DNA of 64,000 nt from Promethearchaeota archaeon (GTDB lineage Archaea; Asgardarchaeota; Heimdallarchaeia; Hodarchaeales; Hodarchaeaceae), in NCBI GenBank assembly GCA_048938105.1, contig JBHLMN010000022.1:32001-96000 (forward strand), written 5' to 3'. Position 1 is the first letter of the stretch; the number at the start of each line of letters is the position of its first letter. A program made the translations under genes and the position numbers. This document shows, piece after piece, positions 1 to 64,000 of the stretch. Below the pieces are notes generated by a model. It had not been told where the DNA came from, did not search any database, and was given only the letters and a program-made list of their open reading frames with translations.

Positions 1-63
1 ACTCACTCCTCCTTGGTATTGTATAGGTGCTTATGACAATTCGATATAGTTCAAATCATCAAA
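1..63 (+). repeat. Array boundary site, copy 1 (left end cut by window; about 8 bp deleted in core)
   Basis: actcactcctccttggtattgtataggtgcttat matches the site consensus; right flank gacaattcgatatagttcaaatcatcaaa matches the right flank of the copy ending at 4527 (gaaaattcgagagagttcaaatcatcaaa). Confidence 0.8.
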
Positions 64-197
64 GCTTGTTACGCATTAAACGCCAATGAAGAAACAGTAC
101 CAATGTATCAACAAAGATCAAAGCTTTACTTATAGGAGGAGATTCTCAAAAAATTCATTCTTGATAGCTGAAATATGGTTCTTAAATCTAAGATTTT

Positions 198-1412
198 TTA
201 ATAAACCAACGAATCATGGGAGTAAGCAAAGCACACAGGATCTAAGTCTTGAGTAAACAGAAACAATTGCGTAACTCGACCCTCATATCCTGAAAGAGGC
301 CCATATCTTAGAGAATATTGAAACTTTCCTCTAAAAATCCAATAGAATGGAGCCGAGAAATAGTAAAAAGGGGTCTCATTCAATTTACCAACATAAAAGG
401 GTTTTGCTGGCTCCACAGAACCAAGTGAATAGAGTGATCCATTTTGCCACCAACCAAGGTAGTAAAAATCAACAAAGGATTTTTGTATAGTTGTATAAAG
501 AAAAGAAAAAGTTGAGATATTGATAGTAGATAAGGAATTATTAGTCTGAACAACTGAGACTCTCCACTCAAGAGTGACAGACCCCTGTTTTTGATCGTTT
601 GCGTGGGAGAGAAAATAGTTCAATGTGTCATTATTCATATAATTAGTGAGATTATCTCTAGCTTTCAGTGAATCATTACCAATAAAGTCCACGATTGAGC
701 TATTCTCGATATGTTTCAATACGAAAGATGCTTGTGAGTTGGAAGCTTCCCGAGTAATGGAAATTCGCCTATTAACTATATACTCATTCTTCAATAGATA
801 AGGTAAAACAAACCATCCAAACAATACTAGAATAACAAAAACAAAGCTCACCATTCGTATATCCTTCACACGTCTTTTAAACCGTTGAATATCAGATTGT
901 GACATCTTTTGTAGTATTTGACCAAGTCGAACACTTGTCATCAAAGCGATCAAGGGTTCTAGACAGAAAACTAAAACATCAAGAAAGACTACATTAATTT
1001 GGACTATATTTAAAAGGAGAATTGGGAAAGAGAAGACTATTCTAGGAAGAATTAACAGCCCGATGAGGAGAAATAACCACCAACACGTCACACCAACAAA
1101 AAGGTTTGCGATTAACCTATATAGGCTATTTTCTTGGATTGTTATATCCGAGAGAAGAATAGGAGGAAATAACGTGAAAAGAATAGCCCAAATTACCCCA
1201 GAAATAAAAAACCAGAGAAATAAACGTAAAGCTTGAATTTCTAAAGTCACTTTGACCTCTGAACCAAACGATCTCCACTTCTTACTCCACCCAATAGCAA
1301 TCAGTAAACAAAACAACAGAAGGAGAAATACTACAACTAATGGCTTGGGAATGGCCCATTCGAAATTTCCTCCAATAGTAGAAGTTATTGTGTACACACG
1401 AAGCATTTTCAT
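198..1412 (-). CDS. Hypothetical multi-pass membrane protein with C-terminal soluble domain
   Basis: 404-aa ORF; about 5 hydrophobic segments in the N-terminal half. Confidence 0.75.
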   Translation of the reverse strand: MKMLRVYTITSTIGGNFEWAIPKPLVVVFLLLLFCLLIAIGWSKKWRSFGSEVKVTLEIQALRLFLWFFISGVIWAILFTLFPPILLSDITIQENSLYRLIANLFVGVTCWWLFLLIGLLILPRIVFSFPILLLNIVQINVVFLDVLVFCLEPLIALMTSVRLGQILQKMSQSDIQRFKRRVKDIRMVSFVFVILVLFGWFVLPYLLKNEYIVNRRISITREASNSQASFVLKHIENSSIVDFIGNDSLKARDNLTNYMNNDTLNYFLSHANDQKQGSVTLEWRVSVVQTNNSLSTINISTFSFLYTTIQKSFVDFYYLGWWQNGSLYSLGSVEPAKPFYVGKLNETPFYYFSAPFYWIFRGKFQYSLRYGPLSGYEGRVTQLFLFTQDLDPVCFAYSHDSLVY

Positions 1413-1434
1413 TCCATAACTACTGGTATCGTGG

Positions 1435-1460
1435 TATTACTCATGAATTTCAATAGAATT
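1435..1460 (+). repeat. Array boundary site, copy 2 (right half only)
   Basis: tattactcatgaatttcaatagaatt resembles ttactcatgaatatttcaattgaaatt (copy ending 25880); sits exactly between two genes. Confidence 0.6.
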
Positions 1461-2063
1461 TTATACAACTATAATTTCAAATGGAAGCTGAATTGGTGAC
1501 ACATCATCAGAACTGAACGTAAGACATATTCCCGTGGGTAGCGAATCAAGCAAAAAATGATACTTATCAGGGGGAAGAACAGGGATCCAATGATTGACTT
1601 CAAAAGTGGAATTAGTTGGCATTTCCCTCGTGGTTCCTAAATGGATAATATGGATCCCACCAAGCTCATCTCCTTTGTGAAACTCATATACTGGATAACA
1701 GATTTCAGGCCGCTCTCTAAATGGATGCCAAACAACAATATCAGAACTATTACAGATTGCTACCCACCTGAACCACCCAGGATTATAATTAGTGACATTG
1801 TGGTCAGTTAAACAGGTTAGTTGAACAGTTAATGTCATATTTATCCCTATTGTATAAATTGTACGATCGAGAGACGCAGTAAAATTCCATCGTTCAAGAA
1901 AGCCAAGCTCAGAGGGATCTGGAGATGAATTGTTTGAATTAACAATTTCAGTATTATTGGTATTATCATTAGGGTTCATTAGAGTAATAACAATGTATGC
2001 GAAGATAATTGAACAAGTCATAACACCTAAAACTGTAAAAATAAAGACCTTTTTGGATAACAT
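1461..2063 (-). CDS. Hypothetical N-terminally anchored/secreted protein
   Basis: 200-aa ORF; N-terminal TM helix, Asn/Ser-rich linker, beta-rich domain. Confidence 0.75.
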   Translation of the reverse strand: MLSKKVFIFTVLGVMTCSIIFAYIVITLMNPNDNTNNTEIVNSNNSSPDPSELGFLERWNFTASLDRTIYTIGINMTLTVQLTCLTDHNVTNYNPGWFRWVAICNSSDIVVWHPFRERPEICYPVYEFHKGDELGGIHIIHLGTTREMPTNSTFEVNHWIPVLPPDKYHFLLDSLPTGICLTFSSDDVSPIQLPFEIIVV

Positions 2064-2096
2064 TGAGTTATATCAACTCTTCTACTTGTTTAGATG

Positions 2097-2652
2097 TAGA
2101 GTCACCATAATAGTATTCCCAACCTTTCTTGACATAGGGGTTCAGGATTAAGAGGAATAAAATCTTCTTAAAGCTTACTAATGGTCTTAATACAATACCT
2201 TATAAAAAATCGAAATAAAGGTTTCAGACTCTTTCGGAGGATAAGCAATTATCATGATTAGATGATGATTTCAAGTTCTCATTTTCTTGAACTACTAGCA
2301 TGTTTGGTAACCTTGCTTGGTTCCAAGGGGGATCCCAATTTTAGACTAATGAATTCAATCGTCCCAGAAGTTTTTGGCGTCGTTGATTGTATTCTGATTC
2401 AAAGTAACTATCAGTAATTGCAAATGATTCTAGAGAAAAATCGAGATGAAGATCCAGTGCTCCTAATTATTTCTCGGAAAACCTCTTGAAAAACTAGATA
2501 ATATTCTTAAAAACATTTTTTAAAGTGAGAGTCATTTCAGTTTCATGGAGGTTGTCAATATTGAGCAATAACTCAATAAAAGCATTATTTTTTGAAGGAG
2601 AGTTCAATAAAGCGTTAAATTTAATAGACCAATTGCCAGTCAAAGACAAATT
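2097..2652 (+). repeat. ~555-bp direct repeat copy A (partner 7199-7753)
   Basis: Colinear, highly similar sequence; contains the truncated 5' end of the NosD gene, the divergent intergenic region and the first ~30 codons of the TPR gene. Confidence 0.95.
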
Positions 2653-4354
2653 GAAGGGATCTGTCTATAAAAGCGGGATTCTCCTAGCTAAAGGTCAGTA
2701 CCAAGAGTATTTCAATCTGATTGATGAGATTATTGAAAAAGGAAATGAACAAGGAGATCGATTTGCTATTCTAGGAGCTCATTTTTTCAAGTATTTGGCT
2801 TACGATTTTCTCGTGATTTCAAGATGGCTGGGAATAGATATATTTGCCTCATCAGGATTTTTAGAAGAAATATCAAATTTAATTCAGTCATTTGAGCATT
2901 TTAGTGATGAACAAACGCAAGAATGGGTTTCATTACTTTATTGTCACCAATCTTGGATGGAATTACTATATTCTGATTTCAATCATAGTTTAAAATCTGT
3001 TAATAAAGCATTAACCATTGGAAAAAGGATCAAGTCAGCGATTGCAAGATGTATTGCATTAATACAATTGGGGGAACATTATTTCAGGACAGGGGACCTC
3101 TCTTCAGGATTTGAATATACACAACAAGCATTAACCTTGGCTAGCAAGGAAAATCTGAGATTGTTAACCTGTGCATTATATAGAAAACTTGGGAAAGAAT
3201 CAATTCGAAGAAGGGATCTGGTAAAGGCTTCAGAATATCTAAGTGAAGGAATGACTTTAAGCAATGAAATAGCTTATGAAAATATGGTGGAAAGTATCAC
3301 AAAAAGTTTTATATTTTTACATTTGATAAAAGGAGATTATGATAGTGCATTAGAATTTTTAAGGAAAAATTACCAGATAATAAGGGAGAAACATTGGGAT
3401 TGGGAACTAAGGATTATTTACAATCTATTTGGGGAAATTTATAGGTTGAAAGGCGATCTAAAAAACTCTCTAGACAATTATCAAAAAAGCTTGGTAATAG
3501 CGACTAAATTAGAGGATGCATATGGCCAAGCAAGTGCATATAGGCACATTGGAAAAGTCTATTATGATCAAGGAGCATTTCAAGAAGCTTTGGAGATGTT
3601 CCAAAAAGCCCTTCAGAGTTTCAGCCAATTAAAGGGCCCTAAACAATGGGGCTTCCTTAATCAAGCTAGTTGTGTATATGGATTAATCTTAGTAAATGTT
3701 GAATTAAATGACCTTGAACAAGCTAAAATGTATTTGAATAAACTAGAGGAAATTAATAAACTACCAATTAGTAAATTTTCAATTAGACCTAATATTAACC
3801 TGATCTACCAATTTTCAAAAGCTTTAATGCTAAAAGCAAGTAAAAGAATGAGAGATAAAGTAAAAGCCTTGGAAATATTTGAGGCAATGTCAAAAAAAGA
3901 ATCTATCGATCTAGATGACCTTGGTTTTGCATTATTCAATATATGTGACCTTTTACTTTATGAATATAGAACTTCTGGAGAAACAGAGATCTTTCAAGAG
4001 ATTAAAGAAATAACAGAGAGATTATATAATCTGGGAAAAGAAAAGGTCATTCCTCCATTAACAATTAGAAGCATGATAATACAAAGTAAACTTAGTTTAA
4101 TAGAGGGTCAATTAGAAGATGTTGAAAAGATATTAGAAAAAGCTAAAGAGATAGCAATAGAGTTTAATCTTGAGTATTTGCTTAATCTTGTTGAAAAAGA
4201 GCAAAACAATGTTAAAAGTGAATTAGAAAAATGGAAATCATTACTCAAACGAAATGCACCAGTCAATGAACGACTAGAAAAAGCAGACCTAGAAAATTAC
4301 GTCAAGAGTGCGTTACGAGTCGTGAGTACCTTTCATGAAGATATTCAAGGATGA
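2561..4354 (+). CDS. Tetratricopeptide-repeat (TPR) protein, Asgard-type
   Basis: TPR helices (e.g. YNLFGEIYRLKGDLKNSLDNYQKSL, YRHIGKVYYDQGAFQEALEMFQKAL); TTG start chosen from GGAGGT just upstream (ORF track starts 2525). Confidence 0.9.
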   Translation: MSNNSIKALFFEGEFNKALNLIDQLPVKDKLKGSVYKSGILLAKGQYQEYFNLIDEIIEKGNEQGDRFAILGAHFFKYLAYDFLVISRWLGIDIFASSGFLEEISNLIQSFEHFSDEQTQEWVSLLYCHQSWMELLYSDFNHSLKSVNKALTIGKRIKSAIARCIALIQLGEHYFRTGDLSSGFEYTQQALTLASKENLRLLTCALYRKLGKESIRRRDLVKASEYLSEGMTLSNEIAYENMVESITKSFIFLHLIKGDYDSALEFLRKNYQIIREKHWDWELRIIYNLFGEIYRLKGDLKNSLDNYQKSLVIATKLEDAYGQASAYRHIGKVYYDQGAFQEALEMFQKALQSFSQLKGPKQWGFLNQASCVYGLILVNVELNDLEQAKMYLNKLEEINKLPISKFSIRPNINLIYQFSKALMLKASKRMRDKVKALEIFEAMSKKESIDLDDLGFALFNICDLLLYEYRTSGETEIFQEIKEITERLYNLGKEKVIPPLTIRSMIIQSKLSLIEGQLEDVEKILEKAKEIAIEFNLEYLLNLVEKEQNNVKSELEKWKSLLKRNAPVNERLEKADLENYVKSALRVVSTFHEDIQG

Positions 4355-4368
4355 ATCATTGTTTAATC

Positions 4369-4527
4369 AAGACATTAATACTGGAACGATCAACAATGAG
4401 ATGAATGTGTGCGATGTGGAAAGAGGGGGTTGTTTTACCCATGTGAGGGGTGTCTCCAAAGGAAAAATCGAGTTGATGAAATCATTCCTCCTAGATATTC
4501 CTCAGATGCTTATTGACTCATGAAAAT
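4369..4527 (+). repeat. ATPase 5' remnant plus boundary site, copy 3
   Basis: Aligns to ~51362-51519; ends gcttattgactcatgaaaat. Confidence 0.9.
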
Positions 4528-4558
4528 TCGAGAGAGTTCAAATCATCAAAAATTAATT

Positions 4559-7237
4559 TTAATTAGTTATGAGACGCCGACGGATAATCATCATTAATAC
4601 AGCAACGAAAGACAAAATAATTCCTGCATTAGAAATCTGAAAGAAAGGTACTGTATTAGATGTATCAGTTTGGGTAGAGGAGGTGGTTAAGCTAATTTTC
4701 AAACTAGTGGTGGATGGTATTTCCGGAACAATTAATCTAATGGGAGAGACTAAAGGATATTGATCCTGATTGTTTATTGGGCCAGAAATTATATACGGAA
4801 GGTCTACTATCCCATCCTGATTTGTATCTGGTTCCACCCAATCAGCCCAATAATTATGACTAAAGATGTTATTAAGTCCTGCATCATATGCTTGCGTAGA
4901 ATCATTAAGATTATTTTGCCAGAAGTCATTGTACCTAATCTGTGTATTCATAACATTGACTTCTAAATATAATCCGTAATACCCGTTATTAGTAAAGAGA
5001 TTCTGATTGATAATTGTACCATTTGTCGCTTGCAAATGAATTCCATATTGAGCGTTCGCTGAAACGTTATTCATTCTAATAATGGTTGATTCAGTTGAAT
5101 CAAGGAAGATCCCAGAACTGTGAGTATTAGTAATATTGTTTCCTGAAATAATGCATGTTTTTGACGATTTCAGAGTAATAGCGCTAAAATACACCTGTGA
5201 AACAGAGTTATTAATGGTATGAATATTATAAGACGAATCAATAGTAATTCCATAAGCATGAGTTTGAAAAATACTGTTCTTAAAAGTAATATTTGCACAC
5301 CGAATAAGCTTCATTCCATTAAACGACTTACAGATCATAGTATTCGTGATTATTGCGTTTGACACATTATCAAAATATAATGTAAATGTTTCAGGCTGAG
5401 GTAGAAGCCCGCTTGGATCAGGATAAACTATCAGATAGCAGTTGTTCATGAGAAAGTGAAGATCGGTATTTTTAATTGTGAATAGATCTTTGGATGGATG
5501 AGTAATATTCAGATTGTCAATAAGATAGGGATTCTGTACAGTTCCATCCCCTTGCCATCCCTTATTTTGTGCGGTAGCGATAAAATCTTTATTTCCATTA
5601 ATAAAAATAGGTGGATGAGCCCTAGGAAGATAGATCAAATTTTTGACTATAAACTCAGTAGTAAGTCCTTCTGGACACATAGCGACTATTTTTAACTGAT
5701 AATCCGTGCTTTCAGGCAAATCTGGATTGTTCCACACAATACTGGTATTATTGAGGCCCTCTGCGAAATTGGTCCACGTGCTGCCAGAGTCAGGAGAGAA
5801 CGAAACCAAGTAGGACAAATTATTGTGCCAGTAGTCAATGCTTGGTCTCCAGGATACTGTAATTGGTGTGGTCCCATAAAGCGTTGTTCCATGCTTAGGA
5901 GATAGTGAAACAGGTTTTGAGATATAATGAATAAGAACAGGGTTATTCGGTGTGGTTTGTGGATAATAATCTTTTGTACCTGGGTTGCCATATAATGAAT
6001 TTCCAATGTTTTTGGGTATATCTACAATACCATCAGAGTTATTATCAGGACTGATTCGGTTATTCCAATAGTTATAGGCGTAGTAGCTATTATTACGGCC
6101 GTCCTCGCCAGCTTGAGGATACGAATACTTATATCCATTGTCAATGAAATCATTGAACATAATTGTATTTAAATTTGAACCAGAGTAATAAACAGAGATC
6201 CCTTTCCACTTATTATTGATAATAGAATTATTTAGAAAAATATTGTTTCCTGCATGGCATTGTATACCTGTGTCACTACCATCATGAATAGTATTGTTAA
6301 CGATGTAGTTAGAACCAGAATTTATCAGAGAAATCCCAAATCCATTTCGGGACAAGATGTTACCTGATAGAGTGCAATTCTTGGAGCAGAATAAGCAAAT
6401 ACCTATCCTACCATCAGAAAGAACATTTTTTTGTATATTCACGTGAGAACTAAAGGCTACTAATATATTAACGCATTCACTTGAGATATTTTGTCTAATA
6501 ATTGTTATGGTTGAACAATTTACAATGATCACTTGCCCAGCATTAGCAGGTACTGTCCCACCTGCTTGATTCTGCCAATATACTAAGGGTCTTCCATTTA
6601 CTGTATTGTTAGCAACTAATGTTTGAACGTACGTCTTTAAAGAGTCGGCATGAATATAAAGACCCTTATCCATCCTATTTGCTATCAAGCTGTTATTACT
6701 AGAATCCCTTGTAAACCAAATACTTCTTAACCTATTATGAAAAAATGAGTTGTTTACTAAGAAGTTCTCTCGGGAACGAGATAAATGGATACCATCCCAA
6801 TCGTTATAAGATAAGATATTATTAGCCAGATATCCATAATATACATTATCTAAAGCAATCCCTTGTCGTCCTCTGGTCAAAAGACAATTACTTATATTAA
6901 AATAGACTCTAGTATTTTCTATTGAGATTAATTGTTTATTAATGGGCCCAGTTATATTCAGGCCTGAAATGATGTATGGATTAGTTCTTGTCCCAATCCC
7001 AGGCCACCTCTCTGCAGCTGCCTGAGTGGCAAAATCAGCATCCCCATCAATAGAAATAGGATTGTGGGAAACATAATACTGTGTGATTCTTCCTTGAATA
7101 ATTAAAGAGTTTCGTATGAAAGAGGTGGAACTCTTATCACTAGAAGGGATTGAGATGTTTTCAACGATAAATACTTGGCAAGTGAAACATAATAACAGTA
7201 GAGTTATAATAACAGAATTCCCAACCTTTCTTGACAT
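4559..7237 (-). CDS. Secreted NosD/CASH parallel beta-helix surface protein with Ig-like module and C-terminal TM anchor
   Basis: Signal peptide; HNPISIDGD..WPGIGT..NPYII module; N-x-I-x-x-N repeats; NYW..PD.N.DGIVD motif twice; Thr/Ser linker, TM helix and RRR tail. Confidence 0.9.
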   Translation of the reverse strand: MSRKVGNSVIITLLLLCFTCQVFIVENISIPSSDKSSTSFIRNSLIIQGRITQYYVSHNPISIDGDADFATQAAAERWPGIGTRTNPYIISGLNITGPINKQLISIENTRVYFNISNCLLTRGRQGIALDNVYYGYLANNILSYNDWDGIHLSRSRENFLVNNSFFHNRLRSIWFTRDSSNNSLIANRMDKGLYIHADSLKTYVQTLVANNTVNGRPLVYWQNQAGGTVPANAGQVIIVNCSTITIIRQNISSECVNILVAFSSHVNIQKNVLSDGRIGICLFCSKNCTLSGNILSRNGFGISLINSGSNYIVNNTIHDGSDTGIQCHAGNNIFLNNSIINNKWKGISVYYSGSNLNTIMFNDFIDNGYKYSYPQAGEDGRNNSYYAYNYWNNRISPDNNSDGIVDIPKNIGNSLYGNPGTKDYYPQTTPNNPVLIHYISKPVSLSPKHGTTLYGTTPITVSWRPSIDYWHNNLSYLVSFSPDSGSTWTNFAEGLNNTSIVWNNPDLPESTDYQLKIVAMCPEGLTTEFIVKNLIYLPRAHPPIFINGNKDFIATAQNKGWQGDGTVQNPYLIDNLNITHPSKDLFTIKNTDLHFLMNNCYLIVYPDPSGLLPQPETFTLYFDNVSNAIITNTMICKSFNGMKLIRCANITFKNSIFQTHAYGITIDSSYNIHTINNSVSQVYFSAITLKSSKTCIISGNNITNTHSSGIFLDSTESTIIRMNNVSANAQYGIHLQATNGTIINQNLFTNNGYYGLYLEVNVMNTQIRYNDFWQNNLNDSTQAYDAGLNNIFSHNYWADWVEPDTNQDGIVDLPYIISGPINNQDQYPLVSPIRLIVPEIPSTTSLKISLTTSSTQTDTSNTVPFFQISNAGIILSFVAVLMMIIRRRLITN

Positions 7238-7753
7238 AGGGGTTCAGGATTACGAGGAATAAAATCTTCTTAAAGCTTACTAATGGTCTTAATACAATAC
7301 CTTATAAAAAATCGAAATAAAGGTTTCAGACTCTTTCGGAGGATAAGCAATTATCATGATTAGATGATTTTTTCAAATTCTCATTCTCTTGAACTACTAG
7401 CACGTTTGGTAACCTTATTTGATTCCATGGGGACTCCCAATTTTGGATTAATGAATTCAATCGTCCCTGAAGTTTTTGGCGTCGTTGATTGTATTCTGAT
7501 TCAAAGTAACTCTCAGTAATTGCAAATGATTTTAGAGAAAAATCGAGATGAAGAGCCACAGCTCCTAGTTATTTCTCGGAAGACTTCTTGAAAAACTAGA
7601 TAATATTCTTAACACATTTTTTAAAACGAGAGTCATTTCAGTTTCATGGAGGTTGTCAATATTAAGCATTAACTCAATAAAAGCATTATTTTTCGAAGGA
7701 GATTTCAATAAAGCGTTTGATTCAATAGACCAATTGCCAGTCAAAGACAAATT
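7199..7753 (+). repeat. ~555-bp direct repeat copy B; includes truncated TPR 5' end
   Basis: Partner of 2097-2652; TPR start TTG is TTA here and homology stops at ...gtcaaagacaaatt. Confidence 0.95.
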
Positions 7754-7791
7754 ACAACCCCATGATCAATATAAGGTCTCATGTTGTCAAA

Positions 7792-8990
7792 TTATTTATT
7801 CTTTCTTCTAATTAACAAAAATAAACTAAAGAAAATAGCTATCATAAATGAAAATCCTGGAGTATCATCTGTAGTGTGAATTGTTGTCGTATCTGTTGAA
7901 TCATCTATTGTGTAACCAGTTGTTATAGAATTTACTAATGGAAAATGATCTATTCCACTTCCATTCCCACTAATCTCATAAGGAATGTTCCAAATGGTTC
8001 CATCATTGGCTGCACTTGGGTAGTTACTGATATAATCATCACCCCAATAATTCCCTGTGGTGCCATTATCCCAATGATTATCTATGCAATCATCTTTTTC
8101 AAAGGCTTGACCATTCGTATTTCCATAAATATCGTTAAAATAAATCGTATTTTTGTTACTCGAATGCTCTAAATAGATTCCATACTTATTATAACTTGCA
8201 GTATTACCAGAAAGAGTGTTATTGCTCGAAGAAGACAGCCAGATTCCAAAGTCATTCTTATTTACAGTATTCTTGATAAGTGTGTTGTAGTTGTTCGAAG
8301 AAGACAGCTGGATTCCATACTCATTGTAATTTGCAGTATTCCTGGAAAGTGTGTTGTTGTTGCTCGAATAATACAGGTAGATTCCACGACTATTGTTATT
8401 TGCCGTGTTCCTGGAAAGTGTGTTGTTGCTCGAAAGCCCCAAAAAGATTCCAAGACTATTGTTATATGCCGTATTCTTTGAAAGCGTGTTGTTACTCGAA
8501 GTAGATAGATAGATTCCATAAATAGAGTTATTACTTACATTATTCCCTGAAAGCGTGTTTTTGCTCGAAAGCCCCAACCAGATTCCAAGATTATTGTTAT
8601 TTGCAGTATTATTGCTGACATTTACATTTGTGGCATTAAATAAGTGAATTCCATCCATACCTTCAACTTTGCAATTCTGGATGATAAGATAGGCATCTGT
8701 GGATCGAATCTCAATCCCATGCGCAGTACTGGCCTCAATAAAAAGATTTTCAATAATATAAGGGGAAGATTTGGTACCATCCCCACTTAGTCCTTCATCC
8801 TCGATAAAGGTTGCCAATGCGTCATTCCCATCAATGAAAATCGGAGCATGTTTGACCGCAGAATTTAAATTCTCTTCAATGCTAGAATTAATTTCATGAA
8901 TTCTGATACGGTCAGAAGGCCAACTATTCAATCCCAATAACAGAACTGTTAGAATGGTTATAAATAAGAATTTAATTTTTTTAATTTCAA
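7792..8990 (-). CDS. NosD beta-helix surface protein with PGF-type C-terminal anchor; signal peptide apparently frameshifted in an A7 tract
   Basis: ORF 7792-8937 is a close paralog of 35886-37145; KFLFITILTVLLLGL is in frame upstream but the TTG at 8990 is out of frame by one base; C-terminus TPGFSFMIAIFFSLFLLIRRKNK. Confidence 0.8.
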
Positions 8991-9979
8991 TTCCTCTTCA
9001 TTAATCAGTACAATCTAATAGGTTACTCACGGTGCCTCTTGATTGTGTCCCCCTAACAGTTATTTATTTAGGATGGTTATCTGTGGTTGGATGAGGAGGA
9101 TTAAGGATTTTAAGTTATTTTCCTTCGTTTGGTGTTTTTATATAGAATATCCAAACAAGAAGCTTTAACAAGTTAGATCATTCCTCTTTCCCATATTTAT
9201 AGTTTTTCAATATAGGATTTATTAGCCAAGATGGAATAGAATGGATGAAAACCAAATACGGATAAAATTAGAAAAAATAATATAAAAATATTATCAAAGC
9301 AAAATCAGGAAGCTAAAACCATCACGGAGAAGAATGTACTATGTTTTATAAGGGTGAGCATTTAATCATGAAATTCTTAACATATTGAAAGAGTCACTAA
9401 TAAAAGAGGAAGACCTAAGAAATAAAAAAAATTTCAAAGAAGAAAGACAGAAGAGATTATTCAATACTTTTTAGGTCAAACTTAAAACATTAACCAAATA
9501 CAAATCTTAGATAGGAAAATACAAAATGAAGAATATCTCTGAAAGCTCGCCTTTAGAGAGAGATAAACTTAGAGAAAGATATGCTCAACTTCTAAGAATA
9601 GCTTGCATGATATTGTTGGCGCAGAACTCTTTTTTTTCCCCACTAAAAAGTATGACGAAAATCATGTTATTCAGGTGGGTTTCAAAGGTACACAACCCTT
9701 AGAAGAATTTCCATAAGGAGTCAAACAGAATTACAGAAAATAAGTTAGAAATAGTGGAGATCTTATTAGAAAATTTGACCTAGATCTTGTTGTTTCACTT
9801 TGAAAAATACATAATATTATAAGTTGCTTTGTACATATTAAATAGGATGTTTTTGTATTAATTATTTTTTGTTTAAAATGAAAATCTTCAAGAATTAAGT
9901 TGTGAAATGACGAGTAAATAGATTTTTGGATAACCTAAGTATTTTAGGGAAAGTTAAACAACATTAGGAGAGAAATATT

Positions 9980-12900
9980 ATGACAATGAAAAAATATCTG
10001 AAAATATCTTTAATAGCTTTAGGACTTTTGTTTACTTTATCAAATGTTATTAACTATTCTTTGGCTGATCAAGCAATTAACACTAAGAATCACTTAGAGA
10101 CGATGGAAAGCATTACTAATTCTATTGAGAATGGTGATTTCGAATTAGGGACAACAGATGGTTGGGGATTAAAGTATTTAAAGGCGGGAGAAACAAATCT
10201 ATACGAGGTTTCAACTAATAATCCCCATACTGGAACCTATTCTTACTATATGTATGCCATTGCGTACAATCCCACTTACCGGGGATGTGTTATAGAAATT
10301 GGGCAAAATATCACTGTGAATGCTATAAGTAGGTTCAACCTCACAGGAAATGTATACGTCGATCAATGCACCTGTTACACTCCCTATAGTTCATGGGCTG
10401 GAATATATGTTGTATTCTATAATAGTGATCAGGATGAGCTAGGTCGGGTGTACTATCGTTTTGCAGAAAACCGAGAGTGGGGATCTCATGAATATGAGAT
10501 AGAACTATATAACCAATTGGACTCTTGGTTAGAATTTAACCGAAACATCGCCCAAGATTTTGTTAATGAAATCGGAGGGGATAGTAGTGAAATCACGCAA
10601 ATCGAACTGGTATTTAAGGTAATAGCGAGTGATGGAGATCAATCCGGGGATCGAGGGTATTGTGAGGCCTATTTTGATGATTGGAACCTAGAACACCATC
10701 CTGTTGCTAATACTATTGCAAATGGCGATTTCGAATCAGGAGCAACATTTGGTTGGGGATTAAAGTATTTAAAGGCGGGAGAAACAAATCAATACGAGGT
10801 TTCAACCAATAATCCCCATACTGGGACCTATTCATATTATATGTATGCCGTGGCGTATAATCCTACTTACCGGGGATGCTATATAGAATTTGGGCAAAAT
10901 ATCACTGTGAATGCAATTAGCAAGTTCAACCTCACAGGTTATGTATATGTTGATCAATGTTCAAGCGCTAACACGTATCCTTCATGGGTGGGTATCTATA
11001 TTGTTTTTTACAATAACACTCAGAATGAGCTTGGTCGAGTGTACTATCAATTTGCAAGTGATCATCAATATACTGAATTTGATCATGAGATCAACTTATA
11101 CAATCAATTGGACACCTGGCTAAAGTTTGATAGAAATATTACTCAAGATTTTGTCGATGAAATTGGTGGGGATATTAGCGAAGTTTCGCAAATCGAGCTG
11201 GTATTCGACACCCATGCGAGTGATGGAGATCAATCTGGGGATCGGGGATATTGTGAGGCCTATTTTGATGATTGGAACCTTGAACGCCATCCTGTTGCTA
11301 ATACTATTGCAAATGGCGATTTTGAATCAGGGACAACACTTGGTTGGGGATTAAAGTATTTAAAGGCGGGAGAAACAAATCAATACGAGGTTTCAACCAA
11401 TAATCCCCATACTGGGACCTATTCATATTATATGTATGCCGTGGCGTATAATCCTACTTACCGGGGATGCTATATAGAATTTGGGCAAAATATCACTGTG
11501 AATGCAATTAGCAAGTTCAACCTCACAGGTTATGTATATGTTGATCAATGTTCAAGCGCTAACACGTATCCTTCATGGGTGGGTATCTATATTGTTTTTT
11601 ACAATAACACTCAGAATGAGCTTGGTCGAGTGTACTATCAATTTGCAAGTGATCATCAATATACTGAATTTGATCATGAGATCAACTTATACAATCAATT
11701 GGACACCTGGCTAAAGTTTGATAGAAATATTACTCAAGATTTTGTCGATGAAATTGGTGGGGATATTAGCGAAGTTTCGCAAATCGAGCTGGTATTCGAC
11801 ACCCATGCGAGTGATGGAGATCAATCTGGGGATCGGGGATATTGTGAGGCCTATTTCGATGATTGGAGCTTGAAACCAAACTCAATATTCATCAATAACA
11901 ATGCTGATTTTGCTAATTTAGGCTTTCCTGGCACTGGTGTGCTAGAAGACCCATATTTGATAGAGAATTACACCATTACTAACTCGGAGGCCATCTTGAT
12001 AGAAATTCATAATACTACGGCATATTTTCGAATTAAAAACAATCTTCTTGACGGTTTAGAAAGAAATTATAATGGCATCTATCTTCATAACGTCACACAC
12101 GGAACGATCGTCAACAATACTATTCATAGCTGTAAGCAGGGTGTTACAGCAGATTACTATTCCCTTAATAACACCATTACTAACAATTTCATTTCCAACT
12201 GTGCATCATATGCTATTTCTATTCAGGGTGCCTCAGATCTCAATAATGTGACACATAACACTGTTTTTAACAGTGATAGTAGTGGTATTTGGTTGGAATC
12301 AGCTTTCAACACTACACTTCTAAACAATACTATTTCTACCAGCGGTTACGACGGTATTGAGCTATTAGCCTCTGATTATAACGACATTTTTAACAATACG
12401 ATAATAAATAGTACTCGTTATGGCATTAGTCTTATTGGTGGTTCGGCTTGGAATCTCATAGAGTGGAATGATTTCATCAACAACAAAGGTCAAACCTCTC
12501 AGGCTCTTGATGATGTTTCCTTATCTAATACAACTTTCAATTACAACTATTGGGGTGATTGGACAAGCCCCGACAGTGAACCTAATGGTATTGTTGACCA
12601 TCCATACTTGATCGATGGTAATGCAAATAACAACGACCCCTATCCATTAACATCTCCAAACAATCCCATCACAGATCATTCCCTCTCTATCCCTATAGTT
12701 TTATATCCTAACGGTGGCGAAACAATCAGTGGTACTATTGAGATCGAGTGGTCGGCAGCAAGCGATACATGGGGACATCTGATTACTTATACGGTTTATT
12801 ATTCAGCTGATGGTGGAACAACTTGGAACGAATTGGCCTCTGGTTTAACGACTACCTCTTATGACTGGGATACTACCACAGTAGCCGATGGAACCGATTA

Positions 12901-13153
12901 TTTAGTCAAAGTTAATGCTACCTGTGTTGAAGATTTATGGAAAGAGGATATGTCTGATGGCAAATTCTCAATTGATAATCCCGAACCTACAACAACGACT
13001 TCTACTACAACAACACCTATCATAACAACTTCTACTACAACAACAACCACTTCCGAAACTGGTGCTACTTCAGGTTGGACATTTTCCATTCTTCTTCTAT
13101 CAGTGTTAACTGTACTAGTATTGAAAAGAGGAATGAAACCAAAATCCAGCTAA
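9980..13153 (+). CDS. Secreted protein: three tandem CBM/galactose-binding-like domains, NosD beta-helix, PNGGE Ig-like module, Thr-rich linker, TM anchor
   Basis: Three I.NGDFE.G...YFDDW units (jelly-roll CBM-like motif); NosD repeats; TTTTS linker; SGW-TM-basic tail. Confidence 0.88.
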   Translation: MTMKKYLKISLIALGLLFTLSNVINYSLADQAINTKNHLETMESITNSIENGDFELGTTDGWGLKYLKAGETNLYEVSTNNPHTGTYSYYMYAIAYNPTYRGCVIEIGQNITVNAISRFNLTGNVYVDQCTCYTPYSSWAGIYVVFYNSDQDELGRVYYRFAENREWGSHEYEIELYNQLDSWLEFNRNIAQDFVNEIGGDSSEITQIELVFKVIASDGDQSGDRGYCEAYFDDWNLEHHPVANTIANGDFESGATFGWGLKYLKAGETNQYEVSTNNPHTGTYSYYMYAVAYNPTYRGCYIEFGQNITVNAISKFNLTGYVYVDQCSSANTYPSWVGIYIVFYNNTQNELGRVYYQFASDHQYTEFDHEINLYNQLDTWLKFDRNITQDFVDEIGGDISEVSQIELVFDTHASDGDQSGDRGYCEAYFDDWNLERHPVANTIANGDFESGTTLGWGLKYLKAGETNQYEVSTNNPHTGTYSYYMYAVAYNPTYRGCYIEFGQNITVNAISKFNLTGYVYVDQCSSANTYPSWVGIYIVFYNNTQNELGRVYYQFASDHQYTEFDHEINLYNQLDTWLKFDRNITQDFVDEIGGDISEVSQIELVFDTHASDGDQSGDRGYCEAYFDDWSLKPNSIFINNNADFANLGFPGTGVLEDPYLIENYTITNSEAILIEIHNTTAYFRIKNNLLDGLERNYNGIYLHNVTHGTIVNNTIHSCKQGVTADYYSLNNTITNNFISNCASYAISIQGASDLNNVTHNTVFNSDSSGIWLESAFNTTLLNNTISTSGYDGIELLASDYNDIFNNTIINSTRYGISLIGGSAWNLIEWNDFINNKGQTSQALDDVSLSNTTFNYNYWGDWTSPDSEPNGIVDHPYLIDGNANNNDPYPLTSPNNPITDHSLSIPIVLYPNGGETISGTIEIEWSAASDTWGHLITYTVYYSADGGTTWNELASGLTTTSYDWDTTTVADGTDYLVKVNATCVEDLWKEDMSDGKFSIDNPEPTTTTSTTTTPIITTSTTTTTTSETGATSGWTFSILLLSVLTVLVLKRGMKPKSS
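10106..11866 (+). repeat. Intragenic tandem repeat, period 591 bp, 3 copies
   Basis: catcctgttgctaatactattgc at 10697 and 11288; identical shadow ORFs at 10911 and 11502; copies 2 and 3 nearly identical, copy 1 diverged. Confidence 0.95.
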
Positions 13154-13185
13154 CATCTTCCTTCTTCTCCTCCTTTTTTATTTTA
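13154..13185 (+). terminator. Putative archaeal oligo-T/pyrimidine-rich terminator
   Basis: catcttccttcttctcctccttttttatttt directly after the stop codon. Confidence 0.4.
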
Positions 13186-13423
13186 AACAATCCCTATTTA
13201 CAGTATTATACTTGTTTCTTTTGGAAATACACTTTTTTCCTCTAAATAAATCATTTAGCGGGAAAACTCACTTTCTCATTCTATAACTTAAATGCCAATT
13301 TCAAATTTGCATGAAATATGATTTCTATTGTCTAAAGTGCTTTTTTAGGGGGAAATTGAAGAGAAAAGAGAATTATTTCATTCGAGAATTATTCAAATAG
13401 TGATTCTCAAAGGTCTTGATTTG

Positions 13424-13484
13424 TGAATCAACCCCTTTTTTGTATCGGTGTTTAATTACTCATGAAAATCCGAATTGAAATCAG
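13424..13484 (+). repeat. Array boundary site, copy 4 (degenerate left part)
   Basis: tgtatcggtgtttaattactcatgaaaatccgaattgaaatcag; left variant resembles copy 1, right flank resembles copies ending 25880 and 59315. Confidence 0.75.
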
Positions 13485-13502
13485 CAGGAAGAATAAACAT
13501 TA

Positions 13503-13742
13503 TTATGTGGAGCCAGTTTTTATTGAGAATTTCTTCAACAATTTTGCTTCATCATTGACCTTTGTCTGATCTAGTTCATCTACAGATATTCCAAAGAGAG
13601 AAATTTCAACAGTATCGCTATCAAACCATGCGAAGGTGATAACGGTTGAGTGCGTCGTTTTGATAGGTTTCATTATTTTGTACGACAGTAATGACGACAT
13701 TATCCTTCTTTCTGCCAGTGTCAGCTTGGCGATGAGCCGCAA
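13503..13742 (-). CDS. Small hypothetical protein or gene remnant
   Basis: 79-aa ORF in otherwise empty region, ending ~30 bp from a boundary site like other cargo genes. Confidence 0.4.
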   Translation of the reverse strand: MRLIAKLTLAERRIMSSLLSYKIMKPIKTTHSTVITFAWFDSDTVEISLFGISVDELDQTKVNDEAKLLKKFSIKTGST

Positions 13743-14023
13743 TGATCGCCTCTAATCGATAGTGTCTATCGATCACGAGAACTCACCTATACTAAAATGG
13801 TTCTTCTTAACAAATATAACAAAAAGTCCATATATCAATGTGAAATAGTAAGTTCCCACAGGATTAAATTAGTTGTGCTTTAATGACTTATTTATTAATG
13901 ATTAATGTCCATTTTGGAAAAATTAAATAAGAAGCAGTCTAGAAAATATTATATTCTTTGGAATTTACTAAATGTGATAGGTTCAATCACTTTCTTCTTA
14001 TGAAATGTGGACAGGGTGATAAA

Positions 14024-16843
14024 ATGGGACGAGGTCACACTTTTAAGGAGAAAACAAGAATATTATTGCAAGTGTTACGAATTAATCTCAAGAAATCCTT
14101 GATAACACTTGTTGGAATGACAATTGCACTTGCAATAATCACCGCAAGTCTAATTTACTTGGAATCAAATGAAATAGACTATTATATAGGAGTTTTAAAG
14201 AACTCAGAGTTTGAAAAGCAGCTCATATTTCATGTTTATGGAGATTCAGAGGGAAATTACTCTTTTAAAGACATCACTTTGATTCAAAACGCTGTTAATG
14301 AAAAAATTACAGAATTTAACTTGAATAATACTATTATTCAATCAAACTATCCATTTCAATGTAGAATGAACAGAAAAATACTGTTTCGAAACACAAGTGA
14401 ATTGCATTATTTTCGTGGAATCAGTATGGATGAGTCTATAATCAAAGATTGTGTGAAAGGGAGTAAAATTCCAGGTACACCCGATGAAGTGCTTATTTTT
14501 ATACCTAGTAATGACCCAATTGAGCTAGATATAAACGAGACTATCCATTTTTCACTCTTCTATGAGGAAAACAATAACGAAAAATCACACAATATTAGTC
14601 TGAAAATTTCAGGAATGTTAACTGCTTCAAGTATTCGTTCTTCCTCTCAATTATGGTATATGGTGAGTGAGCATAATAGAATTCAAATCATCATGAACAT
14701 AAAGCAGTACTTAGAGTTACTGAACACCTTAAGGACACTATCTGATGAAACTATTTCAAATAGGCTCGAGTTGTATTATTCCTTTGACTTTTCCACGGTG
14801 AATCACCAAAATGCCATCCAAATAATTGATAGATTACTTGAATTCGGTCGGATGGGTTGGGATTTTCAAATTCAGGTTGTGACTCCTCGTGAATCAACGT
14901 GGTATGATATTTACATATCTTCAATGTCATGGTATTATATGATTCAAGATAGTGTTAGTAAATTTAGTATGTTTTTCTTCCTTTTTACAGTCCTTTGTAT
15001 TCCTGCTTTTATCATCACCTTTCTGTTAGTGAATTTTTCACTTGGAGTAATCAATGAAGGCAGAAGAAAAACCCTTACTCTATATAAAATGAGAGGGGTT
15101 TCGAAAAAATTTATTTTAACCATGTTATGTGTGGAAATATTGAGCCTTGCATTTATTGCCTCAATATTAGGATTAATTCTGGGATTACCTGTTTATTTCT
15201 TGATATCAACTACAACTGGCTATCTGAGCTTCGATTTGACAAAATGGCCAAATTTTACAATCGTTTCTCAAGCTACTGTTACGACTGTAATTGGATTCAG
15301 TTTGTGTTTCACCTTCCTTTTACATCTTAGTGCAATAATCAAGCTCGTTAATGCAAGAATTGTCCATTTGGAAGAAGAGGCAAGTAAGAAGAAAAAACGG
15401 AAGAGAGGAACTATCCGTCAAAATATTGATATTTTCTTACTATCTCAAGGAATAATTGGTATTCTTCTTCTCAACCTACTAATGGAAATTTTATATGAGA
15501 CTGGTATGATAGAGAGTGGATTAGCTGTTTACTTTATGGGATTTATTTTCATATTTGCCTTTTTAAGTCCATTATCTCTCTTAGTTGGATTCATTTTCGC
15601 ATTTAATAGATTAATGCCAGTCATGTTGGAAAAATTAGGTGGTTTATTATGGAAAAAGGACTTTAAATTTCTGGCTGTGGCAACTCGTAACTTATTTGTG
15701 AACATAAAGTTAACCACACGTACAACCCTGCTAATAGCTGTTACTGTCAGTTTTTTAATGATTTTGTCTTCGCTTCCCCTCTCATTAAATCAACATATCA
15801 TTAATACGACTTATTATAAGGCTGGAAGTGATCTTGTTATTCAAACATGGGATTTGGTTGATGAAAATGCTATTAGGAATCTTTCAACCAAATTACATGA
15901 ACTTCCTGGTTTAACTACGACGCTTGTTTCATTTAATGATTATGGGGAAATTGAAATTATGGGTATTGAAGATAATTTTGATAATGTGGCATTTTGGAAG
16001 TCACATTATGCAAAACAACCCCTCAGTAATCTCGTATCAGCACTTTATAGCTCTAAAAGTCAATTTCCAGTAATTATTGACTCCTCTTCCGCGAGAATTG
16101 AAAAGATAACTGTCAATGATAATTATCTTCTCAACTTAGATAATCAAAATCCTCTGAGCTTGACAATTGTAAGTAAAACAGACTATTGGCCAGGGTTAAT
16201 TGAGAGACATCGGGATGAGGAAAGATTTCTAATTATTAAAATATCAAATTATTTTGATTTGATAAGCGAGGATGATTCCTATATTTGGTGTAAAATCGAT
16301 CCAAGTTTCGATAAGGATGAAGTTCTTGAACAGGCTAAAAATGTAACCCTGGGATTAGGGGTCGATATTAGGAGCTTTCATCCTACCACTGAAAAATTAG
16401 ATTTAGATCCAAAGTCTCTTGAAGTGAATTTTCTTTGGATCATCACAAATTTTAATTTCCTTGTTGCTCTCTTAGTGTTATTACTCTTTTTATTTTTGTT
16501 TACAATAACACGTATCACAAACCAATTGAAAGAAATTGGATTAAGTAGAGCATTAGGAATGAAATTTCACCAAATCTTTCTCCTAATGTTCATTGAACCC
16601 TTTCTATTGGTTTTAATAAGTGGTTTACCAGGAGGATTAATCGGTTTAGGATTATTAATGACCGTCATAAATTTCGGTCAAGGACCCCCATTCAGCTATG
16701 ATCCTCCATTCATTTTAATGATTGATTTTCCATCTATTTTCCTTATTTTTGGCTCAATTTTAATCACAGCAGTCATGTCTGGATTTATTACCTCGTACCG
16801 AGCAACTAGAGCCGATGTGTCTAAGATTCTCAAAGTGGAGTGA
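14024..16843 (+). CDS. FtsX/MacB-like ABC transporter permease
   Basis: Two FtsX motifs (RRKTLTLYKMRGVS; LKEIGLSRALGM); many TM helices; ATG after GGTGA chosen (ORF track 13958). Confidence 0.88.
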   Translation: MGRGHTFKEKTRILLQVLRINLKKSLITLVGMTIALAIITASLIYLESNEIDYYIGVLKNSEFEKQLIFHVYGDSEGNYSFKDITLIQNAVNEKITEFNLNNTIIQSNYPFQCRMNRKILFRNTSELHYFRGISMDESIIKDCVKGSKIPGTPDEVLIFIPSNDPIELDINETIHFSLFYEENNNEKSHNISLKISGMLTASSIRSSSQLWYMVSEHNRIQIIMNIKQYLELLNTLRTLSDETISNRLELYYSFDFSTVNHQNAIQIIDRLLEFGRMGWDFQIQVVTPRESTWYDIYISSMSWYYMIQDSVSKFSMFFFLFTVLCIPAFIITFLLVNFSLGVINEGRRKTLTLYKMRGVSKKFILTMLCVEILSLAFIASILGLILGLPVYFLISTTTGYLSFDLTKWPNFTIVSQATVTTVIGFSLCFTFLLHLSAIIKLVNARIVHLEEEASKKKKRKRGTIRQNIDIFLLSQGIIGILLLNLLMEILYETGMIESGLAVYFMGFIFIFAFLSPLSLLVGFIFAFNRLMPVMLEKLGGLLWKKDFKFLAVATRNLFVNIKLTTRTTLLIAVTVSFLMILSSLPLSLNQHIINTTYYKAGSDLVIQTWDLVDENAIRNLSTKLHELPGLTTTLVSFNDYGEIEIMGIEDNFDNVAFWKSHYAKQPLSNLVSALYSSKSQFPVIIDSSSARIEKITVNDNYLLNLDNQNPLSLTIVSKTDYWPGLIERHRDEERFLIIKISNYFDLISEDDSYIWCKIDPSFDKDEVLEQAKNVTLGLGVDIRSFHPTTEKLDLDPKSLEVNFLWIITNFNFLVALLVLLLFLFLFTITRITNQLKEIGLSRALGMKFHQIFLLMFIEPFLLVLISGLPGGLIGLGLLMTVINFGQGPPFSYDPPFILMIDFPSIFLIFGSILITAVMSGFITSYRATRADVSKILKVE

Positions 16844-17733
16844 GTGTAATGTTGTTAGAATGTAAAGATCTAATTAAAATTTATCCTTCTCCAGTTGAAG
16901 GTTTGATGTTCCCAGCACTACGAGGACTTGATCTTAAGGTACAAATGGGTGAATTAATTTCGTTAATTGGCCCTTCAGGGGCAGGAAAATCCACTCTTTT
17001 ACGACTTATTTGCACATTCGATCAACCTAGTTCTGGAGAAATCCGGTTTGATGGAAAACTAGTGAATACTTTCACAGACTCCGAATTAGAGGATTATCGG
17101 TTGAATGAGGTTGGTGTCATGTATCAAGCTCCTGAAGACAATCTTATCTGGAGTTTTGATTCACTACAGAATGTTATGTTACCAATGCGTTATTCAGGTA
17201 AATTTGGAGGAAATGAAAAAGATAGAGCCAACGAATTATTGGAAAAAGTTGGATTAAAAGGTAAGGGCCATCGAAAACCATCACAGCTTTCTGGAGGTGA
17301 GCAACAACGAGTCGCGATTGCTGTTGCCCTCGCAAATAATCCCAAACTCCTTTTAGCTGATGAACCTACTGGCGAGTTGGATAGTGGTACCACAGCTGTA
17401 ATTATTGATTATTTCAAGCAATTAAATACTGATGATGGATTAACAATTCTAGTTGCAACTCATGATAAACGCTTTGTGAAAATGACAAACAGAACCTATA
17501 AAATTTTAGATGGAAGGTTAACAACATATCATATTAGGTCTAAGAAGTCACTTGAGATTGATCTCGAAGAAGAAATCGTAATTGTGGACTCTCAGGGCAA
17601 TCTGAGATTACCTCGTGAAGTTTTCCATCAATTCAAAGACTTAACAGCAGTTAAAGTCCAAGTTAAGAATGGGAAAATCGAGTTGATTCCATTTATTGAT
17701 AAACTTAAGAAAAATCAGAGGGATCAGAAATAA
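16840..17733 (+). CDS. LolD/MacB-type ABC ATP-binding protein with C-terminal AbrB-like extension
   Basis: [26 protein letters not shown]; tail [14 protein letters not shown]. Confidence 0.92.
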
Positions 17734-17765
17734 CTGTTAATAAAGCTCTTTATAATTTACAACAG

Positions 17766-18419
17766 GTGTACCGATGGTATGAAAGTAATGTGGAGGTCGT
17801 AAAAGCCGTTGATGGTATCGATCTTCAGATCCGTGCGGGAGAATTTGTTGCAATTTTAGGTCCTTCAGGTTCAGGTAAAACTACATTACTCAACCTTTTG
17901 GCTGGACTTGATAAAACCACAGGGGGAACAATTGTGTTTAATGATTTAAATATGAATAGATTAAGTGATTCAGCTATCTGTGATCTTAGAAGACATGAAA
18001 TAGGTATCATTTTTCAGTTCTATAATATGCATCCTTCGCTAACTGCCCAGGAAAATATTGAATATCCTATGTTGATAGCAGATATTCCTGCAAGTCAAAG
18101 AAACCAACGAGCTACAAATTTACTTAAAAAAATCGGTCTTTTTGGCAAAAAAGATAATTTTCCTACTGAATTGTCAGGTGGAGAAAAACAACGAATTGGG
18201 ATCGCTCGTGCCTTAGCGAATAATCCTCAGGTTATTATTGCTGATGAACCTACTGGAGATCTCGATTCAGAAACTGCTGAAGATATCATTAAATTATTGT
18301 TAAAAGTGAATAAACAGGGGACTACAATCATTATGGTTACTCATGATGAATCCCTCTTAACAGAGGATATGCGAATTTTACACTTAGTTGATGGAAAAAT
18401 AATAAATGAGAAGAAGTAA
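17766..18419 (+). CDS. LolD/MacB-type ABC ATP-binding protein (frame open upstream to ~17730)
   Basis: GPSGSGKTT, LSGGEKQRI, IIADEPTG, VTHD. Confidence 0.92.
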   Translation: MYRWYESNVEVVKAVDGIDLQIRAGEFVAILGPSGSGKTTLLNLLAGLDKTTGGTIVFNDLNMNRLSDSAICDLRRHEIGIIFQFYNMHPSLTAQENIEYPMLIADIPASQRNQRATNLLKKIGLFGKKDNFPTELSGGEKQRIGIARALANNPQVIIADEPTGDLDSETAEDIIKLLLKVNKQGTTIIMVTHDESLLTEDMRILHLVDGKIINEKK

Positions 18420-18529
18420 ATTAGACTATTCATGTGACATATTGAATGAATAGATATAGAAGTAAAGAAACTTCAGAAGAAGTAGAGGAGTGGCGATGAT
18501 ACCTTCGTTGAATTTAATAAACAGGACTT

Positions 18530-18730
18530 GTGAACTTGAATAAGAAAAAAGGTGTCGGAGTAATTCTATCTGTAATTGGAATTATTATAATGTTTATTAC
18601 TAGTTCTATAGAAAGAGAGTTTCTTTCATTTGAACAATTTCTTTGGATATCATCTGGATTAATTTTGGGAATTGGTCTTTCTCTTCTTTTTTCCTTCTCT
18701 TTATTCCAAAAAAAAGAAGGCAATTCTTGA
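18530..18730 (+). CDS. Small two-TM membrane protein (C-terminus runs into an RDD-gene fragment)
   Basis: 66 aa, two hydrophobic helices; decayed second copy at 25487-25700. Confidence 0.5.
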   Translation: MNLNKKKGVGVILSVIGIIIMFITSSIEREFLSFEQFLWISSGLILGIGLSLLFSFSLFQKKEGNS

Positions 18731-18887
18731 TAGTAATAGATTGTTAAGATCCCAGTTATAGAAGATGTCTGTTATTGTCCTCTTTTTCTTGGAATCGCTA
18801 TCAAAAATCAAAAAAAGTAAATGGATTGGAACACCTTTTTGAAAGAATATCTTTGGTAAATAAGATTCTACTCCTCTATAACACCTC

Positions 18888-19892
18888 TCAATACCGATAA
18901 GAGCGTTCTCCTAAAATCTCATCTATTTGATTCATTTGATCGTTTTTCAGTGGACCGAATTCCATTGCCCCAATATTATCTTTAATCTGCTGAGTTGTTT
19001 TAAAACCTGGTATAGGTATTGTCTTCTCACTTCTACCCCAGACCCATGATAATGCACCTTGAGCTAGAGTCCGTCCATCAGTTGTAAGAACATTTTTCAC
19101 GAGATCAAGTTTTTCAAGCCACTCTGGAGCTGGAAACCCATTTTTAAAGTATTTCATCCATTCTGGCTCATTACCGCGGATATCATCCTTGGGTAACTTC
19201 GTCTTTCTGCTATATTTGCCAGTTAATAGTCCCATAGCAAGAGCAGTTCGATTAATACTAGCTAAATTGTGTTCTTCACAAATTGCTATAATTTCAGAAC
19301 CTTCAACTAGAACATTTAGCTCTTGTTGAATAGCTGAACAATTATCATGTTGTGCAAAAAATTCAGCATTTTTTGTCACATCAGTGCTCCACCCATATGT
19401 TTTAATTAACCCATCGTCTATAAGAGTCTCTAGAACTTCTACAACTTTTCTTGCTTCCTCAAGCTCAATTGTCCACAAATGAAGTTGATAAAGATCAATG
19501 TAATCCGTATTTAACCTTTTTAATGAAGCCTGGCAAGCTTGTCGGATATATTCGGGAGAAATGTTAGTTCCAGTCATTTGTTTGCTCTTTTCATCAAATG
19601 TATTCCCAAATTTGGTTGCAATTACCATATCATTTCTTTCATATCCTTCTAAAGCTCGACCCAATACAGTTTCACTATGTCCTGCTCCATACACATCTGC
19701 TGTGTCGAAAAAATTTACTCCTAAATCAATTGCTCTTTGAATTGCTTTAATTGATTCATTATCGTCAATATTTCCCCAACCGTGAGGTTTGTCTCCAGTC
19801 CAAAATGGACCACCGATTGCCCAACATCCAAGACCTAAAGCACTAACTTCAATCCCCGATCTACCAATTTTTCTCTTCATAACAGAGGTCAT
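18888..19892 (-). CDS. Aldo/keto reductase
   Basis: LGLGCWAIGG, FFDTADVYGAGHSE, IATKFG, SLKRLNTDYIDLYQLH, PIPG motifs. Confidence 0.95.
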   Translation of the reverse strand: MTSVMKRKIGRSGIEVSALGLGCWAIGGPFWTGDKPHGWGNIDDNESIKAIQRAIDLGVNFFDTADVYGAGHSETVLGRALEGYERNDMVIATKFGNTFDEKSKQMTGTNISPEYIRQACQASLKRLNTDYIDLYQLHLWTIELEEARKVVEVLETLIDDGLIKTYGWSTDVTKNAEFFAQHDNCSAIQQELNVLVEGSEIIAICEEHNLASINRTALAMGLLTGKYSRKTKLPKDDIRGNEPEWMKYFKNGFPAPEWLEKLDLVKNVLTTDGRTLAQGALSWVWGRSEKTIPIPGFKTTQQIKDNIGAMEFGPLKNDQMNQIDEILGERSYRY

Positions 19893-20328
19893 GATTTCTC
19901 ACATTAGTCAATTATCATCAATCTTTCTTAAATATCTCAGTTAATATTGGTTTTGATATAAACATATTTTTTCTCTATTCTATTACTAAAGATACTAAAT
20001 ATTCTGGAAGATATGTTACCTGAAGAAAAAAAATGTCTAAAAAATAAAGGAGTTGAAAGTATAAAGTAATTTCGGTTAAAAAAAGTAAAATTAGATGTAT
20101 TTTGATATGAGTACTGTTAATCTTTATTGTTCAGAATGATACCTTGAATCTTAGATATCTAGAGGCTTTGAATGCAATTGAGTAATTTTCTAAAGGAAAT
20201 ATTAGAGATAAATGTTATCTAGGAATGGATTATTTGGCAATATTCGCACACTAAAATTCCAAGAAAACTTGAAGATCAGTAAATAAATAGATGATTGAAA
20301 AAAAAGAAGAGGAGAACCGACAGGGAAT

Positions 20329-20886
20329 TTATGGTACGAGGACTGTGGTGTAAAGATCCCACCGAGTAAGGACGGTTGTGTGGAAGGCTAAGACCCCAAC
20401 ATATAACTGGGTCTCGGCTTGAAGCGGAAAGCGAGATTGAAACTCAAGGCGAACCTCCTCGTGTGCTGAAAGGCGGAAATCACCAAAGAGGACTGTGGTA
20501 CATTCGACGTTTTGGATATCACCTAACGACTCATTGAACTCTACCAAGTCATCTTTCAGACATACAAACACCTTTGCAATCTGAAATAGATCGTTTTCTG
20601 GGATGGGAAATCCACCATAGCTATTAAAGTCACAATAAACTGTGAAACGGATTGTCCCGTTGGTATACACTTCTTCATCAGTTAGAATAAGGCCGAAACT
20701 GGCCCGTGGGCCATATGGGTCCTCAGTTTCATCATTGCTTGTTTGTAACCCATGAATATACAAGTTAATCAAAGCTGTTGTGCTGATGGTTAGGATAATC
20801 ACCAGTGCTCCGACACTGATGACTTTTGTGCGGGAACTCGCTTTCTGCCATTGAGCTGTTAATTTACGGACTTGAGACCATTTCAT
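20329..20886 (-). CDS. Hypothetical single-TM membrane-anchored protein
   Basis: 185-aa ORF with one TM near the N-terminus. Confidence 0.7.
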   Translation of the reverse strand: MKWSQVRKLTAQWQKASSRTKVISVGALVIILTISTTALINLYIHGLQTSNDETEDPYGPRASFGLILTDEEVYTNGTIRFTVYCDFNSYGGFPIPENDLFQIAKVFVCLKDDLVEFNESLGDIQNVECTTVLFGDFRLSAHEEVRLEFQSRFPLQAETQLYVGVLAFHTTVLTRWDLYTTVLVP

Positions 20887-20969
20887 CCTGATCTACCCCA
20901 AAGAATTCATTATACGAGTATGTAAACGAGGGCATCCCAAGCATCAATAATACTATGTCCATAATAATT

Positions 20970-21458
20970 TTAAATATTCTGTTCCCGAAGTTTAATGATT
21001 TTTTCCTTAAATTCTGGATCCACTGGATTCAAAATAGGGATGATTTCTAAGTTCCCACGAAAATCACTGTCAAAAGTAATAAACGACTTAACCTGGGAAG
21101 CTAAGGCGATAGCTGCATGTAACGCATCAGCTGCGTAAAGATTGTGGTCAAAAATTTGTTTTCGGGATGCCATGATAGCAGATCGTGTTACAGGGATTAT
21201 CTTTAGCACTTTTTCTTCAACCATTTCTCCGAGTTCAGAGAGGAAGAAATCCAAAGCTAATTTTGCAGCTTTTTCTTCAATCTTCCCGAGATTGGCTTGT
21301 TTTTTTAAAGCACGAAACATTTCAAGTATAGTCCATTCACAAGTAATCCCCTGAAAGTTAGGAGTCAATTGATTAAGTAACCAGTCTGCAAGAGCATTAT
21401 TTTCAACAGGACAGTAGGCATTATAAAAAATATTTGTATCTAAATACACCCCCATCAT
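20970..21458 (-). CDS. vapC: PIN-domain (VapC-like) toxin
   Basis: VYLDTNIF...E...LYAADALHAAIA...FITFDSDF acidic PIN motifs; overlaps upstream antitoxin by 4 bp. Confidence 0.88.
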   Translation of the reverse strand: MMGVYLDTNIFYNAYCPVENNALADWLLNQLTPNFQGITCEWTILEMFRALKKQANLGKIEEKAAKLALDFFLSELGEMVEEKVLKIIPVTRSAIMASRKQIFDHNLYAADALHAAIALASQVKSFITFDSDFRGNLEIIPILNPVDPEFKEKIIKLREQNI

Positions 21459-21691
21459 TCTTCTCCTCGTACCGATCGAATAACTTCAACTCCATCTTGA
21501 AACGGCCCCTTCTGTTTACTTTGCAGATATTCTTTCAATTCTTTACGGTTTTTAATTCCTAACTTGTCTTTAATATAAACATATATGCCGCCACGAACCG
21601 CTTCACTTCTAGAATTGATAATCCCGTCTTTTATCAGTTGGTCAATCCACTCTAAAAGCTCCTCATCAATAGAAATGGAGATACTTGTCAT
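21455..21691 (-). CDS. Ribbon-helix-helix (CopG/NikR-like) antitoxin
   Basis: ISISIDEELLEWIDQLIKDG..NSRSEAVR; directly upstream of the PIN gene. Confidence 0.85.
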   Translation of the reverse strand: MTSISISIDEELLEWIDQLIKDGIINSRSEAVRGGIYVYIKDKLGIKNRKELKEYLQSKQKGPFQDGVEVIRSVRGEE

Positions 21692-21881
21692 AATTGCACC
21701 TTAGAATTAGTACTATCTGAAATGCTATTATATTAATAATACAAAATCAGTATCATTAAAATGTTACTATTACAATTTAATTTTCATCTAAATCAGGAGC
21801 ATAGATCCTCGAACACTTAAATCAAGGAATAGCATTTGATTAGGCTTGGAAAAAATCCGTTTCTTGGGGCATCAATGAAAT

Positions 21882-21969
21882 GGATTAAATTGTTAAGTTG
21901 TAAGGGAGGATGTCTTGTAATTCTTGGATTTCGGCAATTTGAACCAGATTCACATGTATCAGGGGATTA
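21882..21969 (-). pseudogene. Remnant of the 3' end of the LRR gene (57573-57660)
   Basis: ggattaaattgttaagttgtaagggaggatgtcttgta...caggggatta aligns without gaps to 57573-57660. Confidence 0.85.
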
Positions 21970-22099
21970 CACTGAGGAAGTCAAGGAGTCATTCATTGAT
22001 CAATACAAGGATAGGATCGAGAGTACTAGCTGTGAATTAACAGATCTGTGCAATTAAACCCAAGTCCAAAGATGAATTTTCTACAGAAATCAGATTTTG

Positions 22100-24055
22100 T
22101 TATTTTCTTCTCTTGACAATTTCTTTATGTAGTATTAAAGCTGCAGTTATTAGTACAATGATAATCAACCCTCCAATAACATTACTAGGATAATTATTGG
22201 CATCTTTTCTTGTGCCACTGACACTTGTACTAGTAGATTCCCCCAAGCTTGTGATAATAGTCGTATAACGAGAATTATTGATTGTGAATGTATTGTCAGA
22301 TGTATCAACATTCCAGATCCCTTCAGCACAGCTCACATTCACTTTGATCAAATAGTTGGTACCATCCGCTACAGTAGTAGTATCCCAGACATACCAGGTA
22401 CTCGTATAACGCGATCCTAGCGTGACCCATGTAATCCCACTATCGAACGAATAATAAACGGAATAACTTACTGAATGACCCCACGAATCAATACAATCTG
22501 TCCATAGAATCATGATTCGGCCTGAAAATGTCTCTCCACCATTAGGATACAACACTGTCAGACCAACTATAAAGTGATTTTGAGGCCTATTCGAAGATGT
22601 GAGCGGATAGATATCTTGGTTATTCACTGAACCAGCAATATCATAGGGTTCATCTACAATACCATCAGTATCATTATCTGGGGTTGTCCAGTCATTCCAA
22701 AAGTTAAAGGTGAAAATGTTACTTGAGCCATTATCTGCTGCTTGAGACCCCGTGGCAATGTTTCCAGAAAAATCATTGAATAGGACTCTATTATTATAAG
22801 AACCACCTTGAAGAGAAACCCCATATCCATAATTATTGGTAATGGTATTGTTGGATATTATACCATTATCAGAGGATTCAAAGTTTATTCCGTAGCCGCT
22901 GTTATTCGCAATGATATTGCTAGACAAGGTACAACTGTCAGAGTCAGATATGCTAATTCCACTATCATCGTTGTTGGTAACATTATTATCGAACAGAGAA
23001 TTTTCAGTAGAAGATCTCAGAGAAAATCCAGTTTTATTGTTGCTAGCGATAGTATTGCCAGAAAATACATTACCATCTGAAAGATAAACTAGAATTCCAG
23101 CCCTGTTGTTATTACTGATGGTATTACCAGATAAAATGTTAGAAAATGAAAGATCAAGACGAATTCCGTCCTCTTTGTTATTGACAACGGTATTGTTAGA
23201 GATTCTAGCTGTAGAGGTGGCTAGACTAATTCCAGTTTCGTTGTTGTGAGCGACAATATTTTCAGATATAGCAGCATTATCAGTGTTAAAAAGGCTAATT
23301 CCAATTTCGTTGTTGTGAGCGACAATGTTTTCAGATAAAGCAGTATTATCAGAGTTAGAAAGAGTAATTCCATCATCACCGTTGTTGTTGATGATATTGG
23401 TGGATAAAAGATTGTTAAAAGAGTTAGAAAGGCTAATTCCTTCCCTTTGGTTATAGCTAATAGTATTATTGAACAAATGATTGTTAAAAGAGTCAGAAAG
23501 GTGAATTCCCTCCCAGTGGTTATTGTTAACAGTATTATTGAACAGAGTGATACGCCCAGAATGAAGAATGTCAATTCCTCTCACGTTGTTCTTGGTGATT
23601 ATATTATTGGATAATTGTCCATTTGTCACATTACCAAAATAGATACCATCTTGGCCCAGACAAAAAAAGCAGTTACTAATTCGAAAATGTATATTAGTAT
23701 CTTGAATATTTATCAAATTATTTTCAAAGGGGCCTGTAATATTAAGATTACAAATAAGAATAGGAGACGAGGGGGTGCCATTACCAGGCCAATTATTTAC
23801 TTTTGCTAGTGTAATGAAATGAGCATTCCCCTCAATCCAGATTGGAGAATGGGTTTTATATTGGGTTAAGACATACGAAGAGGTTCGAAGCTTGTTTACT
23901 GAAGCCGACCAGGCCAATCCGCATACTTCAGATCCAGAATAATTCCTTGATCTATCGAAAAACCAATAATAAACTGTCACGGGGTAAATTAAGATTAAAC
24001 TGACAAGACAGAACATACTAATCAGCGCGAAACTAGACTTACTAGCTCTTCCCAT
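22100..24055 (-). CDS. NosD beta-helix surface protein with PNGGE Ig-like module and TM anchor (paralog of 55410-57110)
   Basis: Signal peptide, HSPIWIEGN..WPGNGT module, NosD repeats, PSNVIGGL-TM-basic tail. Confidence 0.9.
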   Translation of the reverse strand: MGRASKSSFALISMFCLVSLILIYPVTVYYWFFDRSRNYSGSEVCGLAWSASVNKLRTSSYVLTQYKTHSPIWIEGNAHFITLAKVNNWPGNGTPSSPILICNLNITGPFENNLINIQDTNIHFRISNCFFCLGQDGIYFGNVTNGQLSNNIITKNNVRGIDILHSGRITLFNNTVNNNHWEGIHLSDSFNNHLFNNTISYNQREGISLSNSFNNLLSTNIINNNGDDGITLSNSDNTALSENIVAHNNEIGISLFNTDNAAISENIVAHNNETGISLATSTARISNNTVVNNKEDGIRLDLSFSNILSGNTISNNNRAGILVYLSDGNVFSGNTIASNNKTGFSLRSSTENSLFDNNVTNNDDSGISISDSDSCTLSSNIIANNSGYGINFESSDNGIISNNTITNNYGYGVSLQGGSYNNRVLFNDFSGNIATGSQAADNGSSNIFTFNFWNDWTTPDNDTDGIVDEPYDIAGSVNNQDIYPLTSSNRPQNHFIVGLTVLYPNGGETFSGRIMILWTDCIDSWGHSVSYSVYYSFDSGITWVTLGSRYTSTWYVWDTTTVADGTNYLIKVNVSCAEGIWNVDTSDNTFTINNSRYTTIITSLGESTSTSVSGTRKDANNYPSNVIGGLIIIVLITAALILHKEIVKRRK

Positions 24056-24666
24056 TCTCTTTCCCTATGAATTCATTCTATGAGTAAGAGAATATAAAGA
24101 TTCACTTAATTTACTGTATTTTTTTTGGGATTTCCTAATTGGAAAGGATTAAGATAAACCCAATTAGTCCAATACAAATTCACATCACATCGATAGCTTT
24201 TCTGTCAGTTAGTTTTCGCGTCTCTCATTTTCTACAATGAATTATTCCTTAGTTATAATAGCATTCTTTCTTCTTTCAAGGTTTAAGCAAGATGAAAGTT
24301 GAATTTTAAGGCGATTTTAATTTTATTGATACAGTCGTTTGACCAAGTTAATTTTATCAGTCGTCACCATCTTTATCTAGGTTTAGTTTTGATAATTCAA
24401 TGTCTGAATAAGATTAAAATATCGCGAAATCAGAATGACTACCAATCTTAGAACAAGTACCCCCAAATGAAAACCCAGACCACATACAGACTTATTTAAA
24501 GAGAAAGCAATCACAATTGACATTATCTTTTGCTAAACATAAAGCAATTTTAGATAGTAAAAATGTAATTTTATCATCCAATTGGACTTTAATACTAAAC
24601 TTCAATTAAAAAAGAGGAATAGTTTTATATGTGGAATTGAAAGGATAAGAAGTATTTTTTCACAAT

Positions 24667-25293
24667 ATGTTGTTAATGAGGATGGATAAGATGAGTAAGT
24701 TAAATAATGCAAAAAAATGGATAGATCCAGAAAAAACAGACATTAATTGGGGTACAACCCTCGTATGGTTACTCCTTATGATTTTTTTATGGGCAGTAGC
24801 ACTGATACAAATCTTTGAATGGGATATTGCCATTTCTTCGGAAATTTTTCTTATTTTAACTGGAGGAATTGGGTCATATTTCATTGGAAAAACAGCCAGT
24901 GATGCAGAAAAGGAAAAAAATCAGTACTACAACAAAACCGTTAAAACCACCTTTGGAATAAGGCCTAAACTAGCGAGAACATTGTTGGCTCTTTCTCTAA
25001 CTGTGATTTATCTTTATCTCCTAGCTTTAAAGATGACAACAGATGCAAGTTTAACAATTTTTATTGACCAAACAAAATATGAAACCATCAGCACATTATT
25101 TTGGGCTGTTGTGGGTTTCTATATTCCAACTTTCTACTCCTTACTCATGGGACACCGAGAGTTACCTGTCGATATCGAAACAAAAATTAGGGGCTTAAAA
25201 GATCAAGGAAAAGATGCAGGAGCCATACAGAAAAATTTAGCGGAAGAAAATATAACTGTTCCTTTGAAGATGATATCTCAGTATCTCGAATGA
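24667..25293 (+). CDS. Hypothetical four-TM membrane protein
   Basis: 208-aa ORF with two pairs of TM helices. Confidence 0.75.
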   Translation: MLLMRMDKMSKLNNAKKWIDPEKTDINWGTTLVWLLLMIFLWAVALIQIFEWDIAISSEIFLILTGGIGSYFIGKTASDAEKEKNQYYNKTVKTTFGIRPKLARTLLALSLTVIYLYLLALKMTTDASLTIFIDQTKYETISTLFWAVVGFYIPTFYSLLMGHRELPVDIETKIRGLKDQGKDAGAIQKNLAEENITVPLKMISQYLE

Positions 25294-25486
25294 ATAAAAC
25301 AATCATTACTATTATAGAAAATAGCATTTCAAGAGGTAGAAGTCTAGAAATTTAAAATATTCACAAGTTCCTGGTTATAAGTAATTATATCAAATTGGAA
25401 GTACAGTGGCTCTTGAAAGAATCATTCAAGGTGACTGGGAGGAATATCTCCAGAATAAGCTCCCCACTATATCAAACAAGTTATAT

Positions 25487-25700
25487 TAAACAGGACTTGA
25501 GAACTTGAATAAGAAAAAAGGTGTCGGAGTAATTCTATCTGTAATGGGGATTATTCTAATGTTTATTACTAGTTCTATAGAAAGAGAATTCTTTTCATTT
25601 GAACAATTTCTTTAGATATCATCTGGATTAATTGTGGGAATTGGTCTTTCTCTTCTTTTGAACTTTTCTTTATTCCAAAAAAAAGAAGGTAATTCTTAAT
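25487..25700 (+). pseudogene. Decayed duplicate of the small membrane gene 18530-18730
   Basis: Colinear with 18518-18731; GTG start changed to GAG, TGG changed to TAG. Confidence 0.85.
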
Positions 25701-25760
25701 AATAATAGTAGAAAACTCGGTGATAAGATCGCTGGAATGATGGTCATAAAAGATCATTAA
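25692..25760 (+). pseudogene. Remnant of RDD gene 3' end (42536-42604)
   Basis: tcggtgataagatcgctggaa...gtcataaaaga...ttaa shared with the RDD gene. Confidence 0.85.
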
Positions 25761-25772
25761 CCCCCAGTTATA

Positions 25773-25880
25773 GGAAAGATGACATAGGGTTACTCCTAGG
25801 AGGGGTCTCTCCAAGGAAGAATGCGAGATGAGGACTCACTCCACCTAAATATTGCATGAGTGCTTCTTTACTCATGAATA
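25773..25880 (+). repeat. ATPase 5' remnant plus boundary site, copy 5 (full dyad)
   Basis: CATGAGT(25855-25861)-GCTTCTTT-ACTCATG(25870-25876); followed by a short GTPase-3' fragment to ~25927. Confidence 0.92.
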
Positions 25881-26261
25881 TTTCAATTGAAATTCATATA
25901 TGGTCTTGTTTTTGTAATACCTCAATCTTTCTTTTCTTTCCTGAATCCATTCAGTGCTCCGTTAAAAGTTGGTGAGCTTTACGATAAGTTTTTTTGTTTA
26001 AAGATTACGCTATATCCTTTTTTTTAATCCATTGACTCTTGTTTTTTTAACTTCCAACTCCAAATACAATTAATACTCCCCCGAATCCTATAAGGAAGTA
26101 AGCTCTGAACCTCAGGATTATTTTGATGGGTTTCGTGTACTCAGAAAATAAGTAGCTAGAACTTGATTAGTCTAATTCTAGGTGAGGTTTTTAAAGTAGA
26201 AAAATGTCCGTAATAAAATAAAAGCTTGAAAAAACCAATTTGATATCATTTCGAGTAAGGA

Positions 26262-27653
26262 GTGAGAGTCTTCTCATTGAACAGAATCTATTTGTCATTC
26301 GTGGTAATGGTGAGTGTTTTAGCTACAATAATGGTTCAATATGATGACAGCTCGCTTAGTTGTGCTCAATGTGTACATTGGAAACAATCACTTCCCCCCA
26401 AGAATAATGACCTGATTTCTGCCTCCTCTGAGATTGAAAATGAACTTTATAATGTAACTTTTAGGAATAATAGTTCTTATGCAATAGAAGAAGGAAATTT
26501 GCTTATCTGTAATCAGTGTCAAGCACTTAACAAGAGTAATATCACTTTCACTGGAAATGGCACCCTTCTTATCAAGAATTCGTATCTTTATTATATTAAA
26601 TTATGGGAAGACCTAGAAATCAAGGTCATAAATAGCACCATAGAATTCACGGAGATTGGCGGACATTCTAACGCCTTGTATCAAAATGTCCATTGTCAGC
26701 AAATCTTCTCGGAGGGAAATGCGACTATTATATTGATAGATTCTAAATTGTTAGCCAATGGGGATTCTCCGATCCCTGGATCGCCTTCTAGTGGGGTTTT
26801 CTTCCAAGCACAAGACTATAGTCGAATAATCTCAGCGTTTGATAAGAAAAACTGGAGTGGTGGACTTTGGGGAAAACCACGGGCAGGTATTATTTGTTGG
26901 ATAAATGGTTTAAGTTATAATGAGACTGATACATGTTATTATTTGAGGGGGAAAGGGGAACATGGGGAATTAGTTAAATTCGCATTCTACTTAGAAAGTA
27001 TGAGTTATAGCAAAGTGTATATTTTTCTTGACAATGTTTTGGATTCGATGATAAGCATCCAGAAATGGAGAGGATCTTATCTATTTAATACATCAAAGTA
27101 TGAAAACAGGAAATATACACTAAGGATCGTTATAAATAATTCTCACGCTGAAAATTCAATAAGGTTGGAAGTCAACATTGATGATCATCTCCTTACACGG
27201 CCGACAATTTTGACCCCTAATGGTGGAGAAATTTTATCAGGAGACGCTAAAATTCGATGGGAACCTATTATTTGTTCTGCAGGGCATTTTGTCAGTTATA
27301 CCATATCTTTTTCTAGGAATGCAGGATTATCCTGGTGGATAGAGGAGTCAGGTATATCTGATAACATGTATGTTTGGGATACCTCCATTAGAGTCGATGG
27401 TTCAAACTATTTGATCAAAGTGAATGCGAGCTGTACTGATGACGCATGGGTAGTAGACACTTCTGATGGAATATTCCAGATCCAAAATACTCCTCCTCCT
27501 ACGATTACGATTACAAATCCCGGAAGAAGGATCTCTTCTAATACAATTATCGATGGTATTCCTGTTATGCCTAGCAATGTTATTTCAGGATTATTAATTC
27601 TGGGGATAATAATAACTGTGATAATTCTACGAAAAATGATCGATCGAAGATAG
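26262..27653 (+). CDS. Secreted surface protein with PNGGE Ig-like module and PSNVISGL-TM anchor
   Basis: Signal peptide; TPNGGE...NYLIKVNASC...DTSDG module shared with 9980, 22100 and 55410 proteins. Confidence 0.82.
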   Translation: MRVFSLNRIYLSFVVMVSVLATIMVQYDDSSLSCAQCVHWKQSLPPKNNDLISASSEIENELYNVTFRNNSSYAIEEGNLLICNQCQALNKSNITFTGNGTLLIKNSYLYYIKLWEDLEIKVINSTIEFTEIGGHSNALYQNVHCQQIFSEGNATIILIDSKLLANGDSPIPGSPSSGVFFQAQDYSRIISAFDKKNWSGGLWGKPRAGIICWINGLSYNETDTCYYLRGKGEHGELVKFAFYLESMSYSKVYIFLDNVLDSMISIQKWRGSYLFNTSKYENRKYTLRIVINNSHAENSIRLEVNIDDHLLTRPTILTPNGGEILSGDAKIRWEPIICSAGHFVSYTISFSRNAGLSWWIEESGISDNMYVWDTSIRVDGSNYLIKVNASCTDDAWVVDTSDGIFQIQNTPPPTITITNPGRRISSNTIIDGIPVMPSNVISGLLILGIIITVIILRKMIDRR

Positions 27654-28148
27654 ATATTCCAGCTACCTGGATCGATATATTCGTCATATCAACCCTCAAA
27701 GTGAGTACATAATCAGTAGTAAATCTCCCTCCAGTAAATATGTCCAAACCATTTATTCAGTAGAATAATTCCAATGAATGTGGATATGAATACATCCGTC
27801 ATGAAACCCAAAAAGATAATTGAAACCTTTTGATTAATATTTATCAAACTTCCAACCACTCTAGAATTTCTAGATTTCCCCCCATAAAAACCTTGATACA
27901 AATCTAATATAATACTAGTCTGGGATCTCTCGACTGGTAAGCTCCTCCTGACTCTCTCAGGGAAAAATAATAATGAACTTTCATCTATGAACAAATAGTC
28001 ATCCTCTAAGTAATAAGAATATTTACGATTTCAAGAAATTAACTACCCAAATATTTTAATAAGAGGAGAGGTCATTGATGTCATAGAAAATATATATCGA
28101 TAGTTATAATATTGATATTAATTTGGAGGAGATTTTATCTTAACGAGT

Positions 28149-29294
28149 TTGAAATGGAGTCGAAAACGTAATTATCGTAAATACAACGTTTTTCTTACCC
28201 TACGGTTAACTTTGACTATTTCATTCTTTATAACAATAACAGTAATTCCTTTAACAAGCATATTGAGCTACACTTCATCCAGTCTTATAACAATAAAAGA
28301 GCGTAGGTTTGAGGGAAATGAAGGAACAAGGATTACTACAAACTTGAACGATACTTTCTGGGAAAAAGGCCCCCCATTGCCAATCAATGATACAGGATAT
28401 GCTCATGCCTATAAGGGGAAAATCTATTTTGTTGGAGGAAAAGCAGTTCAAAAATACGATCCCTGGAAAGAACAATGGACAGTGATAAAACAAGAAGGCT
28501 TGGGTTATCACCCATTTAGCGGTGATAGTGCCTTAATAGGTGATAGAATTTATATGGTTCATGGATGGACTGATCGGAACACAACATATTATGATATATC
28601 ATCAAACTCCTTGGAAAGTTTTAGTCATCCGCAAAAAATGCGGTTAGATGTAGCTGTTGCCGCTGTCGATGATATTCTATATGTTTCGGGAGGATGGATT
28701 AGTGGAGGATCTGCTGTTAGAACAGTTGAAGCTTATAATCCTAAAACTGATAAATGGAGTTCGGTTCAGTCAATGAGTACTACTAGAAAGCAACACGAAA
28801 TGGTAGCTGCTGGAGGATTTCTCTATGTGATTGGAGGGTACAGTGGATCAGGATATAGAACTCGGACAAAAACAGTAGAAAAATATGACCCATCAACTGA
28901 TGAGTGGGAATATTTAGAAGATGTCCCAGCTTATTATACACAACATGGATCAACAACTACGCATGATGAAAGCATCATCATATCGAGTATCAAGAGGTCT
29001 ACCCATGTTTATAATTCTTCAGAAGAAAAATGGGTTCTAGGGCCAAGATATCCAGAACATTCAGGTATTATTTACTGGGCAAATTCTCTAACTTTTTTTA
29101 ATGGTAAAGTATATTCTATAGGATTGCGTGATTCACCAGGAAATTATTATAATTCAGTTTGGATAACCAAAATCTCTGAACCGACTGAATCAGAACCTCA
29201 AAGTTCATCTTTTGGCTCTCTAACGTTCATTTTTTCTCTGATTATCTTAGTTTTATTTGTAAATAAGTGTTTACGATCTAACGAGAAAACCTGA
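28149..29294 (+). CDS. Kelch-repeat beta-propeller protein, secreted/C-terminally anchored
   Basis: IYFVGG, LYVSGG..VEAYNP..DKW, LYVIGG..VEKYDP..DEW; N- and C-terminal TM. Confidence 0.9.
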   Translation: MKWSRKRNYRKYNVFLTLRLTLTISFFITITVIPLTSILSYTSSSLITIKERRFEGNEGTRITTNLNDTFWEKGPPLPINDTGYAHAYKGKIYFVGGKAVQKYDPWKEQWTVIKQEGLGYHPFSGDSALIGDRIYMVHGWTDRNTTYYDISSNSLESFSHPQKMRLDVAVAAVDDILYVSGGWISGGSAVRTVEAYNPKTDKWSSVQSMSTTRKQHEMVAAGGFLYVIGGYSGSGYRTRTKTVEKYDPSTDEWEYLEDVPAYYTQHGSTTTHDESIIISSIKRSTHVYNSSEEKWVLGPRYPEHSGIIYWANSLTFFNGKVYSIGLRDSPGNYYNSVWITKISEPTESEPQSSSFGSLTFIFSLIILVLFVNKCLRSNEKT

Positions 29295-29357
29295 TGTTAC
29301 TCACTGCTGAAAACTTGAATCCTTGAAGAGTTTCTAAACAAAAAATTATATGGCAGA

Positions 29358-29476
29358 TACTCAATCAGATTTCTTTCGCTTATCTTTAACATAAATTGCC
29401 AGGACTGCCTTCAACACCACGTTCGTCAATTTCAAAGAGCTCAACAGCTTTGAACCTTTTATAACCATAATTACGC
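29358..29476 (-). pseudogene. Remnant of NYN/OST-HTH gene 3' end (40712-40847) with small deletions
   Basis: tcaatttcaaagagctcaa and ttttataaccataattacg shared; includes the stop codon. Confidence 0.85.
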
Positions 29477-29518
29477 CAGTTATAGGAAAGATGGCATAGG
29501 CTTACTCCTAGGAGGGGT
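29476..29518 (+). repeat. 43-bp copy of the junction at 25764-25806 (ATPase 5'-derived)
   Basis: ccagttataggaaagatggcataggcttactcctaggaggggt, 41/43 identical. Confidence 0.85.
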
Positions 29519-29646
29519 ACTATTAACAATATTATGTAAAATAATTGTACCATAAACAATAAAAGTTTTCAAACAAAAATATATTAGGGATGGTGATCCA
29601 TAACTCAATAGCCTTTATATTATATGTGTCTTAGGAGGAAAAGAGG

Positions 29647-32600
29647 TTGAGATTTCTTCAACTGCGGATGACATTCAGTTTAGCTTGGCGAAACGTAACT
29701 AGATCTAGATATCGGAGCTTTCTCTTGATACTAGGCATTCTCCTCACAGTTGCTTTAGAAACAGGGATTGCAGTAAGTGTAGATACACTTTATGATGATT
29801 TTTTATTAGAAAATAGAAATAATAATTATACTGATATTACTGTGAATCCTGTAACTTGGCAAGATTCAGCTAGTTTAGAGGTGTTAGCAAAAGAAGTCCG
29901 TCAGATATCTGGAGTCTCTAAAGCTAGTCCAGCTTTGTTTTTGAGTGTTAATCAATTTATATCGCAGCAAGTGTCTCAAAATGTACTAGTATATGGGATT
30001 GATCCCAAGAATCACCCAGATATGGCTCATTTAGATCTAATTTCAGGATCAAGAACTCTCCAGAGTGATACGATTATTATTTCAGAACATTTATCTACAG
30101 TGTCAGGATTCCAAGTGGGGGACTCTGTTGATCTATCTTCTATAAGAGATGACCTTAATATTCTCAGAGTAACCATAGGGGGGATAATTTCAGATAAATC
30201 TTGTATTGGTAATAAAATAGGCTTTCTTTTCATCCTAGTTGATTTTCAGACTTTATTAAGAGTCATTCCAGAGGGATTGAGGTCTCATATCTTAATACAG
30301 GAGATAGATGTCTCAGTGAAAGATCTCTTAAGAATAAATGGAATAGCAGAGAAGATTGAAGATAAAGTGGGCCTAAACAATTATGTTTTCGTTGAGAAAG
30401 ATATTTCAGAAATTAAATCAGCTGGAATTCGTGCATACCAAACCGCCATGAATCTTGTGATCATAGCATCTTTTGTCGTAGAATTTTTATTCATTACTAA
30501 CATTCTAGCTATCGCTATTAAAGACAGGCAAAAAGAATTAGGTATTTTGAGAGCTACAGGAGCAAATTCTTGGCAATTCATCAAGTTTATAGGGGTAGAA
30601 GTTTTAATATACGCAATCATTGGGAGTACCTTTGGTATATTCGTTGGAATCGGGTTTTCTCAGATTTTAGTTGATTTCATGGACAACTATTATACAAGCA
30701 TTGAGTTTCAATCCATTTCATTACACTTTTCATCAATATTCGCAACTTTCCTGTCAGGAATTATCGTCGCCTTAATTTCAGGGCTTTACCCCATATTCTT
30801 AGCCCAAACATTACCTGTGGTTCAGAATATTCATTCACGGATGACAACAGCTAAATCTCATAATATTTTCACAGTTACAATGTGGAAATACACAATAGGA
30901 TCAGGAGTCTCTCTTGCAATTACTGCATTTATCTTACAGATCTTCATTGGCCCTTCTCGTTTTCTGGATTTTTCCCTTCTTTCCGCTCATTTTCTAACAG
31001 TTGTAATGATTTTTTCAGGGACTCTATTGATAGAAATAGGAATCCTGGCGTTTTTACCTCGAATTGCTATGAGAGTTCTTTTTTGGTTTGATATCATTAC
31101 ACGAACCATTTCAATTCGGAATATTGCTAGGGAATTTCAAAAATCGTTATTTACAATTATGACAGCTGCTTTAGCTCTAACTTTTATAATCATAGTAGGA
31201 ACAGTATCTGCAGCAATCATTGAAGAAGTTCCCGATTATTTTCAGAGTCAATGGGGAAGCATCGACGCAATAGTCGAGGCACGAGATGACAATCTCCTTC
31301 CCATCAATAGTACTCAGCTTCTTGAGAAACGAGGAGTCATTGCCAAAGCTGCCTTTATCCAAGAAACACGGACTCAAATAGACTCAACAAATGGATATAT
31401 CTATGGTGTTGATCCCACTCAATATAGCTTTTTTGCTGAACCCATATTAACCTCAGATTATGATCTACCATCATATTTAATCCTAAATGCATCAACAACA
31501 AACACAATTAATGGCTTAGTCTCTCAGATTCTCTTTCAACAGTTACGTTCGCCGTTAGGATCTAGCGTCTTAGTCAAAATAGCTGATAATAGTACAGTAA
31601 ATGTTACTCTGGCAGCAGTCATCAAAGCAAATATCTTCCTTGGAAGTGGAGAGTACTTATATATTAGTTCCGGTCATTTCCAAGATTATTTCAATTCTAC
31701 AATGGCTAAATGGTTTTTATGTAAACAAAGTGGTGAATCAGCTTCCATTGAGGGAGCTATTAAACTTGCTCTTCCAGAGATAAAAGAAATCACAATGATT
31801 AATTCCATTGCTGAACTTGTGGAAGAAACATTGCTATTTCAATCGGCTATTTTTCAGGTTTTGTTTATAGAATCATTTGTTCTTGCAGCAATCGCCCAAT
31901 TTGTTTGTATTCTCATGTCTACTTTACGTATGGAACGAGAAATGGGTATTATGCGTAGTCTTGGATTATCGAAAGAAAAAGTGTTTTCTATTTTTATGTG
32001 TGAATCAACTGCTTTAGGTATTACATCTCTAATTGTTGGATTTTTAGATGGTTTCTTGGGTTCAATCCTTCTAATATGGTATATTTCTCAAAGTATTCCA
32101 ATTACATTCTATTTACCTCTCGAACGCGTTGCATTTTGGGTTGGTGTTTCATTCTTAATTACTATAGCAAGTACAATTGTACCTTCTTATCGTTCAAGTC
32201 AAAAAAATGTAGTAGCAACTATATATGGAAGACCAATGAGAAAGAGCTATATAGAAAAAATCGAAGAACCAATTTTCTTTGAAGAAGAGGAATTATTACC
32301 TCAAAGGAAGAGGAAAGAGGTACTCACAGTATATGATGAACCTAAAGAATATCAAACCTCCTTCCAAATCGGAAAAAGCTTACTGAAGGCTAATAAACAA
32401 AAAATTAGGAATATCTTTGTTGTGTTATTGGCAGTATGTCTTTTAAATTATATTTTAGATTCTTATCTGCCTCACAGGGGCCTCATTCCTTTTGATTTGA
32501 TTACTTCATCTTTTTTCTCTGGAGGGGATTTTATGTTTCAATATTATAGCATAAGAAAAAGATACCTGATTTTACTTAATCCTCTTCTTTTTTTCATGGG

Positions 32601-33198
32601 ATTAGCATTAATATCACCTATTAGCACTTATCTGAGCGATCAAAAAAAAGAAAATTATCAACTGACGATAAGACTACTAAAAAGCTTATTAGAAGGATTT
32701 TTCTTGATGATGATACTTGTTATTATAGGAATTCTCCTATTAATTAGCCCAGCATTGATTTATCTTTTCATAACAACAATATTCAACCCAGAAGGTTTCT
32801 ATTACACAGATGACCTTTGGTTTTATACTGTATCTTTTTTAAACTTTGGAATAGAGTTAATTCTTTTTCAAAGAGTATGGGTTTTTCTGGTTCTTCGTGG
32901 TTTGAAATTGGAGCTTAATTTCAAAGAAACATTCGCGTTAACGCGGAATACAGCCTTTGAAGGCCAATTAGGATTCATTACATTACTTATTATTCACACA
33001 CTGATTCAGATTATTATAACCATGATTTTTCGTTATCCTATAGCTCGAAGTTCTTCCATTTCCTTTAGTCAACAATTATTCTTTCCGCCACTCCATCCCA
33101 TTTCATTTCTTGCACTAATGAGTTTTGAAATAGGATTTTTCGTAATATTAATAATTTATCAACATATCCAACTAAAAAAGCAGCTTATTGTCACATGA
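29647..33198 (+). CDS. Large FtsX/MacB-like ABC permease with extra C-terminal TM domain
   Basis: LAWRNVTRSRYRSFL, RQKELGILRATGA, REMGIMRSLGLS motifs. Confidence 0.88.
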   Translation: MRFLQLRMTFSLAWRNVTRSRYRSFLLILGILLTVALETGIAVSVDTLYDDFLLENRNNNYTDITVNPVTWQDSASLEVLAKEVRQISGVSKASPALFLSVNQFISQQVSQNVLVYGIDPKNHPDMAHLDLISGSRTLQSDTIIISEHLSTVSGFQVGDSVDLSSIRDDLNILRVTIGGIISDKSCIGNKIGFLFILVDFQTLLRVIPEGLRSHILIQEIDVSVKDLLRINGIAEKIEDKVGLNNYVFVEKDISEIKSAGIRAYQTAMNLVIIASFVVEFLFITNILAIAIKDRQKELGILRATGANSWQFIKFIGVEVLIYAIIGSTFGIFVGIGFSQILVDFMDNYYTSIEFQSISLHFSSIFATFLSGIIVALISGLYPIFLAQTLPVVQNIHSRMTTAKSHNIFTVTMWKYTIGSGVSLAITAFILQIFIGPSRFLDFSLLSAHFLTVVMIFSGTLLIEIGILAFLPRIAMRVLFWFDIITRTISIRNIAREFQKSLFTIMTAALALTFIIIVGTVSAAIIEEVPDYFQSQWGSIDAIVEARDDNLLPINSTQLLEKRGVIAKAAFIQETRTQIDSTNGYIYGVDPTQYSFFAEPILTSDYDLPSYLILNASTTNTINGLVSQILFQQLRSPLGSSVLVKIADNSTVNVTLAAVIKANIFLGSGEYLYISSGHFQDYFNSTMAKWFLCKQSGESASIEGAIKLALPEIKEITMINSIAELVEETLLFQSAIFQVLFIESFVLAAIAQFVCILMSTLRMEREMGIMRSLGLSKEKVFSIFMCESTALGITSLIVGFLDGFLGSILLIWYISQSIPITFYLPLERVAFWVGVSFLITIASTIVPSYRSSQKNVVATIYGRPMRKSYIEKIEEPIFFEEEELLPQRKRKEVLTVYDEPKEYQTSFQIGKSLLKANKQKIRNIFVVLLAVCLLNYILDSYLPHRGLIPFDLITSSFFSGGDFMFQYYSIRKRYLILLNPLLFFMGLALISPISTYLSDQKKENYQLTIRLLKSLLEGFFLMMILVIIGILLLISPALIYLFITTIFNPEGFYYTDDLWFYTVSFLNFGIELILFQRVWVFLVLRGLKLELNFKETFALTRNTAFEGQLGFITLLIIHTLIQIIITMIFRYPIARSSSISFSQQLFFPPLHPISFLALMSFEIGFFVILIIYQHIQLKKQLIVT

Positions 33199-33438
33199 AA
33201 TTAAGAAATGCTACAATTTCACGAAAATTGTTAAAGCAAAAGAAAAAGTCAAACAAACCCCCTAATTCTCCGTAATTGAGCTGTGCGCCAAAAATCACCG
33301 CGAAATTCGCATTGACTTCAATCACAATCCTCCAAACACCATAGTAGAGGAAGGAATCCTTCATATGAGTAGGCCAAATAATCAAGTAGAAAAGCTTTCA
33401 ACCTTAAAATTGTTAAAAATCATCATGCACATTGTCCA

Positions 33439-33462
33439 CTTTTGTACTCATGTTAATTCAGA
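33439..33462 (+). repeat. Array boundary site, copy 6 (degenerate)
   Basis: cttttgtactcatgttaattcaga vs cttatttactcatgaaaattcaga (37562); followed by a GTPase remnant as in copies 7 and 8. Confidence 0.65.
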
Positions 33463-33628
33463 TCTATAGATGAAAACTTGTTTTTGTAATACCTTAATCG
33501 CTAGATCATAAAAAATTGTATCGATAGTTTTTTTGTCGGTTAGGTTGGACTCATAATACGAAACTCCTAATTCTCTCGCTAAATTCTGGCCCTCTTCTGT
33601 TATTACAGTTCCTGATTCAATAATGAAC
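33463..33628 (-). pseudogene. Rab/Ras-like small GTPase C-terminal remnant
   Basis: VITEEGQNLARELGVSYYESNLTDKKTIDTIFYDLAIKVL resembles the alpha4-G5-alpha5 region of Rab/Ras GTPases; no P-loop present. Confidence 0.75.
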
Positions 33629-33706
33629 TTTTCAGGGGGACAATTTGGAGTAGAAATCATACCAATGGAATTCATTTATATTGTGGCATCACTTGGATGT
33701 CTGGCT

Positions 33707-33785
33707 CTATTAGCTTTCACCTATACTCTACGAGACAAATTTAAGACAAAAAGCTGAAAAAGAATTCAAAATGGGTGTATTCGGA
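33707..33785 (+). repeat. 79-bp repeat (partner 57317-57395); looks like the 3' end of a lost TM-anchored gene
   Basis: ctattagctttcac...atgggtgtattcgga shared; both copies lie beside GTPase remnants. Confidence 0.85.
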
Positions 33786-33843
33786 AAAAATTTTTTATAG
33801 TCTTCAGATTCTTTGATCGCTTCAATTATAGCTGAATTAATAT

Positions 33844-35349
33844 ATGGAAAAATTCAGAGAGAAACTAGGGAAATTAATGTGTCAAAAGAGAGTGATGAGG
33901 GGATTCTTAACCAGCCTTGTTATTATTTTGAGCCTACAAATTCCTTGGATGAAAGCTATTAAAAATGAAAGTGGAGATTCAATAGAAGGTCATATCACAA
34001 ATGAAGAGATAAATATTATCCAAATTCAACTAAACCAAACCTTTGGTGGGCTAGAAAGAGATTTTGGTTCTTCAGTTATTCAAACAGTTGATGGGGGGTT
34101 CCTCATTGCTGGTTCCACTGATTCGTATTCAAGTAAAGAGAATTTGGATATGTGGTTAGTGAAAACAAATACTAGCGGATATGTGGAATGGAATCAGACT
34201 TACGATCTTTCACTATACGATCTGGTTTCTGACCTCATCCAGACCATAGATCAGAATTTCCTCTTAATTGGATCCTGTTTTGACGGTTGTGCTCCTTGTC
34301 TTGATTGGGGATCAGCTTTAAAGTTATTCGCTAATGGAACAGTCGAATGGTGTCAGTTTTATCAATATGGCGAAAGGGGGGGCGCCTGGGTGGACTCAGA
34401 TGAACATTGCTTAGTTCATGCGGTAGTTCAGACGACAGATGGTGGGTTCCTCTTTGCAGGCGAAACAGTAGACTATTTAGTCGGTGACACTGGGCCTAAT
34501 AATATGGATATGTGGCTGGTGAAGACTGATGATAATGGATCTGTTGAATGGAATCAGATCTATGGGTCAAGGGATGATGGTGGTTACTCCGTAATTCAGA
34601 CGACTGATGAGGGGTTCCTCATTGCGGGTGTAACGATAGATTATCATTACGTGGTAGACAATGACTCTAGAGTTTTCATATATCCCCATAATGCTGATAT
34701 GTGGCTTGTGAAATTATACGCCAATGGCTCTGTGGAATGGGATCAAGCCTACGGGGGAACAGGAAGTGATTATGCCTTCAATGTTATTCAGACTGTTGAT
34801 GGCGGATTCCTCTTGGCTGGGGTAACAAATTATTGGTCTAATAATTCGGATATGTGGCTGGTGAAAACTGATGCCAATGGTTCTGAAGAATGGGATCAAA
34901 CTTATGGGGGATCGGGACATGATCATGCATCTTCAGTTCTTCAGACTGCTGATGGGGGATTCCTCATTGTTGGTGACACTGAATCTTATGGAGCTGGTGA
35001 GGAGGATATATGGCTTGTAAAGACTTATAGTAATGGAACAATCAAATGGAATCAAACCTTTGGTGGATCAGAAAGAGATCGTGGTAAATCAGTTATTCAG
35101 ACTGCTGATAGTGAATTTCTTGTTGTAGGTTCCACAGAATCCTTTGGAGCAGGTGATTCGGACATATGGCTTTTAAAACTCTCTGAATCAATCGAAACTA
35201 CCACTGAATTAATGAGCAAAACAAGTCCAACGAGTACTGTGCCCACAAATCCAAGTGAGTCGAAGGATTCATCAATTCTTGGATTTGAGATATTTTCACT
35301 TTTTGTAGGACTCTTACTCATTGTAATTATCCAAAAACAAAGAAAATAA
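33844..35349 (+). CDS. Secreted beta-propeller-type repeat protein with C-terminal anchor
   Basis: About 7 repeats of QT.DGGFLIAG...DMWLVKTD.NG..EW.Q.YGG; Ser/Thr linker; GFE-TM-basic tail. Confidence 0.88.
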   Translation: MEKFREKLGKLMCQKRVMRGFLTSLVIILSLQIPWMKAIKNESGDSIEGHITNEEINIIQIQLNQTFGGLERDFGSSVIQTVDGGFLIAGSTDSYSSKENLDMWLVKTNTSGYVEWNQTYDLSLYDLVSDLIQTIDQNFLLIGSCFDGCAPCLDWGSALKLFANGTVEWCQFYQYGERGGAWVDSDEHCLVHAVVQTTDGGFLFAGETVDYLVGDTGPNNMDMWLVKTDDNGSVEWNQIYGSRDDGGYSVIQTTDEGFLIAGVTIDYHYVVDNDSRVFIYPHNADMWLVKLYANGSVEWDQAYGGTGSDYAFNVIQTVDGGFLLAGVTNYWSNNSDMWLVKTDANGSEEWDQTYGGSGHDHASSVLQTADGGFLIVGDTESYGAGEEDIWLVKTYSNGTIKWNQTFGGSERDRGKSVIQTADSEFLVVGSTESFGAGDSDIWLLKLSESIETTTELMSKTSPTSTVPTNPSESKDSSILGFEIFSLFVGLLLIVIIQKQRK

Positions 35350-35427
35350 GTTCAGAATCCGTTAAAATAAAAAAAAATACATTCTAGTCAAAGATCAGTA
35401 GTAACTGCTTCATCAGTCAAGTTTTCG

Positions 35428-35554
35428 AGAGGATTTTTTCGAAGTGGAAAGAGGGGGTCGTTTTACTCATGGGAGGGGCTTCTCCAAGGAAGATTTTGAT
35501 ATGAGGACTCACTCCTCCTAAATTTTCCTCAGATGCTTATTGATTCATGAAAAT
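35428..35554 (+). repeat. ATPase 5' remnant plus boundary site, copy 7
   Basis: ttcgaagtggaaagagggg...gactcactcctccta...cctcagatgcttattgattcatgaaaat. Confidence 0.92.
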
Positions 35555-35825
35555 TCAGAATGAAATTCATATATCGCCTTTTTTTCGTAATACCTCAATA
35601 GCTAAATCATGAAAAATGGTTTCAATAGATTTTCTCTCAGTTAGGTTGGACTCATAATACGAAACTCCTAATTCATTCGCTAAATTCTGGCCCTCTTCTG
35701 TTGTTACAGTTTCCGATTCAGTGATAAACCCCAGGATCGCAATCGGAACTGAAGATTCAGGAATTTGATGAACTAAATTTCTTATTCAAATCTTTAACGG
35801 CTTTGAACGATGCCCTATCATCATA
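35555..35825 (-). pseudogene. Longest small-GTPase C-terminal remnant
   Basis: DDRASFKAVKD (frameshift) ...VPIAILGFITESETVTTEEGQNLANELGVSYYESNLTERKSIETIFHDLAIEVL. Confidence 0.78.
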
Positions 35826-35885
35826 GTATGGGGGGGAAAGCCTGATCTGAGGCTGTTTTCGATGGTTATGACTTGCGGTGTCAAG

Positions 35886-37145
35886 TTATTGATTCTTTCT
35901 TCTAATTAACAAAAATATACTAATGAAAATAACTACCATGAATGAAAATCCCGGAGTCTCATCTGTGGTGTAATCAGTTGTTATAGAATTTACTAGCGGA
36001 AAATGATCTACTCCATTCCCATCTCCAACGATTTCATAAGAAATATTCCAAATTTTTCCATCGTTTGTAGCACTTGTATAATTATTGGTATAATCATCTC
36101 CCCAGTAATTCCCTGTGGTTCCATTATCCCAGCGATTATCCATGCAATCATATTTTTCATAAGCCTGACATTTCGTATTTCCATAAATATCATTAAAATA
36201 AATTGTATTGTTGTTGCTCGAAAAAATCAGACCGATTCCAACCCAATAGTTATAACTTACATTATTCCCAGAAAGAATGTTGCTGCTTGAATTAGCCAGA
36301 TAGATTCCATTACCATTGTAAATTGTAGAATTCCCCGAAACTTTGTTGTTGTTTACAGAATTCCCCAAAAGTGTGTTGTTTTTTGAACAATCCAACCAGA
36401 TTCCAACCCAACCATTATACCTTACTTTATTCCCAGAAAGGAGGTTGTCACCCGAAGAATACAGGTAGATTCCATTTAAACATTCGTTTTCAGAATTCCC
36501 CAGAAGTGTTTTGTTGTTTATAGAATTCCCCAGAAGCGTATTCTTGTTCAAAAAAAATAGGCCGATTCCTGCAATATTTTTATATCCAGAATTCTCGGAA
36601 AGAATGTTGTTGCTTGAATTAACCAGAGCGATTCCATAAAAATTGTAAATTAAAGAATTCCCCGAAAGCGTGTTGTTGGTTGATTTCCACAGATAGATTC
36701 CAAAAGGATTATTGGGGAGTAGATTATTGCGGATAGTTACATGTGCAGTATTATTTAAGAGAATTCCAACTGGAGTAATTCTAGGAAAACTTCCATTTCC
36801 ATCCTTCGCCCCACCTTCGATTAAGCAATTCTGGATGATAAGATAGGCATCCGTGAATCGTATCTCGATCCCAAACGCTGTACTGGCATTAATGATAAAA
36901 TTTTCAATAATATAAGGAGAGGCAGGAGTACCCTCCCCACTAAGTCCTTCATCCTCGATAAAGGTTGCCAACGCGTCATTCCCCTCAATATAAATCGGTG
37001 CATGACTCCCCACAGATTTAGAATTCCCTTTAAAGCTAGAATTATTTTCAGGTCGCGCAGGAAGGTCTGCAGGCCAACTCGTCAATCCAAGTAATAGAAT
37101 TGTAAGAATGGATATCAACAAGAATTTAGAACGGTTCAAGTTCAT
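35886..37145 (-). CDS. NosD beta-helix surface protein with PGF-type anchor (paralog of 7792-8990)
   Basis: HAPIYIEGNDALATFIEDEGLSG; NosD repeats; TPGFSFMVVIFISIFLLIRRKNQ; ORF track starts 37199. Confidence 0.9.
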   Translation of the reverse strand: MNLNRSKFLLISILTILLLGLTSWPADLPARPENNSSFKGNSKSVGSHAPIYIEGNDALATFIEDEGLSGEGTPASPYIIENFIINASTAFGIEIRFTDAYLIIQNCLIEGGAKDGNGSFPRITPVGILLNNTAHVTIRNNLLPNNPFGIYLWKSTNNTLSGNSLIYNFYGIALVNSSNNILSENSGYKNIAGIGLFFLNKNTLLGNSINNKTLLGNSENECLNGIYLYSSGDNLLSGNKVRYNGWVGIWLDCSKNNTLLGNSVNNNKVSGNSTIYNGNGIYLANSSSNILSGNNVSYNYWVGIGLIFSSNNNTIYFNDIYGNTKCQAYEKYDCMDNRWDNGTTGNYWGDDYTNNYTSATNDGKIWNISYEIVGDGNGVDHFPLVNSITTDYTTDETPGFSFMVVIFISIFLLIRRKNQ

Positions 37146-37342
37146 TTCCCCTTCCATAGTACAGCTAAGATCATAACGAAATTCTAGTAAGCTAGACATC
37201 TTCTATATATATATTTAGCTAGAGTTCGAGTTAATCATTTACATAGTTTCATAATCTGCAGAAACAATTCTGGGTAAATGAACATCAGAAGGGAGGAGAA
37301 CATAGAGTTAGGAACCGAAAAATATCTATTTGGGGTCATCAG

Positions 37343-37560
37343 TGGTAAGAATTTCTTGAATGGGATTAAAAAACATCTCTTGATAAGAAGCTCGTAATTG
37401 ACTCTGAAACGGACGGTGGGACAACTCCTAGAGGGAAATCTGCCCATTGATCGAAACGATACAACGGCGTTCGTCGCGTTTGGCTTTCAAGAGCTGACGT
37501 AATTGCTCATATTCATTCCGAGGGAAGCCCAAGAGGTTTGCAATGTCAAAGGGATTGAAT
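37343..37560 (-). pseudogene. ATPase 3'-end remnant fused directly to the boundary site
   Basis: Aligns to ~49287-49552 (tgacgtaattgctcatattcat exact); joined at gaat|gcttat, so ~1.95 kb of the gene is missing. Confidence 0.88.
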
Positions 37561-37580
37561 GCTTATTTACTCATGAAAAT
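37559..37580 (+). repeat. Array boundary site, copy 8
   Basis: atgcttatttactcatgaaaat, exact core. Confidence 0.92.
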
Positions 37581-37683
37581 TCAGAATAAAATTCATATGT
37601 CGCCTTTTTTTCATAAAACCTCAATAGCTAAATCCTGAAAAATGATTTCGATAGTTTTTCTGTCAGTCAATTTGGACTCAAAA
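37581..37683 (-). pseudogene. Small-GTPase 3' remnant
   Basis: Colinear with 35555-35657. Confidence 0.78.
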
Positions 37684-37817
37684 AAAGGAAATTAACAAGG
37701 AAATTTCTTTTTCTCAGATAACCTTTTTAGATGATCAAGCAACATGAATAGAAGTAAGATTTATTCAATGGGTTGGACATGGGAAATGAAATTATTCATA
37801 CTGGAGCAGTTTAGATA

Positions 37818-39506
37818 ATGGAAATTGGGACTTATCAAGGAAAAAAATTAGTGCAAAGTGAAATCAATGTACTAAAAGAAATTGAGAAGAGTATAGGGAC
37901 ACCCGTTCCTTATTTTAAGCATCAGGTTATTAATCTAGGGTTTAGTACTGAAGGAAATCATATTAAACAGCTTATTCTAAATTATATAGAATTAGAATCT
38001 TTACCAAAGAATATTGGAAACTTAATTCATCTTATTGAATTACACTTGAAGGGTAATAATCTCAAAAAACTTCCAGAAACTTTCGGTCAATTAAGACAAC
38101 TGAAGTATCTTGTTTTGTCTAAAAACAATTTGGAAGTTCTTCCCGATAGTTTTAATCTTTTAACGAATTTAGAAGATGTAAGGTTGCGAGAAAACAATCT
38201 AAAAAAGCTTCCTGAAGAATTGAGTGGTTTAGAGAATCTAGAAGTCTTAGATCTAGGTCAAAATAACCTTACTTCTCTTCCAGAATCGTTGTGTACCTTA
38301 CCAAAATTAGGGAGTCTTACACTGGATAATAACTCTTTGGCATCATTACCAGACAATTTGTATCAATTAGAAAATTTAACTTATCTGGATGTCAATTCTA
38401 ATACTTTGAAAGAACTTCCTGACTCTTTTGGAAAATTAACAAACCTAAATGTCTTTAAGGCTAATGATAACAAATTAAGGAAACTCCCTTATAATTTTGG
38501 GAAGTGCATTAAGTTACAACAAATACAACTAGCAAGAAATGATCTTAAATCATTACCAGACTCCCTAATTGATATCGAGAAGTTGACAAGGTTGCGATTG
38601 TCCTATAATCAAATTGAAAAGCTATCTTATGAACTTTGGGAAACTTTCAGTCAGATTAGTATTTTCTCTATCTCTGAGAATCCCTTAAATTTTGCTGACT
38701 TCAGACGAATAAGATGGAAAGTAGACTCCACTAATCAGAAGTTTATACAGTTCTTAATAGGCATAGGAACATCAGTCTTTACAGAAGTTCCTATCCATGA
38801 ATTGGAGGAGATAATCGAACCTGATGATAAAATTTCCCGTTTAGCACATAAGTCTGCTCATCAAAACTATCTTAATTTAGGAACCTCACTCACTCGTGCA
38901 TTTTATGCGACGATGATTGGATCTGGTTTACTTCGCTATTATGATACATCTCTCTCCGAGGCGTTAAACTTACCAATATATTTCTTAATTCTAATTCCAT
39001 TATTACTCGGGTTTAGCTTGACACTTCGTCTCTCAGTTCAGAAGGAAAATGAAATTAGTGATCTACGCCAACAGTTTGTTCACAAATCGTTAGGTCATCC
39101 TGCGTATAATTTAGATATTTTTGAAGAACTCCTTAAAGAAAAATATTTTAGTCTGGAATCAGAGTTAAAATCCTCTCGATATAATGCGGAGATAGGATTT
39201 TTCTCCAATCTAATTATCTCCTGCATTACAACTGTCATTTTCACCGTCTTGGCGGTAGCAGGGACAAATTATATCAATGTAATCGTTTTATTATTTAGTC
39301 CAAGTATGTGGCCCCCATCTTTTATACCAATAATCATCGTTCTTATCTGTTTGACACTTATTTCTATGCCTATTCTTTGGTACTTATTCTCGAAATCATT
39401 ACCAAGTCTAAACTTTGAATTAAGGTCCCTCCTCATAAAATATATAGAAGACTATGATATAGAGAGAGAAAAACATGAAAGAGAAGAATCTAGAATGAAA
39501 TATTAG
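37818..39506 (+). CDS. Leucine-rich repeat protein with C-terminal multi-TM domain
   Basis: About 10 LxxLxLxxNxLxxLP repeats followed by about 4 hydrophobic helices. Confidence 0.9.
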   Translation: MEIGTYQGKKLVQSEINVLKEIEKSIGTPVPYFKHQVINLGFSTEGNHIKQLILNYIELESLPKNIGNLIHLIELHLKGNNLKKLPETFGQLRQLKYLVLSKNNLEVLPDSFNLLTNLEDVRLRENNLKKLPEELSGLENLEVLDLGQNNLTSLPESLCTLPKLGSLTLDNNSLASLPDNLYQLENLTYLDVNSNTLKELPDSFGKLTNLNVFKANDNKLRKLPYNFGKCIKLQQIQLARNDLKSLPDSLIDIEKLTRLRLSYNQIEKLSYELWETFSQISIFSISENPLNFADFRRIRWKVDSTNQKFIQFLIGIGTSVFTEVPIHELEEIIEPDDKISRLAHKSAHQNYLNLGTSLTRAFYATMIGSGLLRYYDTSLSEALNLPIYFLILIPLLLGFSLTLRLSVQKENEISDLRQQFVHKSLGHPAYNLDIFEELLKEKYFSLESELKSSRYNAEIGFFSNLIISCITTVIFTVLAVAGTNYINVIVLLFSPSMWPPSFIPIIIVLICLTLISMPILWYLFSKSLPSLNFELRSLLIKYIEDYDIEREKHEREESRMKY

Positions 39507-39738
39507 AGAAATGTGAGAAAAGTTGTGTTACAAGATGCAACAGATGAGAGCTTAGACCATGACCATCTTCTTTTAAAATTATGATCATTAAAAAGAGTAA
39601 ATAGGGTTAACCTTGAACTCCTCTGAAAAATTCGATAAGATAAGACAGCTTCTGAATGGAGATCCTCTTCAGAGGCTTAAAAAGCTTCAATGCCTTAAAC
39701 TCATTCTTTCAATGTAAAATTTCCTAAGTGGTAGAAGA

Positions 39739-40578
39739 TTACTCTTTGTAAGAATCCTCAATAGAATGAAATTCATTCGTAGTGAAAATCGCTTGATTGG
39801 AGTAAATATATTTGATAATTATAACAGCCATCACAAGAGAAAATACTAATTGCATGACAGGATCAACCAGTGCTTCAGGGAACGTAATGGCTATCAAAAA
39901 TGTCCCAAAAATATTGAGAACATAAAGTATCATTACCGCCCACCCTGCCCATGGTTTTAAACGCCGTAAGCCATATACTACTCCAATTTGAAATACACCA
40001 ATGAAAAGTACCCAAAAAGGGAGCCAAGGAATGTTACTTAAATATGGATCAGATAAAGCACTGATGCCAGTAACTATATTTAGAATCCCACCCACAACAA
40101 GAAGCCCCATTATGATGTTTATTCCTAATGGTCTACGAGGAAGTGAAGGAAATGGATATCCACATTGTGGACAAAAGTAAGTGCCTGATATCCTTACAGA
40201 CCCACAATTTCCACAATAATGTTCCCCCAATCTACCAGAAGAAGGGGGGATCTTTGGTTTAAGACTTACTATTTTTTCAGGAGTGTATTCAAATTGACTC
40301 AATTGGTCTAGAGAAGGAAAAGGGAAGAGTTGGTCTTGAGGAATTTTGACTTCTGACATAAAAAACGTATAAAGACTTTTCAATTGGTTGTAAAACGCTT
40401 CTGGGGAAATAGTTTTTTGCAGAAAGCGCATTTTCACTTTATCATACCAAGTTCTCCATTTATCCCAGGGTTCCTGATCTACTTTAAGTTTGACTAACTG
40501 ATCATTAAATAAATCATCAAACTGTTTGACAATTTCCTCAAACGAGGTAATCTCAGTTTTTAATTCATCTTCTGTCAG
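39739..40578 (-). CDS. Zinc-ribbon plus four-TM membrane protein (probable CTG start)
   Basis: CGNCG...CPQCG; 4 TM helices; frame open 47 codons upstream of the ORF-track start 40437, with GAGGGA before the CTG. Confidence 0.75.
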   Translation of the reverse strand: MTEDELKTEITSFEEIVKQFDDLFNDQLVKLKVDQEPWDKWRTWYDKVKMRFLQKTISPEAFYNQLKSLYTFFMSEVKIPQDQLFPFPSLDQLSQFEYTPEKIVSLKPKIPPSSGRLGEHYCGNCGSVRISGTYFCPQCGYPFPSLPRRPLGINIIMGLLVVGGILNIVTGISALSDPYLSNIPWLPFWVLFIGVFQIGVVYGLRRLKPWAGWAVMILYVLNIFGTFLIAITFPEALVDPVMQLVFSLVMAVIIIKYIYSNQAIFTTNEFHSIEDSYKE

Positions 40579-40714
40579 TACAATCCCTCGTTTTACTTTG
40601 AAAAAGCTCTGAGTATCACCTTATCTATTACAGTAAAGTCCCGTTAATAACCTCGACAGTCTCATAATGAAACCTCCAACCAGTTTTTCTGCAATAAGTT
40701 GACCTTTGGGGTAC

Positions 40715-41461
40715 TCAATCAGATATTTTTCGTTTATCCTTGACATAAATTGATTTACCGGGACTACCTTTAACACTACGTTCATCAATTTCAAAGAGCT
40801 CAATAGCTTTAAACAATTCGTTGAGCTTTTTATAACCATAATTACGCGGATCGAATTCAGGACTTTGATTCATCAAATTTGTACCAACTACAGCCAAATT
40901 TGCCCAACCGCTTTCATCTGTAGAAGATTCTACAGCATTTCTTAATAAGGTGACAAGCTTTGTGTCTCCTTTAAGTTGTTTAGTAGTCTTTTTGGAAGGT
41001 GGTTGGCCAGACTCATCTTTACGTAAGATCTCAGTGAAAATAAATTTGTCACAAGCTCCAACAAAGGGTTTAGGGGTCTTTTTCTCACCAAATCCATATA
41101 CAATAAGGCCCGACTCACGAATTCTTGACGCTAATCGTGTGAAATCACTATCACTGGAGATAATACAAAAGCCATCAAGAGTCTCAGTATACAACAAATC
41201 CATGGCATCAATTATCATGGCACTATCCGTAGCATTTTTACCAACAGTGTATCCAAACTGCTGTATGGGTTGGATAGCATATTCCAACAAGACCTCCTTC
41301 CACCCCTTTAGGTCTGGAGTTGTCCAATCCCCATAAATCCTCTTAACTGTAGCAGTTCCATATTTAGTAATTTCTGCTAACAGATCATCAATGATACTTG
41401 GTTGGGCGTTTTCTGCATCAATAAGAACTGCTAATTTCCTTAAGTTTTGATCTTCACTCAT
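40715..41461 (-). CDS. NYN (LabA/DUF88, PIN-fold) protein with C-terminal OST-HTH/LOTUS domain
   Basis: LAVLIDAENA, KRIYGDW, GKNATDSAMIIDAMD, ISSDSDF, FDPRNYGYKKLNEL. Confidence 0.92.
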   Translation of the reverse strand: MSEDQNLRKLAVLIDAENAQPSIIDDLLAEITKYGTATVKRIYGDWTTPDLKGWKEVLLEYAIQPIQQFGYTVGKNATDSAMIIDAMDLLYTETLDGFCIISSDSDFTRLASRIRESGLIVYGFGEKKTPKPFVGACDKFIFTEILRKDESGQPPSKKTTKQLKGDTKLVTLLRNAVESSTDESGWANLAVVGTNLMNQSPEFDPRNYGYKKLNELFKAIELFEIDERSVKGSPGKSIYVKDKRKISD

Positions 41462-41499
41462 AAAAAAAACCTTCTCACTGTTCATTAAGCAAGGAATAA

Positions 41500-41631
41500 T
41501 CACTTTCTTTTCTTCGCTGCAGCTCTCATAGCTCGAGCTTTAAAGCCCTGATTTTTACCTGAACGATCAGCAGCAATTTGAATTCTACGAGCAGATGCTT
41601 TGGTCATGGAAGTTTTGCGTTTAGTACCCAT
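41500..41631 (-). CDS. 43-aa basic small protein, SMP/LEA-like
   Basis: MTKASARRIQIAADRSGKNQGFKARAMRAAAK; GTGAGG Shine-Dalgarno upstream of the ATG at 41631. Confidence 0.65.
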   Translation of the reverse strand: MGTKRKTSMTKASARRIQIAADRSGKNQGFKARAMRAAAKKRK

Positions 41632-41995
41632 ACTAATTGTAACCTCACTTATTTCTGCAATAAAGGGATGACCGTGCACGAGTGCGTTATCCCACCCACT
41701 ACGCGCGCGATAGAAGCACACAGCCGAACTGCGCCACTCCTTCTATCTCAGATCTCTCTTCGATCCCTGACCATAATTACGTGTTATTTAAGGTTTCTCA
41801 TGAGATTATTCTTCTAAGAGAGAAGATTTAGTCATCAAATATATCCAAACGAGGATATAACTGGAAAAAGATATGTTTTTTACTTATCATTAGGAAGAAT
41901 TTCTTCAATGGGATAAAAAAATCAACAAGTAAAGAGACAATCAAAAGCAGAAATGATCTTAGTTTTTAGTGAAATAAATTTTAGCGCCTTTATTT

Positions 41996-42009
41996 AAAAC
42001 TTTATAATA
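41996..42009 (+). promoter_or_regulatory. Putative BRE/TATA box for RDD gene
   Basis: aaaactttataata about 40 bp before the ATG, with GGAG in between. Confidence 0.35.
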
Positions 42010-42049
42010 CTCTAATGACTCAATATCTACTATAGCAGGAGCGGATCAA

Positions 42050-42604
42050 ATGAAGCGTTTTTGTCCATATTGTGGCAATCAGATTGACAAAACTGACATT
42101 TATTGTCTGTATTGCGGGAAAAAAATACCTGAGGAAGCAAAACGCCCTGAGAAGGAAGTATCTTGGAAACCACAGACCATGTATACCACTCCACCAGCCA
42201 CTCCATATCCTGTTCCCCCTCGATCCCGATATCAACCACGAACTTTTCATCCAACTCAACAAGCAACACTTGGAGATCGGTGCTTTGCATTATTCATCGA
42301 TAATTGTATTAGTTATAGCATTAGCGTGGTATCGTGCCTGATCTTGTGTATCCCTTTGGGATACGCTTATGATTGCATCAAAGATGGGATTCGAGAGGGA
42401 CAATCATTTGGGAAGGGGGGGATGCACCTAAGGGTTGTTGATTTTCGAACAGGGAGGCCAGCTACAATAGGACAATCAATGATTCGCAACTGTCTCTGTG
42501 GATCATGCGATTCTTCGACCTGTTATTGCTTTGCGATTCTTGATAGTAATGGTAGAAGAATCGGTGATAAGATCGCTGGAACAGTCGTCATAAAAGACTA
42601 TTAA
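42050..42604 (+). CDS. RDD-family membrane protein with N-terminal zinc ribbon
   Basis: CPYCG..CLYCG; ATLGDRCFALFID; GQSFGK..MHLRVV; RRIGDKIAGTVVI. Confidence 0.9.
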   Translation: MKRFCPYCGNQIDKTDIYCLYCGKKIPEEAKRPEKEVSWKPQTMYTTPPATPYPVPPRSRYQPRTFHPTQQATLGDRCFALFIDNCISYSISVVSCLILCIPLGYAYDCIKDGIREGQSFGKGGMHLRVVDFRTGRPATIGQSMIRNCLCGSCDSSTCYCFAILDSNGRRIGDKIAGTVVIKDY

Positions 42605-42626
42605 TCGCCAGGGGTAAAAATAGGAA

Positions 42627-42696
42627 TCATTCTTTGGTCAAAATTTCTCGAATGGGATCAAAATACAACTGTTGATAGGACTCACGTAATTGTTTC
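42627..42696 (-). pseudogene. ATPase extreme 3'-end remnant
   Basis: tctttggtcaaaatttctcgaatgggatcaaaatacaactgttgata aligns to ~49279-49348 including the stop position. Confidence 0.85.
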
Positions 42697-43095
42697 GTTA
42701 AAAAATTCAGAGTTAATCCTCAGGTAAAATTGTGTCACATTACTTTTCAACATTATTACAATAGATAAGATCCAACCCCTCATTCCTCTGATCGGTCTTT
42801 CTTGTATTGAAATAAGAAAATTATTAATTCTTAGTACTGATTTCAATGTTTTGAATAATTAATGAGTATGATCCATCAAGATCTAAGGATTTAATAAGGA
42901 GAGAATAATCAAAAAAAAGCATTTTTACCGAGATAATTTGCATACTTTTCCAAAATCAATGAAAATTATTTCCCTATTAGCTCACCAAACGAATAAGGCA
43001 TTAGAATGGACTTCGAGGGAATAGATAGATATTTGGTACAGTCAACATCATTGAGTTTTCTTAAAAATCCCTTGAAATGGACTTCAACATTGATT

Positions 43096-43341
43096 CTATC
43101 GCTCTATTCTCAGAAAAATTTCCCAATTCAAATGGGAAAGAATTTCATCCTCTTCTGGCATAAGAGGATCACGATAAATTGACCATTTTCCTTTTGAATT
43201 CTTAATTGTTATTCTACCTTTCTCAATTGTTTTAATTTCATTTAATTCTTTTACTAAGATGGTAGCCCAATATCCACACTTGGGACAATAATACCCCTTG
43301 CCTTGAGCCACTAGTTGAGATTTACAAAATCGACACTTCAT
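43096..43341 (-). CDS. Small zinc-ribbon protein
   Basis: MKCRFC...YYCPKCGY; GAAGGTGA Shine-Dalgarno before the ATG at 43341. Confidence 0.65.
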   Translation of the reverse strand: MKCRFCKSQLVAQGKGYYCPKCGYWATILVKELNEIKTIEKGRITIKNSKGKWSIYRDPLMPEEDEILSHLNWEIFLRIER

Positions 43342-43616
43342 TTTTTCACCTTCCTTCCGTTTGAGGATGGTTATTTTTATAAAAAAAACCGATAGTGACA
43401 CGATATGTTCTCAAATAGACCTCCTGTGAAACCCCACTTATATTTTCCTGTAATTATTCAACCAGGAGAAAGCTTCTAATACTCCTCATTCATCCCGGAA
43501 AACGCTTTCGATCTTTAAACAACCTTTTTATATTTAACTACACCTTTAGGACTTTCAAGTGGATTCATATATTCTCCATATTCTTTTATATGTTAATAAT
43601 TCATTAGTAACTTCTT

Positions 43617-45032
43617 TCAATAAGTTGAAGATCCGCGCATCTTCGATAGTATCGCCCCAACATTAAGAAGCCCTTTGAAAATGAGGCCTGGTTCACCAAG
43701 CTGTAAGGCTTTGTATTGAATTCTTAGCAGTCTACGGGGATTTTTATAGAAATATTTGGTAAAACTATTCTTTATTCCTGATATTTCTTCTGATGAATAA
43801 TTGGATAATCGTTTATCAGCCCGAACAAAAAGCTCGCTCTCATCAATAACACCTTTTTTAACCGCATTTATCCATAACTGTGTGCCTACCACATAGGTTA
43901 AATCGTAACAACTAATTAAATCTAGAGGTACGGTATCAAAATATTCCAAATTTTGCTTAATGTGCTTTTCTGTTTCAAATGGGGCTCCTATAATGAAAAA
44001 TCCTACTGTTATTAAGCCTGCTTTATTAGCTAATTTTATTGCGTTTATTCCTTGCTCTACTGTCGTTCTTTTATTGTAAAAGTCAAGTACGTCTTGATTA
44101 GCGCTTTCAATCCCAAAAAATACTGCGATTACTCCTGCTTTTCGCATTTTCTGAAATAAATTAAAATCCACTGAGTCCACTCTTCCTTGAACAGCCATCT
44201 TGATCTTTATCTTCTCTCCAATGATTCTGTCCATAATTTTGTGAACTCGCTTCTTATTCAGTAAGAAATTGTCATCACCAAAAGCAATATATCTGTATCC
44301 TTGCTTAACTAAACATTTTATCTCATTGACAACATTATCAACACTCCTTGCACGGTACTGGCTATATATCATACGAGCACAAAAATGACAATTAAAGGGG
44401 CATCCTCGCGTGCTCATGAGCCATGCGAGATTAAGTCGTGCATTACCAAGATACCCATACTTTTTTTTATCAATTAATTCCCAAGCGGGGAATATACTCG
44501 AATCCAGGTTTTTGACTTGCATGACCCCAGGATTTTTTATTATTTTTCCATCTTTCTTGTAAATTAATCCAGGAATATCTTCTAAGGATGTTTTTTGCAC
44601 AATAGAGTTGAGAATATGTGTAATGTAGCCTTCTGCTTCTCCTAAACAGGTTAGAAAAGACCCTTCAATATATTTATGAGTAATGTTACAATGTGGCCCA
44701 CCACATAATATGAATCCTTTTGGATTCACCTCCTGTATATCTTTGATGATCTTTTGGACATTATTCAGTACAAGAGTATAACAGGTAATCAAGATGAAGT
44801 CTTGTACTGTAATAATCTTCAGAAATTCTTTCCTTGAGAGCTTGTCAACATTTAAATCAAGAAATGTTACATTATACCCTTCTCTTAGTAGTGGAGCCCC
44901 AAGATAGAGGAGCCCGAGAGGAGGAGCTAAGCTCTTATTTGCTTTCCATCTTTTTCCAAATGAATATTCATTAAATGGTGCGTGTAAAAGTAATACGTTC
45001 TTACTCCGTCCTTTTTCCAATTTAATGTCCAC
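43617..45032 (-). CDS. Cobalamin-binding radical SAM protein
   Basis: PPLGLLYL and GGPH in the B12-binding domain; TRGCPFNCHFC CxxxCxxC; GIESANQ. Confidence 0.93.
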   Translation of the reverse strand: MDIKLEKGRSKNVLLLHAPFNEYSFGKRWKANKSLAPPLGLLYLGAPLLREGYNVTFLDLNVDKLSRKEFLKIITVQDFILITCYTLVLNNVQKIIKDIQEVNPKGFILCGGPHCNITHKYIEGSFLTCLGEAEGYITHILNSIVQKTSLEDIPGLIYKKDGKIIKNPGVMQVKNLDSSIFPAWELIDKKKYGYLGNARLNLAWLMSTRGCPFNCHFCARMIYSQYRARSVDNVVNEIKCLVKQGYRYIAFGDDNFLLNKKRVHKIMDRIIGEKIKIKMAVQGRVDSVDFNLFQKMRKAGVIAVFFGIESANQDVLDFYNKRTTVEQGINAIKLANKAGLITVGFFIIGAPFETEKHIKQNLEYFDTVPLDLISCYDLTYVVGTQLWINAVKKGVIDESELFVRADKRLSNYSSEEISGIKNSFTKYFYKNPRRLLRIQYKALQLGEPGLIFKGLLNVGAILSKMRGSSTY

Positions 45033-45426
45033 TCCTCGTTAAAAGTGCGTTTTAGATCTAAACCAAAAGGATAACACTTAAACTAGAATAGAAAATAAAA
45101 AGTAGTAAGGGATAAGAAATTACAATTTTCTCTTGAAATTTTGATGAAAATTGCTCCCAAGAAAATGTATTCCTATTGCAATTTTTCTGAAAAAATCGTT
45201 CTCTAGCATTTTTTCTTTTTCAGCTAGAATGGTTTGCCATTTTTCTACCAGAATGTCAATTAACTGTTTGAATATCTTATTTACATAGTCGAGATTCGGA
45301 TATAATGGGATAAAAGCATTAGTTGCAGTAAAGATTCAATAAATCACATTCACTCTTTAAATTTCTTGACTTAAGGATTTCTCTGACCATTATGTGTACT
45401 ATTTCACTACCTCTGATTTTATCGCA

Positions 45427-45918
45427 TTAATCGAATGGGGAAGGAATATGAGATGTCCAATTGTTTGGTAGAGGGTCAACTTTTCCAGTAAGAGGAACTT
45501 CCCATACCTCCGTGACCATCTCCCCTTTATGAGTCGAAAAAACTCCATTAGCTACAAAGATCGCACCAGCTAAATCTTTTACTCCAAGTATTGGGAATAA
45601 AAGTCGGTTTTTCGTCTGTGTACTTGGTTCTGCTTCCCAGTCAAACATCAATGGATCGCTTGATTCTATTTCTTGATTACTTAATTTAATAATAATACGT
45701 TCCCATCTCAAATATCCCATTCGATCCCCGATATTTTGAATGAGAATTATTACATCGATATTTTCATGGCGTCTTTTTGTTACACGAGCTTCTGTAAGAT
45801 TGAATTGTGGCCCACGAATTCGGTTGTGCCACGTATTATAAATTGACAGTATCAAAGCAATAAAGCCTAGTAGTAGCCCTCCAATAGCTGCAATACTTGT
45901 AAGAAGATCATTTGCCAA
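45427..45918 (-). CDS. Hypothetical N-terminally anchored protein
   Basis: 163 aa; N-terminal TM; GGAGG upstream. Confidence 0.75.
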   Translation of the reverse strand: MANDLLTSIAAIGGLLLGFIALILSIYNTWHNRIRGPQFNLTEARVTKRRHENIDVIILIQNIGDRMGYLRWERIIIKLSNQEIESSDPLMFDWEAEPSTQTKNRLLFPILGVKDLAGAIFVANGVFSTHKGEMVTEVWEVPLTGKVDPLPNNWTSHIPSPFD

Positions 45919-46487
45919 TTTCTTCGCCTCCTTTATGTTCTAATGATCTCACATTTTCTTTTCGCGCCGACCTATTTAAATTCTATAGAGTAAGAAAATG
46001 ACAATTTTTATTAGGAAGATTGTTGAAAAATCTACATCTAAAATTAACTTAAGTAAGTTTCAATTGACTTGTCTAGACTTTCAGGAACCTCTTTCTGTAT
46101 GGATTTAAGATATAATTATAGCTATCCTTTATTGATATCCTATAAATCTCTTTAATGAATAATCAGACCCAAAAAGGATAATGGGAGAGAAGAATGGGTT
46201 GCTTAAATCAGGAGAATTAGTAAAGAGATTGAAACAGTCCTAAAAACATTCAACAGTTTTTTCGTGATAATTTGTAATTTTTTATTCCTATTGGCTTTAA
46301 ATAATAAGCTTGACAGTTATCAAAATGTGTGTGATATTCATTTATCTCTGAAAGAAGCCTACTTTGGGACCCTCGCAAAGACAACACATATTGATATCAA
46401 CTTTTACAACATAGTCATGATGAAGTGAGTTTTCTTGAGTTATGAGAAGGTGTATGGTGTGAAAAAAGGATTATTGAGGGGATTCCC

Positions 46488-46805
46488 TTGAAAGATACTC
46501 ACAAGGTTTTCATCTCTGATGAGACATGGCAATTAATAAGAGGATTTTTACCTGTTGCCCGTAAAGTAATGAGAGCTCCAGATTTTTCGGAGATAGATTT
46601 AGTAGAACTAGTTATCCAGCAGGGCTTAGGCCAGATGCTCACCGATATTGTTTCTGAGGGCCCAGATGTCTTGCTAGAGAGTTTCAAGCACATACATCTA
46701 GAAGATCCTGAAGAATTGGGCAGGATCATCGTTGATAAATTGAAAAAAAGAGAGACGAGAACACTGTCAAAAAAATGGAGAAAACAGATGTCTAGATTTA
46801 TCTAA
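46488..46805 (+). CDS. Hypothetical small protein (possibly DNA-binding)
   Basis: 105 aa; GAGGGG upstream; N-terminal strand-helix pattern HKVFISDETWQLIR. Confidence 0.65.
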   Translation: MKDTHKVFISDETWQLIRGFLPVARKVMRAPDFSEIDLVELVIQQGLGQMLTDIVSEGPDVLLESFKHIHLEDPEELGRIIVDKLKKRETRTLSKKWRKQMSRFI

Positions 46806-46846
46806 TATTCAAATAATTATGATAATGAAATAAATCAATAGTAATA

Positions 46847-47536
46847 GTGGAATCAATTGTTTTAAAAGATGATAGAATGTCAGACAATGAGAAACATAAG
46901 CCTGAAGAAAAGGAAAAAAATAAAGAAAGAAAGAAAACTGATGAAAATAAATTTGAGGAGTTAAAATTTTTCATCCAGATATGGCAACATCACGACACGA
47001 TGTTTTGGAATAGATTCACAACCTTTATTGCTGCCGCCTCGATATTGATAACATTTTTAGGTGCAGTTGTTCTTTTCGGCATAAGTAATCAAAATCTAAG
47101 AAATGAAAACCTACTATCAACGCGAATATCAGCCATAATAGTTCTAATGGCGGGAGCTTTTGTGGTAATTACGATTTTTTGGTATTTCATGTTGAACCAC
47201 ATTTTTATATGGGTAGATTTTTACTTAAAAAAAGCTAGGGCTTCTCAAAAGGAACTTGGTATGAAAATACTTTTTAATAATAGTGAAGGGCCAATATTTC
47301 CTTTTCTAGCAAAAATTCCAAGTATTCGTATTATGGACTTTCTCTTTAGCTTTTTCTGTATATGTGGAATCTTGGTGGTAATTCAGCATTTTTTGATGGT
47401 TCATTTCTCTTCATGGTCAATTGATAATCCTGCAATATTCATTGGAATCATAGTTATTACACCAATCGGAACACTGGTAAGCCAACACTTGTTGAATCAG
47501 TGGCGTTCAAATAAAATTAAAGCATTTGAATTTTAA
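46847..47536 (+). CDS. Hypothetical four-TM membrane protein
   Basis: Charged N-terminus then 4 TM helices. Confidence 0.75.
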   Translation: MESIVLKDDRMSDNEKHKPEEKEKNKERKKTDENKFEELKFFIQIWQHHDTMFWNRFTTFIAAASILITFLGAVVLFGISNQNLRNENLLSTRISAIIVLMAGAFVVITIFWYFMLNHIFIWVDFYLKKARASQKELGMKILFNNSEGPIFPFLAKIPSIRIMDFLFSFFCICGILVVIQHFLMVHFSSWSIDNPAIFIGIIVITPIGTLVSQHLLNQWRSNKIKAFEF

Positions 47537-47620
47537 CCTCTGAGGATAGTTCAAATTCCTTTTTCTTTATTTTTCTAGGAAAACGTATCCCGTTTAACAT
47601 CAATGAATCATTATCAACAA

Positions 47621-48067
47621 CAGTATCCAAGCCTTTCTTGCGAAACCACCCATGTTCCAAAGGACTTATGTAGATGTGGATCGATTTCGGATCAAAAATG
47701 GCATACTTCAACGAAAAGGTTTCTTTGACATGCTGGAAGACGTTAATACTGGAACGATCAACATTAAGAGGAATGTGTGCAAAGTGGAAAGAGGGGATCG
47801 TTTTTCTCATGGGAGAGGCCTCTCCAGAGAAGAAATCACTAAGGTTACTCACTCCTCCTAGGTATGGAAAAAGCGCTTATTTACTCATGAAAATGATTTC
47901 ATCGTGAGATAAACCTTTTTTAAGGCTCAAAGAGCTATTAACCTGTAGTTGGGATTTGGTTCAAAAGGGAAACCACCTTGAGGTATAGTAAAGTGGTTCT
48001 CATTTTAATGCTTTTCATTTGTCTAGTTGTCTGTGGATTATCCCAAGAGCTTCCCTTTACCCCTGAA
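47621..48067 (+). repeat. 447-bp direct repeat of 51246-51692: ATPase 5' remnant, boundary site copy 9 (ends 47894) and signal-peptide fragment
   Basis: Constant offset of 3625 bp; ORF 47517-47852 shares SPM.K.IPSFHF.HIPLNVDRSSIN with the ATPase N-terminus. Confidence 0.95.
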
Positions 48068-48124
48068 GACCAGAAAAATTTCTTATCTTGGGTCATCCTT
48101 GGGACAGATAAATACCATTTGTAA
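47978..48124 (+). pseudogene. Orphan signal-peptide ORF, truncated paralog of the 51603 gene
   Basis: MRYSKVVLILMLFICLVVCGLSQELPFTPED vs MKWSTTVLILMLFIWLLVCGKSQELSFTPEN. Confidence 0.75.
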
Positions 48125-48238
48125 GGGTGGGGTGATTGTTCGTCCAGCATCCATGTTTATATGCCACGTAAGGTGAAACTTTTATAAGAGAAAATGACAA
48201 CAATAACAGGATAATTGCATTCATGAGGGAAAGATACA

Positions 48239-49042
48239 ATGAGAATAACCCATTTGATTAATAATCAAGAAGAAATTGATATTCTTCGATGGTTTAATAG
48301 AAAAAAACCAAAAAAGAGTAAAGAACTGCTATTACCTATACTTTTACTGTCAATACTCGTCTCGAATCCATATTATCATGTTCTTGCTGATCAGACTCAG
48401 GAAAAAAGAATTAATCCAGAACACTTTACAATAGCTGTTCAGGTTGGCGATTGGAGGGAATATAATGTGTCGAAATATTATAATCCCACTGGGATGGGTA
48501 GACTGTACACAGAGGAAGGGCAAAGACTCCTTGTCACAATAATTAATATTACACACAACTTCATAGAATATCGGGTTGAGATAATTCTAGTAAGTGGGGA
48601 GGTCAAAAATCAATCTTCTCAACCAAAAATAAATAGGGCATTTTACCCATGGGTTGGACACCATGTGACAACTACAAATAGAACACTGTTAGAACAAGCC
48701 TTAAAGAGAGACGAAATTCTGATATATGAATTTAAGGAGCATGAATTAAATGTGCAATGGATACGGAACTCTACGTTTTACCCAGGGATCTTTGAGGAAA
48801 ATCACACGTTTATTGAAGAGTGGAATGTCGATCTGAAAACAGGTTGGTTAAATCATTATAAGTACAAAGTAACAATCAATGGAACGATAACACGAGAAAT
48901 CTTTATCGAAACAATAAGAAGTGTGGAACCAGTTAATACAACAACTGGGGACTCTTTCGCTTTAATTGTGATTCCAATCATAACAATTTATATTAGGAGA
49001 CGAGTAAAGAGGAAGAAGAAGGATTCATCAGAATTCACTTGA
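48239..49042 (+). CDS. Hypothetical secreted protein with C-terminal TM anchor
   Basis: Hydrophobic signal segment; VQVGDWREYNV; W.VDLKTGWL; TM plus RRRVKRKKK tail. Confidence 0.78.
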   Translation: MRITHLINNQEEIDILRWFNRKKPKKSKELLLPILLLSILVSNPYYHVLADQTQEKRINPEHFTIAVQVGDWREYNVSKYYNPTGMGRLYTEEGQRLLVTIINITHNFIEYRVEIILVSGEVKNQSSQPKINRAFYPWVGHHVTTTNRTLLEQALKRDEILIYEFKEHELNVQWIRNSTFYPGIFEENHTFIEEWNVDLKTGWLNHYKYKVTINGTITREIFIETIRSVEPVNTTTGDSFALIVIPIITIYIRRRVKRKKKDSSEFT

Positions 49043-49278
49043 TAATAAAAAAATATAAATAATATGAAAAGGATGTATGAGGATAATTAAAGGAGGAAAA
49101 AGCAAGGCCGTTAATGTGTATTGTTTACTTACACTGGATAAAGACAGTGAACGAAAAGTGAAGGCGAAAAAGCATCATATTAAACCTTATTCCCAATGTT
49201 GATCATCCTACAAGAATATCAGCTAGGGGAGCACAAGCCAGAGGCACCATTAATAAACTAATTACTCCTCAAGGAGAA

Positions 49279-51495
49279 TTATTCTTTGGTCAGAATTTCC
49301 TGAATGGGATCAAAATACAATTGTTGATAAGAGTCACGCAATTGTTTCTGAAATGAAAGATTAGATAATTCATCTAAATCCATAGACAAGTCAGGATCTA
49401 AGAGAAACTCATTAGTCTTCAAGAGGGAAATCTGACCGTTGACCGAAATGATACAGCGGCGTTCATCTTGTTTAGCTTTTAATAATTGACGTAATTGCTC
49501 ATATTCATCCTTTGGAATACCTAAGAGATTCGAAACCTCGAAAGGGTTGAATTTCGTGAAGAAAAGAGTCAACAGGCCAGTGTTTGTTAACATAGGTTGG
49601 TCAATAATAGGTTCCGTGCCAATAAAAATCATAGAAATGTCATATGCACGTAAGGTCCAAGGGCCACGTCCAATCATAGATTCAGGAGATTTCGAACGGA
49701 AATTCTTCGCAGGAGCGAGCTTTTGGATCTCATCCAACACGAAGACATTTTTCGGCAACGATTCTTCTTTGAAAGGAGCTCGAAAGGTACGAACATAATA
49801 ATATAAATTCTGAAAGACCACATTTAGAAAAATCTCCCGCCCGCTTTGATCCTCCATAGCCTCAAAGGCAGAGAGGTCAATAATGGCATTCCGATCAAGG
49901 AGGTTGGCAACCTCAAAGGTGGTCTTTGATACCGTGAAACACCGCCCCGTATTACCAAAGAAGAGTTTTTCGACACGATTCAAGATGCCTGTCGCAGTAT
50001 TCTCAAGATAAGCCCCCTTCATTCCCAACTCATCGGGATTCTCCAGATAGAAAAGAAACCTCCGAAAATCCCCCTGATCTTTCACTGTTTGAATAACAGT
50101 AAGATGAAGCATCCGCCGCATCTGGGGAGATACAGCATCCTCATTATCAAAAATATGTTCTAGAATGGAGACCGCAAATTGGATATGGTCTTCAACAGGG
50201 ATAAGAGGTTGACCTGCATCATTCAGAGGAATTTGGAAGATATTAATCCCCCAAGGGAAGGAGGCAGACCCAGGCTTTAAGTAGAGAAAATCATCACAAA
50301 AAGTCCTAACAGGGGAAAGATACTCCCCTTTCGGATCAAAAATGAGAAATTTGACCCCTTTTTGGTGAAATTCGTTGATTAAACCATAAATGAAACGACT
50401 TTTGCCCTCACCTGTCATACCAAAAACAGCCATGTGCCGACAGAGGTCTTTCCCGTCAATTAATAAAGGAACATTAGAGGTTTTGCCGCTAATAATGGGA
50501 ATCCCAAGGTTGATGGCACGTTGAGGAGAAGTTTCACTTATACCCGTGGATAAGGTGTAATCAGATTTGTTGGGGACGAGAGTATACCCCTCGTGGGAGA
50601 ATTGCCGCTGAGGAGGAGCAATGAAACTCATTAGAGACGAACCATCCAAAGTAATGGGGGACACCAGCTTTCTGGAAACACACAACTTCCTGAGGGAAGG
50701 AAAACGTCTGAAAAAAGTGGGATAAGAGCGAGCTTTAAGTCCCTTAGAGACAAATAAGACAGATAAACGATTAAGCTTGGCTTTTAACAACTCAGGACTG
50801 GTTTCCACAACTAAAATCCGAGGAGAGAAGCGAAAACAACCAGCTTCCTCCATGATGTTCATTCGCTGAGGTTGGAAACGGCGTTCGACTTTACCCTGTT
50901 GAATATCAAAACGGACATGACTCAGATGCCGTTCCTGATCATCATCAGATTGGAACTTCTTGGGGACTTTGATGGATTTGAAGACAAATTGAAGAAAAGC
51001 AAATTGAGGATTGTCCGTCAAAATTTCAAGCAGATGATCAGTGAAACCATCAGCTGTGGTAAAAGGAGGTTCTGCAGTGCCCTCTAAACCAAGGATTCCT
51101 CCACAGAAAAAAGTAGGGCCATCTGTACTAACCTGAAAAGACTTAGTCAAAAGGTCAAGAAGCACATGAATCGGGGTGGGTTCAATCTTGTGAAAGTCAG
51201 GATGTAAGCCCATGGCAATAGCAAACTGCTGAATGGTGGCGATACCAGTATCTAAGCTTTTCTTGCGAAACCACCCGCGTTCAAGGGGACACATGTGGAT
51301 GTGGACAGATTTTGGATCAAAAATGGTATACTCCAACGAAAAGGTTTCTTTGGCATGCTGGAAGATGTTAATACTAGACCGATCAACATTAAGAGGAATG
51401 TGTTCGAAGTGGAAAGAGGGGATCGCTTTGCTCATGGGTGAGGCCTCTCTAAGGGAAAAATCGAGTTGATGACTCACTCCTCCTAGGTATTGCAT
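49279..51495 (-). CDS. HerA/FtsK/VirB4-superfamily P-loop ATPase (DUF87-like); only intact copy in the window
   Basis: RHMAVFGMTGEGKS (Walker A), FLIFDPKGEY, VFVLDEIQKL (Walker B); visibly GC-richer than its neighbours. Confidence 0.88.
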   Translation of the reverse strand: MQYLGGVSHQLDFSLREASPMSKAIPSFHFEHIPLNVDRSSINIFQHAKETFSLEYTIFDPKSVHIHMCPLERGWFRKKSLDTGIATIQQFAIAMGLHPDFHKIEPTPIHVLLDLLTKSFQVSTDGPTFFCGGILGLEGTAEPPFTTADGFTDHLLEILTDNPQFAFLQFVFKSIKVPKKFQSDDDQERHLSHVRFDIQQGKVERRFQPQRMNIMEEAGCFRFSPRILVVETSPELLKAKLNRLSVLFVSKGLKARSYPTFFRRFPSLRKLCVSRKLVSPITLDGSSLMSFIAPPQRQFSHEGYTLVPNKSDYTLSTGISETSPQRAINLGIPIISGKTSNVPLLIDGKDLCRHMAVFGMTGEGKSRFIYGLINEFHQKGVKFLIFDPKGEYLSPVRTFCDDFLYLKPGSASFPWGINIFQIPLNDAGQPLIPVEDHIQFAVSILEHIFDNEDAVSPQMRRMLHLTVIQTVKDQGDFRRFLFYLENPDELGMKGAYLENTATGILNRVEKLFFGNTGRCFTVSKTTFEVANLLDRNAIIDLSAFEAMEDQSGREIFLNVVFQNLYYYVRTFRAPFKEESLPKNVFVLDEIQKLAPAKNFRSKSPESMIGRGPWTLRAYDISMIFIGTEPIIDQPMLTNTGLLTLFFTKFNPFEVSNLLGIPKDEYEQLRQLLKAKQDERRCIISVNGQISLLKTNEFLLDPDLSMDLDELSNLSFQKQLRDSYQQLYFDPIQEILTKE

Positions 51496-51519
51496 GAGTG
51501 CTTATTTACTCATGAAAAT
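51471..51519 (+). other. Array boundary site, copy 10 (reference copy; putative recombination site)
   Basis: CATGAGT(51493-51499)-GCTTATTT-ACTCATG(51508-51514); overlaps the first ATG of the ATPase ORF. Confidence 0.85.
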
Positions 51520-51602
51520 GATTTCATCGTGAGATAAACCTTTTTTAAGGCCCCAAGAGCTAAGACCAATAGTCTGGGATTTGGATCAAAAGGGAAACCA
51601 CA

Positions 51603-54600
51603 TTGAAATGGAGTACCACAGTTCTCATACTAATGCTTTTCATTTGGCTATTGGTCTGTGGAAAAAGCCAAGAGCTTTCATTCACCCCTGAAAATCAACT
51701 CTCTAATGGTCAGGCTGCTGATCCTCGGTTTGGTAATTCCAAAATACATCAATACACTCCCCATGATCCCATTATTATTACAAGAAATAGTGATTTTGCC
51801 TCCCAAGGATATCCTGGTTCAGGAACTATTGATGATCCATATTGGATTAAGGGATTTAATATTACTTCTCCTGATGGTGATTTAATTGCCATTAGTGATA
51901 CTACTGCATATTTCTGTATTGCTAACAACTATCTCAATGGATTATCCACAGCGTGGGGAGGTATCGTCCTGAACAACGTTATTAACGGAATAATCGAAGA
52001 CAATCTCGTGTTAAACCATGAATATTTAGGAATAGTGACTTATTCCTCATCCAATATTGTTATAGTTAACAATATTGCTTTCAATAATGGTTTGAACGGA
52101 ATTCGACTTGAAATGGAATCAAATAATAACCTACTTGAAAACAATACTGTTCTGGATAACAAAGCAGATGGGATTTGGATGGGAATTTCATGTAACTATA
52201 ATAGGATTATCAATAATACGGTCTATGCTAACATTGGGATTGGAATCTATTTTGGTTTGGAAGATTTTTCATATACTGGGTGTAGTGATAGCTTCATTTT
52301 CCGTAATTTTATTTACAATAACAGCTATGGCATAAAATTCGAGTCTTCAGATAATAACATAATCATTGGTAATAAAATTTCCAATAATACTCATCATGCC
52401 ATTTATCTTGACGCTACGTCTGATAGTAACAGAATAGCAATTAATAATTTTTTTAACAATAATCTAGGGGAGCAGTCTCAAGCTTATGACGATGGAGCTG
52501 CCAATGTAATTTTTGCAAATCATTGGGACGACTGGATCACACCAGATGACGATGGAGATGGGATTGTCGACGCCCCCTACAATATCAGTGGTCTATCAAC
52601 AACACAAGATGGATTTGCACATGTATCTGCTATCATACCGCACAGCGACATTTCTATTGATGGAGATGCGATGTTTCATGCTACTGCGGCTGCCGAAAAT
52701 TGGCCTGGGAACGGAACCTTGTCAAATCCCTATATCATTGAGAGACTTATCATGATTGACATAAGGAATCGGACATTGATTGAAATTGCCAACACAAGCA
52801 TCCATTTTCAAATAAGAGACAGCTTACCTTGGGGAGGATCTATCGTTTTCTCTAAGGTTTCACATGGAATAATTCACAATAATACTATGGTTCGGAGTGG
52901 GATAGCCATTTATTCCTCCAGAAATTGTACCGTGTCAGATAATTTAGTAACTGGTGACTCAGGAGACGGAATACACCTCCTAAACTCCAATCACACATCC
53001 ATTCTTAGTAATCAAGTGTTCAATAATCAAGGTCAGGGAATTTCCATTGACACCTCTTGGGATAGCACCATCTCTGGAAATACTGTAAACAACAACAACG
53101 AAGACGGAATTCGCTTTAAGGATTCTACAGCCATTATTATTTCTAACAACACGGTTTCCCAAAACGGGGTTGGAATTTATCTTGGGAGTTCTAATAATAG
53201 CACTATTTCTAACAATATAGTCACCGACAACAAACACAATGGAATTTTTCTTGAGGATTCATCTAATAGCGCTATTTCCAACAATACAATCACTGGTTCT
53301 CCGTGGAGTGGAATTCGGCTATTAAATTCTAGTGAAAGTACCTTGGGAAATAATTCGATCACCGAATGTAGTGATGGAATTTCGGTTGATGAGTCGGAAA
53401 CACTCACCCTGACCAATAATATGGTCACTAGCAACAGTGCGGATGGAATTGACCTTTTTTATTCAGGGAATAGCATCCTATCGGGGAATATGGTCTCTAA
53501 TAATGGTGGTAATGGATTTAATATTTTTGATTCAGAGACCAGTGTTCTGACTGCCAATACAGCCTCTAATAACAATGACCTTGGAATTTTTCTTAGAGAT
53601 TCTACAGACATTACCCTTTCCAACAATACAATCAAGAGCAACAGCGGTGGAATTTTTCTTTGGTATTCTGGGAATAACACACTTGTGAGCAACACTATCA
53701 CAAACAATGGAAACATAGGAATAATCCTTGCTACTTCCAAAAACAATACGATTTTAGATAATATTTTGGTAAATAATGATCTTTTCATCGGGCATGCCGA
53801 AATTAATTGGGATATGCATGTGACATCTCCTACTCTAACTGATTATTTTCAAGCTGATGTAATGAACAATTCTATAAACGGGAAACCGCTCGTATATTGG
53901 CAACATGCTGCAGGTGGAACAATACCAGCTGGAGCTGCCCAGGTCATTCTGGTGAACTGTACGGCAGTAACAGTGGCGAATCAAGATCTTTCAAATGTCT
54001 TGTTTGGTTTACAAACGATTTCCAGCTCATGCGTGTCCATCTTAAACAATGTCATAGTTAATACTAGTATATCTGGAATCTATCTTCTAGATTCTATTAA
54101 TAGCACGATTGCTGATAATAAAATTACACACAACTATGGACTTGGAATTTTTCTTCAGGATTCTAATTCTAGCGCTATTTCCAACAATACGGTCACCAAC
54201 AACAGACACAATGGAATTTTTCTTGAGGATTCTAACAATAGCAATAGTTCAAAGAATGTTGTCACCGACAATGATGGTCATGGATTTTATCTTGGGAATT
54301 CTAAGAATTGTATGATTTCATCAAACATTATTTCTTACAATCGTGGAAAGGGAGTCGAAGTTAATGATTCTACCAACATCATCATTTCCAGCAATACCAT
54401 CTCTAGTAACGACAATGGGATTCATCTTGAGAATTCATGCAATAGCGTTATCTCTGACAATACAATAAACTACAATGAGGAAGACGGAATTCTATTTAGG
54501 GCCTCGGAGAATAGCACTATTTCCAACAATACGGTATCCAATAACATGAAAGGAATTATTCTTGGGGCCTCTGGGAATTGTGTTATTTATAACAATACAA

Positions 54601-55190
54601 TCACTGACCATGATTTTCAGGGAATCGAAATTCATCGTTCTACAGCTATTACTATTTCCAACAATATAGTCTCCAACAACGACAACAATGGAATTATCCT
54701 TGAGAATTCATCCAATAGCGTTATTTCTGACAATACAATAAACTACAATAGCGGAAACGGAATTGTATTTTGGTACGATGAAATCTTAATTTCTAAAAAT
54801 AACTTAATTTCTCATAATACAGTGTCTAACAATAGTGGATATGGTATTTTTATAGGTGGATCATCTAAGTTTTGCAATGTATCGTGGAACATTTTTAATG
54901 GGAATAATCGTGAGGGAACATCTCAAGCTAAAGACGATGGAAGAAATAATACCTTTGAACATAATTACTGGGACGATTGGACGGAACCCGACACGGACGG
55001 GGATGGGGTTGTTGATACACCTTATGATATTGATGGTGATGCAGAGAATCAAGATATGTACCCACGCGTTTCTCCAAATCCTGTTTCCACCCCATTTTTG
55101 AGCGAAAATATCCTCATGGGGTTAGTTTTTCTCGTACTCATCCTTCCTGTCCTGGGGATCTTAATTCGCAAGCAGAAGAGAAATTTTTGA
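51603..55190 (+). CDS. Large NosD/CASH beta-helix surface protein with TM anchor
   Basis: Signal peptide, two HxxIxI/GxGTxxNPY modules, many beta-helix repeats, TPFL-TM-RKQKR tail. Confidence 0.92.
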   Translation: MKWSTTVLILMLFIWLLVCGKSQELSFTPENQLSNGQAADPRFGNSKIHQYTPHDPIIITRNSDFASQGYPGSGTIDDPYWIKGFNITSPDGDLIAISDTTAYFCIANNYLNGLSTAWGGIVLNNVINGIIEDNLVLNHEYLGIVTYSSSNIVIVNNIAFNNGLNGIRLEMESNNNLLENNTVLDNKADGIWMGISCNYNRIINNTVYANIGIGIYFGLEDFSYTGCSDSFIFRNFIYNNSYGIKFESSDNNIIIGNKISNNTHHAIYLDATSDSNRIAINNFFNNNLGEQSQAYDDGAANVIFANHWDDWITPDDDGDGIVDAPYNISGLSTTQDGFAHVSAIIPHSDISIDGDAMFHATAAAENWPGNGTLSNPYIIERLIMIDIRNRTLIEIANTSIHFQIRDSLPWGGSIVFSKVSHGIIHNNTMVRSGIAIYSSRNCTVSDNLVTGDSGDGIHLLNSNHTSILSNQVFNNQGQGISIDTSWDSTISGNTVNNNNEDGIRFKDSTAIIISNNTVSQNGVGIYLGSSNNSTISNNIVTDNKHNGIFLEDSSNSAISNNTITGSPWSGIRLLNSSESTLGNNSITECSDGISVDESETLTLTNNMVTSNSADGIDLFYSGNSILSGNMVSNNGGNGFNIFDSETSVLTANTASNNNDLGIFLRDSTDITLSNNTIKSNSGGIFLWYSGNNTLVSNTITNNGNIGIILATSKNNTILDNILVNNDLFIGHAEINWDMHVTSPTLTDYFQADVMNNSINGKPLVYWQHAAGGTIPAGAAQVILVNCTAVTVANQDLSNVLFGLQTISSSCVSILNNVIVNTSISGIYLLDSINSTIADNKITHNYGLGIFLQDSNSSAISNNTVTNNRHNGIFLEDSNNSNSSKNVVTDNDGHGFYLGNSKNCMISSNIISYNRGKGVEVNDSTNIIISSNTISSNDNGIHLENSCNSVISDNTINYNEEDGILFRASENSTISNNTVSNNMKGIILGASGNCVIYNNTITDHDFQGIEIHRSTAITISNNIVSNNDNNGIILENSSNSVISDNTINYNSGNGIVFWYDEILISKNNLISHNTVSNNSGYGIFIGGSSKFCNVSWNIFNGNNREGTSQAKDDGRNNTFEHNYWDDWTEPDTDGDGVVDTPYDIDGDAENQDMYPRVSPNPVSTPFLSENILMGLVFLVLILPVLGILIRKQKRNF

Positions 55191-55326
55191 GGTAAAATAT
55201 ACGACATAAAAAGCATTTAAGCCTCAAAAAGCTACAACCCGTAATTTGGGATTAGGTCCAAAGGTGATTCTCTGGGGAAAAAAAAAAAGGTATTTCTCAA
55301 AAAAAGGGATGAGTATGTGATATGCA

Positions 55327-55375
55327 GACTCACTCCTCCTAGGTATTGAAAAAGCGCTTATTTACTCATGAAAAT
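55327..55375 (+). repeat. Array boundary site, copy 11
   Basis: gactcactcctcctaggtattgaaaaagcgcttatttactcatgaaaat. Confidence 0.93.
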
Positions 55376-55409
55376 TCGCAGGAAGTGTAAACAGTGAATA
55401 AGCTATATG

Positions 55410-57110
55410 TCATTCTTTTCTTTTAATAATTCCTTTTTGTAGTATTAGAGCGACAGTTATTAGTACAGTGATAATCAATCCGCCTATAACATTACCAGGA
55501 AAACCATTGGCATTTGTTCTAGTACTAGGAGTACTATTGACACTTGTACTAGTAGATTCCACCAAGGTTGTGGTAATAGTTGTATAACCAAAATTAATGA
55601 TTGTGAATGTATTATCAGATGTATCAGTATTCCAGACCCCATCAGCACAGCTCGCGTTTACTTTGATCAAATAGTTGGTGCCATTAGGTACTGTGGTGAT
55701 ATCCCATATATACATGGTTCCAGTAAAACCTGACTCCAAGGTAACCCACGATGTCCCCCCATCAGCGGAAAAAGAGACAGAATACGTGATTGAATGAGCC
55801 CAGGAATCAACACCATCTGTCCAAAAAATCGCGATTTCGTCTGAAAATGTCTCTTCACCATTAGGATGCGATACTGTTAGACCGAATATAAAGTGATTTT
55901 GAGGTAGATTCGAGGACGTGAGCGGATAGATATCTTGGTTATTCACTGAACCAGCAATAGGATAGGATTCATCTACAATACCATCCGTATCATTATCTGG
56001 GGTTGTCCAGTCACTCCAATAGTTAAACACGAAAATATTATTCGAACCATTATCAACTGCTTGAGATCCCGTATCAATGTTTCCAGAGAACTCATTGAAT
56101 AGAACTCTGTTATTAACAGAGCCATCTCGAAGTGAAACTCCATACCTATAGTTGTTGGTGAGAGTATTGTTGGATATCATACTGTTCTCAGAGTATTTAA
56201 AGCTAATTCCGTCCCCATTGTTGTCGTTAATACTATTGTCAGAGAGAATACAATTCTCAGAAGTACGAAGGGAAACTCCAGATTGATTGTTATTGTTGAT
56301 AGTATTGCCAGATAAAGTGTTATTAAATGAGGCAGTAAGACGAATTCCGTATTTAGTATTATTGGTAACGACATTGTCAGAGATGATACTATCCTCAGAG
56401 GAGCTGAGCCAAATTCCATTTCCACTGTTGTCGGTGACAACATTGTTGGTTAAAGTAGAATTCCCAGAAGTGATGAGACGAATTCCAAATCTACTGCTGT
56501 TGACAACAATATTATTGAACAGAGTAATACTTCTAGAGTAAAGAATCTCAATTCCTCCCAAACAATTGTTGGTAATTATATTATTAGATAATTGTCCATT
56601 AGTCACATTTTCTAGATAAATTCCAAATTCTCCTTGGTTTATTATACAGTTACTGATTCGAAAATATAAATTAGTATCCAGAATAGTTATCATGTTATAA
56701 TCATAGGAGCCAGAAATATTAAAATCATCAATGAGAATCGGAGACGAGGGGGTTCCATTACCAGGCCAATTATTCTTACTTGCTTGGGCAATGAAAAGAG
56801 AATCCCCCTCTATATAGATATAAGGATATTGTTTGGTTTCATTTATCACGTCTGCTTCGAATTTATCACGCAATTCCTGATTGAAACTCAAGATCTCTTG
56901 AGAAGAATCACTAAGGATCCAAGGACATGCTTCTATATCATCCTGGGTTTGACCAGGAAATTGAGATGCTAGATCATTTGAATAAAGGCATTTGGATTGA
57001 ACCATTATAGGACTGACCAAAAGGCTAAAAATACTCATGAATAGTACAAAATACAAAATGAATAGTTTTAACAAGGAGTATATAATTTGAATTTTATGAA
57101 ACTTCATCAT
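55410..57110 (-). CDS. NosD beta-helix surface protein with Ig-like module and PGNVIGGL-TM anchor (paralog of 22100-24055)
   Basis: Long near-identical blocks with the 22100 protein, fewer beta-helix turns. Confidence 0.9.
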   Translation of the reverse strand: MMKFHKIQIIYSLLKLFILYFVLFMSIFSLLVSPIMVQSKCLYSNDLASQFPGQTQDDIEACPWILSDSSQEILSFNQELRDKFEADVINETKQYPYIYIEGDSLFIAQASKNNWPGNGTPSSPILIDDFNISGSYDYNMITILDTNLYFRISNCIINQGEFGIYLENVTNGQLSNNIITNNCLGGIEILYSRSITLFNNIVVNSSRFGIRLITSGNSTLTNNVVTDNSGNGIWLSSSEDSIISDNVVTNNTKYGIRLTASFNNTLSGNTINNNNQSGVSLRTSENCILSDNSINDNNGDGISFKYSENSMISNNTLTNNYRYGVSLRDGSVNNRVLFNEFSGNIDTGSQAVDNGSNNIFVFNYWSDWTTPDNDTDGIVDESYPIAGSVNNQDIYPLTSSNLPQNHFIFGLTVSHPNGEETFSDEIAIFWTDGVDSWAHSITYSVSFSADGGTSWVTLESGFTGTMYIWDITTVPNGTNYLIKVNASCADGVWNTDTSDNTFTIINFGYTTITTTLVESTSTSVNSTPSTRTNANGFPGNVIGGLIITVLITVALILQKGIIKRKE

Positions 57111-57316
57111 TCCCCTTCAACTTGTTACTCCGACTTTCTTGATAAATAGGAAGATAGGAAAAACTTCCCATTATTATTTTAATTCTGATCAAACACATTA
57201 CTTTGAGTTTTATTATAACAACCCTAATGAATACTGTCTAAGGATAATCATTAAATGATAATTAAAAAGAGCTCCTTGGTTCTAGTCATTTTTTTTTTCT
57301 TTATGACTCTTTAGTC

Positions 57317-57395
57317 CTATTAGCTTTCACTTATACTTTACGAGACCAATTTAGGACAAAAACCTGAACAAGAATACAAGATGGGTGTATTCGGA
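57317..57395 (+). repeat. 79-bp repeat (partner 33707-33785)
   Basis: Gap-free alignment with 33707-33785. Confidence 0.85.
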
Positions 57396-57397
57396 TT

Positions 57398-57549
57398 GAA
57401 ATTTACAGGTCGCCTGTGTTTCGTAAAACCTCAATCGATAAATCATGCAAAATTGTTTCGATAGTTTTTCTGTCAGTTGGTGTAGACTCAAAATACAGAA
57501 CTCTCAACTCATCCGCTAATTCAGGCCCTCGTCAGTTGTTACAGTTTCC
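57398..57549 (-). pseudogene. Small-GTPase 3' remnant
   Basis: acctcaatcgataaatcatg...gatagtttttctgtcagt...gttgttacagtttcc colinear with ~35562-35714. Confidence 0.75.
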
Positions 57550-57575
57550 CTTACATGAATTATTATTAAGACGGA

Positions 57576-58922
57576 TTAAATCCTTAAGTTGTAATGGAGG
57601 GTGTCTTGTAAATCTTGGATTTCTGCAATTGGAACTTGATTCACATGTGTCAGGGGATTATCGGTTAGAATAACATATTTTAAAGCGGGACAGGAGTCTA
57701 GCGGGGAGAGATCAATGGTTTCCAACGAATTCCTATTAAAGAATAACTCCCATAACGACGGATGATTCCTGAACGGGGATAGATCAATGGAGGTAATAGC
57801 ATTATCACCCAACCTGAGTTCACGAAATTTAGGACAGTGCTGCAAGGGGGAAAGGTCTATGGTCTGAAAACGATTGTGGCTCAAGTCGAGATCTTTGAAT
57901 TCAGGTAACTGTGCCAACGGGGAAAGGTCAAGAGCGGTTAATTCATTGTCTTTCAATGAAATTTCTTCTAGATGGTCACAATTTCTGAGGGGGGAGAGGT
58001 CAAGACTTTGAAGTCCGTTATTAAATATAGTTATATCTTCTAGACTGTTTTTCGGAGGCATGGGGGGTAACACAACGGATGTCAAGGTTCTTAAAGAAAG
58101 AATTCCAATATATCTTAGGACAGGGAGGTGAGCTAATGGGGTCAAGTCAAGAGTCTGAAAATCGGTTCCTTCCGATAATTCGAAGTGGGTCAATTTCTGA
58201 CAATATCGAATCAGGTCAAAACAGACCATATCAATGATGTTCAAGTTTTCAGGGATCTTGAATTCGGTGATATCTCGTGTTTCCTTGAGTGGTTCCAAGG
58301 AGATGTACGGAAAGTCAAGGAATACATTCTTAATGAATGTTTCTTCAATGATCCGTGTAGGTGGGAAGAATCTTTCCATGAACAGAGTACACGGGACATA
58401 AGCATTCCCTGTTTCTTCATCTCGAATGACCCGATAATCAGTAAATGTTGAGATAAGGCGCGCCTGATCAATAATCTCAGATAATGTCAGGTCAATCTTC
58501 TCTGGTATTTCGGGATAAATAATCAATTGACTCTTTCGCCCAAAGACATACCCGCTATATTTTATTTCTAATTCTTCTGGATCAAAGATTGTTTCTGAGA
58601 TTGGCATCCAAACAGGTCTTTCTAGAACTTCGTTGATAGAGATCCGTTCATAGTTTTTCTTCATCTTTTCTTTACTAATCGTGGTTAAGGGACAAAGATA
58701 AAATACTAGATCCTGGTCACGGTATTCTAACACGGTATACAGATAATTCGTGGGATCGCCGAGATTCACGTTGAGTTCTTGGGCGACTAATGTGGCAATG
58801 ATAGAATCATCTTTGTCATACCGCAATTCACGCCTTGTTTGAGCAATCTTCTCGCTTATTTCCGCCTTCGAGAGTTGTTTCTGTTCGTGGATCTTCCTGA
58901 TTACCTGTTCCTTACTCTGCAT
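57576..58922 (-). CDS. LRR protein with N-terminal helical domain resembling the archaeal RPA/DUF2240 N-terminus
   Basis: Repeated N.L..LDLSPL..C..L; N-terminus EQVIRKIHEQKQLSKAEISEKI...IATLVAQELNVNL. Confidence 0.85.
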   Translation of the reverse strand: MQSKEQVIRKIHEQKQLSKAEISEKIAQTRRELRYDKDDSIIATLVAQELNVNLGDPTNYLYTVLEYRDQDLVFYLCPLTTISKEKMKKNYERISINEVLERPVWMPISETIFDPEELEIKYSGYVFGRKSQLIIYPEIPEKIDLTLSEIIDQARLISTFTDYRVIRDEETGNAYVPCTLFMERFFPPTRIIEETFIKNVFLDFPYISLEPLKETRDITEFKIPENLNIIDMVCFDLIRYCQKLTHFELSEGTDFQTLDLTPLAHLPVLRYIGILSLRTLTSVVLPPMPPKNSLEDITIFNNGLQSLDLSPLRNCDHLEEISLKDNELTALDLSPLAQLPEFKDLDLSHNRFQTIDLSPLQHCPKFRELRLGDNAITSIDLSPFRNHPSLWELFFNRNSLETIDLSPLDSCPALKYVILTDNPLTHVNQVPIAEIQDLQDTLHYNLRI

Positions 58923-59189
58923 CCCGAGCCCTCATGCTACGCGTTTTCCACCCATACCTGCTTGAGTTGAATATATTTTTGATCATTCTGATGATTGATC
59001 TCAACTTCTCTTACCTCCATAAATACCCTTTGTTTTTATGTCTGCTATGGTGATTTGTCTCTATCACGAATCAGTTCAGTCATCCAATAGTATAAGGGGC
59101 CAAAGAACATCCCAAAAAGTCCGACCACGAAAAGTACAGGGGAGACTAAGGTAAGGTCAACTCCATAAACGAATTCCCAATAAGATCGC

Positions 59190-59315
59190 GAGGAATGTGT
59201 TCGAAGTGGAAAGAGGGAGTCGTTTTACTCATGGGAGGGGTCTCTCCAAGGAAAATTCTACGATGTAGCTTACTCCTCCTAGGTATTGCAGAGGTTCTTA
59301 TTTACTCCTGAAAAT
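59190..59315 (+). repeat. ATPase 5' remnant plus boundary site, copy 12
   Basis: gaggaatgtgttcgaagtggaaagaggg exact to the ATPase; ends cttatttactcctgaaaat. Confidence 0.92.
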
Positions 59316-59350
59316 TTCAATTGAAATTCAGATCCCACCAAATATAGTTT

Positions 59351-59612
59351 TCATTTGCATTTCCAACGAAATCTTTTGGAAACAATGGAAACGAGAAGAA
59401 TGAGGAAAAGTAAACTGAAGGAAGAAAAGGGTAACGAAAAGGAGGCTGGTTGATAGTGGTAGACATCAGATCAGACCTCAGGCCATGTACTATAGATTTT
59501 GGAGGATGAGACATGGAACTCTTCTATGATATCGTCTACATCAAGGAGCACCCACGTGTCAACGGTACATGGTAGACAGGTGAAGTTTTCACCCCAATAT
59601 TGGTACGGGAAG
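59351..59612 (-). pseudogene. 3' remnant of a C-terminally anchored protein gene
   Basis: Frame reads FPYQYWGENFTCLPC...WPEV*SDVY...SLLFLILLVSIVSKRFRWKCK*; one internal stop, no start found. Confidence 0.5.
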
Positions 59613-59677
59613 GTAATATGAAAGAAGACGAAAAACTACTATACTGGAACTCGTCGTTGTATCCCTGAAAGCGTACC

Positions 59678-60664
59678 TTAATTTTGACTCCCTTTTTTCC
59701 ATTGAAATAACGGCTTTAACTTGTCCCTCTTTTTCTGGAACTTATTGTTTTCTTCTACAATAAATATAACAGAATCTTCTGCTTCTAATTTCTCCCAGAG
59801 AACGTTTAACTCTAATTTATATTCACCAGGTTCAAGTTTATACAAAATCGCATTCTGTGTTTCAGCTATTAATTCGTTGTTTATCTTCCATGTGTATTTG
59901 GGTTTATTTATTATCGTCTTTTTTCCAGTAAAATAACTTAGAGAACGTAATTTTACTGGAGGAGAGATGGCTTCATCTCCTTGTTTTGGGGACATGATTT
60001 TTGCGACCAACTGCAGAGGCTTAGCATCTGGTACTTTTAAGGTGGAACTAATCGTATTTACATTATTATATGCTATTATTTCTATTAAACAGTTTTCACC
60101 ACCAATTAAAGCTTCTTTTTTGATCATAATTTCGTTGATTGTCAATCTTGAAGCAATTCTTCGCCAGTTAATTCCCCCATCTGCACTTGTTCGAACAGTA
60201 AAATACAGGGGAATAGATTCTGAATGAGTAGCTTTCCAATAGACTCTATATGTATCTTCATCCCTCTCTTCTATCTTGACTTCTTCTTCAAAAATCGGTT
60301 TTCCAGCTGGTATAATAATTTCATGAATTTCAATATCTTTGAAAATAAATGTTATTCTATTTGCTCCCTCTGGAAAGGGTATTTTTGACTTAACAAATAA
60401 TGTCTCATTTGTCACTAATCTTTTAAATTTATCTTTATTCTCAAAAAGTTTTGGATAAGTTCTTGAACCCAAGTTTGCACCCCATTGTAGCAACAGTTGT
60501 TCATCATTATACAACGCGATTGTTAATGGGCTTTCTTCAAAATTTTTTACTCCCATAGAGTTCAAAGTTAGGTATGAGGGTCGTAAATACAGCTTATTAT
60601 CAGGGGATAAATATCCTGAAATACTTAAATATTGAACAGGTTTGTTTTTATCTTTTCCTTTCAC
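59678..60664 (-). CDS. Hypothetical beta-sandwich (Ig/FN3-like) protein, partner of upstream protease
   Basis: 328 aa; VRTSADGGINW motif; 17 bp downstream of 60682-63510. Confidence 0.78.
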   Translation of the reverse strand: MKGKDKNKPVQYLSISGYLSPDNKLYLRPSYLTLNSMGVKNFEESPLTIALYNDEQLLLQWGANLGSRTYPKLFENKDKFKRLVTNETLFVKSKIPFPEGANRITFIFKDIEIHEIIIPAGKPIFEEEVKIEERDEDTYRVYWKATHSESIPLYFTVRTSADGGINWRRIASRLTINEIMIKKEALIGGENCLIEIIAYNNVNTISSTLKVPDAKPLQLVAKIMSPKQGDEAISPPVKLRSLSYFTGKKTIINKPKYTWKINNELIAETQNAILYKLEPGEYKLELNVLWEKLEAEDSVIFIVEENNKFQKKRDKLKPLFQWKKGSQN

Positions 60665-60681
60665 TTTTCTACATCCTCTAA

Positions 60682-63510
60682 TTATCCAATCTCGAAAGCG
60701 TCTAAACTACCAGCAAGGTCATTTTCAGCACAGAAAGCTACGACTAAAAAGAACCTTTCTAAAGATGACTCAATACCATTGATAAAATACATAACCCACA
60801 TGTACTCTGGAGCATTAATCCATCTTCTATTCGATGACGACTTCATCATTTGGTCAGTTGAAGCCGATATATCACAATCTTCAAATCTACCCCATAAGAA
60901 GCGAGTATCTGCTCCTCGGATAAGGGTACTTCCACTTTCTTGATCATTAAGATTCATTGCATGTCCAATCTCATGTGCTTCAAGGTAACTATTCCTCTCT
61001 GGTTTAGCACACCAATAGGCAATGGGAAAAGGCGTTCCGCCAAGGAAATCGGGTGGACCTGGCCACCCGATTCCTTTTTCTCTATCTCTTGCTTCTTTTG
61101 GAATAATCGCGCAATAAATCACTCCATCTTCGTAATCACCATTACTTAAGTGATCATCAAAGACGTCAAAGAAATCTGTTGACCAAAAAGCAGTTTGATA
61201 GAAATCATCATTATCGTTGAAATCAAAGTTGTTGTCACTAACATCTAGAGTTTCTATTCCTACAACATTAATACCATCCTCTAATGAAACTGGAAAAATC
61301 GAATGTAACTTCTCTATGCAGACATCTATCTCCTCATCCGAAGTTTCAAGACCATTAGTTTTAACTTTAAACATATAGATCTTCAAAGGAGATTTCTCTT
61401 CAAAGTTAACTGTCGTTGTAAATTCTACAGGTTGCCATGAAGCCCAATCATCAGTAGAAAACAATCTCACTTTCAGTTCTAGAGTTCCTTGTGAATAATT
61501 CTCTCTCAAGATGAATTTTAATCTAGGTCTACTGTTCTCCACGCTGTTATCTGGGGGTAAAGAATCCTCGGAAGGATAAGAAGTAACAATGTAGGGCCCT
61601 AATACTTCATCTCCGAGATATTGAGTAACATATAAGTAACCTGTGACATGATCCAGATTCGAACTCTTCCCAGATCCTGCGTAAACGCGAACAACAGTTT
61701 CCTTCCCTTTTATAAGTGGGATAATATTAGTTTTGGATGGTTCATCCATATTAAAACTCTGTATGGCTTGATTGACTTCTATGCTATATATTGTAACTTC
61801 AGTTGATTCTCTCAAATGAACAGTACTAATACTTTCCACGCTTCCACAACTATTCTCCGCTTCAATTCTTATTCTATAGTCATTATCAGTTGTTTCATTA
61901 TAAATTATTGTTATTGTTCCTGTAACTTCATTTCCACCATAATGACGTTCAATTTCTTCAAAAATTGTTGCCATTCCTCTATCAACTTCTTTTAAGATCC
62001 TGATTGATTCTGTTCCTGAATCTGCACTAATAACCTTCCAATCTACAACCAATGTGCCGTCTGGTTGAATAGAAGTTTCTTCTTCTCCATTAAGAACCAT
62101 AGTAATCTCAGGAATTGTCCCCCAGAACATATTAACAGCTGTCAATGGAGGTGTTGGGAAAACTGATACCTCTGTAAGAGCAAATGTTGGTCTCACTTCT
62201 ATTCCACAACTATGAAATTGGTTTCCTTCGTCCCTACCGTTAATTTTTCCTCGAGAAGTCCAAAGGATGTCTCCTACCCATTCTCTAAAAATAGCTAAAT
62301 CTTGGAACACTTGTTCATCTAGAAATCCGATAGGTCCACTTCTCGCCCATTCTGGGCACTCCAATTCAATAGAAATATCACTCCAATTATGATCTTCTAC
62401 TTCTGCACAGCGCCAAACCTTACCATAACCTGGAACTTCAAATGGCAAAAGAAGTCTTAAATTAGAATCCTCTGGGTGCATTCCAAATCCTTCTCCCTCT
62501 ATAGTAAGTGTATCACCAGAACATAAATGCCGAGGAGAAACATTAGTGATAATATCTGAAATTAAATAAGGAGAATCTGCAGGAAGGTGGTAAAACAAAG
62601 CTTTATAATTAAAAAATATTTCAAAAGCTATAAATCGTAATACTGAATAACAAAATATCCTATACTGTGTCGCGATTTCATAAAAATCAATATGAGGAAG
62701 ATCCTTGGGAGTAATATCTCTATCAAGACCTAAGTCTAAGATATCTTCTTGATCATCTTGAAAAGGATCAACAGGAGGGAGCTCACCATCAGGTGGGAAT
62801 CTACCACCTCTAGGATTAAAATCATCAGGACACATGCCTGGGATATCTTCTCCCCAATTACCTTCTCTTCCAAAGAAATTCATTTTATCGACAAATGGAT
62901 CTTTAATCCCTCTTTCCCTGAAATCATGTAAATCTCTATCAATAGATGTGATAATTTCATTACGCAAAAATAATGTATCTATTCTTCTTTGTATATCTAG
63001 CCATTCTTTTTCACTCCGAGCGGTCATTAATCCTGCTAATGTTAATTCAGTAAACATTGGTATATCTTTAACACAATTCTCTAAACAGAAAGATCCCCGT
63101 GGTTTAAAGAATCCCCTTTTCCATTTTCTCCCTCTAAAATCATTTGAAAATCCATAAAAGGGTTTGATACGAGATATCCACCTACGAAACTTAGAAACAG
63201 CTTGTGGTTCGAGAGCATAAACTCTTGGTGCTAGTTTTGACAAGGCATTTAATTCTGCAAGATCTTTTTGTATAGCTGTTCTTAATGATTTCCCAGTCCA
63301 AGGGAGGTTTTCTTCTACACTTATGATATCCATCGATTTTTCTATCTGGTCAAGTACTTCTTTACGTAAGACCCTTGGTGTTAATGCAGAAACATATTGA
63401 GGTAGTTTAGGTTTTTTTTTAAAATGAAAATCAATTTTTTTTCTCTTTTTCTTCTCAAGATATTGTTTAAAATAAAAAAATTCTCTTCTATACATCCCAA
63501 TCTCTTCCAT
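60682..63510 (-). CDS. Large protein with IPT/TIG-like domain and HEXXH zinc-metallopeptidase-like C-terminus
   Basis: ITNVSP..LCSGDTLTIEGEGFG (IPT/TIG); IEVNQAIQ...LIKGKETVVRVY; AHEIGHAMNL. Confidence 0.8.
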   Translation of the reverse strand: MEEIGMYRREFFYFKQYLEKKKRKKIDFHFKKKPKLPQYVSALTPRVLRKEVLDQIEKSMDIISVEENLPWTGKSLRTAIQKDLAELNALSKLAPRVYALEPQAVSKFRRWISRIKPFYGFSNDFRGRKWKRGFFKPRGSFCLENCVKDIPMFTELTLAGLMTARSEKEWLDIQRRIDTLFLRNEIITSIDRDLHDFRERGIKDPFVDKMNFFGREGNWGEDIPGMCPDDFNPRGGRFPPDGELPPVDPFQDDQEDILDLGLDRDITPKDLPHIDFYEIATQYRIFCYSVLRFIAFEIFFNYKALFYHLPADSPYLISDIITNVSPRHLCSGDTLTIEGEGFGMHPEDSNLRLLLPFEVPGYGKVWRCAEVEDHNWSDISIELECPEWARSGPIGFLDEQVFQDLAIFREWVGDILWTSRGKINGRDEGNQFHSCGIEVRPTFALTEVSVFPTPPLTAVNMFWGTIPEITMVLNGEEETSIQPDGTLVVDWKVISADSGTESIRILKEVDRGMATIFEEIERHYGGNEVTGTITIIYNETTDNDYRIRIEAENSCGSVESISTVHLRESTEVTIYSIEVNQAIQSFNMDEPSKTNIIPLIKGKETVVRVYAGSGKSSNLDHVTGYLYVTQYLGDEVLGPYIVTSYPSEDSLPPDNSVENSRPRLKFILRENYSQGTLELKVRLFSTDDWASWQPVEFTTTVNFEEKSPLKIYMFKVKTNGLETSDEEIDVCIEKLHSIFPVSLEDGINVVGIETLDVSDNNFDFNDNDDFYQTAFWSTDFFDVFDDHLSNGDYEDGVIYCAIIPKEARDREKGIGWPGPPDFLGGTPFPIAYWCAKPERNSYLEAHEIGHAMNLNDQESGSTLIRGADTRFLWGRFEDCDISASTDQMMKSSSNRRWINAPEYMWVMYFINGIESSLERFFLVVAFCAENDLAGSLDAFEIG

Positions 63511-63980
63511 TTATTGAAATGGATATAATAGTCTAGTATTTGTAGCATAATTTATAAACTTTTTACCATAAATTATCAATATACGATGTTCTGTAAACCT
63601 AAAATGCTTCTAGTTTAATTTTCCTATTGAAGATTGGCATTATCAATTTCTTCTTTCACGGTATTCACTCCCATAGCTTAAATTTTAATGAATAGTATAA
63701 AAATGTCAATAGAAAGGTTTAACACGATTGTTCTCTGCTCAAAAGCTTGAAATATTAATTTATTTAAAAGAAATTCCAATTAAAGAAGTTTGAAACTGTA
63801 TTCAAAAATTACTTTCTTATTGCCTAAGTTCCTGAAGAGAAAATAGTAGTAACCTCTGTCCCCCAATATCATATAAACCCAATCACCACGTACTTCGGAT
63901 CTCCAATCAAATGCGTGGGTGAAGAAAAAACGAAATCATTGAGGAAAGTGGCAACATTGAATGACCTATCTTCTGATTAA

Positions 63981-64000
63981 AGTGATTATTTACTCATGAA
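63981..64000 (+). repeat. Array boundary site, copy 13 (cut by window end)
   Basis: agtgattatttactcatgaa. Confidence 0.7.

Follow-up and report, generated by a model that had tools for sequence, protein, structure and literature searches.

The window, a stretch of 64,000 nucleotides, contains a single intact gene for a P-loop ATPase (49279–51495, minus strand), which lies inside an island of surface-protein genes together with truncated copies of itself. Most likely, these relics are the scars of repeated recombination at the conserved upstream region and the 5' end of the ATPase gene. The intact gene is best read, with the help of its predicted structure, as a chromosomal motor ATPase of VirB4 architecture belonging to Hodarchaeales. 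The array offers a concrete, datable growth record of a variable surface-protein island in the archaeal lineage most closely related to eukaryotes, and the island apparently grew without a dedicated mobile-element enzyme.

The open frame encodes 738 residues, including a Walker A motif (GMTGEGKS) and a Walker B-type DE. Its first ATG is kept in just two site copies, and the database gene calls for the ATPase comprise 718 residues. Thus, the true start is likely to be M21 (position 51435), which would give a product of 718 residues, and the site described below is upstream DNA. Pfam detects a DUF87/HerA central domain (E 2.4e-17). Across 44 homologues, residues G339, T341, G342, G344, K345, D568 and E569 show no or almost no variation. 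By Pfam match, residues and fold, the C-terminal domain is a RecA-like P-loop ATPase domain of the VirB4/TrbE/CagE class. In the predicted structure it aligns with the C-terminal domain of VirB4 (4ag6) over 334 residues (Z 29.3, r.m.s. deviation 3.2). The model of the N-terminal domain (pLDDT 81) aligns with TrwK (7o42_A) over 263 residues (Z 17.1, r.m.s. deviation 5.0; Foldseek E 4e-6), and the next unrelated structural match has a Z of 8.9; a VirB4-type domain is recognized here at the level of the predicted fold only. According to these models, the ATPase is VirB4-like in both its N- and C-terminal domains, which agrees with the class assigned in the first-pass annotation.

The T4SS ATPases VirB4 and TrwK (PDB entries 7o42, 8rtd and 4ag5/4ag6) have the same two-domain build and invariant Walker A and B motifs, but the sequence identity is just 9–17%. 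Unlike VirB4, the ATPase is chromosomal and has no VirB3, VirB6 or VirB2-like neighbours. Scores against curated models are far below their cut-offs for VirB4 (TIGR00929, 18.5 versus 643.1 bits) and for the HerA_Thermprot equivalog (20 versus 800 bits), and CagE_TrbE_VirB (PF03135) has no Pfam match in the ATPase or in the whole genome. The top sequence-model match is NF053655 ('CedD', NCBIfam), with 47 bits over the ATPase domain against a curated cut-off of 600 bits. A paralogue on contig C18 reaches 51.6 bits, also over the ATPase domain. Ced is a system of the Thermoproteota (Crenarchaeota). The Ced/Ted DNA-import ATPases are likewise archaeal motors of the VirB4/HerA class, but besides the low score no CedA-like membrane partner is recognized by Pfam on C37, the 108-kb contig carrying the window.

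Among the 71 ORFs of C37, Pfam recognizes no VirB3, VirB6/TrbL, pilin, coupling protein or relaxase (divergent archaeal partners could escape), and TrbL has no match in the genome. NurA, which is adjacent in HerA-NurA systems, is also missing from C37, so that the earlier statement that NurA, a VirB6-like protein and a relaxase are lacking holds for the entire contig. The three NurA genes of the genome are located on C18, C15 and C63; the one on C18 adjoins a separate weak HerA-like match. The ATPase represents an uncharacterised family of VirB4 architecture, near-universal in one Hodarchaeales genus and without known partners, and is a candidate for biochemistry.

The site preceding the intact gene (51470–51523, minus strand) lies ~60–110 nt upstream of M21. 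It consists of box1 (ATTTTCATGAGTAAATAAGC), a variable 8-nt spacer and box2 ((C)AATACCTAGGAGGAGTGAGT). An nhmmer profile of the site yields 14 matches with E<0.1 in the whole genome, every one on the minus strand of C37. When up to two mismatches are allowed, the genome (5.85 Mb) has 11 copies of box1, again exclusively on this strand of C37, far above the ~0.02 occurrences expected by chance according to our own estimate. The same element is found upstream of the orthologues in G011, G016, G019, G020, G004 and G007, which are genomes of the same genus. Thus, the site belongs to the gene and not to a foreign element. By our own count from the alignment, the boxes are ~91–93% conserved while spacer and leader vary freely; the pattern of variation in the relics is that of the functional orthologues. 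Mosaicism is seen in the site copies, and its breakpoints differ in position and are not confined to the spacer. A 7-bp dyad surrounds the spacer in the intact copy and is visible by eye in two copies only. Neither Rfam nor tRNA scans gave a match in the window, which rules out a known RNA gene or tRNA target. A hairpin in the leader, directly ahead of the start codon, was rejected as RNAalifold pairs none of it, and a proposed 5-bp leader helix was dropped (71% of cells paired, not above shuffles; one compensatory pair). The highly conserved box1/box2 element is a test object for Asgard promoter or DNA-binding studies.

The first-pass annotation had described one intact ATPase gene with multiple site-anchored or terminal remnants, and a tblastn search of the window with the 738-residue ORF confirmed this. 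All on the minus strand, the window contains coding relics of the 5' end (five) and relics of the 3' end (two), besides two site copies that are partial or followed by leader only. DNA identity to the intact gene is 78–89%. The relics are diverged copies and not a recent amplification, as had been stated.

The relic at 47622–47898 consists of the site and a coding part (47622–47864, residues 3–83, 77%) with 65 codons from M21 at 79% amino acid identity. It has an upstream flank in common with the intact copy (47621–48067 matches 51246–51692 at 84%). At 4341–4534, the site is followed by 36 codons from the start and then a stop (coding 4341–4478, residues 9–56, 56%), and at 59182–59324 by 17 codons from the start (coding 59182–59291, residues 1–37). 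The element at 35432–35770 combines a Ras-GTPase 3' relic (35573–35770, residues 106–171, 70%), the site (35505–35562) and 13 codons of the ATPase (35432–35527, residues 2–33). In the copy at 25692–25889 the start codon is lost (coding 25774–25857, residues 1–28), and ~8 codons are joined straight to the 3' flank that is found past the stop of the relic at 42630. This copy is a clean deletion of the whole ORF from a once-complete gene; in our reading of the alignment, a few bases are shared at the joint. These relics account for the 5' remnants proposed to end at the site from 47621, 4369, 59190, 35428 and 25773. At 55327, where another had been listed, only the site and ~23 nt of leader exist (55327–55382) and no coding relic; this element is a paralogue of the copy at C37:97786. 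The remnant assigned to position 1 is a partial site, the upstream half (1–43, box1 with a deletion, and box2), and its coding relic of ~10 codons sits immediately before the window (C37:31942–32000).

Both 3' relics were found close to the positions originally given (37343 and 42627). The first (37338–37580; codons 644–738, 57% amino acid identity, with stops) is joined within the spacer to a site reduced to box1 (37555–37585), next to a Ras-GTPase 3' relic (37614–37685; whole element 37338–37685). The second (42630–42695) comprises the last 22 codons (residues 717–738, 91%) and continues into the 3' flank (42536–42611; whole element 42536–42696). A weak 3' remnant suggested at 41896 had to be discarded, with no ATPase match and a best blastx E of 0.3. 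Three more elements on the minus strand are a box1-only half-site at 63979–64000, which continues beyond the window end and has the upstream flank of the intact copy (51497–51877 matches 63981–64361 at 80%), a degenerate site copy without coding relic (13440–13477, nhmmer E 0.098) and a Ras-GTPase 3' relic without site (57421–57612, residues 104–167, 52%). A further Ras-GTPase 3' relic is located at 33484–33627. Judged from these sequences, at least four ATPase copies in the window were once complete: the gene was a recurring part of the repeated units, in line with its earlier description as their backbone gene.

The sites form direct repeats of a single orientation in an array of at least 92 kb. 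There is one site per block, and most of the cargo codes for surface proteins, beta-helix and LRR proteins among them. The junction forms the centre of the relics, with truncated 5' ends of the ATPase on one side and, on the other, truncated 3' ends of Ras-GTPase genes or 5' ends of NosD genes. The far upstream site at C37:97786 adjoins an intact GTPase gene, and this layout is repeated in G012:C180. An ATPase-GTPase operon was considered and rejected, with no intact pair among the loci examined.

We tentatively favour, at slightly below an even chance, an accumulation of foreign alleles and their cargo through recombination anchored at the ATPase gene, comparable to the Rhs/T6SS orphan arrays. 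DNA from a related lineage would arrive with its own junction allele, i.e. upstream gene, site and ATPase. One end of it would recombine homologously with the resident gene or site and the other end would join illegitimately, or a circular piece would enter via a single crossover. The older site and a variable stretch of the older 5' end would be displaced yet retained. Redundant full ATPase copies would later decay through internal deletions, and many rounds would produce a one-orientation array of site-bounded cargo blocks.

This import of alleles is consistent with the restriction of all 14 site matches to one strand of one contig, with the identity of the site as the orthologues' own upstream element and with truncated genes on both sides of the junction. 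The mosaic site copies with their varied breakpoints and the once-complete copies, including the clean ORF deletion, point in the same direction. So do the 108-kb contig without recombinase and the relics or extra sites in other genomes of the genus (see below). Furthermore, the constraint-like divergence, with conserved boxes beside a variable spacer and leader, and a dN/dS of 0.36 over a small sample of 65 codons fit a horizontal origin of the relics. We infer this foreign origin rather than observe it, since the database yielded no donor allele that resembles a relic more than the resident gene and its clade do. The dN/dS estimates are based on 65 and 28 codons. Nor does the simple model predict the seven sites located downstream of the intact gene, unless several arrays are arranged in tandem. 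A specific cut is suggested by the half-sites at 37555 and 63979, each of which is broken within the 8-nt spacer. Finally, the array order at the repeats is that of the assembly: public-run assemblies over 44001–64000 are de Bruijn contigs that break at sites, and the few joints that link one site copy to another (47790 to 59235 in X3; 59257 to 55318 in X1) fall within repeated words, which speaks neither for nor against excision.

The import of alleles has a published analogue with a mechanism. In the available text of PMC5361080, a conserved gene by a variable locus serves as recombination anchor in the T6SS effector-immunity arrays of Vibrio cholerae, and each import into the orphan arrays leaves a partial anchor copy and older cargo. 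Homology-facilitated illegitimate recombination is proposed there, with no dedicated recombinase, and the 'C-terminal displacement' of Rhs is cited as a related case. As far as these arrays are described in that text, the Hodarchaeales array likewise has a conserved anchor gene, variable-length partial copies of which bound heterogeneous cargo in one orientation, and no dedicated recombinase. In contrast, Rhs/CDI/T6SS arrays keep the 3' end of the anchor, whereas the 5' end with promoter/leader is kept here. The anchor is a VirB4-like ATPase instead of a toxin or spike gene, the cargo genes are assorted or encode surface proteins, with no visible toxin-immunity pair, and the array, carried by an Asgard archaeon, reaches at least 92 kb.

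Duplication in place followed by decay is the leading, though unlikely, alternative. Whole ATPase segments with a GTPase or NosD neighbour would be tandem-duplicated by unequal crossing-over; all but one copy would decay, and the promoter-bearing junction would be kept more often because it still drives neighbouring genes. The direct-repeat arrangement of every copy, the once-complete copies and the observed internal deletions agree with this, as do paralogous NosD cassettes that share both ends (54639–55377 with 65149–65836, and 51497–51877 with 63981–64361). Some relic sites also lie 260–470 nt before a same-strand gene (59270 before an LRR gene, 37535 before NosD and 63979 before a 942-residue ORF). 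However, the copies differ by 11–30% in DNA, whereas most of the intervening cargo is intact and unrelated, and neutral decay should not keep the boxes yet randomise the spacer. Five relic sites face a convergent gene and therefore cannot be its promoter.

It is rather improbable that the array is integron-like, with a site-specific recombinase that is of a novel type or has its gene elsewhere, and that cuts the spacer and inserts or excises circular one-site cassettes. Such an enzyme would suit the two conserved boxes around a hypervariable spacer, the half-sites broken in the spacer, the dyad of the intact copy and the exactly one uniformly oriented site per block. Integrons likewise have a single conserved gene beside promoterless or mixed cassettes that are delimited, in one orientation, by direct-repeat sites. 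Integrons have an IntI-type recombinase, whereas Pfam finds no integrase, transposase or recombinase, tyrosine recombinases included, on C37; the three Phage_integrase matches of the genome are on C14, C56 and C45. A large integrase and a Mu-like transposase beside relics in G002:C77 were rejected as candidates, without homologue in this genome. Moreover, the dyad is not kept among the copies, mosaic breakpoints also fall outside the spacer, and in front of single-copy orthologues the boxes are part of the ordinary upstream DNA. The attC sites of integron cassettes fold as conserved imperfect hairpins; the site here is the upstream region of a gene, and the cassettes, unlike those of integrons, are 2–19 kb long with several genes in either direction. 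An Aloposon was also rejected: according to the available text of PMC8813620, these elements have tRNA genes as integration targets and contain giant genes, which does not fit the island.

Somewhat more doubtful still is that ATPase and site together form a recombinase-free platform for cassette acquisition or, as a variant, that the ATPase is an export or assembly motor for the adjacent giant beta-helix proteins, with motor allele and cargo swapped together. If true, either variant would mean that Hodarchaeales own a self-renewing surface-protein island around a secretion-type motor. The literature searched describes nothing of this kind for Asgard archaea.

The original proposal that the ATPase moves or imports cassettes, spelled out here as a motor that loads at a clt/oriT-like site and pumps DNA inwards or outwards, which would make this site the start or end of each transferred piece, is very improbable: it could draw on the VirB4-like fold of both domains, the Ced DNA-translocating model as best (far sub-threshold) family match, the constant adjacency of site and gene and the half-sites that stop in the spacer, but the site is the gene's own upstream region, sister clades reside in stable, housekeeping-type neighbourhoods, matches to conjugation or integration partners are lacking as described above, and a common fold is no proof of a DNA substrate. 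A role of the ATPase in moving DNA is thus not supported.

Of the 20 other genomes in the genus, 19 have one to three full-length ATPase matches each, and 9 (10 when G017 with a fragment at a contig end is counted) contain additional site copies or scattered relics. A quick tree comprises 29 of 30 loci, the partial locus L025 being left out. The two sister clades of the family have conserved gene neighbourhoods, with a dNK-CYTH-MazG operon in one and a luciferase-like gene in the other. Stable, relic-free orthologues had been named beforehand as evidence against the first reading; the outcome is split, as these paralogous clades are indeed stable, whereas the window's own clade has variable contexts and genomes of the genus carry the relics just mentioned. 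Eight metagenome loci with 53–90% relatives, four of them with at least 7 kb of upstream-side flank, carry no extra site or relic. No conserved neighbour of the ATPase is found over 30 loci. In G000, G011, G002:C77 and G019:C272 a NosD gene follows or faces the ATPase; in G016 and G004 it does neither.

The ATPase is encoded by an unbroken open reading frame of 738 residues on the minus strand (49279–51495). A tblastn search of the window with this ORF detected seven relics, all on the minus strand. Five correspond to the 5′ end and are located at 47622–47864 (residues 3–83, 77% amino-acid identity), 4341–4478 (residues 9–56, 56%), 35432–35527 (residues 2–33, 59%), 59182–59291 (residues 1–37 in two pieces, 50–65%) and 25774–25857 (residues 1–28, 57%). 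The two 3′ relics are found at 37338–37580 (residues 644–738, 57%) and 42630–42695 (residues 717–738, 91%). The DNA of the relics is 78–89% identical to that of the intact gene. These seven coding relics bear out the first-pass annotation, which described one intact ATPase with multiple partial copies. The weak 3′ relic proposed at 41896 is not supported, the top blastx match there having an E-value of only 0.3. The supposed 5′ remnant at 55327 does contain the site and ~23 nt of leader and lacks any ATPase coding part. For the copy placed at position 1, the upstream part of the site lies in the window and the coding remnant just outside, before its start.

The site belongs to a ~50-nt repeat family that overlaps the start of the ORF. 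On the gene strand it consists of box1, ATTTTCATGAGTAAATAAGC, a spacer of ~8 nt that is different in nearly all copies, and box2, (C)AATACCTAGGAGGAGTGAGT. Because the first ATG of the ORF, which sits within the spacer, is found in two site copies only and database gene calls for the ATPase and its relatives comprise ~718 residues, the true start is most likely M21 at 51435, and the site most likely is upstream DNA, ~60–110 nt ahead of it. The genome assembly (5.85 Mb, 65 contigs; the window is C37:32001–96000) was searched with an nhmmer profile built from seven site copies. All 14 matches at E<0.1 genome-wide lie on the minus strand of contig C37, spanning 5.9 to 97.8 kb, and off C37 no match in the whole genome falls under E 0.7. 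Box1 occurs 11 times genome-wide at ≤2 mismatches and box2 nine times at ≤3 mismatches, every occurrence being on C37 minus. The order of the sites is that assembled in C37; short-word contigs from the public runs break at the sites.

By the source names of the protein's homologues, the genome belongs to Hodarchaeales/Heimdallarchaeia. An ATPase match is present in 19 of 20 other genomes of the genus, with 1–3 full-length hits each. Box1 together with an element resembling box2 is equally placed before the full-length genes of G011, G016, G019, G020, G004 and G007, and a second copy in G011 is preceded by a weaker form. In a quick tree of 29 of the 30 loci (partial L025 omitted), the site-bearing orthologues fall into two sister clades. 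Since the element is equally placed upstream of orthologues in both, it is ancestral upstream DNA of the ATPase gene (promoter/leader or binding site) and was not brought in by a foreign element.

The relics center on the junction rather than on the gene. The 3′ ends of a Ras-type GTPase gene lie upstream of the sites at 35509 (35573–35770) and 37535 (37614–37685), and two more are present without a site (33484–33627 and 57421–57612). The farthest-upstream site of the array, C37:97786, directly adjoins the end of an intact copy of this GTPase gene outside the window (C37:97825–98346). The layout is the same in G012 (contig C180, locus L047, 3271–3786), where a 90% identical GTPase is followed by a site and a broken ATPase. 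In a second type of flank, found three times (51474, 47849 and 63979), the site is paired with the 5′ end of a divergent NosD gene.

At least four ATPase copies in the window were once complete: the intact gene and those at 42630, 37338 and 25774. The first of these relics is the end of a once-complete copy. In the copy at 37338, box1 is fused, within the spacer, to codon 644. At 25774, ~8 codons are fused to a 3′ flank matching that after the stop of the 42630 copy, with a few bases in common at the joint (alignment read by eye); this copy is a clean deletion of the ORF. The boxes are ~91–93% identical among copies (own count from the alignment), spacer and leader vary freely, and the site copies are mosaics of each other with breakpoints at several positions. 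For the relics, dN/dS comes to 0.36 (65 codons) and 0.56 (28 codons), both small samples, and their divergence looks like divergence under constraint. Every relic belongs to the clade of the window, and no database allele was found that is nearer to any relic than the resident gene.

In the simplest account, held tentatively and at slightly less than an even chance, the array would mirror the orphan arrays of the Rhs/CDI/T6SS type (PMC5361080). Incoming DNA would be anchored by homology at a gene adjoining a variable locus, in that gene's conserved 5′ region; its other end would be joined illegitimately, or a circle would be taken up through a single crossover. The earlier site would be retained along with a variable length of the earlier 5′ end, and surplus full copies would decay afterwards. 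Such displacement would account for the single orientation, for blocks with one site each, for relics of differing length, for the GTPase left intact at the upstream end of the array and for the absence of a recombinase. Displacement alone leaves seven sites unaccounted for, those downstream of the intact gene, which require several tandem arrays. It likewise leaves two half-sites, both broken within the spacer, which hint at a site-specific mechanism, a less likely alternative. Among 71 C37 ORFs scanned with Pfam there is no relaxase, coupling protein or integrase, and the three NurA genes and three Phage_integrase matches of the genome are all off C37. The earlier proposal that the ATPase itself moves DNA was not substantiated, its sole support being the predicted fold. 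The literature search retrieved neither papers tying VirB4, DUF87 or HerA to Hodarchaeales nor a published description of such an island.

Pfam recognizes only the central DUF87/HerA domain of the ATPase (residues 338–546). Its scores with the curated CedD, VirB4 and HerA models are far under each cut-off, and PADLOC gives merely weak HerA and mad8 matches. The AlphaFold2 model (alignment of 44 homologues) has a pLDDT of 85 and a pTM of 0.80, and its top Foldseek match is full-length TrwK/VirB4 of the R388 T4SS (E 7e-20). The ATPase domain aligns best with the VirB4 CTD (4ag6; Z 29.3, r.m.s. deviation 3.2, 334 residues), closely followed by DndH-C (Z 28.2), HerA (26.0) and TrwB (23). Modelled alone (pLDDT 81), the first 300 residues align with the N-terminal domain of TrwK with a Z of 17.1 over 263 residues (second-best 8.9; Foldseek E 4e-6). 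Because both predicted domain folds align best to VirB4/TrwK, a VirB4 build is predicted for both domains, at 9–17% sequence identity. TrbL/VirB6 and CagE_TrbE_VirB have zero family matches in the whole genome.

Stand-alone ORFs of ~300 residues, 44–55% identical, contain the VirB4-like N-terminal domain only (L005 at G000:C38:6741–7664, P0073 and P0081). They stop just short of the ATPase domain and could be genuine split forms or large relics. P0188, from another metagenome, is a chimeric ORF of 221 residues, with ~45 ATPase-type residues followed by a multi-pass membrane segment that is, by eye only, AI-2E/PerM-like.

The clade of the window differs from the other clades in context. Between C37 and the corresponding 140 kb of G011, a complete genome, just two genes are shared, the ATPase (87%) and a PLP-decarboxylase (86%), 74 kb apart on C37 and 34 kb apart in G011. 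A second full copy in the window's genome (contig C18, 70% identical) and orthologues in G011 and G019 sit after a luciferase-like gene, from which a small ORF separates the ATPase in G000 and G011. Third-clade genes (51–55% identity) lie downstream of, and on the same strand as, deoxynucleoside kinase (dNK), CYTH and MazG-like genes in G008 and G006 (L021, L023), a possible link to nucleotide metabolism; the domain scan covered these loci, and the other three (L022, L034, L035) have similar ORF layouts. Nine of the 20 other genomes of the genus (G002, G003, G004, G005, G008, G011, G012, G016 and G019) carry detached relics or additional sites; G017, whose fragment abuts a contig end, would raise this to 10. 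G003 has a single weak site match, and G011 has one additional site, on the opposite strand 86 kb off, as well as a 3′ relic of 20 codons that lies 14 kb downstream. No other examined locus has a site number near the 14 of C37, and in eight metagenome loci with 53–90% relatives no extra site or relic was found. In G011 (L007, 3699–5198) the ATPase stop and a NosD/beta-helix start overlap by 4 nt, a sign that motor and surface protein may be co-translated in that genome. In G002 (L046, contig C77, 175–3667 and 6991–11167), four ATPase relics within 3.7 kb are followed by a NosD gene, a 773-residue protein carrying a Phage_integrase domain at its C terminus and a protein resembling Mu transposase; homologues of the latter two are absent from the window's genome.

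The blocks between sites measure 1.8–19 kb and carry, in either direction, NosD/beta-helix, LRR, Kelch, PKD, TPR, FtsX/ABC, SBP, PIN, NYN and radical-SAM genes. About 9–10 of the ~50 Beta_helix/NosD genes of the genome lie on the 108-kb C37, a roughly 12-fold enrichment (own count, open frames). Where cargo DNA from 44–64 kb recurs in other genomes of the genus, it sits on contigs unlinked to the ATPase, except in one case close to the G016 gene. A second motif of 58 nt, m2, is present five times in the genome, always on the minus strand of C37 (window 51530–51589, 47905–47964 and 55202–55259; C37:96014–96072 and 97665–97721). Three lie between a site and a NosD start and two right after a NosD stop; the NosD cassette at 51603–55190 is thus flanked on both sides by m2 copies in addition to the sites. 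Three tandem 591-nt repeats (10034–11515, 70–97% identical) are located within a NosD-type ORF of 1057 residues (9980–13153). Dispersed direct repeats of 92–93% identity (2096–2652/7198–7753 and 18515–18739/25484–25708) have no relation to the ATPase and are younger than the site copies.
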